The position numbers and the translations under genes were made by a program. Source: a bacterium (lineage in GTDB: Bacteria > Patescibacteriota > Saccharimonadia > Saccharimonadales > AWTP1-31). From it: DNA of 64,000 nucleotides. The notes beneath the pieces were generated by a model, which made no database searches, was not told where the DNA came from, and saw nothing but the letters and a program-made list of their open reading frames with translations. The stretch is taken from assembly GCA_030426125.1 (NCBI GenBank), contig JAUHZB010000002.1, forward strand, positions 3,633 through 67,632, given 5' to 3'. Shown piece by piece: positions 1-64,000 of this stretch (positions are counted from its first letter, which is position 1; the number at the start of each line of letters is the position of its first letter).

Positions 1-1
1 T

Positions 2-478
2 GGAAATGTAGCCCGGGCCTTCACTCTTCTCGGTGCCTTTACTCTAATTCGCTTCCGAACAGCTGTTAAAGATCCAAAAGATACTGCTTTTATATTTTTA
101 GCACTAGTGGTTGGTTTAGCAGTTGGGGCTAGTGATTATGCCTTGGCTATAGCTGGAACGCTAGTAACCGCCATTGTTGCTGTGGTTCTAGATGCTTTAA
201 ATTTCGGTTCTTTAGTGAAGCTTGAACAAGTCCTTTACCTAACAATTTCTCCAAAAACAATTAATCAAAAAGATTTAGAAGCGATACTTCATAGCGAATT
301 AAAAGAAATGTCTATAATTAATGTAAATTACAGTGATTCCAATAAATTACTGCAGTATTCATATAACATTCAACTTCGTAAGAAAGATCAGCAGGCAGAT
401 GTTATGGAGAAAATTGCTGCCGTTGAGGGTGTGAAGAACGCCGAGATACTAGCCTCTCAACAAGTAGTTGAGTTTTAA
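2..478 (+). CDS. DUF4956-like membrane protein, C-terminal part (5' end outside window)
   Basis: Frame 2 is open from the window edge (GNVARAFTLLGAFTLIRFRTAVKDPKDTAFIF...) and runs into listed ORF 107..478. It has hydrophobic helices followed by a soluble tail. The family name is from memory of the IRFRT...D..F signature. Confidence 0.5.
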   Translation, partial: GNVARAFTLLGAFTLIRFRTAVKDPKDTAFIFLALVVGLAVGASDYALAIAGTLVTAIVAVVLDALNFGSLVKLEQVLYLTISPKTINQKDLEAILHSELKEMSIINVNYSDSNKLLQYSYNIQLRKKDQQADVMEKIAAVEGVKNAEILASQQVVEF

Positions 479-510
479 AGACCATTACCCAGGTCTAAAT
501 TTTATCTATA

Positions 511-1047
511 TTATTTAGTAACTTTAGCTTTGCTAGTGTAGTAATCTCTGACTTGAAATAACAGATAAGCACCAATTGCGCTACCTATAAGTGAACCTAG
601 TAGATTACCAAAGCTACCGAATGATGTTAGGGCTACTACTAGCCCGTATACGACGTTTAACAACATGCTATAGAAGATATAGTTCCAGCCTTTTTTCTGG
701 AATTTTCTTAGTGGTGAAAAAGCCATTAGGTTTAGAATTGAACTAGCTAGAGTTAGCAACAGCGACAATATTAAGAATAGCGACCAACTTCTCCCAAGGC
801 CGGTATTGGCATAGATTCTGTCCAGTTGCTGTCCGTAACCAGTTAGAACGGTTGCGGTCGAGGCATTTACCCAAAGGAAGATGGCATAGGCTGACCACAG
901 TCCAATTATTCCACCGACTAATGAAAGCCAAGGTGCTATTTTTACAATTACCTCCCGCCCACCTTTGGGTATGTTTGGTAGATTGTTATTGAATGTTTTA
1001 TTTAGAGATTGTTCTAAGCCGTCTAGTTGTTTGATAGGATGACCCAT
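511..1047 (-). CDS. integral membrane protein, unknown function
   Basis: 178-aa ORF with several long hydrophobic segments. AAGGAG sits 8 nt upstream of the ATG. Confidence 0.6.
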   Translation of the reverse strand: MGHPIKQLDGLEQSLNKTFNNNLPNIPKGGREVIVKIAPWLSLVGGIIGLWSAYAIFLWVNASTATVLTGYGQQLDRIYANTGLGRSWSLFLILSLLLTLASSILNLMAFSPLRKFQKKGWNYIFYSMLLNVVYGLVVALTSFGSFGNLLGSLIGSAIGAYLLFQVRDYYTSKAKVTK

Positions 1048-1082
1048 ATCTAATACTCCTTCTTAGTTGCTGTTATTGTACT

Positions 1083-1379
1083 CTAAAGAACCACCCCATA
1101 GAAGGATTCTAGTAGTTTGTAGACGACGTATGCTGGCCATACTAGGGCTTTTAGTAGTCCAGTAAGGTAGCCACCGAAATTAGTGGCTGCTTGTGACCAA
1201 TAGATTAGGGCTCCAATAAAACCAACAAAGTACAGAGCTCCACCTGCTCCACTGGAGGACTTGGAATGTTTTTTATGTTCTTTGCACCACTGTTCGAAAT
1301 CTTCTGCTCCACTGAATTTGGCACTAATATCTAGTTTAGGGCTCTCTTTTGAGCTCTTAGTTTTTGTTGCTTTTGGCAT
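1083..1379 (-). CDS. small membrane protein (98 aa)
   Basis: The track start at 1427 lies within a TATAAT box. AGGAG plus 6 nt plus ATG at 1379 gives MPKATKTKSS. The N-terminus is Lys-rich and the C-terminus has two hydrophobic helices. Confidence 0.5.
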   Translation of the reverse strand: MPKATKTKSSKESPKLDISAKFSGAEDFEQWCKEHKKHSKSSSGAGGALYFVGFIGALIYWSQAATNFGGYLTGLLKALVWPAYVVYKLLESFYGVVL

Positions 1380-1427
1380 GCTGTTCTCCTGCATCGTTGT
1401 TATGTTTATGCTTAATATTATACACAA

Positions 1428-2303
1428 CTAAATATTTAATATAACGATCCCAATAACTACCAGTATGGCTCCAACTCGTTTGCTATAAAGCAATTTCTCA
1501 CCATCTATTTTATTAGCTAGTAGTGAGGTGACTAGCGGCGAAGCACTGGCAATTACAGCTGGAATTACTAAGTTCCCAGTTGTTTCGCTGGTGGCATAGA
1601 ATATTATTGAGCCTAGGGTTAGAGCAAGGCCACCGAAAACACCAAATTTATTATTTACAAAACTGTGTTTATGGACATTTAGTGACTGGCTACCCTGTTT
1701 AAGTATGAAGTAAATGATCGAAAAAATAGCCATTAGTATTGCTTCCATGCCGAGAACTGTTTCCCAGGGTAGTTCGTCGACCAGCGAGTTCATTGTGAAG
1801 AAAGCCAGCCCCCAGAATAGAGCTGTCAGCAAAGCATAGCTCACTTCACTACTGAGCCTGGTTTTGGCTTTGCGCAAGTTTATCTTTTCAGTGCCTAGTA
1901 AAGCTCCACCGAGCACTATAACTATAATTGCTAAGTATTGAATTAGTGATAGGCTGAGCGATAAGAATACTGCACTCAGTAGCAAAGTTACCAAGGGATA
2001 GCTATTGGCAAGTGGAGCGACTATACCGGCTTGACCATTAGAAAAGGCTTTAATGAAGCACAGATAGGCCAGCGTAAAGAAGATTGAAGCTAGGATAGCA
2101 ATAGACAGCTGCCTTATGTCTGGCAGCACCGTACTGCTCAGTAGCAGGATTAGGATAACTATGATGGATGCAGATACCTGCACCGTCATATTGACGTAGC
2201 TAGTGCTGTGTTTTTGGCTAGATTTACCAATAAACCAATCTGATAGCCCCCATAATATTAATGATCCGATTCCGCCCAGGGTAGCTATCAGGGTGCTATT
2301 CAT
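1428..2303 (-). CDS. EamA/DMT-family transporter
   Basis: 291 aa with about 10 hydrophobic helices arranged as two similar halves, typical of drug/metabolite transporters. Confidence 0.7.
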   Translation of the reverse strand: MNSTLIATLGGIGSLILWGLSDWFIGKSSQKHSTSYVNMTVQVSASIIVILILLLSSTVLPDIRQLSIAILASIFFTLAYLCFIKAFSNGQAGIVAPLANSYPLVTLLLSAVFLSLSLSLIQYLAIIVIVLGGALLGTEKINLRKAKTRLSSEVSYALLTALFWGLAFFTMNSLVDELPWETVLGMEAILMAIFSIIYFILKQGSQSLNVHKHSFVNNKFGVFGGLALTLGSIIFYATSETTGNLVIPAVIASASPLVTSLLANKIDGEKLLYSKRVGAILVVIGIVILNI

Positions 2304-2319
2304 GGTTACAGCCGCCTAC

Positions 2320-3660
2320 TCATTTTCTGGCTCCATTCTTTATAAAAAAGAAATAGCCGGCTAGTAGCCAGAAGACTAGCACTGCAAGAGATATTCCAAG
2401 TAGCGCCCCTAACCCAAACTCATAGATTATTAACATCGAGCTGGCCGTAAACAAACCTCCGCCAACGATCGGCTCGAATAGTAACTGCTTATAGCCGAAC
2501 AGCTCAATAGCTTGGCTCTTATCTTTGGGGTCAGCGGCATGTATTAGTAGTAGGCCGGTGGCAGTCATACCCATAGATTGGCCGTAGTCACCGATCCCTC
2601 TTTCAAACCAGTAATTGTTAATTATCTTGGGAGCAATAAAGAGAAATGCTAGTAGGTTCCAAACTATGCCAGTAACTGCTAGTAGTACAAATGGCCATAG
2701 ATTATGAGTGATCGAAACGAAAGATATGGTGGCGACCGCAGCAATTATTAGCATTTCTAGAGCCAAGTTAGATATAAAGCCAATGGTGTTGGCTTTTACT
2801 AGTGACTGTAGTTTAAAGAAGCTCAGAAGTGCTTGCACGATAACCCCACCTATCATGGCTAGTGGGAATAGTGGAATGTATGAGAAGAACGCAATCTCTT
2901 CGCTCGGGAACAGTTTAGTTTCAATAGCCAATAAGGACTGTTTAATAATGTAGCCAATAAGGATGGCGATTACGATCAGAGAAATTTGTAGCAAGGTAGC
3001 TTTAATACTGTGTCTAGCCAAGTATTTATTCTGAGTTTGAATAATAAAGGAATGAAGCTTTAGGTTTGAAGGTCGAGTTTTCCTAGCTTTACTTTTTACC
3101 TGGAGGCGTTTGAAGTATAGGTATCGCAGTAATAGACCGGAGGCGATTCCAGTGACTAGCCCAACAGTTGCTAGCCCTAGGGCGATGTCAGCCCCTTCGC
3201 TGAAATTTAGTTTACTAAAAAGGTTTTGTAGGCCCGCTGCTGTACCATGGCCCCCCTCGAAGCTTATTTCAATTAAGGCTCCAGACAAAGGGCTGAAATT
3301 AAAGATTGGCACTAGAACTAGTAGTGCTAGTAAGGATCCAAAAACGTATTGTCCCCAAGCTAGTGTTTGACCGAATACCACCTGTGGGCCAGCAAATCTC
3401 CAGATTTTTCGAGGACTGATTAATCTCTTACCAATAAACAAGGAAGCAAATACGATGTTGATTAGTATCGAGGGTAGTTGGTTCCAGGAATCTAGAAAAG
3501 GTAACGTTACACTGTCTAGTCGCTGAACACCTAATACTAGTAGGCCTAGTAGTACTGCCCCGGGCACTATACTAATGATGGCCGTTTTACGGGCAGCTAA
3601 GAACAAACTAATGATAGCTAAGGAAAAAAGAATGATGTAGCCGATAAGTTGTTCTGACAT
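2320..3660 (-). CDS. gltS: sodium/glutamate symporter (GltS/ESS family)
   Basis: 446-aa polytopic protein. The segments EGGHGTAAGL...FSEGADIALGLATVGLVTG and GDYGQSMGMTATGLLL align by eye with E. coli GltS (SGGHGTGAAW..., GHCGFGLGATPTA). Confidence 0.65.
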   Translation of the reverse strand: MSEQLIGYIILFSLAIISLFLAARKTAIISIVPGAVLLGLLVLGVQRLDSVTLPFLDSWNQLPSILINIVFASLFIGKRLISPRKIWRFAGPQVVFGQTLAWGQYVFGSLLALLVLVPIFNFSPLSGALIEISFEGGHGTAAGLQNLFSKLNFSEGADIALGLATVGLVTGIASGLLLRYLYFKRLQVKSKARKTRPSNLKLHSFIIQTQNKYLARHSIKATLLQISLIVIAILIGYIIKQSLLAIETKLFPSEEIAFFSYIPLFPLAMIGGVIVQALLSFFKLQSLVKANTIGFISNLALEMLIIAAVATISFVSITHNLWPFVLLAVTGIVWNLLAFLFIAPKIINNYWFERGIGDYGQSMGMTATGLLLIHAADPKDKSQAIELFGYKQLLFEPIVGGGLFTASSMLIIYEFGLGALLGISLAVLVFWLLAGYFFFIKNGARK

Positions 3661-3750
3661 AATTGAAGTTTTTGTTTTTATTAGATGCTGCGAAGTTTGA
3701 TGCTTCGGATATCTCCATTATACAGCTAAAGCAATATAACAAAAGTTTGG

Positions 3751-4293
3751 TTAAGATGTGTGGTTATATAGGTTTTGATCAGAAGGCATTAGTTGAATTA
3801 TGGCGTTTCTCAGAGCTTCCTGAAGGCTTATTTCCCTGCTAATATTTCCACCAGTGTAGCGCGACCATGTGTCGCGGTTATCATCAGGTAGTTGGAAATG
3901 GTCGTCATAATATTTCATTATCTTCATGTGACTTTCACCGGCTTTCATCCTTTTGGAAACTACAGCGGGTAGCAGTAAACCGCTGGAATATCCATAATAT
4001 ATTTGATCTTTATCGGATATTACCACTGCCCAAGCCTCTTCGAATAAGTGGCCATAACGTTCAACAAGTCCGCTTTCTATACCAACATAGTAGTTGGCAT
4101 TGCCGATAGCTTGGCACTCTTTGGCTCTGTTTAGCGCCCCCTGGTAGGTTTCTTTGTCAAACGGTGCTTCGGGGACAAGAGACTTTGCGTTATGAGATGC
4201 TACATCAAGACTGGAGGGTTTTAAGATTTCGGTGAATATATCACCAACCACTTTTATCTTTTTCTGGTTCTTGGTGCCAATTAGTATTTTCAT
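3751..4293 (-). CDS. inosine/xanthosine triphosphatase (YjjX-like non-canonical NTPase)
   Basis: MKILIGTKNQKKI...LVPEAPFDKETYQGALNRA...YYVGIESGL parallels E. coli YjjX (ATTNPAKI...GVPEQPFGSEETRAGARNR...VAIEAGI). Confidence 0.65.
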   Translation of the reverse strand: MKILIGTKNQKKIKVVGDIFTEILKPSSLDVASHNAKSLVPEAPFDKETYQGALNRAKECQAIGNANYYVGIESGLVERYGHLFEEAWAVVISDKDQIYYGYSSGLLLPAVVSKRMKAGESHMKIMKYYDDHFQLPDDNRDTWSRYTGGNISREISLQEALRNAIIQLMPSDQNLYNHTS

Positions 4294-4324
4294 TTAGCTA
4301 TATTAACACCACTTGGAAGTAAGA

Positions 4325-6028
4325 TTAAGACTTACTAATAACTTTTCTGAGTTTCGGTAAGGCTGCCGACATTGCTACTGTACTTAGTATGGCTGTGGCG
4401 AACAATACTGTTATGGCCGATGAATCACCTGTCTCAGCTAGGTCGGTTGGTGCTACGGCAAGGCCAACTGGGTCAGATATTTCTCCGGTGTCTGGGTCAA
4501 GATCGAGTGGTCCGTTATCTACGATTGTGTATATTACTTCCAGCGCTGGGTCACCCTGATAGGTGGTTTCATTTATTGTAACGTCATCAAGGTTGCTGTA
4601 CTGCTCAGTGTTTGGATTGTATTTCCTGGCAATAACTTCCTCAGCTTTTAGGTTAGTAATGAAAGTTAAGGTAACTTCATTAGATTCGTTGGTAGTGTCG
4701 AAGCAGAAATCTACTAGGCCCATTGGGTATTGATAGCCAGCATCCTGAACAGCTAGAGCTACCTCTTTGACTGCAGTGCTACAAGTAATTGTGGTGCCGT
4801 CTGGTGTGGTAAGTAGTACCCGATTACCGTTTTCTGAATTTGGGAAGTTGGCGGTGTTTGAAGAGTTTTGGCTATCATCTGAAGTTGCCGATATATAGCC
4901 ATACGCTTCATTTGCAGCAATTGCTTCAGTTCCATCGCTGTTTAGATCTGCAGATATCCAGTCGTTCTCTTCATCATATTCTGCGCTTGGAGTTTCAACG
5001 CTCCAGGTTTCACCAAAATCATCGGATAAGAATAGACCACCGTTGTAACTGACAGCAGATATAACTTCTCCATCATCAGATATTGCGGTATCACTCCAAA
5101 AATTTAATTCCTCCGGATTTGGTGTTACTTCTGTATAGCTGTCGCCACCATCGTTTGAGGCGTAGACATTTTCTCCACCTGCATAATCTTCATGAGAGGC
5201 CACTATTATGCTTTGTCCATCTGCAGAAAGGTCATGGTAGAAATAATAAGCTTCATCGGCTGGGTCAAAAGGTGAAACGTCTTCCCAGCTACTACCACCG
5301 TTTTCTGATTTGTGTAAGGTATCGCCGTCATCTACGCCATTTTCACCACCAACTAGAATTGTTTCACCGTCGTCAGATATGGAGACCGATTTTAGGTCCC
5401 ATATATCTTCAATAGTACTCGAAGTCCAGCTGTTTCCACCGTTACTTGATATGTAGAGTTCACTATCGTCATTTTCTACTGCTGCTATTGTTGTTCCATC
5501 TCCAGAGACAACTACCTTGTCCCAGTCATCTGATTCGGCAGCTGCAGGCGTTATATCTTGCCATGTTCCTCCAGCATTAGCCGACATGAATAATTTACCA
5601 ACAGAACCTTCTGATTCTATATAATTAAGGCTATCATCACTCGATGCCACCATAACTTGGCCATTATTTGATACGTCAACATTTGTCCAATCGTGCCAGA
5701 TGCCGTCTTCTATATCTTCGGCAACATTTTCCCAGTTCAGGCCTGAATCAGCTGAAATATACAGAGGGCTTTCTTCGATCGGTTCACTTTCACCGCCGTT
5801 TATTACAGCTAGCATCATATGATTTCCCGTAGCCGAAATTGCAGCCGATACGTAATCGCCTCCTAGGCGATCAATGTCTTCTGGTCTTTGCCACTGATAT
5901 TCATTAGATGTTGCATATACAGTTGAGAAAATATCTGGCCTGGCTGCTAATACCATTGCGCCTACCGCGAGACTTGTTAATGTAACTTTAGATCTACTAG
6001 TTTTCTTAGAAACAGTTTTTGTTGCCAC
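4325..6028 (-). CDS. secreted BNR/Asp-box repeat surface protein with LAETG cell-wall sorting signal
   Basis: GTG start preceded by AAGGGG. N-terminal signal/anchor. Six S-x-D/N-x-G-x-x-W/Y Asp-boxes (SADSGLNW, SANAGGTW, SSNGGNSW, SENGGSSW, SNDGGDSY, SDDFGETW). The C-terminus has LAETG (nt 4427-4441), then a hydrophobic helix and a KLRKVISKS tail. Confidence 0.75.
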   Translation of the reverse strand: MATKTVSKKTSRSKVTLTSLAVGAMVLAARPDIFSTVYATSNEYQWQRPEDIDRLGGDYVSAAISATGNHMMLAVINGGESEPIEESPLYISADSGLNWENVAEDIEDGIWHDWTNVDVSNNGQVMVASSDDSLNYIESEGSVGKLFMSANAGGTWQDITPAAAESDDWDKVVVSGDGTTIAAVENDDSELYISSNGGNSWTSSTIEDIWDLKSVSISDDGETILVGGENGVDDGDTLHKSENGGSSWEDVSPFDPADEAYYFYHDLSADGQSIIVASHEDYAGGENVYASNDGGDSYTEVTPNPEELNFWSDTAISDDGEVISAVSYNGGLFLSDDFGETWSVETPSAEYDEENDWISADLNSDGTEAIAANEAYGYISATSDDSQNSSNTANFPNSENGNRVLLTTPDGTTITCSTAVKEVALAVQDAGYQYPMGLVDFCFDTTNESNEVTLTFITNLKAEEVIARKYNPNTEQYSNLDDVTINETTYQGDPALEVIYTIVDNGPLDLDPDTGEISDPVGLAVAPTDLAETGDSSAITVLFATAILSTVAMSAALPKLRKVISKS

Positions 6029-6102
6029 TTCTTTATTACCCCTTAAATAATCTTTAGCTTAACTATACCTATAATCGAGGCTTAGCACAAGCTTTATTGT
6101 GA

Positions 6103-7188
6103 CTAAGATTGTCTTAATTGGTCCTGCCTATAAAACAGAGTCGACAGACGCATCCGATAACTTCCATTACTTCTTCTGAGATAGTCAAAAGATGGGTCTA
6201 GCTGTTCCTTTGCGGTAGCCATTAAAGTTACATCACTGGGAATTATTTCCCCTTGAGCTACTTTGCCTATCGCGGCACAAATTTCCAGTTGGCGTGGTTT
6301 TTGTATTTGAGCTATTTGATGCGGCTGGAAATGTTCTAGTAATTCCAAAGCTATCAATAGTCTATCTACTTGCTTATAGGGTGTGGCGTTGGACAATATT
6401 TTAAGATCTTCTCTAGTGTAGACAACTCCCGGATAACGCTGATGCACTAGGCCGTGTGGTTTAGATATAGTCGATAGTAGCCCGATTATATTATCAGCAC
6501 TGACATCTACGGACTGGTCTGGTGTTTTAGTAGTCAGATCAGCATAGGCAGTGTCTAGTACAATTTTGTGGCCGGCTTCAACGAACTGGTCCCACTCTTC
6601 TTGGTCGTGCCAGTTGCCATCTATAGCGCTGGGGTTGGATACGAACCAAACTCGGCCATCTAGCGGTTCACCGGCTTCAGATAGTGATGGCGCCATGTCT
6701 ATACGATCTTTTGTTAGACCAACAGACTCTGCCTGACTGACGTAGTCGTGGTAATCACCTTTAATTATGCCGAGTCTGGTCATTTCTCCTTTGCCAACCC
6801 ATCCAGCCATTAGACGCAAGATCCCATCGGTTGCTCCGTGGGCTGTTGGGTATCGATGCTCAAAAGTAGATAATCCTGGGAACAGCGCTTCATTGCGATT
6901 TGTGATTCGCTCAATGATTGGTTCGTGTAGCGCTAAAAACTCTACTTTACCCGCAGTAGTAGGTAGCGTTAGATCTCTAGCAATACTAAAGCCACCTTCT
7001 TCCAGTAGTTCGCGGGCCTCTGCTTCCGAAGATAGTGGATTAAAATGCTTGGAATAATGTAAGCCTTCTAGAACTTCAGTGACTTCATTAAGCTGATAGC
7101 TAAGGAATGTTGGATTTAATTCACTAGGGTCGACTACTAATTCTGGTTCCTGCTCTGGACTACCCATATCTTTAACTGGCTGCCCCAC
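6103..7188 (-). CDS. class I/II (fold-type I) PLP-dependent aminotransferase-like protein
   Basis: Motifs in canonical order: FVSNPSAIDG (NPxNPTG-like), VLDTAYADL (D.aY) and LSTISKPHGL (S.SK PLP-lysine). The start is uncertain (GTG 7188 or ATG 7167). Confidence 0.6.
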   Translation of the reverse strand: MGQPVKDMGSPEQEPELVVDPSELNPTFLSYQLNEVTEVLEGLHYSKHFNPLSSEAEARELLEEGGFSIARDLTLPTTAGKVEFLALHEPIIERITNRNEALFPGLSTFEHRYPTAHGATDGILRLMAGWVGKGEMTRLGIIKGDYHDYVSQAESVGLTKDRIDMAPSLSEAGEPLDGRVWFVSNPSAIDGNWHDQEEWDQFVEAGHKIVLDTAYADLTTKTPDQSVDVSADNIIGLLSTISKPHGLVHQRYPGVVYTREDLKILSNATPYKQVDRLLIALELLEHFQPHQIAQIQKPRQLEICAAIGKVAQGEIIPSDVTLMATAKEQLDPSFDYLRRSNGSYRMRLSTLFYRQDQLRQS

Positions 7189-7212
7189 TTAGATTATTGC
7201 TTCTAGAGAGTC

Positions 7213-7881
7213 TCATAGATAGCTCCTTTTACCGGGGGCCTTCTTTCGTTTTATAGTGCTGGTCTCTTTCTTGCAGGTTTTACATCTGCCACATTCAATT
7301 GGCTTACCATCAGCGTAGTGAGGGGTTCGACAGGACCAAGTTAGAATTGCTAGATCTTCCGGTATAGTTTTGTATACTTCGTGCTTGAACAAGTCTTTTT
7401 GCGGGTATTCTTTTATTCTGGCGCTATGGTCTTCCTCTTCGGGATGAAAGGCGTTATGGACTCGTTTCGCACGCATTACCGATTCGGTGACACCAAGCTC
7501 AAAGTCGGTGGCTGTGGCTGCTATGACCACTTTAGTGATACTGTCGTCACGGGAAGTCATGTAACCAGAAATAAAGCTAATTATTTCAACATCGTAGATA
7601 AATTTTTTGCCGAAGTGAGGCAAAGCAATAGTTGATTCAGTATAGGAGAAGGGATGGTCTACATGCTTCTTCATATATTCAAGGATTTGTTTAATAGCCA
7701 TTGCTTCAGCTCTCCAACGAGCTTCCAGGTTTTTTATATGGATATGGTGAACCATTACTTCACCGTATTGATCGGGATTGTGCAATACATGCCAGAGGGC
7801 GGCGGTTGAATCAATGCCACCAGAAAACATTACTAAGGTGCGTTTTTTATCAGTCTTTTTAACTAACCTTTTTTTAGCCAT
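7213..7881 (-). CDS. QueC-like PP-loop ATP pyrophosphatase
   Basis: N-terminal SGGIDST PP-loop. The C-terminal LTWSCRTPHYADGKPIECGRCKTCKK matches the QueC zinc cluster (TWSCY...CGRCDSC). The central region diverges from QueC. Overlaps the upstream gene by 8 nt. Confidence 0.6.
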   Translation of the reverse strand: MAKKRLVKKTDKKRTLVMFSGGIDSTAALWHVLHNPDQYGEVMVHHIHIKNLEARWRAEAMAIKQILEYMKKHVDHPFSYTESTIALPHFGKKFIYDVEIISFISGYMTSRDDSITKVVIAATATDFELGVTESVMRAKRVHNAFHPEEEDHSARIKEYPQKDLFKHEVYKTIPEDLAILTWSCRTPHYADGKPIECGRCKTCKKETSTIKRKKAPGKRSYL

Positions 7882-8521
7882 TAACTTCCCTCTTATTTAT
7901 AGCTAGATTATACAGGAGTTGATCAGATAGTGTTCCGTTTTCAAAATAATCTAAAACTAGTTGGCCGCAGTTCTGGGCAACGTAGCTAAGGCTTTGCTCG
8001 TGGTTTGAAGTTTCAGTTTCTAGGGCGTATACAGCGCCATCAAGAATAGCATCGGTTGGTGAATCTAGCACATCTTCAGTAGCTGAATAAAAACAAAGTA
8101 CCCTCTCAAACAAAGACCGATCTACTCCGTTCATATAGCTTGCCAACAAATCTGATGAGCTAACAAGGTTTGGTAGTCGTTGACTGGTCCTAGGGTTATG
8201 GAAATTATAGGGATCAATTTTTGTGGAGGCTATTGCTATTCTATTTATACTACCTGGGGTATTAATGAGGTGACTTAGTGCTGTCTTTCCGCCGTCACTT
8301 AGCCCCAGAAGGTCTACTGTAACTTCCTCTGAATGGTTTTCTATCTCGGCGCTAGTTTCTTCAAATCTTTCTTGGTAGTCACTGCCAGTAGGGTCAATGC
8401 TTTTAGGGATGATTGTTAGGTTTGGCCTGGACCATAACTTAGGTATTTGGTCCTGTATTTCAGGTGTGCCATCAAAAGTTTTGAATAAGTATACTAGCCT
8501 CTCGTTCGTCCGGTCAGTCAT
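7874..8521 (-). CDS. alpha/beta-hydrolase-like protein (putative serine hydrolase)
   Basis: 215 aa with a nucleophile-elbow-like GLSDGG after a beta-strand (VTVDLLGLSDGGKTAL). Asp and His candidates lie downstream. Weak call. Confidence 0.35.
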   Translation of the reverse strand: MTDRTNERLVYLFKTFDGTPEIQDQIPKLWSRPNLTIIPKSIDPTGSDYQERFEETSAEIENHSEEVTVDLLGLSDGGKTALSHLINTPGSINRIAIASTKIDPYNFHNPRTSQRLPNLVSSSDLLASYMNGVDRSLFERVLCFYSATEDVLDSPTDAILDGAVYALETETSNHEQSLSYVAQNCGQLVLDYFENGTLSDQLLYNLAINKREVNG

Positions 8522-8584
8522 GAGGTTATAATAGCAGGCAGGTTAAGAAAAATCTTAATAAATATTGTCTAGTATTTCGATGTT

Positions 8585-8749
8585 CTACTTTCGAATACTA
8601 AGAATTAGTTCGATAAGAGCCATTACTAAGATTCCTGTGCCAAGACCAACAAATAGACCAGCTAGTAGGTTTCCGGTTAAGAATCCGATACCCATTCCTA
8701 TTAGCAATCCGGCTGGTACAAAAGCTCCACTAGGGCTGTTTTTCTTCAT
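8585..8749 (-). CDS. glycine-zipper micro membrane protein (54 aa), missed by ORF track
   Basis: My own translation gives MKKNSPSGAFVPAGLLIGMGIGFLTGNLLAGLFVGLGTGILVMALIELILSIRK. It is a paralogue of the 51-aa ORF at 45989..46144. The + strand ORF 8565..8768 looks like an antisense artefact. Confidence 0.5.
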   Translation of the reverse strand: MKKNSPSGAFVPAGLLIGMGIGFLTGNLLAGLFVGLGTGILVMALIELILSIRK

Positions 8750-8816
8750 GGTTTATGTCCTTTATTAACTTATACTATTATTTCACAAATAAGGATTGAA
8801 TTAAAATTTGGGCGAA

Positions 8817-9485
8817 TTATATAACCGATTGGATGGTTGGAGTGACATCGGTTCTAAGGATTACTCTATTTTCTCTAGTTATCCCCCGGTGTGGCTGTTG
8901 TTCGATAACACTACATAGATTGTTCACTATAACTGCCTCTCCTGGCCCGTATACTATTTCTTCAGACTCTATAGGGAAACTAGGGCTGTCAAAATCTGGG
9001 AGGTGGTATCTTGAGCCCTCGGTAACTGGATACTCTGTTGCAATCTGCAGAATGGCTGGGAATTCTGATAGATTCACTAACATGCGTAGATTACGGTCTG
9101 CATCGATATGCCATCTTCCAGTAGCGCCAAGCACAAAAGAATTTTCTATCATATATGTATCAATATCCGAGACCTCTCGCTTAGCAGCTGCTGAAGCAAC
9201 CTGCATACTTTCTCGAAGATATTGTTCAGTAGATTTGCTGGTTCTTACTATGTTGCTGTTTGGCAATAATGCTGAAATTTCGCTATCGGATAGAGTTTGG
9301 CTATTATCTTCTCCTGGATGGTGGGTTACATTGGCCATTAGGTTAATAGCTGGACCTATTGTGAAGTTTAATAGACGATCATACTGTTCAAAGAGTGGTA
9401 ATAGGCTATTGCCTAACTCAATAGATCTTTCGCTATCCAGCACCTGACCGATAGGACGTATTTTATTTGGTGCGTCGATTTTCAT
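8817..9485 (-). CDS. hypothetical protein with HxD...H (cupin / Fe(II)-2OG-oxygenase-like) motif
   Basis: ATG at 9485 (MKIDAPNK). The track start at 9503 is TTG. RWHIDAD followed about 75 aa later by QQPHRG fits a facial-triad pattern. No other recognisable motif. Confidence 0.3.
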   Translation of the reverse strand: MKIDAPNKIRPIGQVLDSERSIELGNSLLPLFEQYDRLLNFTIGPAINLMANVTHHPGEDNSQTLSDSEISALLPNSNIVRTSKSTEQYLRESMQVASAAAKREVSDIDTYMIENSFVLGATGRWHIDADRNLRMLVNLSEFPAILQIATEYPVTEGSRYHLPDFDSPSFPIESEEIVYGPGEAVIVNNLCSVIEQQPHRGITRENRVILRTDVTPTIQSVI

Positions 9486-9659
9486 GACTATATTAAAACA
9501 CAATTTATATAAATTATCAATACTTGAATCAAGCTATGGGCATCACTAATATGGGTGTGCAGTCTGCACTTTAGCTACGGTTAATATGTAGATACATTCT
9601 TAGCGAACTGACAACATTAGCTTGGCTATTACTTTTAGGTTGTAAATTGCACCTGGATT

Positions 9660-10040
9660 TTAGAATACATCCAAAACAATCAGAGTACACAGTAGTGCAG
9701 CGATAGTATAAAAAGCCCACCATCGCTCAGGCTTGCTTGGTGATATCGCGTTAGTTATAGTGCCAAGTCCAAAGAAAGCTACCATGATCCAAAGAACACC
9801 ATTCACTAGTCCGCTGGAATTAGCATTATAGTTTGCTGTCGACGCCATGACCACTATTGTCATGAAGAATGAATACCCAATAACAGCAATAGCGCTGATA
9901 ATCCGGTATTTCTTCGGCAAAGTCCCTTTGTGTTTACCACCATATGCAATGTGACCTAACGGTGCTCCCAATGCTAACTTTGCCTGGAATACAACTTGCA
10001 CGGCAAGTAGTCCGAGTAGTAACCACCCTGCACTGTCCAT
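9660..10040 (-). CDS. small integral membrane protein (4 TM)
   Basis: 126 aa, four hydrophobic helices. Lies 4 nt downstream of the preceding gene. Confidence 0.55.
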   Translation of the reverse strand: MDSAGWLLLGLLAVQVVFQAKLALGAPLGHIAYGGKHKGTLPKKYRIISAIAVIGYSFFMTIVVMASTANYNANSSGLVNGVLWIMVAFFGLGTITNAISPSKPERWWAFYTIAALLCTLIVLDVF

Positions 10041-10044
10041 TGGG

Positions 10045-10683
10045 TTAGGCTTTTACTCCCTTGAATAGCAAGTAGCCAATCATCCAGAATTCGCCAATGG
10101 TTGCGGGCATTGGTAGTGCTTCAGTAAGTGTAGTTTGCTCCGGCAGTAAGATACCTGTAAAGGTAGATAGAACGTAACCCACCCCACCAGCTACCAAGAA
10201 CCAAACCATGACTTTTGGCATGTTGTATTTGTGCGCCATATAGGCCATAGGTAGTAACCAGAGGCCAAAGAACAAAGTGCCAACCTGCCATAGTGTTTCA
10301 TGTGCTTCAAATAACGTTTGAACAGTATCGCTAGCGCCACTTGCTAGAGCTGTGTTGAGTGCCATTAGCCAAAAAGCTGATGCAGCTAATATAACGATGG
10401 CGTTCACCATACCGAAGGCAGCGATTAGCCCGGCAGTAAAGCTGTCTTTTTTCTTAAATAGTTTATAGAACCATACCGCTGCAAGTGCTTGGAATCCAAC
10501 GATGAGTACTTCTGCGGCTATGCCGAAACGAGCAAGTGACTCGTCGTTTACAAGATTAGCAGTTGTTTGTGCTGCATCCCCAGCGACGAATAACTGATCT
10601 CTAGCGAATAAAAATGCGAACACCCCCATTACTGCTAGACCTAAGTAAAATAGCCCTGTCCATTTTGCTGTTGTTAGTTTCAT
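10045..10683 (-). CDS. DUF4386-like membrane protein
   Basis: 212 aa. An N-terminus like WTGLFYLGLAVMGVFAFLF...AAQTTANL...FGIAAE is typical of the family as I remember it. Confidence 0.5.
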   Translation of the reverse strand: MKLTTAKWTGLFYLGLAVMGVFAFLFARDQLFVAGDAAQTTANLVNDESLARFGIAAEVLIVGFQALAAVWFYKLFKKKDSFTAGLIAAFGMVNAIVILAASAFWLMALNTALASGASDTVQTLFEAHETLWQVGTLFFGLWLLPMAYMAHKYNMPKVMVWFLVAGGVGYVLSTFTGILLPEQTTLTEALPMPATIGEFWMIGYLLFKGVKA

Positions 10684-10841
10684 AACCCTCCTATGCTTAA
10701 TTTAGTTTAATTGTAGCTTAAAAACCTGCGAAGAGCTAAATTATTTTAGATAAGTTGTCTATTTATTACAATTGGTTGTCTTGTACTCTTGCTGTTATGT
10801 GTTCTGTCTTAGCTGAGCTTATAGGTTGTGGGCTACTTAGT

Positions 10842-11180
10842 CTATCTGTTGAGCCCGACTATCAAAATAGCCACAACAGCCAAGGCTATACCGATATAAA
10901 CAGGTACTGATAGCTGTTCTTTTAATAATAAGAATCCCAGTACGTTTACCAGCACTAAGCTTGTTGCACTAAATAATGCCATAGTTTTCCCGACTTCGAC
11001 TTGTGTAAAGATAAATAGCTGACCAAAAGTAGCAACTGTGCGTATTACTGCATATAGCAAAAACCACCCCGCGAAAAAGGTAGATATTTTGAAGCCTTGA
11101 GTGGACATGTAATGTCGCGCTATTAAGTCGCTGGAAGTAAACAATAGCTGGCTTACAATTACTATTAAGATAAAATTCAC
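10842..11180 (-). CDS. half-size EamA/SMR-like 4-TM transporter
   Basis: 112 aa, GTG start preceded by AAAGGAAG, four helices. LLLKEQLS..IGIALAVVAILIV resembles the end of an EamA domain. Confidence 0.5.
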   Translation of the reverse strand: MNFILIVIVSQLLFTSSDLIARHYMSTQGFKISTFFAGWFLLYAVIRTVATFGQLFIFTQVEVGKTMALFSATSLVLVNVLGFLLLKEQLSVPVYIGIALAVVAILIVGLNR

Positions 11181-11270
11181 AAACTTCCTTTCACAATAAT
11201 TCTGTTACTTTATTTTGATTATAACCTACAGGTTGTTGAAAATGCCCAGCATTATGAGTGATTGTGGGGT

Positions 11271-11861
11271 TTAACTAAAGTCAGTTGTTTTAGGGTATAA
11301 ATCCCTAGCTAGCATTGCAATCCTGACTCCTGGCAGAAAAGTACGCTGAACGCTAGCTTGGCCATGTTTTCTCCATAGTGCCATTGTAATACTCAGACCA
11401 GCATAGGATTTTGTTTCATTAGTCTCAATGTCAACTAAACGCGTGGCAGTTACAATGTGCATGTCTCTGACCCAAGGTTTACCTAATTGCTCCTTTGGCC
11501 GTCCATAGAAGAGGTTATCTCCTTCGGGTCGCCTGATACGATTACATACCGCTACTGTTTCATCGAATACTATATGATCGCCCAAGGGCTCCTGGACACC
11601 TTTATAAAACCTTTGGCTAACGCTTGCCCCTTGCTTTCCTCTGTGTCTACTTGCCCAATGATTTGGTGATGAGATAAATTCCGAAGTCTGTTCTGTAGAT
11701 CCTGTATTGAGTAGTGACAGCATTTGGGCACCTAGTATCCTTGAAAAGATTTCGATTTCGTCTACTGTTTCGAATCCCTTTATAGTTGCTCCTTGTGGTA
11801 GGGTGGCAATATCTGCATTACTACACACAAATGGTTCAATAGTAGGACGAGAATCAATCAT
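11271..11861 (-). CDS. hypothetical protein
   Basis: 196-aa ORF with protein-like composition and no motif I recognise. Confidence 0.45.
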   Translation of the reverse strand: MIDSRPTIEPFVCSNADIATLPQGATIKGFETVDEIEIFSRILGAQMLSLLNTGSTEQTSEFISSPNHWASRHRGKQGASVSQRFYKGVQEPLGDHIVFDETVAVCNRIRRPEGDNLFYGRPKEQLGKPWVRDMHIVTATRLVDIETNETKSYAGLSITMALWRKHGQASVQRTFLPGVRIAMLARDLYPKTTDFS

Positions 11862-11940
11862 TATGTACTATTTTGCTTAAGTGGCCAACGTGATGCAAGC
11901 ACAAACAAAATAAAGTGATTGAGGATCGTTCATTATATAC

Positions 11941-11988
11941 CTGAACTTTATTCTTCGAGCTTGGCTCTGTAGTGATGGACGTTAGAAC
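11941..11988 (-). repeat. intergenic repeat copy R1 (partial: first arm and core only)
   Basis: The minus strand reads GTTCTAACgtccatcactacagagccaag... directly after the SRAP stop. It aligns with R2 and R4. Confidence 0.7.
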
Positions 11989-11994
11989 AAATCT

Positions 11995-12630
11995 TCAAAC
12001 CGGTGGCAGGATGTCTTTATGATTATTGCGAGGATTATTTACTTCTGTTGATACTTTTCGTATTTCTAAACCTTTATCATGGTATGGATGTAAATAGTCT
12101 GCGATTTCTTTATCACTAACAGCCCTTAGCCAACGATCTTCCTCGTTTTTATTCAAGATGACTGGCATCCTGGTGTGAATGGTAGACATTTCCTTATTTG
12201 GTTCGGTTGTCATAATGGAATATTGTAGTTTACCGTCATCATCAATATGATAAATACCAGCAAAAGTGAAAATGCCTTTTTCGTCTTTAGGGTGTATCCA
12301 ATACGGTACTTTTTCTTTACCTATTCTCTTCCATTCAAAAAAACCATTGGCAGGAACTAGGCACCTATAGTTACGGACAGTTTTTCCCCAAAATCTGGAC
12401 AGGGCTTTGTCGGACCTTGTGTTTATGATGTCTTTTTCTTTATCTGGACCGACAACCCGATGGATGCCCCACTGCATCAATGTTAATTGTTTATTACCAT
12501 CTTTCTCCACAATTATAGGCATTGATTGAGAAGGAGCTGCATTGTAATTGGGCTTAAACTTGTACCCAGTATTTTCCTTCAAACGATATTCGTCAGTTAC
12601 ATCACCAAAGAGTCCGTATCTTCCGCACAT
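11995..12630 (-). CDS. SOS-response-associated peptidase (SRAP/YedK family, abasic-site sensor)
   Basis: Begins MCGRYGL, with the catalytic Cys2. NYNAAPSQ, FFEWK and HTRMPVIL are family signatures. Confidence 0.85.
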   Translation of the reverse strand: MCGRYGLFGDVTDEYRLKENTGYKFKPNYNAAPSQSMPIIVEKDGNKQLTLMQWGIHRVVGPDKEKDIINTRSDKALSRFWGKTVRNYRCLVPANGFFEWKRIGKEKVPYWIHPKDEKGIFTFAGIYHIDDDGKLQYSIMTTEPNKEMSTIHTRMPVILNKNEEDRWLRAVSDKEIADYLHPYHDKGLEIRKVSTEVNNPRNNHKDILPPV

Positions 12631-12723
12631 ATTCTAATCATACCCCAAAACGACAAAAGAGACATTTCGCCTCTGTAAATCTTGGTTCTAACCTTGGCTC
12701 TCTGTAGTGATGGAAGTTAGAAC
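12631..12723 (-). repeat. intergenic repeat copy R2 (complete: attC-like inverted repeat + hairpin + TTTTGGGGTATGAT)
   Basis: GTTCTAAC (12685-92) and GTTAGAAC (12716-23) are 8-bp inverted repeats 23 nt apart. Hairpin at 12658-74. TATGAT (12637-42) lies 6 nt from the SRAP ATG. Confidence 0.8.
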
Positions 12724-13364
12724 TATTTTGGTTCAAACGTTAGATAACGTCCCTCTCCAATAATTTCCATTTCATTGTCTGTAATTTTAACTGCCATTTG
12801 GTCATCAAGTGCATAAACAGTATAAGGACAGCCTTTTACACGCTCCCTAACTGCATCTTCTGACTTTGCTACTGGAAATTTTGGACTAAACAGATGAACC
12901 TGCAAGCCAAAATCCACTAGGTTCAACCCGTCCAATACTTTGTCGGTGTTATCGGTATTAAAACGAATATCGGGTGTTGCGACATAACTACCTGCACTTA
13001 CGCCTACATATACTCTATCTTTGAGCAAGCGAGGTATCTCATCTACCAAGCCTGACTCAGTAAAACAAGACATTAAGTAGGTTGTGTTGCCGCCGTTCAC
13101 AAAAATGACGTTACTATCCTCTAAACGAGGCAACCATACATTTTTATCAGTCGCTGAAATATCTACAATATCTATTTGGGCAACACCCATATCACGCAAA
13201 CGAAGCATTTGGTCAATTGCCCAACCTTTGTCTCCAGGCTCCACATTTAGCGCCGTTGGAATAAACGCCACCTTAATTTCACTTGCTGGTTTATCAGAAA
13301 GCTCGAGCAATGCGTTTATTAGCGTAGGGTTTCTTAACCCACCTGAAGTTAATAATAATTTCAT
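12723..13364 (-). CDS. peptidase E / S51-family dipeptidase
   Basis: ATG 13364 (MKLLLTSGG). FVNGGNT and the GVSAGS nucleophile motif. The track start at 13448 lies inside the upstream repeat. Confidence 0.75.
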   Translation of the reverse strand: MKLLLTSGGLRNPTLINALLELSDKPASEIKVAFIPTALNVEPGDKGWAIDQMLRLRDMGVAQIDIVDISATDKNVWLPRLEDSNVIFVNGGNTTYLMSCFTESGLVDEIPRLLKDRVYVGVSAGSYVATPDIRFNTDNTDKVLDGLNLVDFGLQVHLFSPKFPVAKSEDAVRERVKGCPYTVYALDDQMAVKITDNEMEIIGEGRYLTFEPK

Positions 13365-13446
13365 AGAGATATTATACCCCAAAACGACAATAGAGGCATT
13401 TCGCCTCTGTAAATCTTGGCTCACAACAATAGAGGAAGTTATAAAC
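13365..13446 (-). repeat. intergenic repeat copy R3 (lacks second arm)
   Basis: The minus strand reads GTTTATAACttcctctattgttgtgagccaag-atttacAGAGGCgaaatGCCTCTattgtcgTTTTGGGGTATAATatctctATG. Confidence 0.8.
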
Positions 13447-13525
13447 ACTATCAGGCTAGATTTGAATACATTTACTGCTACAGAAGGTAATACGTCATCT
13501 TAGCGTCATTCGTAAGATTAAGGGA

Positions 13526-14011
13526 TTATTGAATGATTTCGATTTCAGTAGCAGAAGCCAATTCAGGAATATAAAGTACTTTCTTAATTATCCCTAATTC
13601 TTCTGCCAGTGCTGCAATTAACATTCCGTGAGTTACCCAAATATTTTCTTTTGGCGGATTCTTCAAGAGATTCATCGCAGCTTTCTTGGCGATTTTTGGC
13701 ACATCTTTATTTGCAATAACTTTATTAAGTTCTTCAGGACTAAGACCAGTGTTGACTTCGTTTAAGATTCCGTACTCATTCATTTTTTTGAAACCTGCAA
13801 TTTGGGCTGTTTGCTTTGTTCTAATTAGTTGTGAAATTGCAACAGGTTCTTTTTCAGTATCAATTCCAAGCTGTTCCAATACTGTTTTTAGCTTTAAGGC
13901 AGCTACTCTACCTTCATCGCTGAGTGGGGCTCCCTCTTTTGGGAATAAGTGTCTGTCGTGTCTCCCACCAATTGCCTTAGCATGTCGGATGATAATTACT
14001 TTTCTTCTCAT
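13526..14011 (-). CDS. histidine phosphatase (phosphoglycerate-mutase-like) family protein
   Basis: ATG 14011 (MRRKVIIIRHAKA gives the RHA/RHG motif). Second His in WVTHGMLI. The track start at 14029 is a TTG inside the repeat/promoter module. Confidence 0.7.
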   Translation of the reverse strand: MRRKVIIIRHAKAIGGRHDRHLFPKEGAPLSDEGRVAALKLKTVLEQLGIDTEKEPVAISQLIRTKQTAQIAGFKKMNEYGILNEVNTGLSPEELNKVIANKDVPKIAKKAAMNLLKNPPKENIWVTHGMLIAALAEELGIIKKVLYIPELASATEIEIIQ

Positions 14012-14104
14012 GAAATAATCATACCCCAAAATAGAATTAGAGGTCTATGACCCCTATTATTCTTGGTTCTAACCTTGGCTCACAACCATAGTGGAAGTTA
14101 TAAC
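14012..14104 (-). repeat. intergenic repeat copy R4 (complete)
   Basis: GTTATAAC (14097-104) ... GTTAGAAC complement (14066-73). Hairpin 14039-55 has a different sequence but conserved pairing. TATGAT (14018-23) lies 6 nt from ATG 14011. Confidence 0.8.
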
Positions 14105-14134
14105 TACAATTAAGCATGATTACGCAGTTGTAAA

Positions 14135-15175
14135 CTAGTAACTTAGGGATATTTTTTTGCTAGTTGTATCAATTCGAACATTCATCCCAAGTGGCATAAC
14201 AATTTGTGGGTCAGTGTGTCCAAAATCTAAATTCTGAATCACTGGAATATTTTTATTATATTCTCTCACTACTCTAAGTATTGTTTCTCTTTGCTGCTTG
14301 CGGTAATCTGCCTTTTCTTTTGTAGTGTTCTGCTGATCAAACTCCCACGCCTTAGGTCTTCCAACTAGAACAGCCTGAAACTTACCAAACCAGCCCCTCT
14401 CTCCAAATCCAGTTAGTAGATACTCTATAATCCAATGTTCTGGAATATCTTCCGCTGTTTCTAGTATCAGGATAGTGCCTTCGATGTCTTCATTTGAGGG
14501 CAAATATATGCCTGTTGATGTCTGAACGATTAAACTCTCCACACAGCCACCCCACAAGGTGCCATCTACCTGACCTTGGCCGTCCCAAAATAGTCCGTCA
14601 TTTTTTTCTAGTGGTCGCTGTTTATTGAGATTTTCTTTTTTAGACCAATCTAAGCCAATGTCGTTATATTCTGATGATGCCATAAGTTCAAGCTCGCCAC
14701 CTTCAAAAAGGGCCTTTTTTATTGAATTAACCGTCATGTCAAACATTTGAACATTCATCCCAAATTGGTTCATCACTCCACCACCGTAGTAGGAAGGAAT
14801 ACCCAGGCTCCATAAGAAATTATGTAAGTGAGTATTGTCGCTATATCCGAAAAATGGCTTTGGGTTCTCAGTGAATAACTTAGGGTCTAGATGCTTAATG
14901 AGCTTTATTTGGTCAGATCCACCAATAGAGGCAAATACAGCTTTGTTCCTTTCATCTGAAAAAGCTTCCATAATATCTCTTGCCCGGTCTTCAAGTGAAG
15001 AACCCATTTTTCTGGTTGTCGGGTATTCCTTTGTAATAAGTCCGAACTGTTCATTTAGTCTTTTCCGGCCAAGATCTAGCACCCAAGGAAAAATCTCAGG
15101 TAAACCGGCTGATGGAGAAATAATAGCAACCTGATCGCCCTTTGATAATTTTTGTAATGATACAAATTGCTTCAT
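14135..15175 (-). CDS. LD-carboxypeptidase / S66 peptidase (MccF/LdcA-like)
   Basis: ISPSAG, IGGSDQIKLI, the GYSDNT nucleophile Ser motif, and DFGHTDP His motif. Confidence 0.8.
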   Translation of the reverse strand: MKQFVSLQKLSKGDQVAIISPSAGLPEIFPWVLDLGRKRLNEQFGLITKEYPTTRKMGSSLEDRARDIMEAFSDERNKAVFASIGGSDQIKLIKHLDPKLFTENPKPFFGYSDNTHLHNFLWSLGIPSYYGGGVMNQFGMNVQMFDMTVNSIKKALFEGGELELMASSEYNDIGLDWSKKENLNKQRPLEKNDGLFWDGQGQVDGTLWGGCVESLIVQTSTGIYLPSNEDIEGTILILETAEDIPEHWIIEYLLTGFGERGWFGKFQAVLVGRPKAWEFDQQNTTKEKADYRKQQRETILRVVREYNKNIPVIQNLDFGHTDPQIVMPLGMNVRIDTTSKKISLSY

Positions 15176-15230
15176 ACCTAAAGTATAACACCTACAAATC
15201 GGCGTTCAGATTTCAATTTTAATCTGGGTA

Positions 15231-15265
15231 TGAAAAAGTCAGAACCATATCTACAGTTCTGACTT
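15231..15265 (-). terminator. hairpin plus T-run (minus strand) upstream of LD-carboxypeptidase gene
   Basis: 10-bp stem AAGTCAGAAC/GTTCTGACTT (15236-45 / 15256-65), followed on the minus strand by TTTTT. Confidence 0.5.
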
Positions 15266-15321
15266 TGCCTGTTCCAGCTTAGCTCAGCTTACAGGTCACG
15301 GACTATCAAGCAGAGGTATAA

Positions 15322-15364
15322 TACAAAAATGAGACATATGAGACATCATAATAGATGTCTCATT
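15322..15364 (-). terminator. probable terminator of the NTPase-SWIM gene
   Basis: AATGAGACAT (15329-38) pairs with ATGTCTCATT (15355-64). An alternative 10-bp stem is 15338-47/15354-63. A minus-strand T-run follows. Confidence 0.5.
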
Positions 15365-15398
15365 CTGTAGGATTATAAGGTCGCGAGACGCTCGCTTC

Positions 15399-16214
15399 TC
15401 AAGGCATACTTAACAATACCGCTTGATAATGGGAGCAATCATCTGCTTTAATATATGGCTTTTTTCCTGAAGCAAGCTTGCAGTCACAAGTCCATCCAGA
15501 AGTACTAATTGTGACATTATGGCGAGCGTTATCGCCATTGACGCTATATTCGTTAACACCTGTTTTGAATACCCGCTCTTCAACTAGGTACCGCAAGGCT
15601 TTACTAAACAATTTGTCCGCTGAAATAAACCTATCTGAACTGATGTAGTTATTTGCTAGTTTTGCGACATCTAAAGCAACTCGCCTGTCGAGTTCGTTAT
15701 AGTATTTTCGATTTTCAAGAGCTATTTGTATTATTCTGGATATATAAATACGGTTAGACTCATTTATTTGAAAGACTATTACATCTTCTCGTTTTAGGAT
15801 TTCTACAGTTAGATCATTGCTAAAGATGCTACTAACACTCGCTAGTAAATCATTGCCAGAATTAATGTATTTCTTCGCTAGCGTAGAAAAGCTATCCGAT
15901 AGCAGCTGCATTTGACCAATCTCATCGATATATAACAGTTCATTTGCTTTTATTCTTTGTAAATCAACAAAACTATAGTTGAGAAATCCATCAATAACAA
16001 AGAATTTTCCAACTTGAAATTTGCCATGTGTATTTGTGCGAGCGAGCCTGATTACTTGGCCTTCAGATGTGGTGATATCGAATCCTATACGAGTACCATT
16101 CTGTCTCAGTTCCTTCGTTACCATGCCTCTTGTTGGCTGTGTGGTGTTGGTAATGTGCTCGAAGATTACAGTGCTTTTCCCTGACTTCGGCGCACCAGTT
16201 ACAAGTATTTTCAT
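15399..16214 (-). CDS. THEP1-type P-loop NTPase fused to a C-terminal SWIM zinc finger
   Basis: Walker A is MKILVTGAPKSGKST. Walker B is LLYIDEIGQMQL. The C-terminal W-T-C-D-C-x14-C-S-H (C243, C245, C260, H262; nt 15429-15488) is a canonical CxC...CxH SWIM pattern. Confidence 0.65.
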   Translation of the reverse strand: MKILVTGAPKSGKSTVIFEHITNTTQPTRGMVTKELRQNGTRIGFDITTSEGQVIRLARTNTHGKFQVGKFFVIDGFLNYSFVDLQRIKANELLYIDEIGQMQLLSDSFSTLAKKYINSGNDLLASVSSIFSNDLTVEILKREDVIVFQINESNRIYISRIIQIALENRKYYNELDRRVALDVAKLANNYISSDRFISADKLFSKALRYLVEERVFKTGVNEYSVNGDNARHNVTISTSGWTCDCKLASGKKPYIKADDCSHYQAVLLSMP

Positions 16215-16232
16215 AATTCAAGATTAGCATGT

Positions 16233-16895
16233 TTGACCTGCTCTTATGATAAAATGCAACGCATGATTCATGTTAAAGCCCTAGATGTAAATAAAGCGTG
16301 GCGAGAAATACTCATAAAGCTACTAAACGATGGCGGTAAGACTGGGAATGATAAATATTTGCGGGACGAGTTTGCTGTAATTGAGATTGATGACCCAGCA
16401 GTTATTCCTGCGGACAAACTATTTCCCATGCTACAAAAAGATCTCGATGTAATAAACGAATACATTCACAGCGGAAACAATGAGAAAGATGTAGTGCACG
16501 AGTGGACAAAACTTTATTATCACCGTGCGTTCGATGAGCCAAATTCACAAATAGAATTTCTTATTAAAAAGCTCGATCCTGAATGGCCCAAAGGTGAGGC
16601 ACAGATATCTATGTGGGACAAGAACGTTGATCAGCATCAAGAAATATCGCCCTGCACCCAAATCATTTGGGCGCGCATAAAACATGGCAAGCTGGAGTTA
16701 CACGTCCATGCAAACTCATCAGACGCTTATAAAAAGCTGCTTATGAATATGCTTGAGTTTATCTCGCTTCAGCATTATATTGCAGAAAAAGTTGGTATCC
16801 CCATTGGGAAGTATGTTCATGCACTGGATTCTTGTCATTTGCACACGAAAGATGTAGACAAAATTAATGAGATAAAAGGACAACTAGCATACTAG
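16233..16895 (+). CDS. minimal thymidylate-synthase-fold protein (ThyA-like, archaeal-size)
   Basis: ISPC(141)TQIIWARIKHGKLELHVHANSSDAYKKLLMNMLEF...HALDSCHLH aligns with ThyA [37 protein letters not shown]...GGDTHLY. It is about 210-220 aa versus about 264 aa for ThyA. The start is ambiguous (16233, 16254 or 16263). Confidence 0.6.
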   Translation: MTCSYDKMQRMIHVKALDVNKAWREILIKLLNDGGKTGNDKYLRDEFAVIEIDDPAVIPADKLFPMLQKDLDVINEYIHSGNNEKDVVHEWTKLYYHRAFDEPNSQIEFLIKKLDPEWPKGEAQISMWDKNVDQHQEISPCTQIIWARIKHGKLELHVHANSSDAYKKLLMNMLEFISLQHYIAEKVGIPIGKYVHALDSCHLHTKDVDKINEIKGQLAY

Positions 16896-16930
16896 TTGCA
16901 TAATGAACAAATATGTGATATAAATGTCAC

Positions 16931-18139
16931 ATGAATACAGAGGCGTTACTCCCTGGATTGAATCATACGGTAAGAGGTTCTGAGTGCGCGCCCGAAATAA
17001 CCGAAGATTATCGCGAAACACTAAACAAACTAGTTCTTACACACCAAAATGGAGTAACCCATTTTTTGGGTGGTCCACTCGATCTGGATGACGACAAAAA
17101 AGTGTGGCTTTCTCCTGTTGGGGTTGATGACGGCGAGACATACTCATACTTCCAGTTAATCTACGTAAATACAGACCCACTTGAATTGCAAGATGATCCA
17201 GCATCAGTTCCTGCTTCTCTGCTTGAAGTTGATGAAGCTGGTTACAAACTTACACCTCATGATCACCCAGGGTATACCCAGTTAATGAATCAATTTTCGG
17301 GGAAAATGAAGCAAGTTTTGGTTCGTCATTGCAATAGTGGGATGGCATATTACCCTCGAGCAATAACACCAACTCTTGATAAGATGACTATAGATGCTCA
17401 CTTGGATCGTGTTGTTTCGGTACTTGGGATAAGAGAACCTGAAGTTAGCATTACTCTGAGCAAGCCATCTGATGCTGAAGAAATTGACTTGAGTGCAAAC
17501 GTATTGCGCGCCACACACGCAAGGAAATACGCCTTTCGTGGTGCCGAAGTTCATTCATATGGTCTAGTGTTAGATGACGACCCTTGGAAGTATTACGAGG
17601 TGTTTACCCCCCACCCTGTTGAGGATATGCCAAAAGAAGATGTCTTGCTTCGTGTAGACTCAGGTTGTGATATTGGTCAAATCTTTGATGATAGAGGCTG
17701 TGATTGTCGTGAGCAACTGCATACCGCATTGTCTGAAATACAAGACATCGGAACTGGTGCGGTGATTCACATTCCTGCTCAAGATGGACGAGGCTTTGGT
17801 GCGGCTACCAAAATGGAAACTGAGGGTATGAAACGAGGAATCGAGGTCGCGACTAACCTTGGAAATGCCGTACCATATGACACTATAACAGCAGCACAAG
17901 TACTACTTGGTGATGAGTTTGATATCCGAACCTATTCTGGCGCAGGAAGAATACTCAGCATGCTCGGTATCCGTTCAGTTTTCCTTCAAACAGATAATCG
18001 GCTTAAAGCCGAAGGGCTTTCTGAGGGAGGTATATCTGTTACACGTAAGCCGACAAATACAACTGGCGTAAGAGGTGCCGAAAACCACATAGCCGCAAAG
18101 CATAGGCACAACGACATATACTATGGCGATGAGGATTAG
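16931..18139 (+). CDS. GTP-cyclohydrolase-II-like protein with ~190-aa N-terminal extension (URC1-like architecture)
   Basis: Residues about 190-400 align with RibA. LLRVDSGC246-x10-C257DC259 has the same spacing as the E. coli zinc triad. Also DGRGFG and LGIRSVFLQTDN..K. The N-terminal 190 aa are not RibB-like. Confidence 0.65.
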   Translation: MNTEALLPGLNHTVRGSECAPEITEDYRETLNKLVLTHQNGVTHFLGGPLDLDDDKKVWLSPVGVDDGETYSYFQLIYVNTDPLELQDDPASVPASLLEVDEAGYKLTPHDHPGYTQLMNQFSGKMKQVLVRHCNSGMAYYPRAITPTLDKMTIDAHLDRVVSVLGIREPEVSITLSKPSDAEEIDLSANVLRATHARKYAFRGAEVHSYGLVLDDDPWKYYEVFTPHPVEDMPKEDVLLRVDSGCDIGQIFDDRGCDCREQLHTALSEIQDIGTGAVIHIPAQDGRGFGAATKMETEGMKRGIEVATNLGNAVPYDTITAAQVLLGDEFDIRTYSGAGRILSMLGIRSVFLQTDNRLKAEGLSEGGISVTRKPTNTTGVRGAENHIAAKHRHNDIYYGDED

Positions 18140-18151
18140 GATTAGGCTGTC

Positions 18152-19033
18152 ATGACTATAGATGCCACAACTACCTTTAGCTCTCCAGGAATCGAGAAGA
18201 TTCGCAATCGTTGGGTTGAAACTGATTCAATGGCGGGTGTAGGAATTGATCCTGACATTGACAAGATACCGCCCGAGATATGGGGAGAGATTGGTCTGGA
18301 AGGAGACACGGCCGATGCGATTTTCCTTTTCAACAAGATGGTTATTGATGCGACCGTAGATCACGCAGTAGACTTTAAAGTAAATTCAAACTTCTTTCAG
18401 GGTGAACTAGGTCGCAAGGCGCTTGCCACTACTTTCGCATACCTCAAAGAAGAGTACCCAGCAGTCCTAAGAGTTTGCGACGGCAAATTTGCTGACGTTG
18501 GGCATACTGCAGACAAAATTGCTGAAGAAGTATTTGGAGAACTCGATGCGGATGCGGTTCTTTTGAATCCATATTTGGGGTTCGATGCAATACGACCCTT
18601 TACAGACTGGAAGGATAAATTATCAATACTATGCGTCAATACCTCTAATCCATCAGCATCAGAAGTTCAGGGCTTGCCTCTTGCTGGTGGTGTTCCGCTT
18701 TGGAGACACATACTAGAGCTTGGTCTCTCAGACTGGAACTATAATCAAAACGTTGTGCCAGTACTAAGCGCAACTCATGCTAGTAATCTAGAAGGTATAC
18801 GAGACGAAATTGGCGATGTGCCAGTTGTATTGGCGGGCGTCGGGTCTCAAGGTGGCGATCTTGGAGTAAGCGTACCCCACTGCCTGGACGATAGCGGGTA
18901 TGGACTTATGATTAGTGCTTCAAGAGCAATCCTCTACCCTGAGCGAGAACCTGGCGAAAGTCTAGGTGACGCATCAAGGCGGGCTGTAGTTAATTTGAAA
19001 CAAGCTATAAATAATGCAAAAGGAAATGTATGA
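18152..19033 (+). CDS. type-2 orotidine-5'-phosphate-decarboxylase-like protein
   Basis: GVGIDPD, FKVNSNFF, and the catalytic-type D-x-K-x-x-D in VCDGKFADVGHT. At 293 aa it is typical of long (type 2) PyrF. Confidence 0.6.
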   Translation: MTIDATTTFSSPGIEKIRNRWVETDSMAGVGIDPDIDKIPPEIWGEIGLEGDTADAIFLFNKMVIDATVDHAVDFKVNSNFFQGELGRKALATTFAYLKEEYPAVLRVCDGKFADVGHTADKIAEEVFGELDADAVLLNPYLGFDAIRPFTDWKDKLSILCVNTSNPSASEVQGLPLAGGVPLWRHILELGLSDWNYNQNVVPVLSATHASNLEGIRDEIGDVPVVLAGVGSQGGDLGVSVPHCLDDSGYGLMISASRAILYPEREPGESLGDASRRAVVNLKQAINNAKGNV

Positions 19034-19671
19034 GCGAATTTATAGTTACTGCTGAGTCTAGAGAGGCGGAAATGTGTAGGCTCATGGACAGGCATTTGAC
19101 TATGGATCGAGTTTTTGTACTGCTTCTTGGTCCATCTGCTACTGGCAAATCTACGCTAATCCGGGAGATGAATGCTCGATCAGGTGATATTAGCTTTGAG
19201 TATGTAAAACCAACCATGACACGACCCAATCGACCTGGTGAAGTCGATAAAGTGTCTGTATCAGATCAGGAGTTTGATGAGTTAGAGCAATCTGGAAAGT
19301 TCGTTGTTGTTAACGAATTATACGGCGTCAGGTATGGAACGCCATTAGAAGGCATATTGACGCCATTAGCTCAAGGCTCAACTCCCATACTTGACTACCC
19401 TATCGATACGGTAGACCAACTAGAGCGTAGTGAGTATGACATGTTGCGCTTCTATGTGTATCCTGGCTCCACGGAAGAATGGGCATCACGTGTGGAATCT
19501 AGTGGCAGAAATACAGACGGTCGTCTTGAGCGGGGTCTCAAGGAGCTCGGCTCTTTAGCAATTGGAATTGAGCACCCTGCTATTGATGTAAGTATTGTGA
19601 ATGCTGACGGGCAGGCAAACGCAGCAGCCTCAGAGATTCTTTCCGTATTAAGCAGAATTCAACAATCATAG
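19030..19671 (+). CDS. guanylate-kinase-fold nucleoside-monophosphate kinase
   Basis: P-loop LLGPSATGKST. TMTRPNRPGEV compares with HTTRQPRPGEV, and YGVRYGTP with GNYYGTS. ATGA overlap with the upstream gene. Confidence 0.6.
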   Translation: MSEFIVTAESREAEMCRLMDRHLTMDRVFVLLLGPSATGKSTLIREMNARSGDISFEYVKPTMTRPNRPGEVDKVSVSDQEFDELEQSGKFVVVNELYGVRYGTPLEGILTPLAQGSTPILDYPIDTVDQLERSEYDMLRFYVYPGSTEEWASRVESSGRNTDGRLERGLKELGSLAIGIEHPAIDVSIVNADGQANAAASEILSVLSRIQQS

Positions 19672-19686
19672 TTGTTTATTCTTTGG

Positions 19687-20061
19687 TTACTCTTGTCGTG
19701 CTTGGTATTGCTCTGCACTTCTAAATGTCTGTATTGCACCTGGAACGATTCGATAAGCAGCTCGGTCTTCTTGTTTATAAATCATAGGTGTGCCAAGTAT
19801 ACTTTCACACGATCCACATGCCAACGCTCCAGCTTCTTTGATAGTAGTAGCATCTACTTCTCTCTGCTGATCTACCAATTCAGGTGGCCAGACAATTCTG
19901 TCGGCGTAGCACCTTAGCAACCGACCAGGGCCGTCTTTTTGATAAACCATTGTAGGTTCATCGCAGTTTTCGCAAGCTATGTATAGAAACTTAGAAGGAC
20001 CACCACGAGCCTTCGAGAATCTATCCTTAGTTGGTTTGAACTTCTGTCCAGGGAATTCCAT
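19687..20061 (-). CDS. zinc-ribbon-like hypothetical protein
   Basis: ATG 20061 (MEFPGQKF) lies 7 nt after a TATAAT. It has two Cys pairs (CENC ... CGSC). Convergent with the kinase gene, with 15 nt between the stops. Confidence 0.5.
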   Translation of the reverse strand: MEFPGQKFKPTKDRFSKARGGPSKFLYIACENCDEPTMVYQKDGPGRLLRCYADRIVWPPELVDQQREVDATTIKEAGALACGSCESILGTPMIYKQEDRAAYRIVPGAIQTFRSAEQYQARQE

Positions 20062-20140
20062 GTAGCCTATTATACAATAATAATTCAATATATACTACTC
20101 TTGTGCACGGCCAACTGCACCATCTCTCAGTCTTCGCCAG

Positions 20141-20299
20141 CCCTTTCTTCTTCTGCTCCCTGTTAAATAAGAAGAGACTTATGTCCTCTCGCAAGGAACA
20201 CAGGTCTCTTCCGGCTAACAGATGTTGTCTTATTTCAACAGGGTAGGTCACGGAACCCGGACGGGTTTTCAACTGCCCAGTCGCCACCTAGAGAAAGGG
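20141..20299. ncRNA. candidate structured RNA of unknown class (nested long-hairpin, ~160 nt core)
   Basis: Nested complementary segments: 20141-48/20292-99, 20158-72/20228-43 (one bulge), 20171-78/20204-11 and 20184-87/20194-97, plus hairpin 20254-67. The only ORF here (20027..20287) has poor composition. Strand and class are undetermined. Confidence 0.3.
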
Positions 20300-20430
20300 T
20301 CACTTCCAGAACTATTTAACAGAGGTGCATGATTGATCTATATAGATTTCAGTGTCTCGAACAACCAAGCTATGTATTCAGAATTTAGGGAAACTGGGTT
20401 CGAACCCAGTAACAGATAAGGAGTAGTGTC

Positions 20431-20466
20431 CAAGAAATAGAAAAGATCGGTCTAGGAAACCGATCT
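20431..20466 (-). terminator. rho-independent terminator after tRNA-Asn
   Basis: 8-bp stem AGATCGGT/ACCGATCT (20444-51 / 20459-66), 7-nt loop, followed on the minus strand by TTTTCTATTTCTT. Confidence 0.7.
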
Positions 20467-20486
20467 ACGTCTGTTAGTGCTTGATC

Positions 20487-20561
20487 TGGCTCCCGGGGTC
20501 GGATTCGAACCGACAACCTCGAAGTTAACAGCTTCTTGCTCCACCGTTGAGCTACCCGGGA
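20487..20561 (-). tRNA. tRNA-Asn (anticodon GUU), CCA encoded
   Basis: Manual cloverleaf. Acceptor TCCCGGG/CCCGGGA. D-arm GCTC-AACGGTG-GAGC. Anticodon loop CTGTTAA. T-arm GTCGG-TTCGAAT-CCGAC. Discriminator G plus CCA. Confidence 0.9.
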
Positions 20562-20663
20562 ATAGTTTGGTCTTTGTATTTGCCTTATATAACTATGGGA
20601 ATTAGCTAGCTATGTTAGCTATATCCTTATATAACCCGTGAATTATAACAAATATAGTACTTC

Positions 20664-21209
20664 TTAAACAAGATCAAACATTGTTAGCCAACCTTTGGCA
20701 GAAATTGGGTATTTAGGATCTCCCTGCTTCATGCCCTCGACAACCGTCTTTTTATCCACCCACTGAAGCTGTTCTACTTCTTCGGGTTGTGCTTTGAACT
20801 TTTCTATCGGCCAGTCACAGTAAATCCGGTAACCTTGGGCTAATCTGGAACCTACCCCTGCTTTGTACAGTACTTGCTTGGCCTTAATTAGCTTAAAGTC
20901 ATCGAGTCCAATTTCTTCTTGAACTTCCCTTGTTGCTGTATCGAGGTAGCTATCGTCATTTTCTACCGTGCCCTCAACAGCACAGGTCCAAAGTCCAGGA
21001 CCTAGACGCTTTTTTAGTGAACGTTGTTGGAGTAGTACCTGCCCTTTTGAGTTTTCTATCCAGACACAGATAATCTTCCAAGTATATTCATCTGTTAATT
21101 GTGAGCGCCTTACTTTTTTAATAGTTTTTCCGTTTGGATCAACCACAGCAACTAATTCGTTGCTATCACTAGGGTTGTTGTCTATTTGCTTGGTTTTGTC
21201 GCTACTCAT
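20664..21209 (-). CDS. NUDIX hydrolase
   Basis: Nudix box GTVENDDSYLDTATREVQEEIGL (Gx5Ex7REUxEExGU). Confidence 0.8.
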   Translation of the reverse strand: MSSDKTKQIDNNPSDSNELVAVVDPNGKTIKKVRRSQLTDEYTWKIICVWIENSKGQVLLQQRSLKKRLGPGLWTCAVEGTVENDDSYLDTATREVQEEIGLDDFKLIKAKQVLYKAGVGSRLAQGYRIYCDWPIEKFKAQPEEVEQLQWVDKKTVVEGMKQGDPKYPISAKGWLTMFDLV

Positions 21210-21353
21210 CGTTATATATTAACACTACTGGTCTGTTACCTAGGAATTATAGTCGGATATATTCATTTATCTAATTTATTCGATACACCTTTCCGGTATA
21301 TTTATAGCCCTTCTTGGTTATGGTATAATTACTTTAGTTAAATAAAGATAAAA

Positions 21354-23210
21354 ATGAACAAAAAATATATCTGGATTTTCTCTCCACTACTATTGTTTGG
21401 ACTGATTGGTTTGTTTGCTTTTTCTTTCAGTTCAGATCGGCTTTCATCAACAGATAACACTAGACAGGATTCAGAACAAGGCTTAGTACAAGACAATAAG
21501 AAGCCTGTTAGTAATGATTCAAGCCAACAAGCTAGTAGCTCTGGTAGTTATGGTGATAGTCAGGGATCAAGCTCTGCCAACTCCTTTGCTAATGCTAGTA
21601 GTTCCTTAGCCCCTAGCTCTAAGCACAAATCTGATTCAGTTTATGAGCAATCAGCTAAAGTAAGTCTAGATGGGGTAGTAGATCGCTCTAGTGATCAAAA
21701 AGTTACCTTTAGTCAGAATGATGACAACTATCCTCTAATTTCCTATCAAACACAGGCAGCTCCGAATGATACCAACGCAGTTCAGGATTGGACTAACGAT
21801 AGTGGTATGCAAACCGTTTGGGACGCCGGCTACGGAGACAATGAAACAACCATTGCGGTTATTGATTCCGGATTTTCTCTGCAACATCAAGAATTTACAG
21901 ATCGCTGGCTATTTAACTCCGGCGAATCCGGTGTGACTTTAAGTGAAAATCCCAGTCAACTAAATTGCACTGACCAAGAAATAGCACTCGACGCTTCTTG
22001 TAATCTAATAGATGACGATTTCGATACCATAGTAGACAACGAATCAGGCGCTGTGGGTATAGAAAACCCTAGTCAGCTAAACTGCACTGATCAAGAGCTT
22101 GATCTAGATAAATCTTGCAACCTGATTGATGACGACTCTAATGGTTATGTAGACGATAATTTAGGCTGGGACTTCATAAACTACGACTTTTCGGTAGAAG
22201 CTGGGCAAACTAATCCGCTGGGTGATACTACTGGACATGGAACCCAGGTTAGCGGTATTGCGGCAGCTACCGGCAATAACGGAGTTGGGATAGCTGGCGT
22301 TAATTGGTATAGCAAGATATTACCTATTCAGGCAATTGATGATGATGGTTACGGCAATACTCTGACTGTTAGCCGAGCTATAGACTACGCAGTAGCTAGA
22401 GGGGTTGATGTCATAAATTTAAGTCTGGGTAGTACCGAGTATGACGCCTATCTTCGGACAGCCGTAGATAATGCTATCGAGGCTGGCGTAGTAGTGGTTG
22501 CTGCCGCTGGTAACGATAGTTGTAACTGTATTCGTTACCCAGCAAATTTTCCGGAAGTCTATAGCGTTGGTGCTGTTGATCAGTCTGGTGATGTCGCTAG
22601 TTTTTCCAATACCGGAGCCCAAATGGACCTTATGGCTTCCGGTGTTTCGTTAATTGCTCCAACCTGGGTTCAGGCGGCCGATAACTATTACGCCACTGCA
22701 ATAAACGGTACTTCTTTCTCTACTCCAATAGTTAGCGGTCTCCTGGCTCTACTTAAAAGCCATCAGCCAGATGCTAGCTGGGATGAATTAACGGCGCTAT
22801 TGTCTGAGACTGCCGATAAAGCCAAGCTTGGTTCTAGCAGTAGAAGTAGTGGCTACGGTTTCGGGTTACTTAATGCTTCAGCTGCTATTGCCCGCGCCAC
22901 TCAGCCGGCTAGTTTAGATTACGTCATTCAACTAGGTCCTCAGCTGACAACCGAGTTCCTAGGCTCATCACGGGCCCGAGTGTGCGATAGCTCTAATAAA
23001 GGAAGTCAGGCGGTTTACCAGCTGACGTTTGGGCGGACTAATAAGTATACGGTTAGTGAGCTACTGAATTACCAATACAGTAGTGATGGATGGTCGTCCA
23101 GAAGAGTCGGCTATGTCTGCAGTGGCTTGCCGACTGATGTCATTGATACTATTCGCAGTATTAATCTAGTTTCCGAAATTAAGAACCTGCACCCCAAACG
23201 AGGTTTTTAG
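21354..23210 (+). CDS. secreted S8 (subtilisin-like) serine peptidase with Cys-containing acidic tandem repeats
   Basis: N-terminal TM/signal. Catalytic triad contexts AVIDSGF (Asp), HGTQVSGIAAA (His) and GTSFSTPIVSG (Ser). There is a 39-aa repeat in two copies between the Asp and His. Confidence 0.85.
   Translation: MNKKYIWIFSPLLLFGLIGLFAFSFSSDRLSSTDNTRQDSEQGLVQDNKKPVSNDSSQQASSSGSYGDSQGSSSANSFANASSSLAPSSKHKSDSVYEQSAKVSLDGVVDRSSDQKVTFSQNDDNYPLISYQTQAAPNDTNAVQDWTNDSGMQTVWDAGYGDNETTIAVIDSGFSLQHQEFTDRWLFNSGESGVTLSENPSQLNCTDQEIALDASCNLIDDDFDTIVDNESGAVGIENPSQLNCTDQELDLDKSCNLIDDDSNGYVDDNLGWDFINYDFSVEAGQTNPLGDTTGHGTQVSGIAAATGNNGVGIAGVNWYSKILPIQAIDDDGYGNTLTVSRAIDYAVARGVDVINLSLGSTEYDAYLRTAVDNAIEAGVVVVAAAGNDSCNCIRYPANFPEVYSVGAVDQSGDVASFSNTGAQMDLMASGVSLIAPTWVQAADNYYATAINGTSFSTPIVSGLLALLKSHQPDASWDELTALLSETADKAKLGSSSRSSGYGFGLLNASAAIARATQPASLDYVIQLGPQLTTEFLGSSRARVCDSSNKGSQAVYQLTFGRTNKYTVSELLNYQYSSDGWSSRRVGYVCSGLPTDVIDTIRSINLVSEIKNLHPKRGF
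21945..22136 (+). repeat. 117-nt period coding repeat inside the S8 peptidase
   Basis: ENPSQLNCTDQE(I/L).LD.SCNLIDDD occurs at 21945-22019 and again at 22062-22136. Confidence 0.8.
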
Positions 23211-23252
23211 TAGTCAGTAGATTATTAAAATTAAGCTTTTGACTGTACTTTA

Positions 23253-23726
23253 CTAGTTGCGGTTTCTAAGCTCTCTAGCCATATCTATTTTTGTAGTTCT
23301 TTTTTTGATAGTCTCGCGTTTATCGTAGCGTTTTTTACCTCGACCTAGAGCTAGTCGTAGCTTGATGTAGCGACCAGCAGTTAATAGTTCTAAGGGTACA
23401 ATAGCTCTACCCTGTTCTTTGGCGCTTATTAGGCGCTTTAGTTCACTACGTTTTACCAGTAGTTTTCGGGAGCGGGTTTGATCAGCTTCAGAAATTGGAA
23501 TGCCAGACATTGGCGAGATGGTGGCGTTTATCAGCCATAGTTCATTGTCTTTGAGCGTAACAAAGGCACCACGAAGCTGCCCATGTCCATGACGTAGAGC
23601 CTTGGTCTCTGCACCGCTGAGCTGGATGCCAGCAACTAAGCTGTCTTCTAGTTGGTAATCATGTCGGGCTCGACGGTTGCTGATTCTTTTGGTAGTGGTA
23701 GCTTTTTGTTTAGCCATAGACTCCAT
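23253..23726 (-). CDS. smpB: SsrA-binding protein SmpB
   Basis: NRRARHDYQLEDSLVAGIQLSGAETKALR...GRYIKLRLALGRGKKRYDKRE are typical SmpB N- and C-terminal signatures. Confidence 0.9.
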   Translation of the reverse strand: MESMAKQKATTTKRISNRRARHDYQLEDSLVAGIQLSGAETKALRHGHGQLRGAFVTLKDNELWLINATISPMSGIPISEADQTRSRKLLVKRSELKRLISAKEQGRAIVPLELLTAGRYIKLRLALGRGKKRYDKRETIKKRTTKIDMARELRNRN

Positions 23727-23779
23727 TGTAATAGATTAAGTATGTATTTGCAATGAATATGAATATATGTTCTAGTAAA

Positions 23780-24985
23780 TTAATCTCTAGGTAGGTAGCA
23801 ATCATTGCACTGCTGGTCACGTAAGGCTTCTTTTCCGGCCTCCCATAGACTAGGATCACCGAGAGCAACTTTGCGCCAGTACCACATTTCTACACCCCAT
23901 AGATCGATCTCACGCATGCCAGTTGCTTTTCCAAACTTGATACGATCAGTTAATCTTTCAGCATTTAGAGATTTGTTTTGTTCCTCTATAGATATTTCGT
24001 TAATTCCTTTATTTGGTCCCCAGGGCTCGGCTTGTAGTTCATGGACTATTAGGTCTTTACCGGTGACAATTTTACCAGCCCCGGCTAGGAAGGCATAGAA
24101 CCAGGCTGGGAATGGATATTCGAAATAACGTTTAGTAATATTGGCGTCCCAAACTCTTTTATATATAGAAATACCAAAGCGGTCTGGTTGAGGTTGGCCT
24201 ATAGGAAGACCAAGGGCGTTGTTGCTACGACTAATAATTAAAGTGGTTTCGGGATCTACTTCTTTTACTAGCTTGGCTTCATCAATTAGGCGGTCACGAG
24301 AGAAGTCTGGACAAATTCCAAAGACGTCAAGGAAGAATTCATTTTCTAGTTGGTAACTGTCTAGTGCCGGGCTGTTCTTGTAGCGTTCCATGACCTTAGT
24401 CATAAAAGTTTTAAGCTGTGGGTACCATACGTCCATCGGCTGGTTTTCGGCCCACGAGGGCATATGGCACTCTGGCCAGCGCGGTTGGCGTAGGCCGATT
24501 GCCAGAGATACCGTCGCGTTAACGGCTTCAGCTTTTTTAAACTGCCAATCTAGTTCTCTGAAGTCGTACTGACCAGGTGTTTTCTCGATTTCATTCCAAT
24601 AACTTACCAGTCGGAAGTGTCTTAGATTAAGGTCATCGATCATCGCTTGCATGGTGCTTTTTGGTTCTAGTCCAAAAGAGCGGGCGTAGCTGGGGATAAA
24701 GGTGGCTCCAAATTTTAATTCTTTGTGCGATTGAGTAGCTATATACCAGCGGGCTATTCCGTAGGAACTGCTGACTATTAGAATCAGGATGGCTAAGAAG
24801 ATTAGGCCAATCTTTTGAAGTAGATTACGCTCTTTCCACCAAAACTTGGGTTTTTCAATTCTAAAACGATTAATTAGACGTTTATAGAGACGTCGTTCTT
24901 TTGGTCCATACTGTTTTTTGAGCATGGCTTTCTCTCTGTTGAGTTCGGCTTTGGTTGGTTTTTTAGGCGGTTTTTTTGATTTCAT
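23780..24985 (-). CDS. membrane-anchored putative glycoside hydrolase (TIM-barrel, GH5-like)
   Basis: Basic N-terminus plus one TM. YQLENEFF (NE acid/base-like) and a later HELQAEPWG (nucleophile-Glu-like) in GH-A clan order. Weak family call. Confidence 0.4.
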   Translation of the reverse strand: MKSKKPPKKPTKAELNREKAMLKKQYGPKERRLYKRLINRFRIEKPKFWWKERNLLQKIGLIFLAILILIVSSSYGIARWYIATQSHKELKFGATFIPSYARSFGLEPKSTMQAMIDDLNLRHFRLVSYWNEIEKTPGQYDFRELDWQFKKAEAVNATVSLAIGLRQPRWPECHMPSWAENQPMDVWYPQLKTFMTKVMERYKNSPALDSYQLENEFFLDVFGICPDFSRDRLIDEAKLVKEVDPETTLIISRSNNALGLPIGQPQPDRFGISIYKRVWDANITKRYFEYPFPAWFYAFLAGAGKIVTGKDLIVHELQAEPWGPNKGINEISIEEQNKSLNAERLTDRIKFGKATGMREIDLWGVEMWYWRKVALGDPSLWEAGKEALRDQQCNDCYLPRD

Positions 24986-25009
24986 TTGCTACTATTTAAG
25001 TTATTGATC

Positions 25010-25870
25010 ATGAATAAAACATTAACGGTTTCAATCATTATACCAGTCTACAACGAAGAGGACTACCTTAGGCAGTGCTTAGAATCTATAGAAGATCAAA
25101 CTATCCAGCCGGCTGAAGTGATCGTGGTCGATAATAACTCGACCGATAAAACGATTCAGATCGCAAAAAGTTTTAAATTTACCACCGTTGTGGTTGAGAA
25201 GAATCAAGGGGTGCTTTATGCTAGAACCAAAGGCTTTGACATGGCAAAATCAGATATTATTGGGCGAATTGATGCCGATACTCGGTTGGAGCCAGATTGG
25301 GTTGAGAGACTAATTGAAGTGTTTTCTACTAATAGCAGTGTTGATGCCGTAACAGGTTCGTCCCATGTTTACGATATGCCCTTGTCCCCCTGGAACCATA
25401 AGTTAGAAGATGTTTTTAAACATAATTTATTTACTTATGAAAAAGACTTCCCTTTCTTATTCGGCACCAATATGGCTCTGCGCAAATCTGCATGGAATTC
25501 AGTAAAAAGTTTACTTTGCCAGGACGACTATATATTCGAAGACTCTGATCTAGCCATCCATTTATACCAGGCTGGTCATAAGCTTCTCTACGACAAGAAA
25601 CTGAGAGCTGGAATGTCAGCTCGACGTTATAAGGATTCGGTGGCTGACTTTAAGAAATACATTAATCTGCAGAGCCTAACCTACAAGAAGCATGACATCC
25701 ATACTGTTGGCTCAAAGGTGGCAATTGCCGCCTATTTTGCCGGCTATATCCTAGGCAGGCCATTATCTAAGGCCTATGACAGTAAAAGCCAGACTCGTTC
25801 AGTTAGACACCTTCTGTTCGGAAAGAACGAAGCTAGAGAGCATCCTTTTCAGGCCGAAGATAACGAGTAG
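25010..25870 (+). CDS. family 2 glycosyltransferase
   Basis: ATG 25010 (MNKTLTVSIIIPVYNEE). VVDNNSTD and RIDADT (DxD-like). The track start at 24986 is a TTG abutting the divergent gene. Confidence 0.8.
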   Translation: MNKTLTVSIIIPVYNEEDYLRQCLESIEDQTIQPAEVIVVDNNSTDKTIQIAKSFKFTTVVVEKNQGVLYARTKGFDMAKSDIIGRIDADTRLEPDWVERLIEVFSTNSSVDAVTGSSHVYDMPLSPWNHKLEDVFKHNLFTYEKDFPFLFGTNMALRKSAWNSVKSLLCQDDYIFEDSDLAIHLYQAGHKLLYDKKLRAGMSARRYKDSVADFKKYINLQSLTYKKHDIHTVGSKVAIAAYFAGYILGRPLSKAYDSKSQTRSVRHLLFGKNEAREHPFQAEDNE

Positions 25871-25891
25871 ATATTTTCTAGCAGTTATTTT

Positions 25892-26464
25892 TTAGTATTC
25901 CGTCTTTATATATCCATCATCACTGCGTATGATGTTGCAACTCGACCATAAGCCTCGCCCCTCGTCTTCGGCTTGCTGCTGGTAGCCTTTAAAAGGTTCA
26001 ATCCGCGAGAACGGAAAGCTGGTATAGGCGAACCCGTAACCTTGTTTAATAATTTCAGCATTAACGAAAGTACCCTCAGGCAGATAAACATATCGTAGTA
26101 ATCTTTGGTAGCGGTCACGATTGGTGTTGATTGGATCAGCTTCTAGTCTGACTAAGTTGTCTGCTATTAGATTCCGAGTAAACTCACTGGCTGCTTGTCC
26201 AAAACACTGAACTTGTTTACGGGGATCTTTGGTCTCCGGAGTATCAACTCCGATAAGGCGGACGGTTTCCTTGGTCCCAGCCATGTCCACTACTATGGTA
26301 TCGCCGTCAACAACTGAGATTACGTTATATAGTCCTGGCTGGGTTTGCTCAGCTGTCTTGGCAATCGGCTCGATTAAGCCGGTTTGCTGAAGTAAGGCGA
26401 CTACTAATAGTAATAAGGCGCCAATTAGAATATTAGTTTTCTTTTTTGTTAGTAGTTTAGCCAT
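25892..26464 (-). CDS. secreted thermonuclease (staphylococcal-nuclease fold)
   Basis: Signal/anchor, VVDGDTIVV, VRLIGVDTPE, and RYQRLLRYVY..G..VN.E.IKQGYG. Confidence 0.85.
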   Translation of the reverse strand: MAKLLTKKKTNILIGALLLLVVALLQQTGLIEPIAKTAEQTQPGLYNVISVVDGDTIVVDMAGTKETVRLIGVDTPETKDPRKQVQCFGQAASEFTRNLIADNLVRLEADPINTNRDRYQRLLRYVYLPEGTFVNAEIIKQGYGFAYTSFPFSRIEPFKGYQQQAEDEGRGLWSSCNIIRSDDGYIKTEY

Positions 26465-26506
26465 ATCTCTCTGTCCTATATGTTATTTCCGTTAAAGCCG
26501 ATGGGG

Positions 26507-27046
26507 TTAAATGATCTTATGTTGTTGGAGCATGCTACGGACATATGACTTGGTGATTTGTTGACCGTCCAGTTCGATTACTGATTCATGGTCTTTGGGG
26601 TGTTGTAGTTTGGAAGATAATTCTGCAAATCTAATATCGGACATTTGTTGCCCCAGAACTCTATTTCCAGAGTTGTCGCTAATATTTTGAGCTCTTTTTT
26701 TAGCTAATCCTATTGGAGCTTTGACCCACACTACAACAGTATCTATCCCAAGTTTAGTCGCTATTAATCGTAGTTTATCGCGGTCTTTTTGGTGATTGAA
26801 AGCGGTGTCATAAACCACACTTTGCCCAGATTGTAGCAGATCAGTGGATTGTTTGTTTAGGCGTTCATAAAGCTGGTCGTTTTCGGTTTGACTGTAGCTG
26901 GGTTGGTCCTTTTCTTTTCGCCTTTCAAAGTCGGCCCAGATATGTCGGGCCGGAATACTTTCAGCAATTAACTTGGCAGCCGTAGTCTTCCCAGAACCGG
27001 GATAACCTAGCATCAGTAGTAGTATCGGCTTATTGGAGCTCATCAA
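26507..27046 (-). CDS. P-loop kinase-like ATP-binding protein (AAA_33/zeta-toxin-like fold)
   Basis: Walker A GYPGSGKTT near the N-terminus. About 180 aa. No substrate motif recognised. Confidence 0.5.
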   Translation of the reverse strand: MMSSNKPILLLMLGYPGSGKTTAAKLIAESIPARHIWADFERRKEKDQPSYSQTENDQLYERLNKQSTDLLQSGQSVVYDTAFNHQKDRDKLRLIATKLGIDTVVVWVKAPIGLAKKRAQNISDNSGNRVLGQQMSDIRFAELSSKLQHPKDHESVIELDGQQITKSYVRSMLQQHKII

Positions 27047-27094
27047 CTCTTAGTTTACACCACTACTCAGAAGTCCCGGATTAGTAATTTATTT

Positions 27095-27664
27095 TTAGTA
27101 ATCTATTCCGGGATTAGCTAGGAATTTATCGTCAAAGTGGTGTTTGATCTTGGACATTTCAGTAGCGATGTCTACTAAACTGAGCAATTCTTCTGGGAAG
27201 TTTCGACCAGTTAGGCATAGGTTGGTATTTGGAGCCTTATCTTTAATTAATTTTTTCAGCTGACTCTTAGTTATTAGTCCATCATTCACAGCATTGTTAA
27301 GTTCGTCACAGATTACTAGATCGTATTCTCCGCTAGTAACGTCCTGGTAGGCACGATCATAGGTTTCTTTGGCAGCTTGTTTATGTTGAGCCTCGGTAAT
27401 TTGTTTGGGGCTTAGATCTCCAGCTTTATAGAAACCCTTACCACCTTTATAGAAAGACAGTTGATCTTTGTATAGTGGCTGGATGTCACGAATAAAAACA
27501 TGTTCACTAACTCCCCAGTATTTAATAAACTGGACGAAAGAAACATTCCAACGGTTGCCTAAGGATCTAACCATCAAACCAAGGCTGGCGCTAGTCTTGC
27601 CTTTATTTTCGCCAGTATAAACAATTACAACTGATTCTTTGGTTTTAAAGTCTTCAAAAGCCAT
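27095..27664 (-). CDS. cobO: cob(I)yrinic acid a,c-diamide / cob(I)alamin adenosyltransferase (CobO/BtuR type)
   Basis: GENKGKTSASLGL..R..G....V.FVQFIK, LVICDELN, LTGRNFPEEL and ATEMSKIKHHF match the CobA/CobO pattern. Confidence 0.75.
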   Translation of the reverse strand: MAFEDFKTKESVVIVYTGENKGKTSASLGLMVRSLGNRWNVSFVQFIKYWGVSEHVFIRDIQPLYKDQLSFYKGGKGFYKAGDLSPKQITEAQHKQAAKETYDRAYQDVTSGEYDLVICDELNNAVNDGLITKSQLKKLIKDKAPNTNLCLTGRNFPEELLSLVDIATEMSKIKHHFDDKFLANPGIDY

Positions 27665-27705
27665 AGTAGTAATATTGTGGCAGATTAAAAAACAGCTGCA
27701 AGTTT

Positions 27706-28212
27706 TTAGGCAGCGGTGTTTGGATTAGCGTTTGCACCTAGTGACTCTATTGGGGCTAGTGGGCTGCTAGCTGCATCAGCTTGATCCATGCTGGCCCTCT
27801 GGTACATTAGTTTTATGGCGATATTGGCTCTGAGTAGTTCATTATCTAGGCTGATTCTACGACAGGCTTCTGCACTCAGACTTAGCCAGCTACTAGTTCG
27901 GAATTCTTCGGTTTCCTGTTCAAGATAATAACGATCACTGAACTTTTCTTTGGGGTTTTCTCGTTTCAAATTTTCTATTTCTGCGTTGTGTTCTTCAACC
28001 CACTCAGGGAAATGATCTGTTTCGGGCAGGTAGTCAACTAGCCCGTGGATCGGGTCATCTTCGCTACTGCTCTGAACAGAAGTTTCTAGTAGATATTGCA
28101 GCAAACTAGCGGTTCTGGTTATAGGAGTATTTCCGGCGCCACGAGCAGAGGATAATCTTCTTATTTCGGATAGGTCTAATTCGGCTGAAGGGCTATTATC
28201 TTGATGTGTCAT
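27706..28212 (-). CDS. hypothetical acidic protein
   Basis: 168-aa ORF with no recognised motif. Confidence 0.4.
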   Translation of the reverse strand: MTHQDNSPSAELDLSEIRRLSSARGAGNTPITRTASLLQYLLETSVQSSSEDDPIHGLVDYLPETDHFPEWVEEHNAEIENLKRENPKEKFSDRYYLEQETEEFRTSSWLSLSAEACRRISLDNELLRANIAIKLMYQRASMDQADAASSPLAPIESLGANANPNTAA

Positions 28213-28345
28213 ATCTGCTCTCGACTAATTTCTAGCTTATAACAGGTATAGTATAACACAATTAGTGTAGTTCAGGAATAGCTAACACTAATTGTAGCGC
28301 CTAATGTGATATATATCACTTTCTAGGATTGTCTCTATTGCTGAT

Positions 28346-28573
28346 TTATTTTTCTAAGGCTTCGTCAATCTTTTGTCTATCAAAACCAACTATTGTAGTA
28401 CCGTTAATATCGACTACAGGAGTAGCAATAACTGGCGCGTGTTCTTTAACCCAGTTGTAGGCTTTTGGATTATCGCTGATGTCGTATTCTTTGAAATCAA
28501 CTTTCTTTTTCTTTAGATATTCTCTAACCATATGACAGTAGGCGCAGTCTGGAGAGCTATATAGTGTTATCAT
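28346..28573 (-). CDS. glutaredoxin-like protein (NrdH-like)
   Basis: 75 aa with a CAYC redox motif at residues 10-13. The thioredoxin-fold length and pattern fit (TPVVDING..IVGFD). Confidence 0.7.
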   Translation of the reverse strand: MITLYSSPDCAYCHMVREYLKKKKVDFKEYDISDNPKAYNWVKEHAPVIATPVVDINGTTIVGFDRQKIDEALEK

Positions 28574-28647
28574 ATAGCTAGTATAACGCTTATCTTAAGA
28601 TTATTTCCAGTTAATCTTTAGTTTCGCGAGTTTTTTGATTATAACTA

Positions 28648-28677
28648 TTGCTACCATTGGTCGACTACTGTTATAAT
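28648..28677 (+). promoter_or_regulatory. candidate sigma70-type promoter of the atp operon
   Basis: TTGCTA (28648-53), 18-nt spacer, TATAAT (28672-77), about 50 nt upstream of atpB. Confidence 0.35.
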
Positions 28678-28729
28678 ACTAGCCATTGATGACTTATACC
28701 GCCGCTAACAGAACGACGAAAGTATTTGA

Positions 28730-29629
28730 GTGCGCAAACTCTCAGTTTGGTGGTCTTTCATGTTAGGTCTAAATTTGTTTCGGTCAATGGTTGGATTTGC
28801 CAGTGAAGATGGTCCACATATTGCCCTGACCCCGGAGAAGGTTACTGAAGTTGCCGGACTGACCATTAGTAACTCCTTTATCTATGGATTCTTAACGGCC
28901 GCTTTATTGGTCGTAATTTTATTTATTGCTAAATCTAAAGTTCACCTTAAGGCTGCCAGAGGAATTACTCAAATTGTCGAAATTTTGGTTGAATTCGTGA
29001 TTGGCTTAATAGAATCCCCGCTTGGCTCTCGGGCGAAAGCCGTAAAATACGCCCCTATTTTTGGTACTTTCCTGCTTTTTATTATAATCAGCAACCTACT
29101 TGGGTTGTTACCGATAGTAGGTCCTGGCGTTTATGCCAACACCGCCGAAGGTCAAACGCCGCTATTTAGGCCATTCACAGCTGATCTAAACGGCACTATT
29201 GCCATGTCGGTGATCGCTATTATTATCGTTCAGTATCTGTCAATTAAAGAATCTGGCTTCCTAGGGCACCTCAAGCACTACTTCACAGACAAACCCTTAA
29301 ACCCGATCAATACTTTTATTGGAATCCTAGAGGTTCTTGGTGAGCTAACTAGGATTATGAGCCTAAGTTTAAGGCTTTTCTTAAACACTGCAGTTGGTGA
29401 AATCCTAATCAGTGTGTTTGCCTACATCGGTAAAGATTTCCGGTCTTTCACTATTCTACCGATTGTTACTTTTGAGATTTTAGTTGCTGGAATTCAGGCG
29501 TACGTGTTTACTATGTTATGCGCCACATATTTAGGCCTTGCTATATCGCATGGCCATGACGATGAACAACCTGCCCACGAAGTTGATCCGGTCGTATCGG
29601 CCCTCGAGGGAGAAGTTGTTAGCCATTAA
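28730..29629 (+). CDS. atpB: F0F1 ATP synthase subunit a
   Basis: Polytopic. LSLRLFLN contains the essential Arg motif (LRLFGN-like). First gene of the atp operon. The start is uncertain (GTG 28730 or ATG 28760). Confidence 0.85.
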   Translation: MRKLSVWWSFMLGLNLFRSMVGFASEDGPHIALTPEKVTEVAGLTISNSFIYGFLTAALLVVILFIAKSKVHLKAARGITQIVEILVEFVIGLIESPLGSRAKAVKYAPIFGTFLLFIIISNLLGLLPIVGPGVYANTAEGQTPLFRPFTADLNGTIAMSVIAIIIVQYLSIKESGFLGHLKHYFTDKPLNPINTFIGILEVLGELTRIMSLSLRLFLNTAVGEILISVFAYIGKDFRSFTILPIVTFEILVAGIQAYVFTMLCATYLGLAISHGHDDEQPAHEVDPVVSALEGEVVSH

Positions 29630-29697
29630 CAAATTAATAATCCATAGGATCGTTCAGTAATGGGCACTTATGGTACAAACTAAAAGGAGATAATATT

Positions 29698-29946
29698 ATG
29701 GCACCACAATTAACAACCTTTGCAGCAGAAGCAACAAGCTCTGGACTATTTGACACCAAATGGTTCTTCATGGCGCTTGCTATGTTTGGTGCAGCAATGG
29801 GACTAGGCTTGGTTGGACAAGCATACATGAAGGCCATTGGCCGAAATCCAGAAGCTGGTAAAGCAGCTAGTCAGGTGGTCATTATTGCAGCTATGATCGA
29901 AGTTACTGCACTTTTGACATTCCTAGGCGCATTAATCATTAACTAG
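29698..29946 (+). CDS. atpE: F0F1 ATP synthase subunit c
   Basis: 82-aa hairpin protein with the GRNPE loop and a carboxylate in helix 2 (AAMIEVTAL). AGGAGA RBS upstream. Confidence 0.9.
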   Translation: MAPQLTTFAAEATSSGLFDTKWFFMALAMFGAAMGLGLVGQAYMKAIGRNPEAGKAASQVVIIAAMIEVTALLTFLGALIIN

Positions 29947-29959
29947 AGATAGGAAATAT

Positions 29960-30514
29960 ATGCTCGAGGTACTAACAAAATTAAACATTTTAGCTCAAAC
30001 CGCGGAAGGAGCCGAACCGGAAGGTGTGGCCGTTCTCGGTATTGACATTAAAGTTATCTTGCTTCAAGCAGGTACTTTCCTGCTACTCTTCTTCATTATT
30101 AAGAAGTTTGCCTTGGAAAGTATTGTTAGTACTCTCGAGCAGCGTCGAAAGACTATCGACAAAGGTGTCGACCTTGGTGTCGAGATGGAAAAGAAAAAAG
30201 CCGAATTTGACGAGGAAGCCAAAAAGCTTCACCAGCAGGCTCAAGCCGAAGCAGATAAGATAATCGCCGGCGCCTCTAAAGAAGCAGATGAGATTATGCG
30301 TAAAGGTGAAGAAGATGCTAATAAGAAGATCGAAAAAATGATGCTTGAGGCTGAGTCTCGGATTGACCGTGAAGTAGATAAGGCCAAAGATCAGCTTAAA
30401 GGCGAGATGTTAAGTCTAGTGTCCGAAGCTACTGAAGTCATTATTGGCGAGAAGCTGGATAAGAATAAAGACAGTAGCCTGATCGAGCGGGCTCTTAAGA
30501 AGGTTAGAGGCTAA
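29960..30514 (+). CDS. atpF: F0F1 ATP synthase subunit b
   Basis: One N-terminal TM followed by a long charged coiled coil (KKKAEFDEEAKKLHQQAQAEADKI). Confidence 0.85.
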   Translation: MLEVLTKLNILAQTAEGAEPEGVAVLGIDIKVILLQAGTFLLLFFIIKKFALESIVSTLEQRRKTIDKGVDLGVEMEKKKAEFDEEAKKLHQQAQAEADKIIAGASKEADEIMRKGEEDANKKIEKMMLEAESRIDREVDKAKDQLKGEMLSLVSEATEVIIGEKLDKNKDSSLIERALKKVRG

Positions 30515-30909
30515 TGGTAGGTCGAGCAACTAATATGACTATTGCCAATGCTCTAATTGGCCAGTTTAAAGCTGGTGTTCAGCCCACTAAAGTGGCTGAA
30601 GGTTTAGCCGCCTATTTAATCGAAGAAAAGCGCATAAGTGATAAGAACGCAATACTGCGCGACGTTGAAAAGCGCCTATTTGCCGATCAGGGCTTACTAT
30701 ACGTACGCTCTACTTCAGCCCAGCAGTTAAGCCAGCAGTTGAAAGACAAAATAGCTGATATATTTAGCAACTCTACAGATGCTAAAAAAGTGGTGGTCAG
30801 TGAAGAAATAGATGGAGATGTAATTGGTGGTGTGCGATGTCAAACTACAGAATCGGTCCTAGATTTGACCATACGCCGGCAGATATATCAATTAAAAAGA
30901 AGCAATTAG
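30514..30909 (+). CDS. atpH: F0F1 ATP synthase subunit delta (short form)
   Basis: Its position lies between atpF and atpA, and it has the OSCP-like C-terminus EEIDGDVIGGVRCQT...LDLTIRRQ. It is only 131 aa. Confidence 0.7.
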   Translation: MVGRATNMTIANALIGQFKAGVQPTKVAEGLAAYLIEEKRISDKNAILRDVEKRLFADQGLLYVRSTSAQQLSQQLKDKIADIFSNSTDAKKVVVSEEIDGDVIGGVRCQTTESVLDLTIRRQIYQLKRSN

Positions 30910-30937
30910 TAACAGGCAGGAATAATTAGGAGATAAT

Positions 30938-32476
30938 ATGGCAGAAATTAACATCAAAGAACTATCCAAAGAATTGCGTAGTGCAATCGAAGATCTAAAG
31001 ACCAATCCAGAAATTGAAAAAGTCGGTATTGTTACTCGAATTGGCGACGGTATTGCTTGGATATATGGCCTACAAAACTGTGGCTATAACGAAATGATCG
31101 ACATCGAAACCGAATCTGGGATTGTGCCTGCCTTTGCTCTGAACCTACAAGAAGGTGAAATTGGTGCTGTGCTTATGGGTGAAGATACTCTAGTAAAGGC
31201 TGGTGACCGCGTTAAACTTACCGGTAAAGTTATGGAAATACCAGTCGGCCCTGAGCTTATTGGCCGAGTAGTTGATCCCTTGGGCCGTCCCCTAGACAAC
31301 AAAGGTCCGATCAAGGCTAAACACACTGGACTGGTAGAACGGGACGCACCGGGTGTGCTAGATCGACAAAGTGTTAGTGAACCGTTAATGACGGGATTAG
31401 TTTCTATCGATGCCATGGTGCCTATTGGCCGTGGTCAACGTGAGCTAATTATTGGCGACCGTCAGACTGGTAAAACCGCCGTAGCAATTGACACAATGAT
31501 TAACCAGCATCGTCAGAAAACAGGCGTTATTAACATTTACGTTGCCATTGGTCAGAAAATGAGCAAGGTCTCACGAATAGTTGAGCGCTTAAAGCGTGAC
31601 GGTGTAATGGATCAGACCATAATTGTCGCCACTAGTGCAGCAGATCCTGCCAGCTTACAGTTCCTAGCTCCCTACTCTGGCGCTGCTATGGGTGAATATT
31701 TCCGAGACAACAAACAACATGCCCTAATTACTTACGACGATTTATCTAAGCATGCTGTGGCTTATCGGCAGATGTCGCTATTGTTACGACGTCCACCAGG
31801 CCGTGAAGCTTACCCTGGAGATGTCTTCTACCTACACAGCCGCTTACTGGAGCGATCTGCCAAAATGAGTGATGCTAAGGGCGGCGGAAGTCTTACTGCC
31901 CTGCCAATTATTGAAACTCAGGCTGGAGATATTTCGGCTTTCATCCCAACTAACGTTATTTCAATTACCGACGGTCAGATCTTCATGGAAACAAATCTAT
32001 TCAACCAAGGTATTCGACCGGCCATATCAGTCGGTTTATCAGTATCTAGGGTTGGTGGTGCTGCTCAGACTAAGGCAGTTCGAAGCGTAGCTGGAAGTTT
32101 GAGGCTGGATCTAGCTCAGTTCCGTGAGCTGGCTGCTTTTGCCCAGTTTAGTAGTGATCTTGATGCTGAAACCAAGCAAAAGATTGAACGTGGTCAGCGC
32201 TTAACTGAACTACTAAAACAGCCACAGTATTCTCCGTACAGTATTTGGGAGCAAACTGTTTCGCTACTAGCGGCCACTAACGGTGCTTTTGACACAGTTG
32301 AAGTGAAGAACATTAAAGAGGCTCAAGCCAAGCTACTGCATCGAATGTCTAGCGATCATAAGAAGTTAGTTCAGGAGATAAATAAAGGCGCTAAACCGGA
32401 TGATAAAACTAAAGAAATCGTTTTAAAGGTTGCAAAAGATGTAGCTGACGGATTTAAGGAAGAGGATAATGGCTAG
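30938..32476 (+). CDS. atpA: F0F1 ATP synthase subunit alpha
   Basis: Walker [36 protein letters not shown]. Confidence 0.97.
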
Positions 32477-33338
32477 TCGCCAACAGCTAAAAAGTCGTAT
32501 TGGTACAGTAAAAAATACCAAACAAATTACTAAGGCTATGGAGCTAGTTAGTGCTAGTAAGATGCGCCGGGCTCAGGAATTGGCTATTAAGAGCCGCGAT
32601 TACCGGGATTTAGCAACTCAGATATTAACTCGTTTACGAGAATTAACTGATGTTAGTATTCATCCTCTTTATGCTAAGCGAGAGATAAAAAACCGACTAC
32701 ATGTTGTAGTGACCTCAAATCGGGGTCTAGCCGGAGCATATAACAGTAATGTGTTGAGGCAGTTAACCAAAGAATTGATGCAAGACCGTGAGCAAGGTGT
32801 TGGAAGCCAGGTTATAGTCATTGGAAAACAAGGTGCTAAATTCATTGTTCGTTTTGAAGACGTTGAAGTATTAGCTGTCTTCCAGAACTTCCCCGACCAC
32901 CCTACTGCCAATGACATTAGACCAATCTTGGACATGGTTTTAGATAAGTTTAAGGCAGCTGAAGTTGATTTAGTTGACGTAACTTATACAGACTATAAGT
33001 CTAGTATTAACCAGGTTGTAACAGTTGAACGATTACTTCCAGCTGCTGCCGTTGATGTACCAATATCTGACGATCTAGAGCTTGCGGTATTTGAACCATC
33101 ACCAAAAGTCGTGCTAGATAATATCACTGAAAGATTAGTAGAAGCTCAGTTGAATCAGGCCTTCATGGAATCTAGTGCTAGTGAGCAGTCGATGCGAATG
33201 ATGGCTATGAAGAGTGCCACAGATAATGCTTCTGATCTTATCGAGGACTTAACTCTAGCCTTTAACACTGCTCGTCAGGCAGCAATTACCCAAGAATTGG
33301 CAGAAATATCTGGTGGAGCGGAGGCTATGAATGACTAA
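32469..33338 (+). CDS. atpG: F0F1 ATP synthase subunit gamma
   Basis: [30 protein letters not shown] at the N-terminus and [13 protein letters not shown] at the C-terminus. Confidence 0.95.
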
Positions 33339-33406
33339 GTTAAATGCACTTGCTGTAGGAGAATCAAGATGATAGCCAAAAGTCGAGAATTTGTTAATAT
33401 TTATAG

Positions 33407-34801
<1,395 letters not shown>

Positions 34802-34803
34802 CA

Positions 34804-35100
34804 ATGATCGGCGAAATGGGGCATGAAATAAGCGGCGATCTCCTGGATAGGGTCGTGTATTGTAGTGGCTTAGGAGACAGTTTTACTGACTTACCAGCTA
34901 CCCTAGTCCCAGTTATTGAAGAGGCATTAGTTGGTGGTGATGAAGCGGCTAGAGCCGAATTATCTGGTCCACTGCAAGAAACAAATTTATTTGAAGATAG
35001 ATTAGTGTTGTGTGCAGCAGAGCGTTGCGGTGAGATACTTGCTGAATTATCCGCTCAACGGCAAAGAGAAATAAATACAGTGATAGGACGTGGATGTTAA
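34804..35100 (+). CDS. uncharacterised acidic 98-aa protein inserted between atpD and atpC
   Basis: The ATG is 2 nt after the atpD stop. Its last codons overlap the atpC ATG (35094). No competing ORF. Protein-like composition with 4 Cys. Confidence 0.5.
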   Translation: MIGEMGHEISGDLLDRVVYCSGLGDSFTDLPATLVPVIEEALVGGDEAARAELSGPLQETNLFEDRLVLCAAERCGEILAELSAQRQREINTVIGRGC

Positions 35101-35519
35101 AATTTGAATTAGTTACACTTGAAGGATCTAAGTTTGGTGAACAGGTTCACGAAGTAATATTGCCAACCAAAGATGGCTATATTGCTATCTTCCCAGAACA
35201 CATGCCACTAGTTAGTATGGCTGTTCCTGGGGTGATTAGTGTTAGGCGAAAAAGTACTGACCCAGATTCAAAGTTGGAATACTTTGCTACTAATGGTGGA
35301 ATTATTGAAGTCGGAGATAACCGCGTTCGAGTGCTGGTAGATGAAGCTGACCGTGAAGATGAGATTAATGAAAAAGAAGCTCAGGCTGCCTTTGACCATG
35401 CTCAATCACTAGCGAAAGAAGCCAAGGATAATATCTCCTTACAGCAGGCTCAGGGCCTAGTTGATCGCCAGGCAGTTAGGTTGCAGGTAGCAAACCTGCG
35501 ACGAAGAAAACGTCGCTAA
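35094..35519 (+). CDS. atpC: F0F1 ATP synthase subunit epsilon
   Basis: MLKFELVTLEG......V.LPT.DG.I.I.P.H.P... beta-sandwich followed by a helical C-terminus. Last gene of the operon. Confidence 0.9.
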   Translation: MLKFELVTLEGSKFGEQVHEVILPTKDGYIAIFPEHMPLVSMAVPGVISVRRKSTDPDSKLEYFATNGGIIEVGDNRVRVLVDEADREDEINEKEAQAAFDHAQSLAKEAKDNISLQQAQGLVDRQAVRLQVANLRRRKRR

Positions 35520-35609
35520 TAATAACAAACTTGAACTAAAGCGATTATTGGAATATAATCTGCTCGGTAAAACAATTATTAATACTTAAGAAAGCGGTTA
35601 GAATCAGCA

Positions 35610-36608
35610 ATGGACCCAAGAGAAACTAGGGATAGTGAGTTAAATTTGTTTAAAATGGAGGCCGAACCAATGACAGCAACACAAGAGCAAGAAATCCGAG
35701 GACTAGATATTCAAGTAGAACTAGTAGGCTTGGGTAGCACAAACGCAGGTAGCATTGGTAATAGTGAGACAACTGTTGAAACTAGAGCGGCTATTACGGC
35801 AGATGTTAGTAATCCAGAATATATAGTTCCGGTTGACCGGTGGCGTTCATGTTGCGTTGATGGTGGTTTAGACGAGCAGTTAAACCCAAACGGTGAGTAC
35901 CCTTCTCAGCTTGCCGGCTCAATTGTAACTTCCGAATCAGCATCTGAGCTAATGGTCGGTAGTCAATCCAAGCCACTAAGTCAGATTACTGCCGAAAAGA
36001 CAAAGTTAGCCGTAAGTGATGGCATTGAGGTTGTAGTCCATGGTGACACCAATAAAGGTAAGTTGGGTTGTGCAGCCAATGCCTACTTAAAAGAAGTACT
36101 CGTATACAATCAGGAGCATGCTGAAGAAGTGGCTGGATTGGTTGAAGCTCTGGCTGGGCTATCTGGGTTGGATATGACTAAATATGGCCTAGGTCAAGAA
36201 GATGTACTAAGAATTATTGATCAAGGTGCAAAAGCCGCAACTAACTCACAGATAATTGATGTCGATCCTCCACAAAACACCGATATTGCCGTAGAGAATG
36301 GTGCTCAGTACGTTGAACTTGATAGAGTGCATAGTGAACAGGCAGTAGTAGTATCTACAAGCACTGACTACACCTTTAATGGCACAAATTACTCCAAGCA
36401 ACATGACGATGGTGATGGTAATCCACCTCAATATTTCGTGGTAAGTTTAGCTAGTTACGTCGAAAGTGCCTTTAAAAGAGGTCAAAATCATGGAGTTGAT
36501 GCCAAAGACACCGCTCGCCTGGTATTAGGTGTAATGGCCTTTAACGTAGGTGTAGCTAAGTATATCGGCAACCAAAACCTAGAAGCCGCAGTACTAAGCG
36601 TAAAGTAG
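35610..36608 (+). CDS. hypothetical protein
   Basis: 332-aa ORF (start ambiguous among three Met). Conserved-looking CCVDGG and HGDTNKGKLGC segments, but no family recognised. Confidence 0.4.
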   Translation: MDPRETRDSELNLFKMEAEPMTATQEQEIRGLDIQVELVGLGSTNAGSIGNSETTVETRAAITADVSNPEYIVPVDRWRSCCVDGGLDEQLNPNGEYPSQLAGSIVTSESASELMVGSQSKPLSQITAEKTKLAVSDGIEVVVHGDTNKGKLGCAANAYLKEVLVYNQEHAEEVAGLVEALAGLSGLDMTKYGLGQEDVLRIIDQGAKAATNSQIIDVDPPQNTDIAVENGAQYVELDRVHSEQAVVVSTSTDYTFNGTNYSKQHDDGDGNPPQYFVVSLASYVESAFKRGQNHGVDAKDTARLVLGVMAFNVGVAKYIGNQNLEAAVLSVK

Positions 36609-36696
36609 TAAATACTACCTCATTTGCCTGTTTGCAAACACCCAAAAAAAGCATTATAGTTTTTATATATATAAATAAACTCTAGGAGGGTCTTTG

Positions 36697-37434
36697 ATGT
36701 TTAACAAAAGAAAATTAGCTATGTTAGTAGCTGAATTTATGGGTGTAGTGGTACTGACCACTTCAGTATTTTCGGTTATCCGTTGGCAATTGCCATCAAT
36801 GTTCGTAGCTATTGCCGCTGGTTTGGTGTTAGGTTTATTAGTAAACACAATTGGTTCGACTTCTGGGGCTCACGTAAACCCAGCAATTACTCTTGGTCTT
36901 TGGAGTATCCGTAAAGTTACTACTGCTCGAGCTGTAATGTACGTGGCTGTTCAACTACTTGGTGGTCTAGCTGCTCTTGCCCTTCTAAATTATCTGCTAG
37001 GCACCAAGCTAGAGAGCATGATAACTGGTCAATTTGACTGGAAGATATTAATATCCGAGGCAATCGGTGGCTTGATCTTTGGCTTCGGTGTAGCCAGCGC
37101 TGTTTACCAGAAAATGGATAAGAATCAGCTGGCCTTTACAGTTGGTCTTTCGCTTACCGCCGCTATTTTTATCGCCGGAATAGCCTCCAACGGCATCGTT
37201 AACCCTGCATTAGCTGTGGGAATAAAATCATGGAGCTGGGCTTATGCAGTTGGACCAGTGCTTGGTTCAATAATTGGAATGAATATCTATGCTTTGTTCT
37301 TCACCGACATTAACCCAATGGCTAGTGTGAAAATGCCAGCAATTAATCGACCAAAAACTAGCACTCTTCGAACAAATAGAGCTAAACAGACTAAAGCTAA
37401 AACCAACAAGAAAACTTCTACTAAGAAAAAATAA
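36697..37434 (+). CDS. aquaporin / MIP-family channel
   Basis: Two NPA boxes (HVNPAITLG and IVNPALAVG). Six TM. GGAGG RBS 7 nt before ATG 36697. Basic C-terminal tail. Confidence 0.9.
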   Translation: MFNKRKLAMLVAEFMGVVVLTTSVFSVIRWQLPSMFVAIAAGLVLGLLVNTIGSTSGAHVNPAITLGLWSIRKVTTARAVMYVAVQLLGGLAALALLNYLLGTKLESMITGQFDWKILISEAIGGLIFGFGVASAVYQKMDKNQLAFTVGLSLTAAIFIAGIASNGIVNPALAVGIKSWSWAYAVGPVLGSIIGMNIYALFFTDINPMASVKMPAINRPKTSTLRTNRAKQTKAKTNKKTSTKKK

Positions 37435-37457
37435 AAGTATTTTTGTTTTAGAGTCGT

Positions 37458-40400
37458 TTATATCTTAGAGTCTAGTAAATCCTGTTGGAACTGAGTGATA
37501 CCACTAAAGTCTTCAGGGTAGTTACTAGTATCAGGGAAATCTAGGTTTACAATCTTTTTCCAAACAATGCTTGCTAACTTGGCTAGATGTTCCCGGTCCT
37601 GATCACTCGGTTGGTATTGTCTGACAATATCCGATGTTTTTTCGGCCTCCAAATAATGCATTTGACCTATAATACTAGTTTCTTTTTTTACTAGATTGGA
37701 ATTATTGACCAGTAGCGCATAGAAAGTTAGCTGGGTCTTATGGCGCCAAGCTTTGATTAATTTGGATTGGTCCTTAGTCTCCAGGCTGGAGAGTGGTGAT
37801 CCAGTCTTGTAATCAATTATGGTTGCTTGTTTTTCTTCTAGGTGCAAGTTATCTATTTTTCCTTTAATGGTTGCGCCAGATATGTTTATATTATCAAAAT
37901 TCAGCTCTGGGCGACCGCCTTTTGGTAGTTGGTAGTCAGACTCCAGTAGCTTGTTTAGTAGGTTCTTGCCTTTTTCCTGATATCTTTGATACTGCTCAGC
38001 AGGAAGGTATTGTTGCTCTAGGTTCTTAGTAAACTCGGCGATAGCTATTTGCTTGTCTAGGCCACCGGAATTTATCTGTAACTGAGCAATCTCTAAGGCT
38101 TTATGAATAGCGCTACCAAAGGCTTCGGCTTCGGTCTGCGGCTGAGGAAGTCTAAGTAAATAATTCTCGACAAAGCTTTTTGGCCCACCGTATGATAGGT
38201 CTAGGAAAGACAATAAGGCTGATGCGCTTAAACCGTAATTTTCAACCAGTGGTTTTAGTAAATTCTCTTTAGACTTGTTGTTAAGTTCAGGCCAGCGTAG
38301 ATAGGACTCCATGACGGCAGTGGTATTCTCGGTGGGCTGGTCAGCTTTGTTATTTGGCGAAGTAACATCGTATATGAGCGGTGTAGTAAGCACCTCCTTA
38401 TTGTTCTGGTCATTTATGTAGCTAGTGAATATTAAATCTTGTTTTGCTCTGGTAGCTGCTACATACATCAGTCTGGCGTAGTCGTCTTGATCATCAAAAA
38501 CTGGTTGCAGAGGTAGATTCATTGGGGTATAAGTTGAAGTAGATTTTGGCTTCCAGATATTATCTAGAGTGTCTATGATATATACCCTATCGAATTCTAG
38601 TCCTTTGGCTTTATGGACGGTTAGTAGCTCGACTTGCTTACTTGATGACGTTGATCCGCTGTTATAGATAAGGTCGTCCGAAACTACGATGTTATTTTCT
38701 AAAGAAGTATTAATGTAATTAACAAAGTCAGCTAATTTAGGGGTGTGTAGCTTTGAGAATTCTTTTGTTAGGCTGTAGATGTTATTAATGGCCGATAGGG
38801 CTTTTAGGTAGTTGGTATCAGGAGCCTGACTGCTTAGATAATACTCCCTAATTGGTGACTGGAAGTCGCCAAGCGGTCTCATGCCGATAATGTATTCCAT
38901 TGTTACTGGCAATGGTTGGTGTTTGGACTCAGCTGCTAGCGCTAGAAGCCACTTACCGATTGCTTGGCAGGAGAGGCTATCTTTGCTGTTGCCAGGGCGC
39001 CGTATTAGGCTGTCTAGCCAGTCACTTTTTCGGCGGTTGTCTATGGCTAGTCTCCAAAGACTTTCCGGTGATAGACCCCATGCCGGATGGCTAATAACTT
39101 CAGATAATAATAAGTTGGTGGCCTGTTTGTCGCCACTGTTTATGCTACTTAGCAGCCCAGCTATTTTGTGGATCAGCTGAACAACTTCTTGATCAAATAT
39201 ATTATTTTGCAGTTCATAATTAATAGGTATTTTCTGGTTATCTAGGGCGCTGGCCATGAGTTTTAGGCTTTGATGGCCTCGAGCCAAGATAGCTACAGTC
39301 TTCTGGTCGCTTGACTTGTTGTCTGCTAGGAACTGCTTAATATCCTGAGCTAGCGAATAGTGTTGTTGTTCCTGGGTACTATAGACCCACGATTCAACAG
39401 TTGAGCTAGCGATACTCGCTTGGCTAGTAAGTTGTTTATTTATATCCGGATCACGGTTTACTAATCTATCTTCAGCATTGCTAATAATTTTTTCAGAGGC
39501 ATCAATGATTTTCTGACTAGAACGATAGTTCTTAGTTAATACAATTTTCTTAGTGCTGGGATAAGCTTTCTCAAAAGACAGCATGTTATTTAGGTCAGCG
39601 CCGTTGAATTTATAGATAGTTTGGTCATCGTCACCGACCACCATTAAGTTGGGGTTGCCATTAGATGATGGGCTGTCGGCTATTAGGTGGGCTAACTGCA
39701 GTTGGGCGCTGTTGCTGTCCTGGAACTCATCAATTAGAACGTAGTGGTATTGTTCTTGGGCGATAGCTTTGAGTTCAGGGTGTTTACGTAGGGCGGTTAT
39801 AACCTCGATTATCATGTCGGAATGGTCATAGTAGCCACGACTGTGTAGTTGGCGTCGATATTGCTCATAGACATCAGCTAGTTTCAGCCACCAGTCATTG
39901 GCTTTCCGTTGTTTGAGCATTATTGATTTGCCTTCAACTTTACTACGTAAGTTGTTTTTTAGTTTACCGGTATGCTTGGTTTTTCCAGTTTGTTTGTCTT
40001 GCTCAATGCTATGAGCAAACGCCGATTTAATGACTTTTCCTAGATCCTGTAGCGGCAATAAATCGTCGCTGATCCCCTGTTCTGGCAGTTGATCGATTTG
40101 GTTTTGTAGTTGGTCAAGTTTTTTAAAGCTTAAGGGACTATCCAGTATTTGGCAAAGTTGGTCTTCGATTAGATCAATGTATGCTAGGTTAGCTTCAATG
40201 ATGCTTCTAAGTTGATCGGGAGTTAGGCCGGCTTCTTTGACTAGCTTTAAGGCATCTTTTACTTTTTTGTCAGAAGTAAACTTACCAGCGAATTTTAATG
40301 ACAATGGATTATCCAGGGGTAGCTTCTTTAATATAGTAGTTATTATTTCTAGCTGTGAAGCTTCAGGTGCAGTTATTAGTTGAGCGCCATTCCAGAAATA

Positions 40401-40712
40401 TTCTGGATAGATATTCATTATCTCAACAGCGAAACTGTGAAATGTTTTTACATTTATCGCTTTGGCTTCGCCACCAGTTAGTTCAATGATTCGCTGCCGC
40501 ATATTGAGCGCTGCCTTATTGGTAAATGTTAAGCACAGTATGCTACCTGGATCAGTGTCGGTTTTGCGCAGTATGTTTGCCACTCGCATGCTAAGAAGCT
40601 GAGTTTTCCCGGTGCCTGGCCCAGCAATGACCATTACAGGACCATCGATTTGATCAACTGCCCGGCGCTGTTGTTGGTTTAGTTGATTTAGGGATTTATC
40701 GAATTTATCCAT
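37458..40712 (-). CDS. UvrD/PcrA/AddA-type superfamily-1 helicase with C-terminal PD-(D/E)XK nuclease domain
   Basis: Helicase motifs GPGTGKT, LIDEFQDSN, VGDDDQTIYKFNGA, KNYRSS, TVHKAKGLEFD and YVAATRAK. The C-terminal GKIDNL...ATIIDYKTG is a RecB/Cas4-like D...D/ExK motif. No Fe-S Cys cluster. Confidence 0.8.
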   Translation of the reverse strand: MDKFDKSLNQLNQQQRRAVDQIDGPVMVIAGPGTGKTQLLSMRVANILRKTDTDPGSILCLTFTNKAALNMRQRIIELTGGEAKAINVKTFHSFAVEIMNIYPEYFWNGAQLITAPEASQLEIITTILKKLPLDNPLSLKFAGKFTSDKKVKDALKLVKEAGLTPDQLRSIIEANLAYIDLIEDQLCQILDSPLSFKKLDQLQNQIDQLPEQGISDDLLPLQDLGKVIKSAFAHSIEQDKQTGKTKHTGKLKNNLRSKVEGKSIMLKQRKANDWWLKLADVYEQYRRQLHSRGYYDHSDMIIEVITALRKHPELKAIAQEQYHYVLIDEFQDSNSAQLQLAHLIADSPSSNGNPNLMVVGDDDQTIYKFNGADLNNMLSFEKAYPSTKKIVLTKNYRSSQKIIDASEKIISNAEDRLVNRDPDINKQLTSQASIASSTVESWVYSTQEQQHYSLAQDIKQFLADNKSSDQKTVAILARGHQSLKLMASALDNQKIPINYELQNNIFDQEVVQLIHKIAGLLSSINSGDKQATNLLLSEVISHPAWGLSPESLWRLAIDNRRKSDWLDSLIRRPGNSKDSLSCQAIGKWLLALAAESKHQPLPVTMEYIIGMRPLGDFQSPIREYYLSSQAPDTNYLKALSAINNIYSLTKEFSKLHTPKLADFVNYINTSLENNIVVSDDLIYNSGSTSSSKQVELLTVHKAKGLEFDRVYIIDTLDNIWKPKSTSTYTPMNLPLQPVFDDQDDYARLMYVAATRAKQDLIFTSYINDQNNKEVLTTPLIYDVTSPNNKADQPTENTTAVMESYLRWPELNNKSKENLLKPLVENYGLSASALLSFLDLSYGGPKSFVENYLLRLPQPQTEAEAFGSAIHKALEIAQLQINSGGLDKQIAIAEFTKNLEQQYLPAEQYQRYQEKGKNLLNKLLESDYQLPKGGRPELNFDNINISGATIKGKIDNLHLEEKQATIIDYKTGSPLSSLETKDQSKLIKAWRHKTQLTFYALLVNNSNLVKKETSIIGQMHYLEAEKTSDIVRQYQPSDQDREHLAKLASIVWKKIVNLDFPDTSNYPEDFSGITQFQQDLLDSKI

Positions 40713-40907
40713 TGATTAATAGTATATAGGATTGACTGGTAGGTTGATAGGAACAGATACAAACAATGAAATAACTATTGCATAAACATAAGTTTTATGT
40801 TACAGTATTGATTGAACACGAGTTTTGGCTAGATTTCGACTAAAGTCTACTTTGCGAGCTAACTGGTGATAGGGGCGATAAGAGACAAGGAGAGGAGAAA
40901 AGGAGCA

Positions 40908-41189
40908 ATGTTTAATTCATTTACTGAAGTTAAAAGTGGTCGACGTAGCTTGGCTTTACCAGCTATGGCTACCTCTCATGCTCTAAATTCTCGGACAGCG
41001 ACCATCGCTACCCTAACTAGCTATGCCAATTCACTAATATATAAATACCCTGAACAGTACCATCTAATTAACGATATTGTTACAGCTGGTCTGTCGATGA
41101 AGATCTCTTTAAGTGGTGAAAACAGCATTGAGCAACTTCAAGACCAGCTTATTGATCTCGAGAGATATCTAGTAGAAACTAAATACTAA
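40908..41189 (+). CDS. hypothetical small protein
   Basis: AGGAG (40901-05) then ATG 40908. 93 aa. No motif. Confidence 0.45.
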   Translation: MFNSFTEVKSGRRSLALPAMATSHALNSRTATIATLTSYANSLIYKYPEQYHLINDIVTAGLSMKISLSGENSIEQLQDQLIDLERYLVETKY

Positions 41190-41280
41190 TCCTCATTAGT
41201 AGACCAGTACTATCAGATTGGCTATTTATGCCCTTTATGCTATATTTCTAGTAACAGTAACTAAACAAAAAGCAATAAAA

Positions 41281-42900
41281 ATGAACCCCCAGCAACAAGA
41301 CCCCATAGTAGTAAATCCTAATCTTAATACTGAAGGCGGTCCTAGTTCTGGCCCTCAGCCTGGTGCTCCTCAGCAACCGATCAATAACTACCCACCAGCC
41401 GGTCCTAATCAGTCATTTCAGCAGCCGACTGCTCCACAGCCTGGGTTAGCGGGTAGTCAGGCAAATAGCAATTTCGGCAGTTATGCATCACCACCGGCCC
41501 AGCCTAACCCTACTCCAGGCCAGCCCCCAACAACACCTTCGCCACAGTTTTCAGCTATGCCCGGTCAACCTAGGAGCTTTAGCGGTGGTTCTTTTGAAGT
41601 AAATAGTGGTATGCCCCCACCAAAGGCGACTATGCCAGTTAAAGAAAAGTTCGGCGGTAAGAAGCTGGTAATTATCCTTAGTATCCTATTTGTCCTAGGT
41701 TCCCTAGGTGCAGCCTATTTCAGCTTCATTTATTGGCCTAATACTCCGAATAATGTCTGGAGCACGGGACTTAATCGTTCTGGTGAAGCCCTAAATAAAC
41801 TGGTGTCTGAAGCTAGCGAGCAAAAGGCTTTAGAGGAATTTTCAAAATCTAGCCTAACGGCTACTATTGATGGACAGTCTGGAGATACTCGGATTACTGG
41901 AACGTTGGATAGTAAATTCAATAGCAATAAATCGAATAGTGAGTTAAAACTAAAGGCTAACTTGGATAAAGAAGAGTTAGATCTTGGATTTAAGGTACTC
42001 TCGGAATTCCAGGAAGAACAAACTTATCCAAATATCTACTTACAGTACTACGGCCTAAAAGCAGCCGGTCTAGATACTTTCTTACCTGCTGTTGCTGACT
42101 ATGATGGCAAATGGATTGCTATAGAGTCAGAATACTTACAGTCAGTCATTCCGGTTGAGACCAATAGTTCAGGTCAGGAATCAGAGCAGTTGACCAATGA
42201 GCAGTTAAGCGCTGCTGAGGTTACTGAGATTGCTAAAGTAGTTAGTGAAGCGACTTCTGAATATCTATTCACAACCGATTCAGACAAAGCTGTTATAGAA
42301 CTTAGGCAGTTTGTTGGCAAAGAAGAAACAGATGGTAAGAATACTTACCATTACCGAGCTAGTTTAAACCAGCAACACGCCAAAGATTACTGTAGTGCAT
42401 TAGTGGTGAGAGTTACCGCCCTACCATCAATACAGAGAGTGATTGGTGATCAGCTTGAAGACTACAAAAAAGATGGCTTAAAGGAATGCAAAGAAACAGA
42501 AATTGATGATAACGAGTTTGATCTTTGGGTAGATGCTAAGTATAAGCTGATCTATAAGGTTCGACTTTCCGATAAAGATAACGATCAGGTATATGTAGAT
42601 ATCGGCCAGGATTACAATGGTAGTGACGATATATCTTTCTTCATTAACTACCGCGATGATCAGCAAAAGAATGAAGTTCAAACTAGCGTAACAACCAATC
42701 TATCGACAAAGAAAACTAGCGCTAATATGACTATCGGTAGTACTGCTGAAGATCTACCCTACGATATTAAGATAGATGTACAGATTGAGCCATACGACGG
42801 AGAGGTTGATACCAACAAACCAAAAGACAGTACTAGTATCGAGGAAGTCTTGGAAGGTTTAGGGATAGCTCCAGAGGCATTACCTGCTGAGCTTAATTAA
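41281..42900 (+). CDS. single-pass membrane protein with P/Q-rich disordered N-terminus and large extracytoplasmic domain
   Basis: MNPQQQDP..., about 130 aa rich in Pro/Gln/Gly, one TM (LVIILSILFVLGSLGAAYFSFIY), then about 380 aa of mixed composition. Confidence 0.55.
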   Translation: MNPQQQDPIVVNPNLNTEGGPSSGPQPGAPQQPINNYPPAGPNQSFQQPTAPQPGLAGSQANSNFGSYASPPAQPNPTPGQPPTTPSPQFSAMPGQPRSFSGGSFEVNSGMPPPKATMPVKEKFGGKKLVIILSILFVLGSLGAAYFSFIYWPNTPNNVWSTGLNRSGEALNKLVSEASEQKALEEFSKSSLTATIDGQSGDTRITGTLDSKFNSNKSNSELKLKANLDKEELDLGFKVLSEFQEEQTYPNIYLQYYGLKAAGLDTFLPAVADYDGKWIAIESEYLQSVIPVETNSSGQESEQLTNEQLSAAEVTEIAKVVSEATSEYLFTTDSDKAVIELRQFVGKEETDGKNTYHYRASLNQQHAKDYCSALVVRVTALPSIQRVIGDQLEDYKKDGLKECKETEIDDNEFDLWVDAKYKLIYKVRLSDKDNDQVYVDIGQDYNGSDDISFFINYRDDQQKNEVQTSVTTNLSTKKTSANMTIGSTAEDLPYDIKIDVQIEPYDGEVDTNKPKDSTSIEEVLEGLGIAPEALPAELN

Positions 42901-42916
42901 ATACTACAAACAAAAA

Positions 42917-44101
42917 TTAACTTGGTATTTTCTGAATAAATACATTGTTGGCTGGTTGTGCGCCAGTAGCATTCGGCATGATGTTATCGCAGACGACTAG
43001 TTCATCACTTTTTGCATCAAAGACGAAGTTAATTGCTCGGCCATCGTCTCCATCATGAATAATACGGAAGTTGTCGGTTTGTTCGATCGGCATTTCTACA
43101 ATTGTGCAGTTATCATCGCGTTCTTGCTTTAATTCTACTCTTCGAGGTTCACTAATGTTATCTGCCAGTTTTTCGTCGATGTCTCTTTGACCGTAGTAAG
43201 GTACGGAGACGTCAACAAATTGACTTGAAGTTTCTGCTAAGCCAACAGTACCGGCTGCTGTAACGGTTTCCGATTCGATATCATACTGAGCATCGAACTC
43301 AGCAACTTTTTCTTCCCGGACCGCTTGAGCTCTTTCAGCTGCTCGTTCTTCAGCTGCCGCTTCAGCGGCTTGTTGCTCTTCTTCGGCCACGAGTTCGGCT
43401 TGGTGCTCTGCTTGGTTGGCTCTAGAAGTATCAACTAAAGCTTTAACTCCAACGCCTGCGCCAGCCAATACAGCGGTTGTTGCTAGTACAGATACAATTG
43501 CTTTGCCAGCATTTCTGATTCGCCGATCACGGATTCTTTTTTCCAGTTGTTGGTCTAGATCAGCTTCCTTTTTCTCATCGATGCAACCCCCCTGGATACT
43601 GCTAGCTATATCCAGGTATGTGCCAAGGGTTCTAATATCAGTTTCGACATCTATTCGGCCAGCACTATTAACAGCAGAGGTGCTGGGGTTAATATGAGCA
43701 AAGGGACTTGCTAAGTCGCCGTTCATAATTAATAAAATTGGTTTGAACCGTTGATCTTTTTTGTTTGTCATTTCTTGAAACAGCTGAAAACCTATGGTTT
43801 TTTCTCCTGCTTTCTTTTTATTTTCCTCTATGGCGCCAGAGTGATCTGGGAAGTGTTGATGACCAGTTGATACTCTATACATTACGCCTCCATGCTCTTC
43901 TTCGCGATAATAACCCGGTACGGTCATAACATTGGCGGCTATTTCGCATAATTGCGAAGTTAGAAATTCTGGCGTTTGAATACGTTCAACAATTGGGTGG
44001 TCTGAGGGTACACCAAATATATCGGTTACTATTCGAGCACCTACTTCTCTTTGTTCTGGGCCTGGTTGTTGAGCTTGTGCCCCATCTGAGCTACTAGTCA
44101 T
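42917..44101 (-). CDS. hypothetical bitopic protein with central TM and Ala/Glu coiled-coil
   Basis: The ATG at 44101 lies 6 nt after TATTAT. TM is AIVSVLATTAVLAGAGVGV, followed by AEHQAELVAEEEQQAAEAAAEERAAERAQAVREEK. Confidence 0.5.
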   Translation of the reverse strand: MTSSSDGAQAQQPGPEQREVGARIVTDIFGVPSDHPIVERIQTPEFLTSQLCEIAANVMTVPGYYREEEHGGVMYRVSTGHQHFPDHSGAIEENKKKAGEKTIGFQLFQEMTNKKDQRFKPILLIMNGDLASPFAHINPSTSAVNSAGRIDVETDIRTLGTYLDIASSIQGGCIDEKKEADLDQQLEKRIRDRRIRNAGKAIVSVLATTAVLAGAGVGVKALVDTSRANQAEHQAELVAEEEQQAAEAAAEERAAERAQAVREEKVAEFDAQYDIESETVTAAGTVGLAETSSQFVDVSVPYYGQRDIDEKLADNISEPRRVELKQERDDNCTIVEMPIEQTDNFRIIHDGDDGRAINFVFDAKSDELVVCDNIMPNATGAQPANNVFIQKIPS

Positions 44102-44188
44102 TATTATATAATACAAGATTATCAGATATAATTCAAGTATGTGTCGCTATATTATTCACTATTATCCGTCGTTTGCTTATTGAATTTG

Positions 44189-44782
44189 TTAGCTGAAAGC
44201 TCTATCGACAATATGGCTAGCACTAGCTTTCCAAGACACTTCACTTGTATCTATTTGAAGACAGTCTGTAGCGCTACGGTCTAAATACTCCTGTAAGTAG
44301 TTCTGGATATGATGCGGCCTCTTATCTGTTGCTTGTAGACTTAGCTGCTCGGTAGTTAAATCGCCACCAATGGCTAATCTCTCTAATCTATCTTTTTCGC
44401 TGCAGTCTAATAGTACTGCGAGATCCGGTTTCTGTGCGAAGCTTAGTAAATCCAGAGATGCTTGATTGCCCTCGACTGACTCTGCAGCCAATAGATCAAG
44501 CATCCAGCCTGCTCTTAAGGTGCTTTGTCTATCGGCTAGCCTATCCGCGATTACTTGTCCATCGGCTGCCAATAAGCCTAGGTTAAATATTAACCTCTCA
44601 TTGGACGGTAAATCTGCAAATGTCATTTCATCTACCCGCCAAGGGGTGTCTGGTTTATTGTGTTCCCAGCTTAAATAATCAATATCTTGTCTTAACATCT
44701 CAGCTTTTACGAAAGATATTAAAGATTTTTTTCCAACATCATCAATGCCGTGAATGGAAATAAACTTAGCATCTGGTTTCAT
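44189..44782 (-). CDS. thymidylate-kinase-fold protein with atypical P-loop
   Basis: FISIHGIDDVGKKS compares with the Tmk pattern IVIEGLEGAGKTT, with Lys where Thr/Ser is expected. PDLAVLLDCSEKDRLERL compares with PDLTLYLDVTPEVGLKRA. Confidence 0.45.
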   Translation of the reverse strand: MKPDAKFISIHGIDDVGKKSLISFVKAEMLRQDIDYLSWEHNKPDTPWRVDEMTFADLPSNERLIFNLGLLAADGQVIADRLADRQSTLRAGWMLDLLAAESVEGNQASLDLLSFAQKPDLAVLLDCSEKDRLERLAIGGDLTTEQLSLQATDKRPHHIQNYLQEYLDRSATDCLQIDTSEVSWKASASHIVDRAFS

Positions 44783-44871
44783 TAAGCTAACAATAGCCTA
44801 ATATTGGCATACTGTCAATAATATAAACAGGAGTTTCATCTTAATTAACAAGATAGTATAATCCATTGATA

Positions 44872-45636
44872 ATGACAGAAACACTTAGAGAAAAAAATGA
44901 ATTTGATCTAGTTGTTGATCGCCCTGAGCCAAGTATTGCTGCTACCTTCTCCAGTGAACCTAGTGATGAATTAATTGCAGACGTAAGCGAGAAAGCCGAA
45001 GTGGCTGAAGTTCGCGCTGATCTTTACCCCGAGCAAAACCCCCAGTACCTGAACGAGCAATTAGCTAGATTTGGTTCTATTCCGACACTTCTAACAGTTA
45101 GAACTCAGCAAGAAGGTGGTGAATGGCAGAAGACAGAAGATGAAAGACTTAGGTTAATCGATTCTGTTATTGATCACGTTGATGCTTTGGATATTGAGCT
45201 ACACTCTAAAATCTTTAAAGAGGCGACACAACTGGCTCATGAGCATCAAGTCCCAGTAATAGCTTCTAGTCATGATTTTACAGATACACCCTACATATTT
45301 GATTTAGATTGTCAGGCCAGCCAAGCCCTTAATGGCGGGGCGGATTTTGCGAAGTTTGCGACCATGACTGATAGTAAGCAACGATATTTTCGGTTAAGAA
45401 GGTTTCTAGAGATGTCCACGCACAGTAAATTAATTGTGGTAGGTATGAGTGGAGATGGCGAAAGTGAATTCGGTGCCCTTTCAAGGTTAGCTTTCCCGGC
45501 TTCTGGTTCTTTGATGAGCTATGCATATGCGGGCGATCAGCCGGTGGTACCTGGTCAACTGCGCTACGATGTAATGCACAGGATCTTTAGAGAAACTTAT
45601 CCAGGGTATAGGGCTTTATACGAGAAAGATAAGTAA
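44872..45636 (+). CDS. aroD: type I 3-dehydroquinate dehydratase
   Basis: TVRTQQEGGEW (Glu), IASSHDF (His), ADFAKFATM (Schiff-base Lys), LSRLAFPASGS and VPGQL all parallel Salmonella AroD. Confidence 0.7.
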   Translation: MTETLREKNEFDLVVDRPEPSIAATFSSEPSDELIADVSEKAEVAEVRADLYPEQNPQYLNEQLARFGSIPTLLTVRTQQEGGEWQKTEDERLRLIDSVIDHVDALDIELHSKIFKEATQLAHEHQVPVIASSHDFTDTPYIFDLDCQASQALNGGADFAKFATMTDSKQRYFRLRRFLEMSTHSKLIVVGMSGDGESEFGALSRLAFPASGSLMSYAYAGDQPVVPGQLRYDVMHRIFRETYPGYRALYEKDK

Positions 45637-45643
45637 TTAATAA

Positions 45644-45922
45644 TTAGCTAGTTGTTGGTTGATCGAAATCACCCATTAGAGCAATATGGCCTGGGGAAAT
45701 AGTCGATTCCCCTGTTTCTGTTGTTGGTTTGGCCTGTTTGTCGGCGGCTTGATCGAGAATCGGGTCTAGTGGCGTAGGCCTTGGACCAGAGTCGTATCCA
45801 TCACTAATTGCTGGCTTTGCGCCAGGTACGCCAAGTTTTTCTACTGTCTCAAAGAATATGGCGCGATCTGCTTCGCGTTGACTATACTCTGGTCCTTGTT
45901 GATTTCTACCTGCTCTAATCAT
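45644..45922 (-). CDS. hypothetical small protein
   Basis: 92-aa ORF, Pro/Gly-rich, no motif. Confidence 0.35.
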   Translation of the reverse strand: MIRAGRNQQGPEYSQREADRAIFFETVEKLGVPGAKPAISDGYDSGPRPTPLDPILDQAADKQAKPTTETGESTISPGHIALMGDFDQPTTS

Positions 45923-45988
45923 AAGAATGATTATTATAGCATAATTATCAAATAATCCAATGTAGCTTTATTATTATTCTATTCTTTA

Positions 45989-46144
45989 CTATTTTGGTCT
46001 ACTTAAGACCGCACCTACTACTATAGCTATTACTACACCTATTCCGGCTCCAAGAGCTAAGTTCCCAAAAACTACACCCATAGCTGCCCCAATTGGTATT
46101 CCGATAGCTAAAACTTTTCCTATAGTTTCTGATTGTTTATTCAT
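45989..46144 (-). CDS. glycine-zipper micro membrane protein (51 aa), missed by ORF track
   Basis: My own translation gives MNKQSETIGKVLAIGIPIGAAMGVVFGNLALGAGIGVVIAIVVGAVLSRPK. Paralogue of 8585..8749. Confidence 0.5.
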   Translation of the reverse strand: MNKQSETIGKVLAIGIPIGAAMGVVFGNLALGAGIGVVIAIVVGAVLSRPK

Positions 46145-46190
46145 ATTTGGTAGCTTAACATGATCCGAGTGTAGTTAATATATAAATAAC

Positions 46191-46745
46191 CTAAAAATAG
46201 GCTGCTGACCACATTGCAGATGCAAATAAGAAAAACAAGATAAGCTGTATATACAAGATATTTTCTCTGAGTTTTAAGGGTTTAAGTAGGATTAGCGCTG
46301 AGATAAAGTACAACAGCGTGATGAGGCTTATAATTCTGGCATATGTATTTATAGAAGAAGAATATATTAAGATTAGCAACAATATAGGTAACAGTAGGTA
46401 TGCAAAAGATGCACAGATATCATGTACCTTCCCTTTCCAGCCCTCTACTGACGGTACTAGAGCAGCTATGGTAAGACCCAGCATACTGATTGCTACTATA
46501 AAGGAGAAACTGACGGGTAGATTTTTACTAGGAGTTAGCCAGTAGATGGTAAACAATGCAAATATTGGGAGCATTGTAGCTTGAGAAATAGCCATTATTA
46601 AATAGCTTTGCTTGTTAGCTGCCGCATGATGACTGAATGTTTTAGTTTTGTCTTTTGGCTGATTAAACACTGCTAAGCCAAAGGCTATCCAAACGACGAA
46701 TAGCGATATAAAGCCAAAAGGCTTTAGACTGTTTATGATTTCCAT
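46191..46745 (-). CDS. integral membrane protein (6 TM), unknown function
   Basis: 184 aa, almost entirely hydrophobic helices. Confidence 0.55.
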   Translation of the reverse strand: MEIINSLKPFGFISLFVVWIAFGLAVFNQPKDKTKTFSHHAAANKQSYLIMAISQATMLPIFALFTIYWLTPSKNLPVSFSFIVAISMLGLTIAALVPSVEGWKGKVHDICASFAYLLLPILLLILIYSSSINTYARIISLITLLYFISALILLKPLKLRENILYIQLILFFLFASAMWSAAYF

Positions 46746-46790
46746 AAAAATATATTAGCAAACTTACGGCAGCAAGTGTTGTTTATGGAG

Positions 46791-47552
46791 TTAATTTAGT
46801 AAGAATTTATTAATCACATGCTCTAGGGCTTGCTGTTTTTCGTTAGGAGCTATGTAGTCAGCTAGTTGCTTTAAGTTACTGGTTGCGTTTGATACGGCAA
46901 TCTTCAGACCAGCTGATTGAAATAATGGTATGTCGTTTCCACTATCGCCCATCGCAATTGTCTCGGCCTTACTGACATTTTCTAGTTCATGCCACTTAAC
47001 AAGTGCATGCTCTTTGGTGGCCTCTGGGTGTGTAACATGCACATCTAGCTTGCTTCCGCCAGACCAAGAAAGGGTTGAATGGGCTACAGCGAAACCTTGA
47101 GCGTTTATGATATTGCAAATGTTATCGGCGATATTGGCTTCAATCCCAAGTAAGTACATGAACCTAGAGTCGTCAGAGACAGATGAAATTGAATCAATAG
47201 ACCTACCTTTCATATTGGCTGTTGATAACTTACCTTTATTTGATTCACGCTGGAAGATATCTAGAGTTGCATCTAAAGCATTCCTGTCTAGGCTTTTTTC
47301 CCAGATGGTTTTTCCAGAAAGCGGGTCAACTATTTGGGTGCCTCCAGCAACTATGCAAGAGTTAGTGATATTTAGTTTTTCGACAATATTTTTTGTATAT
47401 GACCATCTTCGTCCTGTAGCGCAGGCTATTTTAAAGCCTCTATTCTTGGCTTCTGTTACAGTCTTGATTGTCGCCTCGGAAATATCTTCTCCACTTGAAG
47501 ATAATTTTACGGCTGTTCCATCTAGATCGGTTATTAGGGCCTTATAGTTCAT
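46791..47552 (-). CDS. Cof-type HAD-IIB phosphatase
   Basis: ALITDLDGT (DxD motif I), ATGR (motif II) and AMGDSGND (motif IV). Confidence 0.8.
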   Translation of the reverse strand: MNYKALITDLDGTAVKLSSSGEDISEATIKTVTEAKNRGFKIACATGRRWSYTKNIVEKLNITNSCIVAGGTQIVDPLSGKTIWEKSLDRNALDATLDIFQRESNKGKLSTANMKGRSIDSISSVSDDSRFMYLLGIEANIADNICNIINAQGFAVAHSTLSWSGGSKLDVHVTHPEATKEHALVKWHELENVSKAETIAMGDSGNDIPLFQSAGLKIAVSNATSNLKQLADYIAPNEKQQALEHVINKFLLN

Positions 47553-47568
47553 TTTTAGCTTTCGTTTA

Positions 47569-49377
47569 TTATTCTACAGTAACAGACTTCGCTAAGTTAC
47601 GAGGCCGATCAATATTTAATGATTTTTTAGTGGCTATAGCTAGGGTTATTAACTGTAGATATACATTATAGATTAGTCCGTTAGTATATTCTCCGGAGTA
47701 AGCTAACTCCAGATGAAAATCACTAAGTTTTTCTTTAGGTCTAGACGAAATTGTTAGTACGTTACCGCCTCTAGCTTTTATTTCTTCCAGGGTAGAAAGA
47801 TTCTTTTTGTATAGCAGTTGATCCTCTGGCAGTAGCAGAACTGACAAATGCTTTTTATCTACTAGAGCAATCGGTCCGTGCTTCATTTCGCCGCTAGGTA
47901 AGGCTTGGGAGTTTATGTAAGCTACCTCAGCTAACTTTAGTGATCCTTCCTGTGCAACAGGATATAGCGTACCTCTGCCTAGGAAAAACCAGTTGTCGTA
48001 CTTAGATAATTTTCTGGCTATCTTATCTATCTGCGATTTGTTTTCCAGGGCTAGTGAGACCTCATTAGGTAGAGCTAATAGTTCTTGAGCGATTTTCCTT
48101 GTCATGGATGCATCTCTGCCCTGCTTGTATGCAACGAATGCTCCAAACATCAGCAGGGCTACAACCATAGAACTATAGGCTTTGGTGCTAGCTACCGATG
48201 ATTCAATACCAGCGTGTAGGTATATTCCACCGTGGCTAACTTCCCTAGCTATGGTAGAGCCAACGGTATTGATAATACCCATAGTTTTTAGACCTCGCCT
48301 TTTAGCTTCTCGTAAAGAAGCCAGGGTGTCAGCTGTCTCTCCAGATTGACTCATAAATATAGCTAAGGTTGACTCAGGCTCTAAGGCCCCGTGCCGGTAC
48401 CTGAACTCACTAGCATGTTCGACAGTGACCTGAAGGCCAAGAATTTTCTCTAGCTCATACCGTGCATAATACCCGGCGTAGTAAGCCGTTCCACAGCCGA
48501 TTATTAGAATTCTTTTAATAGACTGGATTTCACTCTGGCTTAAGTTAGGGCCGCCTAAAACAATTGAGCCATCACTTCCTACCCGACCACGCATAACGTT
48601 ACCTAGGGATGTTGGCTGTTCAAATATTTCTTTTTCTAAGAAGCTGGAATATTGACCTTTATCTAGAAGCTCTGAGTTATTGTCTAGGGTTTCTATAGAC
48701 ACTTCTTGGCTGTTAAGTTTCATGTCAAACAACTCAACAGAATTAGGAGTAATTAAGCCTATCTGATCATCTCTTAGATAGATAACTTTACTGGTATGAT
48801 CGACTATTGCCGATGAATCGCTGGCTACAAAGTTTTGTTTATCCCCGACCCCTATTACTATTGGGCTGCCTCGGCGAGCGACAACGATTTGGTTGGGGTG
48901 ATCTTTGGTGATCACGGCAATACCTAAGGTTCCCCGGGCATCAGAAATGGCCAGCCTGATAGCTTCTATTAAATTATTTTTTGAATTATAGTAGTGATCG
49001 ATTAAGGCGGCTAGGACTTCACTGTCGGTCTGACTTTTTAGCTTTGGTTGGCCGATTTTTTCTTTTAATTCCTGATAATTGTCGATAATTCCATTATGTA
49101 CTAGCGTTATTAAACCATAGCTATGCGGGTGAGCATTTGTTTCAGTTGGTTTTCCGTGAGTCGACCAGCGGGTATGTCCGATTCCAGTTGTAGCTGTTGC
49201 GTCAACTAAATCGAGATCCAGCTTATTAGTTGGTCCGACGGCTTTTATGATTTTTATCTTTTTTCCTAGAGTCGCAATACCTACCGAGTCGTAGCCTCTG
49301 TATTCAAGTCTTTGCAGGCCACTGTATATTATTTCTTTAGCTGGCCGAGAGCCAACGTAGCCGATAATTCCGCACAT
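47569..49377 (-). CDS. glmS: glutamine--fructose-6-phosphate aminotransferase
   Basis: MCGIIGY N-terminal nucleophile, two SIS domains (GCGTAYYAG, SQSGETADT), and a C-terminal ...KSVTVE. Confidence 0.97.
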   Translation of the reverse strand: MCGIIGYVGSRPAKEIIYSGLQRLEYRGYDSVGIATLGKKIKIIKAVGPTNKLDLDLVDATATTGIGHTRWSTHGKPTETNAHPHSYGLITLVHNGIIDNYQELKEKIGQPKLKSQTDSEVLAALIDHYYNSKNNLIEAIRLAISDARGTLGIAVITKDHPNQIVVARRGSPIVIGVGDKQNFVASDSSAIVDHTSKVIYLRDDQIGLITPNSVELFDMKLNSQEVSIETLDNNSELLDKGQYSSFLEKEIFEQPTSLGNVMRGRVGSDGSIVLGGPNLSQSEIQSIKRILIIGCGTAYYAGYYARYELEKILGLQVTVEHASEFRYRHGALEPESTLAIFMSQSGETADTLASLREAKRRGLKTMGIINTVGSTIAREVSHGGIYLHAGIESSVASTKAYSSMVVALLMFGAFVAYKQGRDASMTRKIAQELLALPNEVSLALENKSQIDKIARKLSKYDNWFFLGRGTLYPVAQEGSLKLAEVAYINSQALPSGEMKHGPIALVDKKHLSVLLLPEDQLLYKKNLSTLEEIKARGGNVLTISSRPKEKLSDFHLELAYSGEYTNGLIYNVYLQLITLAIATKKSLNIDRPRNLAKSVTVE

Positions 49378-49550
49378 TATTTATCTCTTTCTATTATTAT
49401 TTTTTCACCGAAACGACGGACCGTTAATTGGTCGCCTTTTTTGAGTTTTAGCTGACGGATAATTTCAATTGGGATGCTAACAGCGTAGCTCTTTGCGCCG
49501 ACCATGTTTAGGTAGCGTTTACTGGTTTGATCATTTTCGGGTCTAGGCAT
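49377..49550 (-). CDS. AbrB/SpoVT/MazE-type DNA-binding micro-protein (57 aa), missed by ORF track
   Basis: My own translation gives MPRPENDQTSKRYLNMVGAKSYAVSIPIEIIRQLKLKKGDQLTVRRFGEKIIIERDK. This is a swapped-hairpin pattern (..IP.e.r..l.l..GD.l.v). Its stop overlaps the glmS ATG (TAATG). Confidence 0.55.
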   Translation of the reverse strand: MPRPENDQTSKRYLNMVGAKSYAVSIPIEIIRQLKLKKGDQLTVRRFGEKIIIERDK

Positions 49551-49773
49551 ACAGGAATATTAGACCTAATGGGTGAATAATACAAAGAATTACGTAATTA
49601 ATATAAAATATCTGTATAATACACTCGTCCGAGACAAATAATTTGCTAATTACTTGCCTTACAGTCATCTTGGTGTCTATTCTGGCTAAGTAACGTGGAT
49701 TGGAACACTTATAGGATATAATGGGGTGCTATATAATATTGATATATATAGTATAATATGATATAGTAACAGT

Positions 49774-50229
49774 ATGATTGAGATTTTGAGTGAACTATAC
49801 GATGTCGACATTCCTGACGAATGTAGGGGATGTGCTGTGCAGTGTGAAAATTTTTCAAAATTAGAGGGCTTAATGGTTCATAAAGAAATGGGAAATATGA
49901 TTGGCGAGTCTCTTATGGGAGATGAAGGTAAAGAGTTTGATGAGATGCTAGAATCAAGACTACCTGAAGAAGTCGCCGAAGGGGTGAAAACTCACTTAAG
50001 ACAGAGCATAGTGGACGGTCTAGATGATATTGATCAACGTGTATCGAACATAAAAGATAAAATATCTGCTGATGCACTGGCGTGTGATGGCGTTCTTAAG
50101 ATGAGGGCTTCTAAGGGTGATGTTACATATACAGTAAACGTATGTACTTCCCAGAGAGAATACTCTAGAGATAACTCAACTCCTGAACATATGCCCGTAC
50201 ATATTATTGCATCCTCTAGAGAAGTTTAG
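49774..50229 (+). CDS. hypothetical acidic Cys-containing protein
   Basis: 151 aa. CRGCAVQC near the N-terminus and two further Cys later. An AT-rich region with several TATAAT boxes lies upstream. Confidence 0.45.
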   Translation: MIEILSELYDVDIPDECRGCAVQCENFSKLEGLMVHKEMGNMIGESLMGDEGKEFDEMLESRLPEEVAEGVKTHLRQSIVDGLDDIDQRVSNIKDKISADALACDGVLKMRASKGDVTYTVNVCTSQREYSRDNSTPEHMPVHIIASSREV

Positions 50230-50257
50230 GGATTTGCTTAAAATCTATTATACACAA

Positions 50258-50283
50258 TAAAAAAGATGACCACGGTGGTCACC
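50258..50283 (-). terminator. probable rho-independent terminator (shared by convergent genes)
   Basis: Stem TGACC/GGTCA with loop ACGGT (50267-81), followed on the minus strand by TCTTTTTTATT. Confidence 0.5.
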
Positions 50284-50323
50284 TTTGGTGAAATACTTGG
50301 TTGAGAACCGTGGTCTATAAAGA

Positions 50324-51034
50324 TTACATGCAACTATTAATGAAACTGACCCCTAATGGAGTTAAGGTAACTTGCTTGCTGCCCTTATATGAAGTGGGAG
50401 CATGACCGCCTAGGCTTATACCTTGGCTTGTGATTACTGCAGGCGCTAAGCACTGATTTCTAAAAAGATTAAATATACTCAGTTCATAGTTTGCAGCTGT
50501 AATATCAAGCTTACTCATTAACTGCTCCTTTGTAAGCGAGTAGTCAAGTATTTTATCCCAATTAACTCTACTGTCTTCAAGAAGGCTGTCGTAAAAAATT
50601 TTCAGTAGCTTTGCATCTAATGTAGTAAGATTCTTAATTATTTCAATATATGCAATTCTTAGTCCATCTGAAAAATTTGGATCCATTGCATTGGCCATAA
50701 GATTAGCCCAAAGAGTCTGGAGATCGTCATTTTCTTCAAGACTTGCATTTTCAAGTATGGGCAGGGCAAATTTAGGCGCTACAGGGCGAGTGCTATTTAC
50801 ATTCCTATCGTCTAGAATTTTGTTCACCTTGTCGACGTAAGACACTTGTCTTTCCCAACGAAAAAGGCGTAGCCTATCCCCGATGATACCGGAGGTGTCA
50901 TCAATAGGTTGTTTAAGGACCTTTGCGCTAAACTTTAAAATTTTTTCAGTTGTCTGGACTGTTTTAGTGCCGAACTTTGCTAGCGCGGCGGCAGCCTTAG
51001 CAACTTCTTCAATTTTTTTATCATTGGGATCCAT
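50324..51034 (-). CDS. Abi-alpha (DUF4393) abortive-infection-like protein
   Basis: PKFALPILENASLEENDDLQTLWANLMANAMDPNFSDGLRIAYIEIIKNLTTLDAKLLK matches the family hallmark as I remember it (P.l..aS.e.deeLq.lwAnLLAna...hpsFv.ii.qLsp.dA.iL). Confidence 0.65.
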   Translation of the reverse strand: MDPNDKKIEEVAKAAAALAKFGTKTVQTTEKILKFSAKVLKQPIDDTSGIIGDRLRLFRWERQVSYVDKVNKILDDRNVNSTRPVAPKFALPILENASLEENDDLQTLWANLMANAMDPNFSDGLRIAYIEIIKNLTTLDAKLLKIFYDSLLEDSRVNWDKILDYSLTKEQLMSKLDITAANYELSIFNLFRNQCLAPAVITSQGISLGGHAPTSYKGSKQVTLTPLGVSFINSCM

Positions 51035-51058
51035 CTAGGCTTCCTTTTGTGCAATACC

Positions 51059-51133
51059 TGGCTAGGGCGGAGGGATTCGAACCCCCGAATGCCAGTACCA
51101 AAAACTGGTGCCTTACCACTTGGCCACGCCCTA
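51059..51133 (-). tRNA. tRNA-Gln (anticodon UUG), CCA encoded
   Basis: Manual cloverleaf. Acceptor TAGGGCG/CGCCCTA. 3-bp D-stem GCC/GGC. Anticodon stem CCAGT/ACTGG with loop TTTTGGT. T-arm GGGGG-TTCGAAT-CCCTC. Confidence 0.9.
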
Positions 51134-51222
51134 TTAACAGATGTATTTTACACTATAGCGGTATATTTTTAAACCTTTGACATCTTAGCTATTTCGCTAC
51201 TGCTATAATATAGCTAAATATT

Positions 51223-52485
51223 ATGCGGATAATTGAGCCAAAACATTTTGATAGCCTACCACCAGTAAAAAAGAAACGACATTATTTGCGATGGTTTATC
51301 GTCCTGTTACTTATCGGTGGATTAGTGTCTGCTGGATATGTTGGCTATAAGCGGTTTAATCGCCCCCTGCCTGACCTAGTGGTATCTAAAAGCGTGGAGC
51401 TTAGTGCAGGGCCTGATGTTAAATACCAATGGCCAGATTATGGCCAATCGGCTGTTGCTATCGTAGGCAAAGGAGTTATTGATTCAAATAACAGCCAGAA
51501 GCCTCAGCCTACGGCAAGTCTAGCCAAAGTTATTACCGCACTCGTGGTTCTAGACAAGAAACCCTTAGTTGTTGGTCAGGAGGGTCCTAGTATTGCTATT
51601 ACAAAGTTAGACCAGCAGATATATGATAAATACTACGTTATCAATGGTTCTATTGTCCCGGTTCTACCCGGCACAACACTAACCCAGAAAGAATTACTGG
51701 AAGGCACGCTAATAGCTTCAGCCAATAACATGGCCGAAACGCTAACGAACTGGGCTTTTGGTTCTCAGGAAGAATACATTCGCTATGCCAATCAGTATTT
51801 AGAAGAAAACAATTTTAAGAATACTACAGTTGCCGATTCTAGTGGCTTCTCACCTAAAACAGTTAGCACCGCTGAGGAGATGGTCCGCCTTGGTGAAATG
51901 GCCATGTTGGATCCGGTATTTGCTGAAATTGTTGCCAGCCCGCAGGCTAAAATTTCCAACGCTGGGGTTATTCGTAGCACCAACTTTATTCTTGGTCGAA
52001 ACGGAATTAATGGTATAAAAACTGGCAATACCAATGAGGCTGGTGGCTGTTTCATGATTTCTGTCGACCTGGTTCATCCCGACGATAGTCGCTCAACAGT
52101 CATCGCTGTGGTTATGGGAGCCAAAACAGTAGCTCAAGCTATGGAAGACGTCCAGCCACTGGTATATAACTACACAGAGTCCGGCTTTAATGATGTCGCA
52201 GTAGTCAGTGAGGGCCAGCAACTTGGCGTCATTAGCTCAGAGTGGGGCCATAAAGCAGCGGTTACAGCAACTAACGATCTTTCCCTATTTGGTTGGCAAC
52301 AAGATCAACCAAACTATGAGCTACAAATTGATCAGTCAGATGAATCTGGCTTTGCCGACGGGCAACAACTTGGCCGTGCGGTTGTTGAGCTAGGTAGCGC
52401 AAGTGGATCAGTTGCAGTTGAGCAAAACGGTCAAATAAATCCACCAGATTTCTGGTGGAAGTTTAAACGAATCTTTCAGAGATAA
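51223..52485 (+). CDS. D-alanyl-D-alanine carboxypeptidase (S11, PBP5/DacB-like)
   Basis: N-terminal TM. SxxK in TASLAKV, SxN in IASANN, and KTG in GIKTGNT. Confidence 0.85.
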   Translation: MRIIEPKHFDSLPPVKKKRHYLRWFIVLLLIGGLVSAGYVGYKRFNRPLPDLVVSKSVELSAGPDVKYQWPDYGQSAVAIVGKGVIDSNNSQKPQPTASLAKVITALVVLDKKPLVVGQEGPSIAITKLDQQIYDKYYVINGSIVPVLPGTTLTQKELLEGTLIASANNMAETLTNWAFGSQEEYIRYANQYLEENNFKNTTVADSSGFSPKTVSTAEEMVRLGEMAMLDPVFAEIVASPQAKISNAGVIRSTNFILGRNGINGIKTGNTNEAGGCFMISVDLVHPDDSRSTVIAVVMGAKTVAQAMEDVQPLVYNYTESGFNDVAVVSEGQQLGVISSEWGHKAAVTATNDLSLFGWQQDQPNYELQIDQSDESGFADGQQLGRAVVELGSASGSVAVEQNGQINPPDFWWKFKRIFQR

Positions 52486-52549
52486 TTTCGTCTTAAAAGT
52501 ATTAACCTAATGCTTGGCTTTAAATATAATATTAGGTACATTTATATTA

Positions 52550-53494
52550 ATGCCTAAATCTAAAAACAAATCAAAAGCTAAAAATCCAAGTGATTATGTA
52601 TTCCCACTACTCATGAACGGCCTAGAGGGTCGAATGTTAAAAATGCCGGCACCCAAAAACAAGAGCCGCCATATTCTATTTGTTTATGGGCATCACGCTA
52701 GTCTGGAAAGACAATTTGGAGTTATGGAAGTGCTAAATAAATATGGCTCAGTTACCATGCCAGACTTACCTGGTTTTGGTGGAATGGATAGTTTCTATAA
52801 GATTGGTGTAACGCCTTCTCTAGATAATCTAGCAGATTACTTGGCTGCTTTTGTGAAGCTACGTTATAAGAGGAAGAAAGTTACTGTTGTGGCTATGTCG
52901 CTTGGCTTTTCAATTGTGACCAGGATGTTACAACGCAGTCCAGAACTCGTCGATAAAGTTAATCTGCTGGTTAGTGTGGTTGGTTTTGTGAATCATGAAG
53001 AGTTTATCTTTAGTAAAAAGAATTACCGTTTGCTCAAGTATAGCGCCAAGCTTTTTTCTAGACGCTTGCCAGCTGCCTTTTTAAAGCATGTAGTACTACG
53101 CCCGGCCCTGATTCGGGCTACTTATAATCACGTGGCGGATAAGCACTCTAAATTAATGGACGCTAACCCTGAAGAACGCAAGAAACGCATAGACTTTGAA
53201 ATTGAACTATGGCGCTGTAATGATCCCCGTACTTACGCCCATACCGGACATAGTATGCTAACTATTGACCTGTTGAACGAGAAAGTAGACATGCCGGTTT
53301 ACCATATTGGCGTAGAGGGTGATCGCTATTTCGATAACAGCATTGTGGAGCAACATCTAGCGGTGATATATAAGAAAGTAAATATAATTAAAAGTGATTA
53401 CCAGCATCACGGACCAACAGTGATTGCTACTGCTGAGGATGCTAAACAATATATTCCGACTAAACTTCGTAGACTCCTTGGCCGTAAACCGTAG
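52550..53494 (+). CDS. alpha/beta hydrolase
   Basis: ATG 52550 (MPKSKNKSK). HILFVYGHH and the nucleophile elbow VAMSLGFS. His near the C-terminus. Confidence 0.6.
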   Translation: MPKSKNKSKAKNPSDYVFPLLMNGLEGRMLKMPAPKNKSRHILFVYGHHASLERQFGVMEVLNKYGSVTMPDLPGFGGMDSFYKIGVTPSLDNLADYLAAFVKLRYKRKKVTVVAMSLGFSIVTRMLQRSPELVDKVNLLVSVVGFVNHEEFIFSKKNYRLLKYSAKLFSRRLPAAFLKHVVLRPALIRATYNHVADKHSKLMDANPEERKKRIDFEIELWRCNDPRTYAHTGHSMLTIDLLNEKVDMPVYHIGVEGDRYFDNSIVEQHLAVIYKKVNIIKSDYQHHGPTVIATAEDAKQYIPTKLRRLLGRKP

Positions 53495-53533
53495 CTGCCT
53501 GAACTAAGCTATTTGCTGTATAATGGGCTTAAT

Positions 53534-54712
53534 ATGAGAATTGGTATAATATGCCCCTATAACTATTTTAGGCCTGGTGGTGTACAGATACTTATTCGAG
53601 GCATCGCCGATTCCCTGCAGGCGCGTGGACACTATGTTCGCATAATTGCCCCTCGTCCACGCAAAGTCCCAAAAGATGTGCCTAGTGATATTATCTTGAT
53701 CGGAAATTCAACCGAATTTAATACCCCTTTTGCTACTAAGGCAGATATTGGTATGAGCGTTTCTAATGAAAAGATTGATGAACTATTTGCTGAACATCAA
53801 TTTGATATACTACATTTCCATGAGCCAGGAGTGCCAGTACTAAGCGCCCAGCTACTTAGTCGATCTAATGCCGTCAACATAGCAACCATGCATGCTACTT
53901 TGCCTACTGGAGTGGCTAGCAAGTCTTTTGTGACCATGATGTCACCCTATGCTAAATATATTGAACCAAAGATTGATCTAGTTACGGCTGTGTCAGAGAG
54001 CGCTAAGCAAACCGCCCTAGCCTATTCGCCAGGCCGGGAAGTAGAAATTATCCCTAACGCTATAGATATCGGGAAGTATGCACACAAGGGAACAAAGGTG
54101 AGTACAGCTAAACAGAAGGATGCTTCTTCGGATAATAAAACTGATAAACCTAAAACTATCCTTTACGTCGGCCGGCTTGAAAAAAGAAAAGGTCTGCGTT
54201 ATTTAATCGAAGCTTATGCTGAGCTTGCGAAAAGACACAGCAATGTCCGTCTGAATATTATCGGGGACGGCAGACTAAAGAAAAGCATGGAGGCTCTAGT
54301 CGCGAAGCTAGAAGCACCGAATGTTAAGTTTTTAGGCTTCGTTAGCGAGGAGGAGAAGATAGCCAATCTTCACCAGGCTGATCTATTTGTTAGCCCAGCC
54401 TTATTTGGTGAAAGTTTTGGTATTGTGCTGGTCGAGGCTATGGCCGCCGGTTGCGTAACTTTAGCCGGCAATAATGCAGGATACCAGACAGTGATGACTG
54501 GCCGTGGTCGGATAAGTTTGGTTGATCCAAAGTCTTGTGATGATTTTTGGCAACGTATGGAAATACTGATTTACGACCAGGAGGTACGTAAACTTTGGCA
54601 TAAATGGGCTAAAGAAGAAGTAAAACAGTACGATTATCCTAAGATTACCGCTATGTACGAAGCTATCTATAAGCGTGGGTTGAGTGAGAAAAAGAAATCT
54701 GGAGAGAAATAA
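53534..54712 (+). CDS. family 4 glycosyltransferase
   Basis: MRIGIICPYNYFRPGGVQ. YVGRLEKRKG. E-x7-E region GESFGIVLVEAMAAG. Confidence 0.85.
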   Translation: MRIGIICPYNYFRPGGVQILIRGIADSLQARGHYVRIIAPRPRKVPKDVPSDIILIGNSTEFNTPFATKADIGMSVSNEKIDELFAEHQFDILHFHEPGVPVLSAQLLSRSNAVNIATMHATLPTGVASKSFVTMMSPYAKYIEPKIDLVTAVSESAKQTALAYSPGREVEIIPNAIDIGKYAHKGTKVSTAKQKDASSDNKTDKPKTILYVGRLEKRKGLRYLIEAYAELAKRHSNVRLNIIGDGRLKKSMEALVAKLEAPNVKFLGFVSEEEKIANLHQADLFVSPALFGESFGIVLVEAMAAGCVTLAGNNAGYQTVMTGRGRISLVDPKSCDDFWQRMEILIYDQEVRKLWHKWAKEEVKQYDYPKITAMYEAIYKRGLSEKKKSGEK

Positions 54713-54715
54713 GAA

Positions 54716-55855
54716 GTGAAAATTGGTTTTGTGCTTGATGATACCTTAGATTCTTCTGACGGTGTTCAGCAGTATGTACTGACTCTTGGAAAATGGTTGA
54801 GCGATAACGGACATCAGGTACACTATCTGGTCGGTCAAACCTCTCGAACAGATATAGCTAATATTCATAGCCTGGCAAAAAATTTACGGGTTAAGTTCAA
54901 TCGTAATGTACTGAGTATTCCGCTGTGGTCTAGAAAAAAACAGATTACTGAGTTACTAGAAACAGAAAAGTTTGATGTGCTGCATGTTCAGCTTCCCTTT
55001 AGTCCTTTGTTAGCTGGACGGGTTATAAAGTTAGCCCCAGCTAGCACCTGGATAATTGGGACCTTCCATATCCTGCCCTTTAATGCCATCCAAACCATAG
55101 CTGCCCGGCTACTTGGATGGCTAACTCGTAGTAGCTTAAGAAAAATAGATCAAGTTGTGTCGGTGTCTCCAGCAGCTCAAGAATTCGCTAAACGAAGCAT
55201 GGGTATCGAATCTGTTGTTATTCCTAATGCGGTTGACTTGGCTAGATTTAGCACGTCAAACAAGTTGACTAGCAAATTTAAAAAAAGTGGTCCAAGAAAC
55301 AGTAAACGGATTGTATTCCTAGGGCGGCTAGTTCAACGAAAAGGGTGTTATCAACTACTGCAAGCCCTCTTGGTACTTAAGCAGCAAGGTCGCCTAGAAG
55401 GAGTCGTTACTACTATAGCTGGCGATGGCCCGGATAGAGCTCGTTTGCGCCAGTTCGTAGAGCAACACCAAATGACCGACAATGTGAATTTCATTGGCAG
55501 AATAGACGAAGCCGATAAAGCTAGTTTGCTAGCTTCCGCGGATATTGTAGCCCTGCCTAGTATTTCGGGGGAGAGTTTTGGGATAGTAGTAGTAGAAGCA
55601 ATTGCTTCAGGAGGTGGGGTGGTTGTTGGTGGCAGAAACCCCGGTTATAGCTATGTATTGGCCGACACCCCTGAAACCTTAATTGACCCTCGTGTCAGCA
55701 ACAGCTTTGCAGACCGCCTTAGTGAGCTGTTGAAGGATAGTAGTAAACGTCAACAACTAGCTAAGAAACAACGTTCATTGATTAAGAAATTCGATGTAGC
55801 TGTAGTCGGTAAGAAGATATTAGATCTTTACCGGGCAACAAGTAGAAAACATTAG
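54716..55855 (+). CDS. family 4 glycosyltransferase
   Basis: GTG start 3 nt after the previous stop. FLGRLVQRKG. GESFGIVVVEAIASG. Confidence 0.85.
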   Translation: MKIGFVLDDTLDSSDGVQQYVLTLGKWLSDNGHQVHYLVGQTSRTDIANIHSLAKNLRVKFNRNVLSIPLWSRKKQITELLETEKFDVLHVQLPFSPLLAGRVIKLAPASTWIIGTFHILPFNAIQTIAARLLGWLTRSSLRKIDQVVSVSPAAQEFAKRSMGIESVVIPNAVDLARFSTSNKLTSKFKKSGPRNSKRIVFLGRLVQRKGCYQLLQALLVLKQQGRLEGVVTTIAGDGPDRARLRQFVEQHQMTDNVNFIGRIDEADKASLLASADIVALPSISGESFGIVVVEAIASGGGVVVGGRNPGYSYVLADTPETLIDPRVSNSFADRLSELLKDSSKRQQLAKKQRSLIKKFDVAVVGKKILDLYRATSRKH

Positions 55856-55902
55856 TAGCTAGAAAAGTGATACAATAAGAGCAGATAGTCAGATAAACAG
55901 TC

Positions 55903-56979
55903 ATGAGCAATACAACAAAAATACAAGTAACAATAAGTAACAGAACAGTTCTCAGGGTTATTTTTATAGTTCTAGCTACCATATTGGGTGTTAGGTTTCT
56001 AATTAACATTGCCCAGCCACTAACTCTAATATTTATATCTTTCTTTCTAGCCATTGCTCTTAATCCAGCTGTTACCTTTATCACTCACAAGCTAAAATTT
56101 AAGAAACGGGCCCCAGCCGTAGCCATTTCATATTTAACCGTAGTAGCCATACTTGTCGGCTTGTTCCTAATTATTGTACCTCCATTGTTTTCTCAGACCC
56201 GTGATTTTGTTGATACTCTGCCAGATACCATTGCCAGCGTTAAAGATCAGAACTCTACCCTTGGTAGTTTTATAAATAACTATGAATTGGCCGAAACTGT
56301 AGATAATATTTCCAATGAACTAGCTAGAAAAGTAAAGAATTTACCAGAGCCAGTAATCGCCTCGGCTGGCAAGATTGGTAGTGGTATTGTTTCAACCATA
56401 GCGGTGTTGTTTATGACTTTCATGATGCTAATAGAAGGTCCGGGCTGGAAGAAAGACCTCTTAAGATTAACTACCCCATCCAAAAGGAAGTATTATGAAT
56501 CGATGCTGTCTAGGATGTATGAGGTGGTTACTGGTTATGTCAATGGACAGTTAATAATATCGGTTATTGCTGCTGGATTTGCCCTAGTTGCCTTGCTGGT
56601 GGCCAGCACGCTGTTTGGGGTATCAATCAATGCTGTTGGTCTAGCTGGTGTTATTGCGCTAACCGGACTTGTGCCGATGATAGGTACGGTAATTGGCGCA
56701 ACTATCGTAGTTACAGTTACGATGCTTAGTTCTTTGCCACTAGCAATCGTAATGGCTATTTTCTTTATTGTTTACCAACAGACCGAAAACGTCACTATTC
56801 AGCCATATATCCAATCTAAGAAAAGTGAACTGACCCCACTGCTAGTCTTTATAGCTGCAATCCTTGGTATTGGTCTAGGTGGACTGCTAGGTGGTTTTAT
56901 AGCAATTCCACTCGCCGCTTGCCTTAAGATTGTGGTGATCGATTACTATCAGCGGAAAGTAAAACCGGAGTCTGAGTAA
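55903..56979 (+). CDS. AI-2E (PerM/UPF0118) family transporter
   Basis: 358-aa polytopic protein with a family-typical layout and a ...VYQQTENVTIQPYI... segment. Confidence 0.7.
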   Translation: MSNTTKIQVTISNRTVLRVIFIVLATILGVRFLINIAQPLTLIFISFFLAIALNPAVTFITHKLKFKKRAPAVAISYLTVVAILVGLFLIIVPPLFSQTRDFVDTLPDTIASVKDQNSTLGSFINNYELAETVDNISNELARKVKNLPEPVIASAGKIGSGIVSTIAVLFMTFMMLIEGPGWKKDLLRLTTPSKRKYYESMLSRMYEVVTGYVNGQLIISVIAAGFALVALLVASTLFGVSINAVGLAGVIALTGLVPMIGTVIGATIVVTVTMLSSLPLAIVMAIFFIVYQQTENVTIQPYIQSKKSELTPLLVFIAAILGIGLGGLLGGFIAIPLAACLKIVVIDYYQRKVKPESE

Positions 56980-57029
56980 CTAAATAGGCCGTTAGTTGCT
57001 TATTAGTTTATTCGTTTTTTGTAGCTGAA

Positions 57030-58445
57030 TTAAATTCTACTCCAGATTGAAGTTTCGCCTACATCTTTAACAGCTATCCCTTGACTCTCTAGTTGCCTGC
57101 GTATTTGATCAGCCTTCTGCCAGTCCTTTGTTTCTCTAGCCAGTTGTCTTTGCTTTATTAGTTCTTTTTGCTCTAGGTTAATATCACTAGAGTCGAGTAG
57201 ATTGATTCCGATACTGACTTCAATGAAGTTAAAGAAATCCTCGATTTGTTGTTTGCTAATCGCCCTAGCTTCGTTTATTAAATTGAGCCCTTTTTCGATT
57301 ACAACTATGGCGCTAGGAGTATTTAAATCTTGTTGAAGTTCGGATAGTATATTATCTTTTAGTTCTTTGAGTTGTTCATTGGTGTTTTCATCACTAGCTT
57401 CATTATCCGTAGATACCTGGAAACGTAGGTCAGCGGCGTCTTGCCAGGTTTGTAGTCGAGATTTAGCGCTATTTAGTGTGTCCCAAGTAAAGTTGCTCTG
57501 GGTTCGGTAGTGGCTTTGTAATACCATAAGTCGGAATGCTTTTAAGCTAATATTCTTATCTAAGATGTCTTGAAGTAGGATCTCATTACCCTTGCTTTTA
57601 GATAGCTTAGTATTGTCGACGTTTAGAAAGTTATTGTGTAGCCAGCAGTTAACAAAAGTCTGACCAGTAGCTGCTTCACTCTGGGCAATTTCATTGGTAT
57701 GGTGGACTGGAATATGGTCAATGCCACCAGTGTGAATGTCTAGGGTTGTGCCTAAATAATGCATAGCCATAGCTGAACATTCTATATGCCAGCCTGGGAA
57801 GCCGACGCCCCAAGGGCTGTCCCACTGCATGTCACGTTTTTTGTCGGTTGGGCTAAATTTCCATAATGCAAAATCGGTAGGATTTTTCTTATCTTTAACT
57901 TCTACCCGGACTCCTGGTTTTAGGCCTTCGATATCTAATCTAGCCAGCTTGCCGTAGTCGGATAATTTTGAAGTATCGAAGTAGAGGCCGTCACTAATTC
58001 TGTAGCAGAAACCCTTGCTTTCTAGTTTTTGTATTAGTTCAATTTGGATCTCTATGTTATCCGTGGCTTTTACTAAATGGTCTTTAGGGATGGATATGTT
58101 TAGCTGATCTAGGCCACTTAGGAAATCTTGACTATAGAAATCGGCAACTTCCCAAGCAGTTTTTCCTTCCCGCCGAGCACCTTTTTCTAATTTGTCCTCA
58201 CCGCTATCGTCATCACTTACTAGGTGGCCAACGTCGGTTATATTCATATACCACTTCACACTATACCCAGTCAGCTTCAGCGTCCTGACTAATGTGTCCC
58301 AGTAGATATATGATGACCAATTACCGATGTGTAGGTAACTATAGACAGTCGGTCCACAGCTATAGATAGTGACTTCTCCGTCGTTAATTAGTTGGAGCGG
58401 TTTAATTTCTCGCTCTAAAGTATTGTATAGTTTGACCGAGTTCAT
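57030..58445 (-). CDS. cysS: cysteine--tRNA ligase
   Basis: HIGN (YLHIGNW) and KMSKS-type KLSKSKGN. WHIECS zinc site. Confidence 0.95.
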   Translation of the reverse strand: MNSVKLYNTLEREIKPLQLINDGEVTIYSCGPTVYSYLHIGNWSSYIYWDTLVRTLKLTGYSVKWYMNITDVGHLVSDDDSGEDKLEKGARREGKTAWEVADFYSQDFLSGLDQLNISIPKDHLVKATDNIEIQIELIQKLESKGFCYRISDGLYFDTSKLSDYGKLARLDIEGLKPGVRVEVKDKKNPTDFALWKFSPTDKKRDMQWDSPWGVGFPGWHIECSAMAMHYLGTTLDIHTGGIDHIPVHHTNEIAQSEAATGQTFVNCWLHNNFLNVDNTKLSKSKGNEILLQDILDKNISLKAFRLMVLQSHYRTQSNFTWDTLNSAKSRLQTWQDAADLRFQVSTDNEASDENTNEQLKELKDNILSELQQDLNTPSAIVVIEKGLNLINEARAISKQQIEDFFNFIEVSIGINLLDSSDINLEQKELIKQRQLARETKDWQKADQIRRQLESQGIAVKDVGETSIWSRI

Positions 58446-59467
58446 GACTCAGACTCCTTAGCTAGTAGTTTGCTAGCAACTCTGATTACTTCTTTTTTTA
58501 TGCCAGTTAAATCGTAGTCTTTTGTTTTAAAGCCAGCTGCGCTGGGGTGGCCACCACCACCGAAATGTTCAGCTACCCCGCCAGCAATACTAGAGCCAAA
58601 ATTACTTCTTAGTTTTCCAGTTATCCGACCATCGGGGTAGCTTTTTATTACCACTGCTAGCTTAACTTCACTGGCAAAACGTAGTTCTTCTAGAACTAGT
58701 ACAGCTGGATTATAGTGGGGACTATATTTAACGGTCTCATCCCAAGGTATATCGATCATCGCTAGCTGGTTGTCTAGTAAATAATCTATTCTTTGTAGTA
58801 GCTCGCCTTTGTATTTAATGATATCTATCGATTTGGACATGCCCCGTCTTCGTATTTCTTCCAGCTGAGCTAGGTTGGCGCCAAGATCAATTAAGTCAGC
58901 GACCACTCGCAAAGGTCGAGCAGTCGTCTTCTCGGTGCTAAAGCCTAGCGAATCAGCTAGTATCGAGCTGGTAAGTAGGTTGGCAGCTGCTTCCGATATC
59001 TCCCAATCCAGTTGTTTGGCGATGAAATATATTACCTCCCCGGTAGCCACCGAGCTAGGATCAATTACTTCAGTACTGTTGATGGTGATTGTGTTCTCAA
59101 TTTGGTGGTGATCGATTATTATAAACGGCCTAGTTCTTAGCGCTCCAATAGAACCATTTTTCTCTAGTTGCTCTAACAGGTTAATGCTTGAGCAGTCAAC
59201 CAGTATAGCGCTGTCAAAGCTATTTGGTAGGTCTTTAACGACCCTATCAGTACCAGGTATGTAGCGTAAATAACTAGAAATATCTATACCGCAGTAGAGA
59301 GTTACTTTTTTGCCCATATTGCCTAGGATTTCTTCTAAAGCCAGAGCGCTGGCGAGACTATCAGCGTCGGGGTTGTCAGCTTGAATTACTACGATATGTT
59401 CGGAGTTATCGACTATTTCTTTAATCTTGTCAGCTTGGTCGTAGGTTGGGTAACGCTTAGAGGTCAT
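58442..59467 (-). CDS. DHH/DHHA1 phosphoesterase (NrnA-like)
   Basis: DNPDADSLAS, IIIDHHQ and a GGGGHPSAAG DHHA1 motif. 4-nt overlaps with both neighbours. Confidence 0.75.
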   Translation of the reverse strand: MTSKRYPTYDQADKIKEIVDNSEHIVVIQADNPDADSLASALALEEILGNMGKKVTLYCGIDISSYLRYIPGTDRVVKDLPNSFDSAILVDCSSINLLEQLEKNGSIGALRTRPFIIIDHHQIENTITINSTEVIDPSSVATGEVIYFIAKQLDWEISEAAANLLTSSILADSLGFSTEKTTARPLRVVADLIDLGANLAQLEEIRRRGMSKSIDIIKYKGELLQRIDYLLDNQLAMIDIPWDETVKYSPHYNPAVLVLEELRFASEVKLAVVIKSYPDGRITGKLRSNFGSSIAGGVAEHFGGGGHPSAAGFKTKDYDLTGIKKEVIRVASKLLAKESES

Positions 59468-60069
59468 AGTGTTTGTCTTCCTTCTAGAGCTCGCGATAGG
59501 GTTATTTGATCAGCATACTCAATATCTACCCCAACTGGTAAGCCCCGAGCTAGCCGACTAATCTTTACTTTGCGATCTCCAAGTTGTTGCTGGACATAAA
59601 GGGCGGTTGATTCACCCTCAACACCGGCACTAGTAGCTAGGATTATTTCCTTAACTTTGTCCTCATCGACTCGCTTGATTAGCTCATCGATATGAAGTTG
59701 CTCCGGACCGATTCCATCAATTGGAGATATTAGTCCACCAAGTACGTGGTAGGTACCATTAAATTCGTTGGTGTTTTCGATTGAGACAATATCGAAAGGC
59801 TCGGCAACTACGGCAATTAGACTTTTATCTCTTTTTGGGTCGGTGTATAGATCGGAGTATTTCTGACCTTTAGGTATTAAGGCAAAAGTCTTTGGACAGT
59901 AATCTATGTTTTTGTGTAAGTCGGCTAAGCTGGAGCTAAGTTTGTCGGTGCCACTGCGATCAGCCCTTAGTAAATAGTAAGCAAAGCGTTCAGCAGAGCG
60001 CGGGCCAACGCCAGGTAAGACCCCAAAGGCTTCGATTACATCCAGTAAGGCTTTTGGAAGTACCTGCAT
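59464..60069 (-). CDS. recR: recombination protein RecR (zinc-finger Cys residues largely absent)
   Basis: LPGVGPRSAERFAYYLL helix-hairpin-helix. Toprim region YHVLGGLISPIDGIGPE...EIILATSAGVEGE. Only one Cys where CxxC...CxxC is expected. Confidence 0.85.
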   Translation of the reverse strand: MQVLPKALLDVIEAFGVLPGVGPRSAERFAYYLLRADRSGTDKLSSSLADLHKNIDYCPKTFALIPKGQKYSDLYTDPKRDKSLIAVVAEPFDIVSIENTNEFNGTYHVLGGLISPIDGIGPEQLHIDELIKRVDEDKVKEIILATSAGVEGESTALYVQQQLGDRKVKISRLARGLPVGVDIEYADQITLSRALEGRQTL

Positions 60070-60078
60070 TAGACTTCT

Positions 60079-60372
60079 TTAAAGACCTAGGTCGCCTAGA
60101 GCACCCATGAAGGGTTGCATCCGCTCAGCCGCTAGTTTTTGACTTTGAGCAATTCCATCTTTTACGGCATCTTCGATCCAGCGCTCTAGTTCACCAATGT
60201 CATCTAGATCTACTTGTTCAGGATCGATGTGGATTTTTTTAATCTTCTGTTCACCAGTTATTTCTACTCTAACAGCGCCATCACCCTCTTCGGTAGTGAT
60301 GATCTCTTTCTTTAATTCTTTTTGCAGTTTCTTAACTTTCATTAACATTTTTGCTTGGTCAAAACGGCTCAC
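60079..60372 (-). CDS. ybaB: YbaB/EbfC nucleoid-associated protein
   Basis: 97 aa. MLMKVKKLQKELKK...GDGAVRVEITGEQKIKKIHIDPE. Sits adjacent to recR. Confidence 0.85.
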   Translation of the reverse strand: MSRFDQAKMLMKVKKLQKELKKEIITTEEGDGAVRVEITGEQKIKKIHIDPEQVDLDDIGELERWIEDAVKDGIAQSQKLAAERMQPFMGALGDLGL

Positions 60373-60498
60373 AATATTTCTCCTTATTACAAAACATAGT
60401 ATAACAATTATAGAGAGGTTGTGGTAGTAGTCTATAAGACTAGCTAAGACATTCTAAAACCGTATTAAACTAGGTCAGGTGTATGTGAATAATAGTCG

Positions 60499-61719
60499 TT
60501 ATTTTGGTACAACGGTTTCTTTTTTAGGGCTCGGTGGCAGTCTAAATATTTTCTTGGTTTGGGGTGTCTGCGGCCAGGCTATAAAGTATTTGTTTAGGTT
60601 ATAAAAGCAGGAGCTAGCAACGGCCACAATCACTAGACTATAGGCCAGTCCTTTAGCAATTGGATTATGTGGGAATTTCACATACCACTTATTTAGCATT
60701 TCGTTTATACCGGAAGCTACCGCAATGTAGGTAAGTGGTAGTAGAAGTACTAGGAACTTGGAATCATTTAGAGCTATAAAAGTTAGCATCAGTAGTATTC
60801 CGACTATTACAAAAATAGATAGTTTCTTTTTGTTTTCAATGACGAAGTAATAGCAGCCTAGCAGGAACATGAATAATATAAAGATATCAAAAATGGGTGT
60901 GCCAATTATATTAAATTGAGCCGCTTCTCTACCCTGCCAAAACAGCTGGTAAGGGATACCAATCAAATTAGCTGGCAGTTCCACTAAGCTATCTTTAATC
61001 TGGCTCGGGAATCCTAGATAAGCTAGGATATTGTCGGGGTTGCTTAGTAGTGATAACAATAGTGGTGTTAGAAGTAGCAAGATAATAAATATCGAAAGTA
61101 GTAGATAGGGTCTGGCTATATGAAATAGCTCGATAATGTTTTTCTTCTGCCAGATAACAAATAGTATAAATAGCCAGATTAAACCTGGAGTGTATAGACA
61201 TAGAATTGAAACCGCAATCCCGATGGCTAGAGCAAGCTTTGAAGAAGGACGAGTATTTAGCCACATACCATAGCCCATAAGCAGTACTGCCATTAATATA
61301 GATATTTCTGGAGAGGCATAACGCACGCTAGCGATAAAAAAGCTATTTGTAGCCAGCATTATGGTAGTTATAACTGAAATAAATACACTGAACCAGCGCC
61401 TTAGTATGGTATAGAAGATTCCAATAGTGACAGTTCCTAGTAGGATTGAAGGCAGGCGCATGGCTAGAAAGCCGTTATGATCGATCTTTATCATGATGTA
61501 TTGCACTATTTTGTGTGGTGCATATAGTGGGTTATCGAATATTGCCCTAATACTATTCGATTCGTTGATAAACAGTTTCTCCTCAGATGTAAAACCGGGA
61601 ACCAAGCTACTAATCTTGAAGACGTATAAACACAGTAATAGTAGCATTATAATTGCCGATATACATATTAATTGCCAGTCCAATGACCTATAGGTCTTTA
61701 CTAGATATTTTTTTAACAT
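60499..61719 (-). CDS. polytopic glycosyltransferase-like membrane protein (GT39/ArnT/PMT_2-like)
   Basis: 406 aa with about 11 TM. An N-terminal loop with acidic residues after TM1 is typical of GT-C enzymes. Weak family call. Confidence 0.45.
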   Translation of the reverse strand: MLKKYLVKTYRSLDWQLICISAIIMLLLLCLYVFKISSLVPGFTSEEKLFINESNSIRAIFDNPLYAPHKIVQYIMIKIDHNGFLAMRLPSILLGTVTIGIFYTILRRWFSVFISVITTIMLATNSFFIASVRYASPEISILMAVLLMGYGMWLNTRPSSKLALAIGIAVSILCLYTPGLIWLFILFVIWQKKNIIELFHIARPYLLLSIFIILLLLTPLLLSLLSNPDNILAYLGFPSQIKDSLVELPANLIGIPYQLFWQGREAAQFNIIGTPIFDIFILFMFLLGCYYFVIENKKKLSIFVIVGILLMLTFIALNDSKFLVLLLPLTYIAVASGINEMLNKWYVKFPHNPIAKGLAYSLVIVAVASSCFYNLNKYFIAWPQTPQTKKIFRLPPSPKKETVVPK

Positions 61720-61785
61720 AGTGCTACTTCCAATTATAGCATGACGCTTGTTTTTATATTTTCTCTGGAGCTTGGGTTAAATAGG

Positions 61786-63141
61786 CTAATCAAATGGATC
61801 GCTACGTTTACTATCTAGAGATCTAAATTGCTGTTTCTCGCGGTTGAAGTAGAGTTCTACAGCACCAGTCGGACCATTACGGTGTTTTTTAATAAGCACA
61901 TCGATAATATTTTTTCTTTCCGATTCTGGGTTGTAGTAGTCTTCGCGGTACAAGAAAGCTACAACGTCGGCATCTTGCTCAATCGATCCTGATTCGCGTA
62001 AGTCTTGTAGTTGCGGTATTTGCGGGTTACGACTTTCTACCGATCGAGATAGCTGACTTAGAGCGATTAGAGGCACGTTTAATTCCCTAGCAATTCCCTT
62101 TAGTCCTCTAGATATGGCCGATATTTCTTGAACACGATTGGCATCGCCACCGAACTTGGAGCCTCCACTCATTAGCTGTAGGTAGTCAACAATAATTAAG
62201 CCGAGTGGTCGGGTGTGGGCTTCTCGGCGAGCTTTAGTCCGCAGATCACTTACTGTAATGCCCGGTGTGTCATCGATAAATATCTGAGCCTCAGATAGTG
62301 AGCCCATGGCTTGACCAATTCTTTCAAAATCGTTGTCGCTAAGGTTGCCAGTTCTAAGCGCCCAGGCATCAACTCCAGATTCGGTGGCTAGCATACGGTC
62401 TACTAACTGTTCCTTACTCATTTCCAGGCTAAATAGCAGGACTGGTTCTTTGGCTTTTAGTGATACGCTGTGTGCTAGGGCTAGCGAAAAAGCAGTTTTA
62501 CCCATTGATGGTCTAGCGGCTAGAATAAACAAGTCGGATCTTTGTAGGCCGGCTAGAATGCCGTCTAAATCTTTAAAGCCAGTTGGAATGCCTCGAAGCT
62601 TGCCTTTGTCTTTATGTAGTTCATCAAGACGATCGAAGCTTTCGCCAAGCACTGACTCAATGCTACTAATATCTTGTTTAACGTGTTTTTGGCTAACTTC
62701 AAATAGTCTGGTTTCAGCTTCCTCGATTAATTCCTGAAGATTTCGTTCTTCGTTGTAGCTAATCTCTACCGTATCTTGACTTACTTTAATTAACTTTCGC
62801 CGAATTGCTTTCTGAGCAATGATTTGGGCGTATTGTTCAGCATGGGCAGCCGTTGGGACATAGTTAGTTAGTTCTGTTAGATAGGCGGCTCCGCCTACAT
62901 AATCTAAAAAGCCAGAGTTTTTTAGCTGATCAGCTAAAGTAAGTACATCTATGGGGCTGTGTTTTTCATACAGCTGGATGATAGCTTCGAATATCCGTCC
63001 ATGTTTTTTATCGTAAAAGTCATCAGCGCTTACAATATCGGCAATCTTAACTATTGCATCACTATCAATTAATATAGCCCCTAGAAGACTAGCTTCTGCT
63101 TCGGGGCTTTGTGGTGGCACTATAGCTTCATTTGGTTTCAT
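61786..63141 (-). CDS. dnaB: replicative DNA helicase DnaB
   Basis: PPQSPEAEASLLGAILID N-terminus. Walker A ARPSMGKTAFSL. IIVDYLQLM and SQLSR...R motifs. Confidence 0.95.
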   Translation of the reverse strand: MKPNEAIVPPQSPEAEASLLGAILIDSDAIVKIADIVSADDFYDKKHGRIFEAIIQLYEKHSPIDVLTLADQLKNSGFLDYVGGAAYLTELTNYVPTAAHAEQYAQIIAQKAIRRKLIKVSQDTVEISYNEERNLQELIEEAETRLFEVSQKHVKQDISSIESVLGESFDRLDELHKDKGKLRGIPTGFKDLDGILAGLQRSDLFILAARPSMGKTAFSLALAHSVSLKAKEPVLLFSLEMSKEQLVDRMLATESGVDAWALRTGNLSDNDFERIGQAMGSLSEAQIFIDDTPGITVSDLRTKARREAHTRPLGLIIVDYLQLMSGGSKFGGDANRVQEISAISRGLKGIARELNVPLIALSQLSRSVESRNPQIPQLQDLRESGSIEQDADVVAFLYREDYYNPESERKNIIDVLIKKHRNGPTGAVELYFNREKQQFRSLDSKRSDPFD

Positions 63142-63145
63142 ATAC

Positions 63146-64000
63146 TTAAGATTCTAGCAGTTCAGCACCGCCAAAAATATCGCTTACGTTAGAAACATGA
63201 CTACTTTTTTTAGTTGAAGCTGGTTTGGGTTGTTCTTTATCTATAATAAGATCAACGACAACCTCTGGCTTATTGGCGGTAATAGACTCGATTATCTCAC
63301 TGATAATTGCTTTGTTCTTCTGGTCATCTATTTTTTTCTTATGGAACGGGAATTTGAAGGAAAGAGTTAGTTTGTTGTCTTCAAAATCAGTATCGGCCAT
63401 TTTTAGCACCCCGTAGAGAGTGTTGTATTTCTTTTTTAAGGCTGACAATATCTGAGGCCAGGCTTGGGCATTGAATTCAATTGTTGGCTGATCGCTGGCT
63501 GGTGATTTGGCTTTGTGTTCGGCTATATCGCTATTACTAGTTTTTGGTTTGTCTTCTTTCTTATCTTCTGGCTTCTCCCCTGTTTTTTCCTTTTGTTCTG
63601 TTTTTTCGGCATGACCAGCTTTTTCACTAGAAGCTTGTTTGTTTAGGGGCTTATCTTGAGTCAGCTTTGGTTGTTGCTGAGGTTCTTGCACTAGTTTGCT
63701 CGCCCCAGAGTCTTGGTTTGATGCTAATACAAATGAAAGTAGCACAATTTCAAGCTGTTTGTCTGGTTTTGGACTGCTGGATATATTAATTAATTCTTCC
63801 AGTAGATCTAAATACCGCTGTTGTTGATAGTTACTATCGTCTATTAGTTTACTGCGGATATCTTGAGCTAATTGGTTTGCTAAGGTGGTAGCTTGGACAC
63901 CTCGCTCCTGTAGATCGAAAAGACTTTGAATCAGCTCTTTTGGTGTGGTGTTGTTAAGCGACTCTATTAGTTCATTAGTAGCCTTGCTGGGGGCTAAGCC
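63146..64000 (-). CDS. dnaX: DNA polymerase III subunit gamma/tau, C-terminal part (5' end outside window)
   Basis: The frame stays open upstream of the listed ORF to the window edge (GLAPSKATNELIESL...LLEELINISSSPKPDKQLEIVLLSF). This is followed by a K/E/P-rich linker and a C-terminal domain. Sits in a replication-gene context next to dnaB. Confidence 0.6.
   Translation of the reverse strand, partial: GLAPSKATNELIESLNNTTPKELIQSLFDLQERGVQATTLANQLAQDIRSKLIDDSNYQQQRYLDLLEELINISSSPKPDKQLEIVLLSFVLASNQDSGASKLVQEPQQQPKLTQDKPLNKQASSEKAGHAEKTEQKEKTGEKPEDKKEDKPKTSNSDIAEHKAKSPASDQPTIEFNAQAWPQILSALKKKYNTLYGVLKMADTDFEDNKLTLSFKFPFHKKKIDDQKNKAIISEIIESITANKPEVVVDLIIDKEQPKPASTKKSSHVSNVSDIFGGAELLES

Follow-up and report, generated by a model that had tools for sequence, protein, structure and literature searches.

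An orphan QueC-like PP-loop protein and its gene neighbours in a Saccharibacteria genome

What does a protein that resembles QueC do when queuosine genes are missing from its surroundings, and do the enzymes encoded next to it share its task? We address this question for a Saccharibacteria locus within a 64-kb stretch of DNA (hereafter the window, meaning the whole stretch that was analysed). An earlier note on the same DNA had read three genes of the locus as a single functional module. Here we re-examine these genes and their wider neighbourhood, and we place the QueC-like protein within its family.

Layout of the locus

In this genome the genes form a co-oriented string, (54-aa peptide)-H215-PP222-AT361-BNR567, made up of the following features:

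8585-8749, minus strand: ORF for a 54-aa glycine-zipper-like membrane peptide, directly upstream of H215
7874-8521, minus strand: H215, 215-aa ORF, predicted minimal alpha/beta-hydrolase-fold protein
7213-7881, minus strand: PP222, 222-aa ORF, ATP pyrophosphatase with a PP-loop, from an orphan family of QueC-like proteins
6103-7188, minus strand: AT361, 361-aa ORF, fold-type-I PLP-dependent enzyme of HisC/CobD type
4325-6028, minus strand: BNR567, secreted BNR/Asp-box (Sortilin-Vps10-like) beta-propeller

The ORFs and the sequence bear out the earlier description of H215, PP222 and AT361 (the trio) as three linked minus-strand genes with an 8-nt overlap: H215 and PP222 share positions 7874-7881, which read directly as ATGGCTAA. 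The 24-nt gap reported between PP222 and AT361 stands only if AT361 starts at the GTG at 7188. Homologues of AT361 begin with MSSxE, which aligns to MGSPE, and gene calling done independently predicts a protein of 354 aa; on sequence grounds the real start is therefore probably the ATG at 7167, in which case the gap is 45 nt. The proposal of an operon-like unit has held up, as starts and stops are coupled here and genes also overlap in relatives (by 1 and 4 nt in locus L004). No terminator-like site was seen between the trio genes or between AT361 and BNR567. An independent contig carries a call for the 54-aa peptide gene as well. The unit may begin with this gene, whose membership is uncertain.

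PP222 is related to QueC but predicted to be distinct

PP222 carries the PP-loop SGGIDST at residues 20-26 (SGGIDS, 20-25), and its residues 180-203 read LTWSCRTPHYADGKPIECGRCKTC. The PP-loop and the C-terminal Cys cluster singled out by the earlier note are thus both present, and they are conserved beyond chance: S20, G21, G22, D24, S25 and the four Cys are invariant among 30 homologues. By analogy with QueC, the four-Cys cluster of the family is presumably zinc-binding, with a spacing in PP222 of C184-x12-C197-xx-C200-xx-C203 as against C(x)8CxxCxxC in QueC. Further features are HHIHxxNxExRxxAE, D97, D126, K166, WSCRxP and CGxCKTC. Both the N- and the C-terminal tails are basic (pI 9.3), which is also compatible with nucleic-acid binding.

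E. coli QueC is characterized by the motifs YxQxHxxE, VPxRN and YPDC, and its residues Y35, R99 and Y131 are essential (PMC13329287). Alignment of PP222 with E. coli and B. subtilis QueC confirmed that the central region is unlike QueC. Y35, Q37 and H39 are replaced by L52, A54 and W56, and just R55 and E59 are retained from YxQRHxxE. VPxRN gives way to F-x-Y-D-V-E with an invariant D97, and from ETDFSGYPDC the T-D-F is kept (T123-D126) and YPDC is missing. The scores against the NCBIfam QueC equivalogs are far below their cut-offs (14.3 bits versus 378 for NF008317; 13.5 versus 150.3 for TIGR00364). The Pfam model PF06508 matches with 27.6 bits (cut-off 22), mainly over the N-terminal 57 residues. 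QueC is the only PDB family matched by the PP222 sequence profile (3bl5, E 6e-5, full length). When the AF2 model (pLDDT 87) was submitted to Foldseek, generic PP-loop enzymes were retrieved (NcsA, GMPS, TtuA, TilS and NadE; TM-scores 0.4-0.5), and QueC was not among the best 50 matches.

In tblastn searches with E. coli queries only, QueD, QueE, QueF, FolE, Tgt and QueA were found neither in the 64-kb window (best E at least 0.26, the PP-loop gene excepted) nor in 28 related loci, in keeping with the earlier statement that the window holds no queD, queE, folE or tgt. Authentic QueC, or a preQ0 pathway, is therefore ruled out for this locus by the motifs, the sub-threshold scores and the pathway genes not found in the window or the related loci. 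Given the loss of three substrate motifs and scores below the equivalog cut-offs, PP222 is, as far as its sequence tells, a PP-loop ATP pyrophosphatase that is QueC-related yet distinct, and not a queuosine enzyme; motifs and HMM scores agree here, as they do with the earlier opinion on the middle protein. The accompanying idea of a nucleobase substrate went unsupported, since the QueC substrate-binding motifs are missing.

We also considered the defence systems Qat and type IV CBASS. PP222 scores 14.7 bits against the NCBIfam QatC model NF041925 (cut-off 280), PADLOC gave no Qat match in the five proteins scanned, and neither CD-NTase, Cap10/TGT, QatA, QatB nor QatD is encoded near PP222. Both systems are ruled out by the QatC score, PADLOC and the neighbours.

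A large orphan family

By sequence, PP222 is assigned to a large uncharacterised PP-loop family of 'singleton QueC-like' proteins such as gp16 of Mycobacterium phage Muddy. The Muddy protein had already been separated from QueC (Hutinet et al. 2019). PP222 matches PHROG 1550, which includes Muddy gp16 (E 4e-19, 69.6 bits). An HMM of the family from which the window sequence had been left out (A8-minus-window) assigns 220 bits to PP222, 148 to PIS136 gp015, 98 to Muddy gp16 and 21 to E. coli QueC. An exhaustive HMM search yielded 1,451 cluster representatives (50% identity) at E<=1e-3 and 708 at E<=1e-10. Members are mostly stand-alone proteins of about 200 aa, and the columns of a common signature (HH-x4-N-x-E-x-R-x3-E, D97, WSCRxP, CGxCxxC) are conserved in 44-64 diverse members. 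Public databases annotate the family as '7-cyano-7-deazaguanine synthase' or 'QueC-like queuosine biosynthesis'. This type of label is almost certainly wrong for the orphan family and would mislead metabolic reconstruction of Saccharibacteria and phages.

The genomic contexts of the family are varied. The Muddy gp16 gene adjoins the major tail protein gene, and at 17 loci family genes lie between portal and capsid genes. Glycosyltransferase neighbours occur in some loci, and pilin-like proteins are also among the recurring neighbours. In Aestuariispira the PP-loop domain is fused to a full methyltransferase domain, and one family member is fused to a HlyC protein acyltransferase domain. Metagenome loci were located by a degenerate DNA pattern scan; plasmids searched for the family gave no match, and the Chloroflexia neighbourhoods were uninformative. 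Several candidate neighbours were discarded. Small proteins beside the phage copies are not ThiS/TtuB-like sulfur carriers, as they have no C-terminal Gly-Gly and are basic or acidic and helical. DS6A gp1 was rejected as a methyltransferase-like partner, and the 'conserved neighbours' c14, c16 and c18 of high-GC loci proved to be antisense ORF artefacts.

In Saccharibacteria the family is rare (about 15 GTDB species representatives found), and the gene can be multi-copy within one MAG. Our literature search found no paper tying Saccharibacteria to a PP222-type protein.

AT361 and H215

The motif set of a fold-type-I aminotransferase, including the SKPHG Lys, had been noted in AT361 and is indeed present: TISKPHG (K243), SNPSAIDGN, LDTAYADL and R251. 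In 12 homologues D212, Y215 and K243 are invariant, N185 and S242 occur in at least 90% and R251 in 10. Foldseek with the AF2 model (pLDDT 90.6) ranks HisC (1uu2, E 3e-12), CobD, YbdL and ACC synthase highest, with E values from 3e-12 to 1e-9, and a PDB profile search reaches HisC at E 3e-6, aligned via NPxxxG, DxAY and SK-R. AT361 is therefore confidently modelled as a fold-type-I PLP enzyme of HisC/CobD type with a predicted intact PLP site. Its nearest folds span transaminases, a decarboxylase (CobD), ACC synthase and C-S lyases. There is no Pfam match, the NCBIfam score is 25 bits against a cut-off of 510, and a set of 5.8 billion clusters contains just 12 members of the family. Distant homologues do not adjoin PP-loop genes.

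The protein encoded upstream of PP222, previously proposed to be a serine hydrolase, conforms to that prediction. H215 has the nucleophile elbow GLSDGG with S75; this residue and H174 are invariant among nine homologues, and an acidic residue at position 148/149 is present in 9/9 sequences. H215 itself has no Pfam or NCBIfam match. Its homologue P0135 carries PF00561, JGI labels P0134 an esterase, and a profile search of the PDB gives weak alpha/beta hydrolase matches, the best of which (7c4d, E 5.5e-4) extends across the elbow. Proteins of this type are short (about 195-215 aa), and the sequence features identify H215 as a putative minimal alpha/beta hydrolase with a Ser/His catalytic pair.

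Partners of the PP-loop gene

The earlier note overlooked the BNR gene immediately downstream, as well as the presence of the family in phage structural modules. BNR567 is very acidic (pI 4.05) and matches Pfam Sortilin-Vps10 (53 bits) and NCBIfam choice_anch_U (38 bits). It ends in an LAETG sorting signal, a TM helix and a basic tail, and the sorting signals are conserved. In 11 related loci a BNR gene follows the PP-loop gene, and no other neighbour of that gene is as persistent in Saccharibacteria. Loci L012-L014 carry tandem duplicates of the pair; orthology of duplicated pairs across species showed no clear pattern. Type B Saccharibacteria PP-loop loci are without the BNR gene.

The other two partners are more restricted. 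The trio occurs only where the PP-loop protein shares 66-75% identity with PP222, and most PP-loop loci are without AT361 or H215. In sister clades their place is taken by a methyltransferase-like protein (C2) or by nothing, so that the expected conservation of the gene neighbourhood was found within the closest subclade and failed outside it. Within that subclade, locus L006 retains all three genes although the AT361 gene is inverted. Overall, the accessory partner type follows the PP-loop phylogeny cleanly. The C2 partner is homologous to the c6 partner of the metagenome loci (hhalign probability 84%, E 7e-6). The glycine-rich SAM loop of C2/c6 is degenerate (LGAT), and therefore these proteins may not be methyltransferases. 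Homology between AT361 and C2 was rejected: MAFFT aligned their 'GAT'/'DG' motifs, but the hhalign probability is 1.4%. The trio, being confined to the closest subclade while PP-loop partners differ elsewhere, is not a conserved functional core; AT361 and H215 are a local add-on in one small Saccharibacteria group.

Proposed function and alternatives

We give a probability of roughly 55% to the reading that PP222 is an ATP-dependent carboxyl- or carbonyl-activating ligase with a non-deazaguanine substrate, probably tied to surface or virion macromolecules. Going by PP-loop chemistry, PP222 would adenylate a carboxyl or carbonyl of a substrate other than 7-carboxy-7-deazaguanine (CDG), and a nitrogen nucleophile would then displace AMP to give an amide or amidine. 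In this subclade AT361 might make or tailor an amine or amino-acid-like partner and H215 might remove or transfer an ester or acyl group, their context suggesting lineage-specific tailoring add-ons. Judged by gene neighbourhood alone, the product would probably be sent to, or fixed on, a macromolecule of the cell surface or the virion (protein or glycan) and not nucleic acid, because the recurring neighbours comprise methyltransferase-like proteins, glycosyltransferases, the sortase-anchored BNR protein, pilin-like proteins and phage head and tail genes. The partner sets are very heterogeneous, and PP-loop subfamilies may therefore differ in substrate. Since genomes of Saccharibacteria are compact and synteny was seen among rather closely related loci, part of the conservation may reflect inherited order and not function.

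It might be argued that PP222 is instead a protein-modifying ligase of the Cap9/QatC kind, one that activates a small carboxylate or a protein carboxyl and couples it to a specific protein from a neighbouring gene (the BNR adhesin, H215, AT361 or a pilin-like protein; in phages a tail or capsid protein). QueC-family enzymes are known from the literature to modify the N-termini of adjacent partner proteins, and the 190-position PADLOC 'QueC' model covers PP222 over its full length, if weakly (31 bits, E 5e-8). The joint duplication of PP-loop/BNR pairs, the several copies per MAG, the location of family genes within late virion modules, the HlyC-domain fusion and the position of a basic PP222 beside very acidic neighbours point the same way. 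Nevertheless, BNR and pilin proteins are exported and their N-termini cleaved, which makes N-terminal modification in the manner of Cap9 unlikely for these proteins. A target motif common to the partners was not found, the deazaguanine-binding residues that Cap9 shares with QueC are lost in the PP222 family, and the glycosyltransferase and methyltransferase contexts suit small-molecule or glycan chemistry at least equally well. We therefore regard a ligase of this kind as conceivable but rather doubtful. The original interpretation, a self-contained module of adenylation, amination and hydrolysis that would serve salvage in an auxotrophic epibiont, its target being a nucleobase, a compound related to 7-deazaguanine or a soluble metabolite, draws on the tight coupling of three genes with intact predicted catalytic sites, on QueC being the nearest solved relative by sequence profile, and on a DUF84 inosine/xanthosine triphosphatase gene two genes downstream. 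With the CDG-binding motifs missing, no que, tgt or folE genes in the window or the 28 related loci, the trio limited to one subclade, AT361 relatives standing apart from PP-loop genes, and family contexts elsewhere that are structural or surface-related and not those of nucleotide metabolism, it appears unlikely.

A role as a tRNA- or rRNA-modifying PP-loop enzyme (of the TilS, TtcA, TtuA or NcsA kind) with functionally unrelated neighbours would fit the top structural matches, which include the tRNA thiolases NcsA and TtuA as well as TilS, and also the basic tails and the four Cys, which, as in TtuA and NcsA, could coordinate zinc or an Fe-S cluster. Those matches, though, reach TM-scores of only 0.4-0.5, and at about 200 aa the protein shows no RNA-binding domain that can be recognised. 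Scarcity in Saccharibacteria, together with several copies in one MAG, is unlike a housekeeping tRNA enzyme; conserved operon partners and the methyltransferase fusion also point to a shared pathway. We consider this role very unlikely. Least probable of all seems adjacency without shared function, in which genome compactness would have brought three unrelated enzymes together and they would have been passed on as one block. The close relationship of the syntenic loci, the AT361 homologues that occur elsewhere without PP-loop genes and the majority of PP-loop loci without AT361 or H215 would agree with it. It is at odds with the overlap of stop and start codons seen both in this locus and in L004, with the lack of a terminator-like site between the genes, with the partner type tracking the PP-loop phylogeny and with the trio surviving the AT361 inversion in L006.

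If modification of surfaces or virions by PP222-like proteins is true, it would extend the recent finding that the QueC fold is re-used for protein modification, and would be relevant to the way in which ultrasmall epibionts construct the surfaces that contact their hosts. A bolder generalization, which we offer as a tentative and rather improbable one, is that the orphan family is a new class of enzymes that use ATP to modify exposed structural macromolecules, linking a group through an amide to virion proteins, to adhesins anchored by sortase or to the glycans of these. Actinobacteriophages and epibiotic Saccharibacteria both attach to Actinobacteria and would then tune their attachment surfaces by the same chemistry, and AT361 and H215 would make the lineage-specific group that gets attached. 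The family is large and present in the tail gene module of the therapeutically used phage Muddy, so that a genetically tractable test system exists.

Comparison with known systems

QueC (PF06508 cluster 1) and PP222 have in common the SGGxDS loop, a length of about 220 aa and a C-terminal four-Cys CxxCxxC cluster. They differ in Cys spacing (C-x8-C in QueC, C-x12-C in PP222) and in the queD/queE linkage, which PP222 lacks. Cap9 of type IV CBASS and QatC resemble PP222 as QueC-superfamily enzymes that act outside queuosine operons beside a candidate partner protein, but Cap9 retains the QueC substrate motifs and the PP222 family does not. The N-acetyl-sugar amidotransferases WbpG, PseA and PtmG, which we take to be PF06508 cluster 5 and to partner a methyltransferase in nonulosonic-acid pathways, offer an analogy only: a PP-loop enzyme alongside glycosyltransferases or a methyltransferase, in the setting of surface glycans. 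Cluster 5 has been counted within the QueC superfamily. Enzymes of the WbpG/PseA/PtmG type are presumably longer (300-400 aa) with another order of Cys motifs, and no sequence or structural match of PP222 to them was seen.

For AT361, the likeness to HisC/CobD aminotransferases lies in the fold (Foldseek E 3e-12, TM 0.56-0.62) and in the Schiff-base Lys, the Asp pairing with the pyridine N, the stacking Tyr, the Asn and the Arg at Lys+8; identity is only 12-17%, and the N-terminal ~100 aa of AT361 are distinct. The closest counterpart of PP222 is Muddy gp16 with PHROG 1550. The two fall into one HMM family and share HH..N.E.R..E, WxCRRP and C..C..C despite an identity of only about 28%. They differ in setting, the phage copies residing in virion structural modules and PP222 on a chromosome with a PLP enzyme, a hydrolase and a BNR protein as neighbours.

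Gene layout of the PP-loop locus

The window derives from a Saccharibacteria (TM7) genome, judging by the names of homologues. The three minus-strand ORFs described in the earlier note were found at exactly the positions it reported. They code for a hydrolase (H215), a PP-loop ATPase (PP222) and a PLP enzyme (AT361), and lie upstream of the gene for a secreted, sortase-anchored BNR propeller protein (BNR567).

Features of the window locus
8585-8749, minus strand: ORF of a 54-aa glycine-zipper-like hydrophobic peptide, directly upstream of H215
8521-7874, minus strand: H215 ORF
7881-7213, minus strand: PP222 ORF
7188-6103, minus strand: AT361 ORF, GTG start
3751-4293, minus strand: DUF84/NTPase_I-T gene of the inosine/xanthosine triphosphatase type (Pfam 105 bits), a short way downstream of the BNR gene

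The H215 stop and the PP222 start share ATGGCTAA, the 8-nt overlap noted originally, and a GAGGGA Shine-Dalgarno sequence precedes the PP222 start. The 24-nt gap that had been proposed between PP222 and AT361 holds only with the GTG start at 7188; with the ATG at 7167 (MGSPEQ...) the gap is 45 nt. The ATG is probably the actual start, because the N-termini of the homologues (MSSxE) align there and an independent gene call agrees. There is no terminator-like site between the three genes, nor between AT361 and the next gene. Gene calling on an independent contig also picks up the ORF of the 54-aa peptide. All of the motifs quoted in the earlier note are present, and they are invariant or near-invariant in homologues. 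Its statement that the window lacks queD, queE, folE and tgt was confirmed by tblastn with E. coli proteins, which detected no QueA, Tgt, QueD, QueE, QueF or FolE in the window.

AT361 and H215

AT361 has no Pfam match and only 12 homologues in 5.8 billion clusters. Its structural model is confident (pLDDT 90.6) and has the fold of fold-type-I PLP enzymes, the nearest structures being HisC, CobD (threonine-phosphate decarboxylase), YbdL and ACC synthase. The profile alignment with HisC covers the NPxxxG, DxAY, SK and R motifs; D212, Y215 and K243 are invariant, while N185 and S242 are present in at least 90% of sequences. Judging by sequence and model, AT361 is a fold-type-I PLP enzyme with an intact PLP site. 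H215 has an invariant S75 within GxSxGG, an invariant H174 and an acidic residue at 148/149. One H215 homologue contains PF00561, and the PDB profile matches are weak and correspond to esterases. By sequence, H215 is a minimal alpha/beta hydrolase with an intact Ser/His pair.

A large family of PP-loop proteins

An exhaustive profile search placed PP222 in a family of 1,451 representatives at E≤1e-3 (708 at E≤1e-10), where representatives are 50% clusters and the whole Saccharibacteria clade counts as one. The members are mostly stand-alone proteins of about 200 aa. They share the signature SGGxDS; (I/V)HVHH-x4-N-x-E-x-R-x2-AE; F-YSES; D97; G-x-T-x2-D126; YP-x5-K166; WSCRxP; CGxCxxC. Of the 64 representatives examined, one carries a fused HlyC acyltransferase domain and another a fused methyltransferase. 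With the window sequence left out of its construction, the family HMM gives 220 bits for PP222, 148 for gp015 of Saccharomonospora phage PIS136, 98 for gp16 of Mycobacterium phage Muddy and 21 for E. coli QueC. PHROG 1550 contains both Muddy gp16 and PP222.

Neighbourhoods in Saccharibacteria

Five contigs with exact homologues and 23 genome loci were compared. The PP-loop gene occurs in three arrangements, and the type tracks PP-loop identity to the window.

Arrangements of the PP-loop gene in Saccharibacteria
Type A (66-75% identical): H215-like, PP-loop, AT361-like, BNR
Type C (57-64% identical): PP-loop, BNR
Type B (52-63% identical): pilin-like, PP-loop, C2 (plus BNR in L001 and L010)

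The type-B arrangement was seen again in two further loci. The partner protein C2 is class-I methyltransferase-like by sequence: all four proteins tested match Methyltransf_25/11/12 with E-values around 1e-4. In type C, the PP-loop/BNR pair is duplicated in tandem in L012 (4127-10241), L013 (8001-14135) and L014 (throughout); a sulfatase/phosphodiesterase-family gene separates the copies. In the MAG JAGOUG01 the PP-loop gene is present at least four times, spread over three contigs (L006, L014, L015). BNR567 and its homologues combine a signal peptide, an Asp-box propeller and a sorting signal (LAETG, LADTG or xPNTG). In most type-B and several type-A loci the PP-loop operon is immediately preceded by a type IV pilin-like gene with the N_methyl motif (L002 5351-5986, L016, L018, L033 6303-6950; upstream genes of L008 and L009).

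Distant AT361 homologues (28-35% identity; L158-L160) have no PP-loop neighbour. These homologues, together with the three arrangements, show that the trio is a subclade-specific elaboration and not a core unit. A radical SAM enzyme gene adjoins the distant AT361 relative in L159.

Contexts outside Saccharibacteria

Metagenome loci were collected with a degenerate DNA pattern for WSCRxP...CGxCxxC; 91 of the 120 retrieved encode a family member, and three groups were distinguished. In 17 loci from uncultured phages (e.g. L092 9399-10088) the PP-loop gene has the portal gene on one side and the major capsid gene on the other; the genes run terminase, portal, small basic protein, PP-loop, acidic 84-aa protein, Zn-ribbon protein, 266-aa protein, major capsid protein. 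Another 10 or so loci have the PP-loop gene after c6, a homolog of C2 (hhalign probability 84%, E 7e-6). In about 10 others it is followed by GT28-like and GT4 glycosyltransferases and an SDR. Betaproteobacterial PP-loop genes likewise lie beside, or are fused to, GT28-like and GT4 glycosyltransferases.

In individual phage genomes, Muddy gp16 (L154, NC_022054, 7001-7552) is flanked by the major tail protein and the tail assembly chaperones, and the DS6A family gene lies left of the terminase. In PIS136 (L155, 6001-7436) the last base of the PP-loop gene is the first base of a gene annotated as cyanophycin synthetase (domain), whose sequence looks ATP-grasp-like.

Aestuariispira insulae (L022 5444-8666) has two tandem genes, each fusing an N-terminal class-I methyltransferase to a C-terminal PP-loop domain; flanking genes code for a rubrerythrin-like protein, an APH-type kinase, saccharopine dehydrogenase and Hint-domain proteins. 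An alphaproteobacterial MAG (L027 7923-15250) encodes three QueC-like paralogues; in two of them a further CxxC...CxxC extension follows at the C-terminus. Genes for a radical SAM protein and a MauE-like membrane protein lie nearby, and the surroundings look like a biosynthetic cluster.

Possible function

PP-loop enzymes, such as QueC, NadE, GMPS, AsnB, LarE and TilS, activate a carboxyl or carbonyl group by adenylation, after which AMP is displaced by an N or S nucleophile. In PP222 the PP-loop ATP site is intact and the four-Cys cluster is invariant. On the favoured reading, PP222 would act in this way on a non-deazaguanine substrate, with AT361 providing or tailoring the amine or amino-acid partner and H215 de-esterifying or transferring. 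The products would be destined for surface or virion macromolecules, as suggested by the recurring neighbours: sortase-anchored BNR proteins, pilin-like proteins, glycosyltransferases and late phage head and tail genes.

The most interesting rival reading is that PP222 might modify a protein directly, by analogy with Cap9/QatC. An RNA target is less likely, and so is mere adjacency of the genes.

The earlier note, sound in its observations, was right on the enzyme classes (PP-loop, fold-type-I PLP enzyme, hydrolase) and in setting the locus apart from queuosine synthesis. It erred in treating the trio as the functional unit, as the full set is confined to type A, and in leaning towards a nucleobase substrate.

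Comparison with QueC

PP222 passes the Pfam QueC model at 27.6 bits, chiefly through the PP-loop end, and scores 14 bits with the NCBIfam QueC equivalogs (cut-offs 150-378) and 14.7 bits with the QatC model (cut-off 280). A 30-sequence PP222 profile matches B. subtilis QueC (3bl5) over its full length, at an E-value of only 6e-5. The AF2 model (pLDDT 87) resembles generic PP-loop enzymes (NcsA, the GMP synthetase ATPPase, TtuA, TilS and NadE; TM 0.4-0.5), and QueC is absent from its top 50 structural matches. On these scores, the structural matches and the loss of QueC's substrate motifs, QueC was rejected as the identity of PP222.

Hutinet et al. (2019) had already kept the 'singleton QueC-like' protein of Muddy separate, considering it likely to represent a further subfamily of N-type ATP pyrophosphatases; a survey of PF06508 from 2026 neither describes the PP222 clade nor mentions Saccharibacteria. 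The genomic contexts of the family are unusual, and Muddy offers a direct experimental route to its function. The locus belongs to the PP-loop/QueC superfamily, within a large orphan family for which the public QueC annotation is misleading. Canonical QueC is defined by SGGxDS, YxQxHxxE, VPxRN, YPDC and C-x8-CxxCxxC, with Y35, R99 and Y131 essential (Libby et al. 2026, PMC13329287), whereas of these PP222 and its relatives retain only SGGxDS and the R/E of the second motif, together with a cluster spaced C-x12-CxxCxxC.

Follow-up and report, generated by a model that had tools for sequence, protein, structure and literature searches.

Single-gene cassettes behind tRNA-Asn in Saccharibacteria: a probable array of site-specifically recombining units

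A co-oriented run of minus-strand genes in the 64-kb stretch of DNA analysed here (hereafter the window) belongs, with a probability that we put at about 60%, to a tRNA-Asn-anchored gene-cassette array that is widespread in Saccharibacteria and whose cassettes undergo site-specific recombination. The arrangement looks like a single-gene cassette array that works as an integron does without being one, and it looks undescribed; a literature search covering integrons, attC, cassettes and tRNA-Asn islands in Saccharibacteria or Patescibacteria turned up no relevant report. Saccharibacteria are episymbionts with ~1-Mb genomes in which the gain and exchange of accessory genes are poorly understood, and the array suggests how bacteria with such tiny genomes swap accessory genes.

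The array in the window

The sequence-only reading had described four minus-strand genes of unrelated function, each followed by a copy of one element, and had drawn that element as a 39-nt inverted repeat resembling an integron attC site. Pfam assignments agree with the four gene identities and a copy does follow each gene; what is repeated is the entire intergenic region of ~90-100 nt, which has three parts, namely a conserved core with the consensus GTTMTAAC-TTCC-N11-GAGCCAAG, 3' of it a terminator-like hairpin with a T run, and then a -10 box 6 nt ahead of the next ATG. The window copies run from core through hairpin to TTTTGGGGTATRAT-N6-ATG, and the three full ones form a single 91-nt repeat family. 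The repeats are real, but the window holds five copies rather than four: a degenerate fifth copy (R5) lies upstream of the carboxypeptidase gene, and the NTPase gene ahead of it (15399-16214) therefore belongs to the array. The features are listed here in the direction of transcription.

20487..20561, minus strand: tRNA-Asn(GTT), ending ...GGGAGCCA; proposed entry site and anchor (ARAGORN and sequence)
15399..16214, minus strand: NTPase_1 cassette gene, farthest upstream in the window's array (Pfam)
15278..15302, minus strand: R5, degenerate type C core, TCCGTGACCTGTAAGCTGAGCTAAG
15176..15277, minus strand: R5 class (a) module with hairpin AAGTCAGAACTG..GGTTCTGACTTTTT, conserved CATACCC..AATTGAAA, then TATACT-N6-ATG
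14135..15175, minus strand: S66 LD-carboxypeptidase cassette gene (Pfam)
14074..14126, minus strand: R4 core, type A, ..GTTATAAC TTCC ACTATGGTTGT GAGCCAAG (nhmmer E = 4e-13)
14012..14073, minus strand: R4 class (c) module with second arm GTTAGAAC at 14066-14073 and hairpin at 14038-14056
13526..14011, minus strand: histidine phosphatase (His_Phos_1) cassette gene (Pfam)
13415..13464, minus strand: R3 core, type A, with one additional T (GTTTATAAC) (nhmmer E = 5e-11)
13365..13414, minus strand: R3 module, class (c) without its first 12 nt (GTTAGAACCAAG), hairpin at 13392-13408, TATAAT at 13371-13376
12723..13364, minus strand: peptidase S51 (PepE-like; Peptidase_S51) cassette gene (Pfam)
12693..12729, minus strand: R2 core, type B, TAG-TTCTAAC TTCC ATCACTACAGA GAGCCAAG (nhmmer E = 1e-7)
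12631..12692, minus strand: R2 class (c) module with GTTAGAAC at 12685-12692, hairpin at 12658-12674, TATGAT at 12637-12642
11995..12630, minus strand: SRAP (SOS response-associated peptidase) cassette gene (Pfam, 2e-53)
11960..11988, minus strand: R1, decayed type B core, GTTCTAAC GTCC ATCACTACA GAGCCAAG, with a 2-nt deletion (sequence; nhmmer E = 0.5)

The arms picked out earlier lie where they had been placed: in R2, GTTCTAAC (12716-12723) is followed after 23 nt by GTTAGAAC (12685-12692), in R4, GTTATAAC (14097-14104) is paired with GTTAGAAC (14066-14073), and R1 (11981-11988) and R3 carry the first arm only. The R2 core adjoins the stop codon of the peptidase S51 gene, and its module matches the tRNA-Asn trailer of another locus, L078. 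The 12 nt missing from R3 (GTTAGAACCAAG) sit between two CCAAG direct repeats, the R4 hairpin stem shows compensatory changes in sequence relative to R2 and R3, with the -10 box of that module (TATGAT, 14018-14023) again 6 nt from the ATG, and the R1 core has no class (c) module after it. The R5 core is similar to the tRNA-Asn T-loop and acceptor 3' end, and the class (a) module of the window has blastn matches in >20 loci.

Within the window, the element is found in this single array and is absent at the remaining ~60 genes, and GAGCCAAG occurs 9 times against 1.8 expected. A scatter of the repeat among core genes genome-wide, the pattern of a generic repeat, was not seen in the window or in three 20-kb loci (L086-L088), nor was dispersal of the REP/BIME type in the window and the loci scanned, where the copies of a locus keep to one strand and cluster after tRNA-Asn. 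The tRNA-Asn of the window lies ~5 kb from the first cassette, with other genes intervening.

The family across genomes and its tRNA-Asn anchor

The core is present in ~200 contigs, mostly from Saccharibacteria. A strict form of its pattern matched 83 genome stretches, against ~9 expected from our own uniform-composition estimate, nearly all of them labelled Saccharibacteria or Patescibacteria, and >120 metagenome stretches; long-read and complete genomes are among the core matches (CP011211.1, OZ246406.1, OZ246417.1). In 82 loci with 156 cores, both strands carry cores in only one locus and the median core-to-core distance is 896 nt, and the metagenome loci show the same behaviour. Copies always stand in sense orientation directly after a stop codon. 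Type C cores are represented by 10 copies in the arrays of 8 loci, in addition to the one in the window.

The arrays are anchored at one tRNA gene. tRNA-Asn accounts for 37 of the 40 tRNA genes in core-bearing loci: no other tRNA turned up in the 83 genome loci (20 loci have it, L086 and L088 among them, as does the window), and it makes up 17/20 of the tRNAs in metagenome loci. In every case its orientation matches that of the cores, and all co-oriented cores are downstream of it. Just three cores in tRNA-bearing loci depart from this, all of them opposite-strand matches (L012, L106 and L188), with those in L106 and L188 lying ~1.9 kb upstream of the tRNA.

The tRNA and the cores also have their termini in common. 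GAGCCA constitutes the last six bases of tRNA-Asn (acceptor stem end, discriminator G and CCA) as well as the core terminus, and all cores have GAGCCA(AG) in common with the tRNA terminus. Likeness to the tRNA is limited to 8 nt in types A and B, which are otherwise unlike it, versus ~25 nt in type C, where the T-loop and acceptor strand are resembled and the cores look, by sequence, like a decayed tRNA-Asn 3' end. The trailers that follow ...GAGCCA in the tRNA genes belong to the same module classes that follow cores, and 9-11 of 20 trailers align in register with the post-core module of another genome (85-96% over 42-96 nt). One instance is the first cassette after the tRNA in L078, which aligns at 83% identity over 670 nt with an L031 cassette lacking an intact tRNA ahead of it; homology begins exactly at GAGCCA, and the first ~140 nt of the same L078 cassette are also found behind a core in L053. 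The NTPase_1 gene of the window has homologues that are cassette genes in other loci and, in L071, the first ORF after tRNA-Asn.

The cargo is diverse. The 170 ORFs adjacent to cores fall into 146 clusters, and 110 core-followed ORFs match 66 Pfam families, for example NUDIX, HAD, DUF1697, GNAT, S66 and methyltransferases; peptidases, restriction and GmrSD-type defence genes and toxins are also carried. A cassette unit measures ~0.4-2.9 kb (median 0.9 kb) and holds one gene, occasionally two. Cassettes carry their own promoter-like boxes, as judged by motif, with TANNNT 6-7 nt ahead of the start in 47/114 cassette starts and SD-like motifs in 11/114, and a terminator-like hairpin, recognised as a sequence pattern, stands ahead of each gene. 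A -10 box only 6-7 nt ahead of the ATG implies a leaderless transcript, and leaderless expression of the cassettes is therefore predicted.

Cassette shuffling, candidate mechanism and rival readings

Comparison at the level of single cassettes revealed clear shuffling, with breakpoints at the core 3' end. Homologous cassette-gene pairs have neither neighbour in common in 19/20 cases. Among 20 pairs that align on the upstream side only, the end point of 13 falls between -2 and +1, counted from the last G of the core, and all 8 pairs that align on the downstream side only start within the conserved core, at -48 to -30. Identity in these one-sided pairs is as high as 98% between species-level representatives; nearly all of these data are MAGs or metagenome contigs, and some mosaic joins could be assembly chimeras at repeats. 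The S66 gene of the window illustrates the pattern, as it is 88.6% identical to its counterpart in L052 over 1118 nt (91-92% over the last 600-700 nt alone) and the alignment breaks off precisely at the final G of GAGCCAAG. Neither circular forms nor empty sites nor strain-level polymorphism were seen, and exact-protein look-ups for the SRAP, histidine phosphatase and S66 peptidase recovered no other context. Rightward of the crossover the sequence differs between module classes, and a canonical two-armed core site is not evident.

The proposal of a cassette array in the sequence-only reading is thus supported by the one array in the window, the co-oriented arrays in many genomes, the diversity of their genes, the shuffling and the core-end breakpoints. 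Each unit reads, in order, terminator-like hairpin with T run, -10 box, gene and a 30-55-nt core ending GAGCCA-AG. In the mechanism that we propose, each cassette would be a separate transcription unit. Cassettes would enter and leave via site-specific recombination at the tRNA-Asn 3' end, with the crossover in or beside the 8-nt identity GAGCCAAG common to the tRNA 3' end and every core, the tRNA end serving as entry site like attI and the core as cassette-borne site like attC. Each new insertion at the tRNA end would displace earlier cassettes further downstream. Observed are the unit anatomy, the anchoring tRNA, the common junction, the mosaic breakpoints and the diversity of cargo; the recombination chemistry and insertion order are our inference.

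The recombinase would be encoded elsewhere than in the array and may act in trans, from another place in the genome or from another element. As had been noted earlier, no intI is seen in the window, and no integrase was detected by Pfam among the window ORFs scanned; neither PF00589 nor another recombinase family appeared among these ORFs, one of the scans listing 25 of 81 Pfam families, and the window ORFs at 2320-3660, 6103-7188, 35610-36608 and 42917-44116 have no Pfam match. No recombinase was found in the three annotated 20-kb contexts (L086-L088) or in crude motif scans of ~200 array-bearing loci (~1.2 Mb), in which the tyrosine-recombinase pattern had limited sensitivity, missing a lambda Int test sequence. 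ORF clustering, Pfam and motif scans of the loci yielded no linked recombinase.

The strongest competitor dispenses with a dedicated recombinase today and holds that natural transformation followed by homologous recombination exchanges the cassettes. The conserved tRNA-Asn/smpB flank and the 50-nt cores would then act only as portable homology, the cores being relics of ancient integrations. We consider this unlikely, though several points favour it: Saccharibacteria are competent, no recombinase lies near any array examined, conservation of the cores (30-55 nt) and of class (a) modules (70-140 nt) would suffice for some homologous exchange, and the downstream-only pairs start anywhere from -48 to -30. 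It gives no account, however, of the copy of the tRNA terminus at the end of every unit, the upstream-only breakpoints cluster within 3 nt of the core end (13/20), and shifting a cassette between the tRNA-adjacent and another position requires a join inside the 8-nt identity. Identity at the tRNA/cassette junction amounts to only 8 nt, which is too short for RecA-type recombination. Less probable still is a lineage-specific regulatory intergenic module (3'-UTR element, terminator, promoter) that has spread by local duplication through an ordinary gene cluster with no mobility site. The terminator-like hairpin, the -10 box at a fixed distance from the ATG and the unvarying sense orientation just behind a stop codon would suit such a module, but many species have the conserved core, and have it after unrelated genes whose neighbours are not conserved, breakpoints fall at the core end, the junction and the modules recur at tRNA-Asn, and the element is absent at ~60 other genes of the window and has neither an Rfam match nor covariation.

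The attC reading offered from the sequence alone has fared worst, and we regard it as barely credible that the array is a degenerate integron cassette array (CALIN) in which an IntI-type integrase acts on short attC sites folded from single-stranded DNA. It draws on cassettes that are co-oriented, short, functionally unrelated and reshuffled between genomes, as in integrons, on the 8-nt arms of R2 and R4, which match RYYYAAC and GTTRRRY at 6/7 positions, and on the inferred crossover just ahead of the GTTAGAAC arm. A second arm is present behind just 11 of 136 cores (8%), however, and the tRNA-adjacent site lacks the first arm; R2 and R4 fold weakly, at -4 and -3.6 kcal/mol (z -1.8 to +0.5), with a predicted unstructured 21-23-nt loop and no L boxes, and no base-pair covariation was found in the core. 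No intI was found, and the conserved junction is GAGCCA, the 3' terminus of tRNA-Asn. Integron cassettes rarely carry promoters (PMC4889954), whereas the cassettes here have their own promoter-like -10 boxes.

Several other identities of the core were considered and rejected. As a structured RNA or DNA hairpin it has weak folds, no covariation and no Rfam family, an Rfam scan of 11000-15000 (E <= 10) giving only three chance-level hits, and by eye types A and B show no acceptor or T-stem pairing of a tRNA-like fold. A dif/Xer-type site was matched partly in one arm (AGGAAGT) with no conserved XerD-type arm, in a by-eye comparison with dif sequences. A DNA uptake sequence was rejected because the copies are confined to one array, and a phage or plasmid attP because viral contigs contain nothing that fits the core pattern. 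A copy of a protein-gene 3' end was also rejected; a profile search of 5.8 billion proteins returned only singleton ORFs of 33-84 aa, and no long ORF in the loci ends that way. The reverse strand of the type A core reads W-L-T-T-I-E-E-V-I-T-x-I-K-x-D-L-stop with a codon-phase bias, a signal of which the cassette model gives no account and which we count against it.

Comparison with known systems

More broadly, and at somewhat less than even odds, Saccharibacteria and possibly other Patescibacteria may possess a separately evolved, integron-like gene-capture platform, with tRNA-Asn entry, new 30-55-nt sites ending GAGCCAAG, self-expressing single-gene cassettes and an unlinked recombinase that moves cassettes within and between species. 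If so, one recognisable hotspot behind tRNA-Asn would account for much of the flexible gene content of Saccharibacteria, and the array would amount to another, independent way of stockpiling cassettes at a single site as integrons do, in a genome-size class from which integrons are reportedly absent. With tRNA-Asn plus GAGCCAAG cores as a sequence signature, the question can be tested both in MAGs and in cultured strains. Should a recombinase come to light, a tool for targeted integration in these hard-to-engineer bacteria could be built on the tRNA-Asn site and a 55-nt core.

Among known systems, CIMEs beside ICEs and composite SCC islands at the rlmH 3' end are recombinase-less, tandem units with att-type repeats that are mobilised in trans. 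The arrays resemble them in having units bounded by putative att-type direct repeats, without a recombinase of their own, in tandem at one site. CIME and SCC units are few, measure kilobases to tens of kilobases and lie at protein-gene 3' ends or beside a resident ICE or ccr element from which the recombinase comes, whereas no helper ICE or ccr element is visible here.

The tycheposon islands of Prochlorococcus, as is proposed for the arrays, are seeded at a tRNA 3' end in a streamlined genome and carry accessory cargo; further insertions at that site drive the older elements inward, and partial tRNA-like repeats lie between units (bioRxiv 10.1101/2020.12.28.424599). The arrays described here abut the 3' end of a specific tRNA in co-orientation in the loci, with 5 kb intervening in the window. 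Tycheposons are multi-gene elements that encode a tyrosine recombinase and replication functions of their own, with repeats that are simply partial tRNAs of ~40 nt (bioRxiv 10.1101/2020.12.28.424599); here the units are single-gene and without integrase, none being found in ~1.2 Mb of array-bearing loci, and outside its tRNA-like part the core has a conserved sequence of its own.

Closest in organisation are integrons and CALINs, the latter being clusters of attC sites without an integrase (PMC4889954). As in these, there is one hotspot per genome (as far as sampled) with co-oriented, mostly single-gene, diverse cassettes, a conserved site ends each cassette with the crossover at its 3' edge, a fixed entry site stands at one end of the array and, as in CALINs, the integrase is not nearby. 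Complete integrons are reported absent from the ~1-Mb genome size class to which the host belongs (PMC4889954). Integrons differ in that attC sites are imperfect palindromes (R''-L''...L'-R') whose stable hairpins have extrahelical bases, whereas the sites here are conserved in primary sequence, in that expression of their mostly promoterless cassettes depends on Pc, whereas each cassette here appears to bring its own terminator and promoter, and in that attI lies beside intI, whereas the tRNA-Asn 3' end would be the entry site here.

Genes of the array and anatomy of the repeated element

The array in the window and the degenerate copy of the element at its upstream side are laid out as follows.

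15399-16214: NTPase gene, array member
15278-15302: R5, a fifth, degenerate element copy, which precedes the carboxypeptidase gene and has a 100-nt module behind it
14135-15175, minus strand: S66 LD-carboxypeptidase (Pfam)
13526-14011, minus strand: histidine phosphatase (Pfam)
12723-13364, minus strand: peptidase S51 (Pfam)
11995-12630, minus strand: SRAP (Pfam)

Pfam bore out the four minus-strand gene identities proposed in the sequence-only reading, the window sequence carries one element copy (R1-R4) behind each of these genes as described there, and the positions of the 8-nt arms agree; the degenerate copy at 15278-15302 therefore places the NTPase gene within the array as well. The 39-nt inverted repeat that had been taken as the extent of the element is too short, as a repeat search of the window returned a 91-nt family spanning three full intergenic regions. 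On the coding strand, a full copy comprises the core GTTMTAAC-TTCC-N11-GAGCCAAG (preceded by ~25 more conserved bases in type A copies), a short G+C hairpin with a T-rich stretch, and TTTTGGGGTATRAT, from which exactly 6 nt lead to the ATG of the next gene. The hairpins rank near the top of terminator-like sites in 9-17 kb, and the R4 stem carries compensatory changes in its sequence relative to R2 and R3. A stretch of exactly 12 nt, GTTAGAACCAAG, bracketed by two CCAAG direct repeats, is missing from R3, and R1 has a decayed core (profile match E = 0.5). Repeat and profile searches detected no further copies elsewhere in the 64-kb window. Over ~16 kb downstream of the array (511-16214) all ORFs lie on the minus strand, several without a Pfam family and, by profile search, with no cores between them; these may be old cassettes with decayed cores.

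Three core types share the 3' end GAGCCAAG: type A (GTTATAAC plus a 25-nt upstream extension), type B (GTTCTAAC, adjoining the stop codon) and type C (TCCGTGACCTGTAwGnnGAGCCAAG). Conservation resides in the primary sequence, in the boxes GTTMTAACTTCC and GAGCCAAG, and the element is not defined by its inverted repeat: a GTTAGAAC-like arm follows only 11 of 136 cores, the attC-like arms of R2 and R4 fold at ~-4 kcal/mol, not clearly better than shuffled sequences, no base-pair covariation was found within the core, and Rfam returned no match for the element. Where 72 distinct type A cores differ, they do so mainly in one codon phase, with a synonymous fraction of 0.37 in the reverse frame WLTTIEEVITxIKxDL, 0.31 in the forward frame with the same wobble positions, and 0.08-0.15 in the remaining four frames. 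The reverse strand of type A (e.g., window 14074-14126 and 13415-13464) reads as a conserved pseudo-peptide, WLTTIEEVITxIKxDL-stop, with wobble-biased variation. Yet this frame lacks a start codon and is closed just upstream of the W in most copies, and a search with it gave no long protein match.

Spread of the family and shuffling of cassettes

Scanning one genome per species with the exact pattern TTMTAACTTCC-N11-GAGCCAAG yielded 83 matching stretches versus ~9 by our own uniform-base-composition estimate, and metagenome contigs contained at least 120; the feature is real and beyond chance. The genome matches are nearly all MAGs labelled Saccharibacteria or Patescibacteria, with three complete chromosomes, and the comparative data as a whole are almost all MAGs or metagenome contigs bearing their depositors' taxon labels. 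A profile built from the matches revealed two to four core copies in many 8-kb loci. With the third core type included, 156 cores were counted in 82 genome loci, spaced at a median of 896 nt (range 378-4991) and present on both strands in only one locus. A co-oriented ORF stops 0-80 nt ahead of each core, and the next such ORF begins 20-120 nt behind it. The 170 core-adjacent ORFs form 146 blastp clusters, and 110 core-followed ORFs matched 66 Pfam families, led by NUDIX, DUF1697, HAD, S66, DUF5661, His_Phos_1, NTPases, methyltransferases and GNAT. From one match locus per assembly we infer one array per genome.

Defence and toxin genes occur near cores in two annotated contigs (L087, 1602-9746; L088, 5002-6636), including GmrSD, an MmeI-type restriction-modification enzyme, a DEAD helicase, a T5orf172 protein, zeta toxin and Fic. 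A further contig, L089, harbors a strong type A core (10172-10220, minus strand, E = 2e-14, ending GAGCCAGA) behind GmrSD/HNH and EcoRI-methylase genes (10290-11821) and adjoining tRNA-Thr; mosaic in GC content, the contig otherwise carries proteobacterial-looking genes (Mla, AccBC, PrmA). Cross-phylum cassette transfer or a chimeric assembly could be involved.

A comparison covered 305 segments, each with the final G of a core at its centre. Twenty pairs have only the upstream side in common (≥80% identity, ≥200 nt), 13 of which end at -2 to +1 while six run on into a common conserved class (a) module, the hairpin and -10 box piece that follows the core; eight pairs with only the downstream side in common begin at -48 to -30, reaching only through the conserved core, and 16 continue on both sides (stop point not applicable). 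At 88.6% identity over 1118 nt, the window carboxypeptidase cassette matches locus L052 (91-92% over the last 600-700 nt), and the alignment ends at the last G of the R4 GAGCCAAG. Some pairs from different species representatives reach 98% identity (L055/L082, L023/L084). The proposal that these genes form a cassette array was right: cores are co-oriented, the cargo is diverse, and in 19 of 20 homologous cassette-gene pairs from different loci neither neighbour is in common. The breakpoints and unshared neighbours therefore mark [hairpin module - promoter-like box - gene - core] as the probable moving unit, joined in or beside GAGCCAAG. Some of the mosaic joins could have arisen during assembly, at repeats; a Logan contig ends within the class (a) module. 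In this module (window 15176-15277 and more than 20 loci) a conserved TATACCC-N4-TAGAATTGAAAC stretch follows the hairpin; its conservation goes far beyond what a terminator requires.

Each cassette begins with the terminator-like hairpin, and among 114 cassette starts the pattern TANNNT precedes the start by 6-7 nt in 47 and SD-like motifs occur in 11; by these sequence patterns, each cassette looks self-sufficient for expression.

The tRNA-Asn anchor

ARAGORN identified tRNA-Asn(GTT) as the only tRNA in the 83 genome loci, present in 20 of them (including annotated contigs L086 and L088) and located at 20487-20561 in the window; 17 of 20 tRNAs in an independent metagenome set were likewise tRNA-Asn. 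Apart from opposite-strand matches in L012, L106 and L188, the tRNA is in every case on the strand of the cores, with all co-oriented cores downstream and the first usually 336-1528 nt away. Its 3' end, ...GGAGCCA, is usually followed by AG and then by hairpin module classes as found behind cores, and, starting from GAGCCA, 9-11 of 20 tRNA trailers are in register with a post-core module of another genome (85-96% over 42-96 nt). In L078, the first cassette behind the tRNA (DUF1697) matches a cassette in L031 at 83% identity over 670 nt. No intact tRNA precedes the L031 cassette, the homology sets in exactly at GAGCCA of the L078 tRNA, and the start of the L078 cassette (~140 nt) also occurs behind a core in L053. 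The type C core resembles a decayed T-loop plus acceptor 3' strand of tRNA-Asn.

Arrays are often downstream of smpB and tRNA-Asn. In the window, a plus-strand, nucleotide-metabolism-like block and one small ORF lie between tRNA and array; the block (16233-19671) comprises four co-directional genes on the strand opposite to the array (thymidylate synthase-like, GTP cyclohydrolase II-like, OMP decarboxylase-like and guanylate kinase-like), is syntenic in L056 at 65% identity, and might represent an operon for nucleotide modification or salvage. A T-arm-like hairpin, ACTGGGTTCGAACCCAGT (20400-20425, minus strand), ~100 nt downstream of the tRNA and past its terminator, may be a relic tRNA fragment of an earlier recombination event. 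Elsewhere on the minus strand, an Abi_alpha (abortive infection) gene (50324-51034) is directly downstream of tRNA-Gln (51059-51133), and in metagenome locus L145 a co-oriented tRNA-Gln is followed by two cores at distances of 2.2 and 2.8 kb; there may be a second accessory site linked to a tRNA.

Mechanism and relation to known systems

Site-specific recombination at the very 3' end of tRNA-Asn fits the shared 8-nt junction, the tRNA anchor and the tight clustering of breakpoints; that end would be the entry site and each core the site carried by the cassette. R2 and R3 differ by 12 nt, one CCAAG-to-CCAAG step, which would agree with the second CCAAG being used occasionally. No recombinase family was found among the window ORFs scanned with Pfam, nor a recombinase in three annotated 20-kb contexts or as a recurrent ORF cluster in the loci; crude motif scans of all loci detected no recombinase motifs, and the core pattern had no match in viral contigs. 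The main rival, homologous exchange after DNA uptake with the cores acting as portable homology, may well contribute, but it leaves the 8-nt tRNA/cassette joins unaccounted for.

The best description of the locus is an array of single-gene, apparently self-expressing cassettes that is anchored at tRNA-Asn and delimited by a new conserved-core family. We found no description of a tRNA-Asn cassette system in Saccharibacteria or Patescibacteria in a literature search of incomplete coverage, and an earlier description is possible. The array shares its logic with integrons and CALINs (definitions from PMC4889954) but lacks attC structure, promoterless cassettes and, in the sequence scanned, IntI. 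The attC/integron label proposed in the sequence-only reading is very probably wrong in view of the rare second arm, weak folds, lack of covariation, promoter-like boxes and the absence of IntI among the ORFs scanned. Closest in mechanism are tRNA-seeded islands built by repeated insertion, such as tycheposons, which carry an integrase themselves and have plain partial tRNAs as their boundaries (bioRxiv 10.1101/2020.12.28.424599).

Follow-up and report, generated by a model that had tools for sequence, protein, structure and literature searches.

P-loop NTPases of the THEP1/NTPCR type are conserved from Aquifex to humans; to our knowledge they have no known physiological role, the function of the family having stood as unknown since 2003. 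Canonical members are single-domain proteins of about 170 to 190 amino acids, and none of the contexts of SWIM zinc fingers known to us, i.e., MuDR transposases, SNF2 ATPases, MEKK1, ZSWIM proteins, and Shu2, includes an NTPase of this type. Structurally, THEP1, a protein whose function is not known, is a variant of the RecA fold (PMC1079890). [quoted passage not shown] The SWIM domain of Shu2/SWS1 packs on a RecA-fold ATPase-like partner; in a comparable way, the protein described here carries a predicted SWIM finger fused to a RecA-fold variant.

The corresponding gene lies in a 64,000-nucleotide stretch of a Saccharimonadales contig (JAUHZB010000002.1), which is called the window below. It is a genuine conserved fusion of a predicted small nucleotide-hydrolyzing enzyme to a zinc finger, and it occurs in both bacteria and archaea of ultrasmall size. 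Read from the N terminus, the protein is predicted to consist of a P-loop NTPase of the THEP1/NTPCR type that looks active, then a helical hairpin, and last a SWIM-type CCCH zinc finger. The features of the gene are as follows:

15399 to 16214, minus strand: NTPase_1-SWIM gene, an open reading frame of 271 amino acids plus stop codon, with the start ATG at 16214
15729 to 16214, minus strand: THEP1/NTPCR-type P-loop NTPase domain, residues 1 to 162, from Pfam and Foldseek
16170 to 16196, minus strand: Walker A motif GAPKSGKST, residues 7 to 15
15915 to 15938, minus strand: Walker B motif LLYIDEIG, residues 93 to 100
15582 to 15686, minus strand: helical hairpin that joins NTPase domain and finger, residues about 177 to 211
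15402 to 15575, minus strand: SWIM-type zinc-finger module, residues about 214 to 271, with the core CxC-x14-CxH at 15429 to 15488

The preliminary description of this DNA had given position 16232 as the end of its stretch, which thereby takes in 18 nt of intergenic DNA; the open reading frame, motifs, and motif coordinates that it gave were borne out by the reading frame and alignment. A protein identical to the window product is found in public collections (P0001), and the AlphaFold2 (AF2) model of the window protein has a pLDDT of 94.1 and a pTM of 0.90.

The assignment of the N-terminal domain as THEP1-like, made earlier from the letters alone, is backed by both profile and structure comparisons. 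Pfam NTPase_1 (PF03266; COG1618) matches residues 2 to 162 with 95.5 bits against a cutoff of 23.9 (E=4.2e-27), with model positions 1 to 167 of 168 covered. When the AF2 model was searched with Foldseek, it displayed the RecA-fold variant with the extended sheet of THEP1 and matched the Aquifex aeolicus protein aq_1292 (PDB 1YE8; E=1.9e-10, target-normalized TM 0.80) and human NTPCR/HCR-NTPase (PDB 2I3B; E=1.9e-9, target-normalized TM 0.70). The window protein has in common with THEP1/NTPCR the signatures GxxxSGKST, GF.T.E.R..G.R.GF, and hhhhDEIGxM and differs by about 110 extra residues that form the predicted hairpin and finger. With the NCBIfam equivalog model PRK13695 it scores 105.8 bits, below the cutoff of 156, which makes it a member of the family and not an equivalog. 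Both Walker motifs noted previously are present and intact: in an alignment with 27 homologues at 30 to 43% identity (alignment A1), G7, S11, G12, K13, S14, and T15 of Walker A and Y95, D97, E98, I99, and G100 of Walker B are unchanged.

In the same alignment the family falls into a long form, to which the window protein belongs, and a short form with CxC-x8-CxH in which the hairpin (AF2 helices 177 to 192 and 196 to 211) is deleted. The C-terminal SWIM motif had been placed exactly, as C243-x-C245-x14-C260-x-H262 (nt 15429 to 15488), and its Cys/His pattern is conserved: C243, C245, C260, S261, and H262 are invariant and W241 nearly so across the 27 homologues. Because the ligands are invariant in 27 diverged homologues and the CxC...CxH motif is also present in 42 loci of other genomes, the pattern is not a chance one. 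In the AF2 model the finger module has four strands, with CxC ending the last strand and CxH beginning the last helix. Neither the window protein, searched whole and as its C terminus alone, nor the C-terminal regions of 13 other long-form proteins matched Pfam SWIM (PF04434) even at E<=10. Three short-form homologues did pass its cutoff of 19.6 bits (P0029, 23.1; P0020, 21.4; P0034, 19.9), and five more matched below the threshold. The window protein probably misses the profile because its loop is 6 residues longer than that of the short form, and its SWIM membership is transferred by homology from the aligned short-form matches; the loop lengths of both forms, n=14 and n=8, fall within the published range of 6 to 16 (PMC5727457). 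The C-terminal module is thus assigned as a SWIM-type CCCH finger with predicted zinc binding. The window protein showed no detectable likeness to solved SWIM structures in either sequence or fold: a C-terminal profile searched against PDB gave only weak TPR-like matches on the hairpin and no SWIM chain, and Foldseek with the C-terminal module returned no similar solved structure. With the same profile, a word-indexed protein search recovered nothing but fragments from this family, none of which gave a connection to a different architecture.

The fusion is not rare. The long form alone comprises 234 clusters at 50% identity, and the short form is spread over many Patescibacteria and DPANN archaea. 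Fused proteins were found only in genomes labeled CPR or DPANN, plus a few metagenome-assembled genomes with doubtful labels, while plain NTPase_1 occurs in Desulfobacterota, Asgard archaea, and others; the NTPase-SWIM family is confined to Patescibacteria (CPR) and DPANN archaea. The preliminary description knew of no reported THEP1-SWIM fusion, and our literature search likewise turned up no paper mentioning THEP1 together with SWIM; the protein is an undescribed variant of known domains. Variation around this architecture includes a protein with the SWIM module and NTPase domain in the opposite order (P0147), a Nudix domain fused to NTPase-SWIM (L012), a Nudix gene overlapping the 3' end of the NTPase-SWIM gene (L041), and Maf genes adjoining it in three loci (L004, L020, and L023).

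In the window, the gene is divergent from an operon of nucleotide-related genes, which is followed by a convergent gene for a small zinc-ribbon protein (ZR):

16263 to 16895, plus strand: ThyA-like gene of the short archaeal-type thymidylate-synthase family (Pfam Thymidylat_synt, E=2.5e-10)
16931 to 18139, plus strand: GTP-cyclohydrolase-II-like (GCHII-like) gene, 402 amino acids, with Pfam GTP_cyclohydro2 on residues 234 to 372
18152 to 19033, plus strand: PyrF subfamily-2 (OMP decarboxylase) gene (TIGR02127, 142 bits, above the cutoff of 110.6)
19030 to 19671, plus strand: guanylate-kinase/PhnN-like P-loop kinase gene (Pfam Guanylate_kin, E=2e-13)
19687 to 20061, minus strand: ZR gene, 124 amino acids, two CxxC pairs, convergent with the operon end

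The ThyA-like protein scores 67.5 bits with TIGR03283, under the cutoff, and the kinase falls under the cutoffs of both the guanylate-kinase and the PhnN models of NCBIfam. The closest described relative of the GCHII-like protein is RibA (GTP cyclohydrolase II), with which it has in common the GTP_cyclohydro2 domain and the C-x10-C-x-C zinc motif, kept in orthologues that are 56 to 80% identical. It differs from RibA in scoring far under the RibA equivalog cutoffs, in carrying a 230-residue N-terminal domain without family assignment (replaced in L029 by a zinc ribbon), and in being grouped with PyrF, the kinase, and the ThyA-like gene and not with riboflavin genes. The ZR gene is kept after the kinase gene in L001, L003, L009 to L011, L091, L092, L100, and L103, and in L029 its product is fused to the GCHII-like domain; the ZR family has no Pfam domain or functional name, and two JGI entries are labeled ribosomal protein S27E. 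A literature search found no paper on this operon in Saccharibacteria, and the comparison points to a conserved nucleotide module of five to six genes in Saccharibacteria-type genomes.

The linkage to the four-gene neighborhood, which the preliminary description had named, together with conservation of the Cys/His pattern, as a check on its reading, holds for part of the family. In the long-form Saccharibacteria-type clade about 15 of 18 loci have the gene and the GCHII-like gene as divergent neighbors (the window, L001/L008, L002, L003, L009, L010, L011, L014, L092, L093, L097, L100, L101, L102, and L103), with L002 counted although only the ThyA-like gene is visible, at a contig end. ThyA-like, PyrF, and guanylate-kinase-like genes are usually also present at these loci, the ThyA-like gene in most and not all of them. 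The constant partner in this clade is the GCHII-like gene, not ThyA: the NTPase/GCHII-like pair is kept in L093, where the ThyA-like gene is absent, and in L101, where the ThyA-like, PyrF, and kinase genes are all absent, and the GCHII-like gene is the sole partner in both. The adjacency persists in diverged genomes whose outer flanks vary. The Cys/His pattern is conserved, but the fusion is widespread, and in most short-form loci the gene is not linked to these neighbors; about 30 of these loci, from diverse CPR and DPANN genomes, yielded no conserved neighbor, so the core role of the family cannot depend on the operon. The operon also occurs without the NTPase-SWIM gene, with a QueC-like PP-loop gene in the divergent slot in L088 and neither gene there in L091 and L098, and the family as a whole is not associated with it. 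In two short-form lineages the gene is nevertheless next to genes for a GCHII-like enzyme and a small protein of the zinc-ribbon type: in L029, a zinc-ribbon-GCHII fusion lies directly upstream of the NTPase-SWIM gene, and in L020, zinc-ribbon, Maf, NTPase-SWIM, cytidylate-kinase, and GCHII-like genes lie together.

The most likely start of the ThyA-like gene is ATG 16263 (MIHV..., as in orthologues) and not TTG 16233 or ATG 16254, so the gap between the divergent genes is 48 nt instead of the 18 to 39 nt first given. Two candidate promoter elements lie within it:

16221 to 16229, minus strand: extended -10 box TGCTAATCT, placed 6 nt ahead of the start codon of the NTPase, a putative leaderless promoter
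16247 to 16255, plus strand: extended -10 box TGATAAAAT, placed 7 nt ahead of ATG 16263 of the ThyA-like gene

The pattern TGnTAnnnT occurs at constant spacing in 7 orthologous loci, the ThyA-side box appearing as ATTTTAnCA on the opposite strand (alignment A4), and the two boxes are separated by 17 bp. With extended -10 boxes 6 to 7 nt from the start codons, both genes are probably leaderless, in agreement with the earlier suggestion of overlapping or leaderless promoters, which here would stand back-to-back. This promoter prediction is based on comparative conservation and not on a sigma-70 consensus scan, which found nothing in the intergenic region beyond shuffled expectation.

We propose that the NTPase-SWIM protein is an accessory NTPase of nucleotide-pool processing, tethered by its SWIM finger to the GCHII-like module, a reading that we see as evenly balanced between right and wrong. 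In nucleotide salvage and pool processing, the protein would either hydrolyze nucleotides in an accessory role or act as a switch governed by nucleotide state (NTP to NDP + Pi), and the SWIM module would be the docking surface that tethers the NTPase to its partner. Here and in relatives, this partner would be a module around the GCHII-like enzyme that also includes PyrF, the zinc-ribbon protein, the guanylate-kinase-like kinase, and the ThyA-like enzyme. The two back-to-back extended -10 promoters would couple the NTPase gene and the operon in expression, with the mRNAs of both probably leaderless. From the observed domain identities, ligand conservation, distribution, neighborhoods, fusions, and promoter-box conservation, we infer that the protein hydrolyzes NTPs, binds zinc, and docks to the GCHII-like or zinc-ribbon proteins, and likewise the chemistry of this pathway. 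The usual back-to-back position in Saccharibacteria-like genomes makes the gene probably a working partner of the operon. The preliminary description had offered two readings, a fifth component of the operon and a sensor or regulator; the former is better supported because links to genes of the GCHII-like, zinc-ribbon, Maf, and Nudix kinds reappear in other arrangements in distant lineages.

A nucleotide-sensing transcription regulator, whose NTPase would read the ATP/GTP state while the SWIM finger and hairpin bind the 48-bp promoter region and control the operon and its own gene, is in our estimate unlikely. The divergent layout with a very short intergenic region is typical of regulator/operon pairs, and between the two -10 boxes, 17 bp apart, lies an AACAGAT-like core conserved in orthologous loci, but this motif is poorly kept in the window itself. 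The SWIM finger was first predicted to bind DNA or proteins; the one experimentally solved SWIM contact known to us, Shu2-Shu1, is however between proteins (PMC5727457). The C-terminal module is not consistently basic (net charge -4 to +8), and profile scans of the window protein revealed neither a helix-turn-helix nor any other known DNA-binding fold of bacteria. Variable neighborhoods, as seen for the short form, would be expected of a regulator family, but the Nudix fusion in L012 and the Maf adjacency point to a partner of enzymes more than to a transcription factor. NTPase-SWIM proteins evolve much faster (31 to 43% identity) than the operon enzymes (53 to 80%), as a regulator might; the difference is equally compatible with an enzyme and with a regulator or adaptor. 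We are similarly doubtful that the protein is an unrelated housekeeping NTPase, e.g., an RNA- or ribosome-associated factor, whose adjacency to the operon is inherited synteny without functional meaning. The unlinked short-form loci and the operons lacking the gene (L088, L091, and L098) are consistent with such a role, as are the weak P-loop likeness to KTI12 and other RNA-related NTPases and the DNA- or RNA-modifying role that the authors of the THEP1 structure proposed from its surface charge (PMC1079890). Against mere synteny, the adjacency persists at 31 to 43% protein identity with the outer flanks reshuffled and outlasts the gene losses in L093 and L101; the linkage recurs in distant short-form lineages in a different gene order and with a zinc-ribbon-GCHII fusion, and the other recurring neighbors or fusion partners are nucleotide enzymes (Maf, Nudix, and cytidylate kinase).

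Metal-insertion P-loop NTPases are an established concept, represented by the G3E family, and a metallochaperone-like NTPase would use NTP hydrolysis to deliver zinc from its Cys/His site to the GCHII-like enzyme or the zinc-ribbon protein. Such a function would fit a most constant neighbor that is a zinc enzyme retaining the C-x10-C-x-C motif and a zinc-ribbon partner with two CxxC pairs, yet we consider it very improbable: the NTPase is of the THEP1 type and not the G3E type, with cobW matches reflecting weak P-loop likeness only, the invariant buried CCCH site appears structural and not exchangeable, and for most members of the family no zinc enzyme is encoded close by.

Several other readings were rejected. 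An association with SAM-methyltransferases, suggested by L005, L006, and L007, was discarded since the three methyltransferases are mutually non-homologous and absent from other loci. An antiphage defense role was set aside after PADLOC gave no match for NTPase-SWIM among six proteins scanned, the sole match being that of the kinase to mad8 (weak P-loop, E=1e-4), and a phage or mobile origin was dismissed, as IMG/VR held no relatives of NTPase-SWIM or the GCHII-like protein. Domain charge, which ranges from acidic to basic across the family, was uninformative as to nucleic-acid binding.

The SWIM fusion and the recurring GCHII-like, PyrF, NMP kinase, ThyA-like, Maf, and Nudix partners provide a concrete and testable context for THEP1/NTPCR proteins. 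The general view of Saccharibacteria-type genomes is that they rely on nucleotides obtained by scavenging. A bolder form of the accessory-NTPase proposal, which we consider improbable, is that the NTPase-SWIM, zinc-ribbon, and GCHII-like proteins form the core of an unrecognized nucleotide-processing system. The NTPase would work there as a SWIM-docked switch or subunit that gates how four enzymes (GCHII-like, PyrF, kinase, and ThyA-like) convert or sanitize nucleotides taken up by scavenging. Such a system would be peculiar to ultrasmall, host-dependent bacteria unable to make nucleotides de novo and, if real, would give THEP1/NTPCR its first physiological context.

The layout of the divergent starts extends beyond this locus. 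The same arrangement of -10 box and start codon precedes other genes in the window, so leaderless promoters seem common in this genome and not peculiar to this gene pair, and extended -10 boxes 6 to 7 nt from starts point to probable widespread leaderless transcription in the lineage, a layout useful for the annotation of gene starts. Several database homologues of the NTPase-SWIM protein appear to begin with 8 spurious residues that result from translating promoter sequence.

The NTPase-SWIM gene encodes a 271-residue protein and faces four tightly packed genes (the operon) for ThyA-like, GTP-cyclohydrolase-II-like (GCHII-like), PyrF and guanylate-kinase-like proteins; a gene for a small zinc-ribbon protein (ZR) lies at the operon end. 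The ORF, Walker motifs and Cys/His motif of a preliminary description made from the sequence alone were confirmed, the last at exactly the nucleotides claimed.

Features of the NTPase-SWIM locus (window positions)
15399-16214, minus strand: NTPase-SWIM ORF, 271 aa, with Walker A GAPKSGKST at residues 7-15 and Walker B LLYIDEIG at residues 93-100
15429-15488, minus strand: Cys/His motif C243-x-C245-x14-C260-x-H262
16221-16229, minus strand: NTPase-side box, TGCTAATCT
16247-16255, plus strand: ThyA-like-side box, TGATAAAAT, from the alignment of seven intergenic regions
16263-16895, plus strand: ThyA-like gene, start by orthologue comparison
16931-18139, plus strand: GCHII-like gene
18152-19033, plus strand: PyrF subfamily 2 gene, above the NCBIfam cutoff
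19030-19671, plus strand: guanylate-kinase/PhnN-like kinase gene
19687-20061, minus strand: ZR gene, 124 aa, convergent with the operon, two CxxC pairs

Pfam NTPase_1 spans residues 2-162 of the protein (E = 4.2e-27; 95.5 bits, cutoff 23.9), which also matches the NCBIfam NTPase equivalog PRK13695 below its cutoff (105.8 vs 156). An AlphaFold2 model, with 27 homologues as input, was confident over the full length (pLDDT 94.1, pTM 0.90); its top PDB match was Aquifex THEP1 (1YE8; E = 1.9e-10, TM 0.80 on target), and human NTPCR (2I3B; E = 1.9e-9) was also among the best. Based on the Pfam span and these two structural matches, the N-terminal two-thirds is an orthodox THEP1/NTPCR NTPase; existing annotation, where given, names only a "nucleoside-triphosphatase" or THEP1.

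Past the NTPase domain, the model has a pair of long helices at residues 177-192 and 196-211, then four beta-strands (215-243), a loop and a final helix (261-269). CxC is modelled where the last strand ends and CxH where the final helix begins, as a SWIM finger would have them. Catalytic and ligand residues are invariant in the alignment; across 27 homologues with just 30-43% identity, C243, C245, C260, S261 and H262 do not vary and W241 is nearly invariant. Even with E relaxed to ≤ 10, Pfam SWIM found no match in the window protein or in any of the 13 other C-terminal regions scanned from the long form (CxC-x14-CxH with the helical hairpin). It matched 8 of the 27 homologues, 8 of 8 being of the short form (CxC-x8-CxH without the hairpin, about 232-246 aa), and three of these, P0029 (23.1), P0020 (21.4) and P0034 (19.9), passed the gathering score of 19.6 bits. 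The ligand loop is six residues longer in the long form, which probably explains why Pfam SWIM misses it; both spacings, n = 14 and n = 8, are among the 6-16 residues given as usual for SWIM (PMC5727457).

An exhaustive profile search with the long-form C-terminal module (E ≤ 1e-3) matched 234 clusters at 50% identity. Almost all have the same architecture, being 265-290 aa long with the module near residues 160-280. When GTDB was scanned with one genome for each species, 147 relatives were found, and the CxC...CxH tail is present in about 40 of the 80 that were kept. The long form was found in Saccharibacteria/Saccharimonadales-type MAGs; the short form is widespread in Patescibacteria (Paceibacteria, Gracilibacteria, Uhr-, Nomura-, Azam-, Specht-, Taylor-, Berkel- and Peribacteria) and occurs in DPANN archaea too (Woese-, Pace- and Nanoarchaeia). 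The few fusion-bearing MAGs labelled Gammaproteobacteria, Methanosarcinales or Paenibacillaceae are automatically named co-assembly bins, and we distrust these labels. Desulfobacterota, Asgard archaea and some CPR carry plain NTPase_1 proteins of about 170 aa without the finger. In P0147, a metagenomic representative of 318 aa, hairpin-SWIM (residues 15-117) precedes a divergent NTPase_1 (129-303), so either part can come first in the coupled protein. IMG/VR yielded no relatives, and PADLOC gave no matches. The NTPase_1-SWIM fusion is not rare; both domains are known, and Pfam already recognises the pair in some short-form members. Our literature search found no paper mentioning THEP1 with SWIM together, nor one on this operon.

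Among long-form loci, the divergent NTPase-SWIM/operon layout is shared by L001/L008, L003, L009, L010, L011, L014, L092, L100, L102 and L103, and partially by L097; in L002, the ThyA-like gene is visible beside NTPase-SWIM at the contig end. The NTPase-SWIM proteins of linked loci are only 31-43% identical, and their outer flanks differ. In L093 and L101, NTPase-SWIM is divergent from the GCHII-like gene with no ThyA-like gene between; L101 is also without PyrF and the kinase, and L093 is too short past the GCHII-like gene to tell. Because these two loci keep the pair, the constant partner of long-form NTPase-SWIM is the GCHII-like gene rather than ThyA. The operon is missing from three loci of the long form: in L004 the gene is divergent from Maf, in L005 it has no related neighbour, and L012 (8001-9341, plus strand) encodes a seamless 446-aa NTPase_1/hairpin-SWIM/Nudix fusion, the Nudix part of which is ADP-ribose-pyrophosphatase-like and has no start codon ahead of it. 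Conversely, L088, L091 and L098 have the operon but no NTPase-SWIM gene. In L088, the divergent slot is filled by a 222-aa QueC-like PP-loop ATPase (539-1207, minus strand; SGGxDS) with a C-terminal Cys cluster, possibly another ATP-using, zinc-binding protein that has replaced NTPase-SWIM without being its orthologue; in L091, the ThyA-like gene is absent too and ZR is present.

About 30 short-form loci showed no conserved neighbour. The theme returns, with the genes in another order, in two independent lineages of the short form: in L029, ZR is fused to the N-terminus of the GCHII-like enzyme directly upstream of NTPase-SWIM (fusion at 467-1615); in L020, genes for ZR, Maf, NTPase-SWIM, cytidylate kinase and a GCHII-like protein are clustered; its close relative L023 shares ZR, Maf and NTPase-SWIM, and there the cytidylate-kinase match is partial. 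The 3' end of the L041 NTPase-SWIM gene is overlapped by a Nudix gene, with a PyrF gene 1.4 kb off. Since neighbours recur rearranged and fused, these arrangements speak for a functional link and against frozen synteny; the link is with nucleotide enzymes in general and, for the long-form clade, with the GCHII-like module in particular. The interpretation in the preliminary description held in part: the fusion is widespread, and its linkage is restricted to one clade and revolves around the GCHII-like gene.

ZR carries the motif YQKDGxGxLxRxYxDRI and, at the operon end, is 57-82% identical among relatives; no Pfam family covers it, and its database entries lack a functional name apart from two at JGI labelled ribosomal protein S27E. 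It was also noted at 326-619 and 3448-3765 of L020. The GCHII-like protein has a highly conserved N-terminal domain of 230 aa with no Pfam match, retains a C-x10-C-x-C zinc motif and falls well short of the RibA equivalog cutoffs; it probably acts on a substrate other than that of the riboflavin pathway. Just past the ZR gene lie a tRNA gene (20490-20561, minus strand) and a Nudix hydrolase ORF (20664-21209, minus strand); Nudix is near or fused to NTPase-SWIM in L006, L012 and L041. A Maf-family nucleotide pyrophosphatase adjoins NTPase-SWIM in L004 (6324-6956), L020 (621-1196) and L023 (3150-3725), one long form and two closely related short forms.

By likeness to THEP1/NTPCR, NTPase-SWIM would hydrolyse NTPs, and its SWIM module would dock it to a partner. 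THEP1 and NTPCR hydrolyse NTPs slowly in vitro, and neither has a known role in vivo (PMC1079890; PMC2700126). The best structural precedent for docking is the Shu2 SWIM domain, which packs against Shu1, a RecA-fold Rad51 paralogue (PMC5727457), and THEP1 has likewise been described as a RecA-fold variant (PMC1079890). Because every recurring neighbour (GCHII-like, NMP kinases, PyrF, ThyA-like, Maf, Nudix) acts on nucleotide phosphates or bases, the most economical reading, which we give about an even chance, is that the protein serves nucleotide-pool processing as an accessory NTPase or nucleotide-state switch. This role fits the organisms that carry it, which are widely held to depend on scavenged nucleotides.

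NTPase-SWIM diverges faster than the GCHII-like protein (31-43% vs 53-80% identity), a rate that better fits an adaptor or regulator than a core enzyme. We consider a divergent nucleotide-sensing regulator unlikely; judged from sequence, the domain charges lend no support to general nucleic-acid binding, because they are not consistently basic. The earlier proposal of a "sensor or regulator" or a "fifth component" was borne out in part only, the component being better supported than the regulator. An unrelated housekeeping NTPase, to which the short-form loci with no conserved neighbour might point and the recurring nucleotide enzymes do not, is similarly doubtful. Zinc delivery to the zinc-dependent GCHII-like enzyme would suit the constant long-form pairing and seems highly improbable. 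NTPase-SWIM offers a context in which the orphan THEP1/NTPCR family can be tested, and its locus exposes an uncharacterised nucleotide module in CPR bacteria.

With the ThyA-like start at ATG 16263 by orthologue comparison, 48 nt separate the two divergent start codons. In an alignment of seven orthologous intergenic regions, a TGnTAnnnT box is kept 6-7 nt upstream of the NTPase start, a TGnTAAAAT box is kept mostly 6-7 nt upstream of the ThyA-like start (9 nt in L092), and Shine-Dalgarno sequences are absent upstream of both genes. From the placing of these putative extended -10 boxes, transcription would begin at or beside the A of the ATG; because the boxes end 6-7 nt before the start codons, established promoter geometry indicates that both mRNAs are probably leaderless, and the two RNA polymerase binding sites at these putative promoters must overlap. 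Other genes share this layout: the window has 16 TGnTAnnnT-N6-7-RTG sites, and 9 of them open ORFs of at least 80 aa, against 15% for RTG codons overall. In 7 of the 9, among them the LD-carboxypeptidase (15175) and Nudix (21209) genes, a stop lies no more than 10 codons ahead of the start. These counts suggest that leaderless transcription is common in the source genome. Examples of boxed start codons are 4293(-), 8521(-), 15175(-), 16214(-), 16263(+), 21209(-), 46745(-) and 49774(+). The N-terminal extension "MTCYDSS..." of database homologues P0006, P0007 and P0009-P0012 is probably a mis-called start: the stretch is the conserved TGCTATGAT promoter box (L003 6001-6027), and in L011 it contains a stop codon and the gene begins at GTG (VKLLITG).

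Downstream of the NTPase-SWIM stop lies an 8-bp inverted repeat, GAGACATC-N6-GATGTCTC (15340-15361, minus strand), with a T-run 10 nt later, and a short GCGAG-CGT-CTCGC hairpin stands immediately past the stop codon. A terminator scan called neither; together they may terminate a monocistronic NTPase-SWIM transcript.
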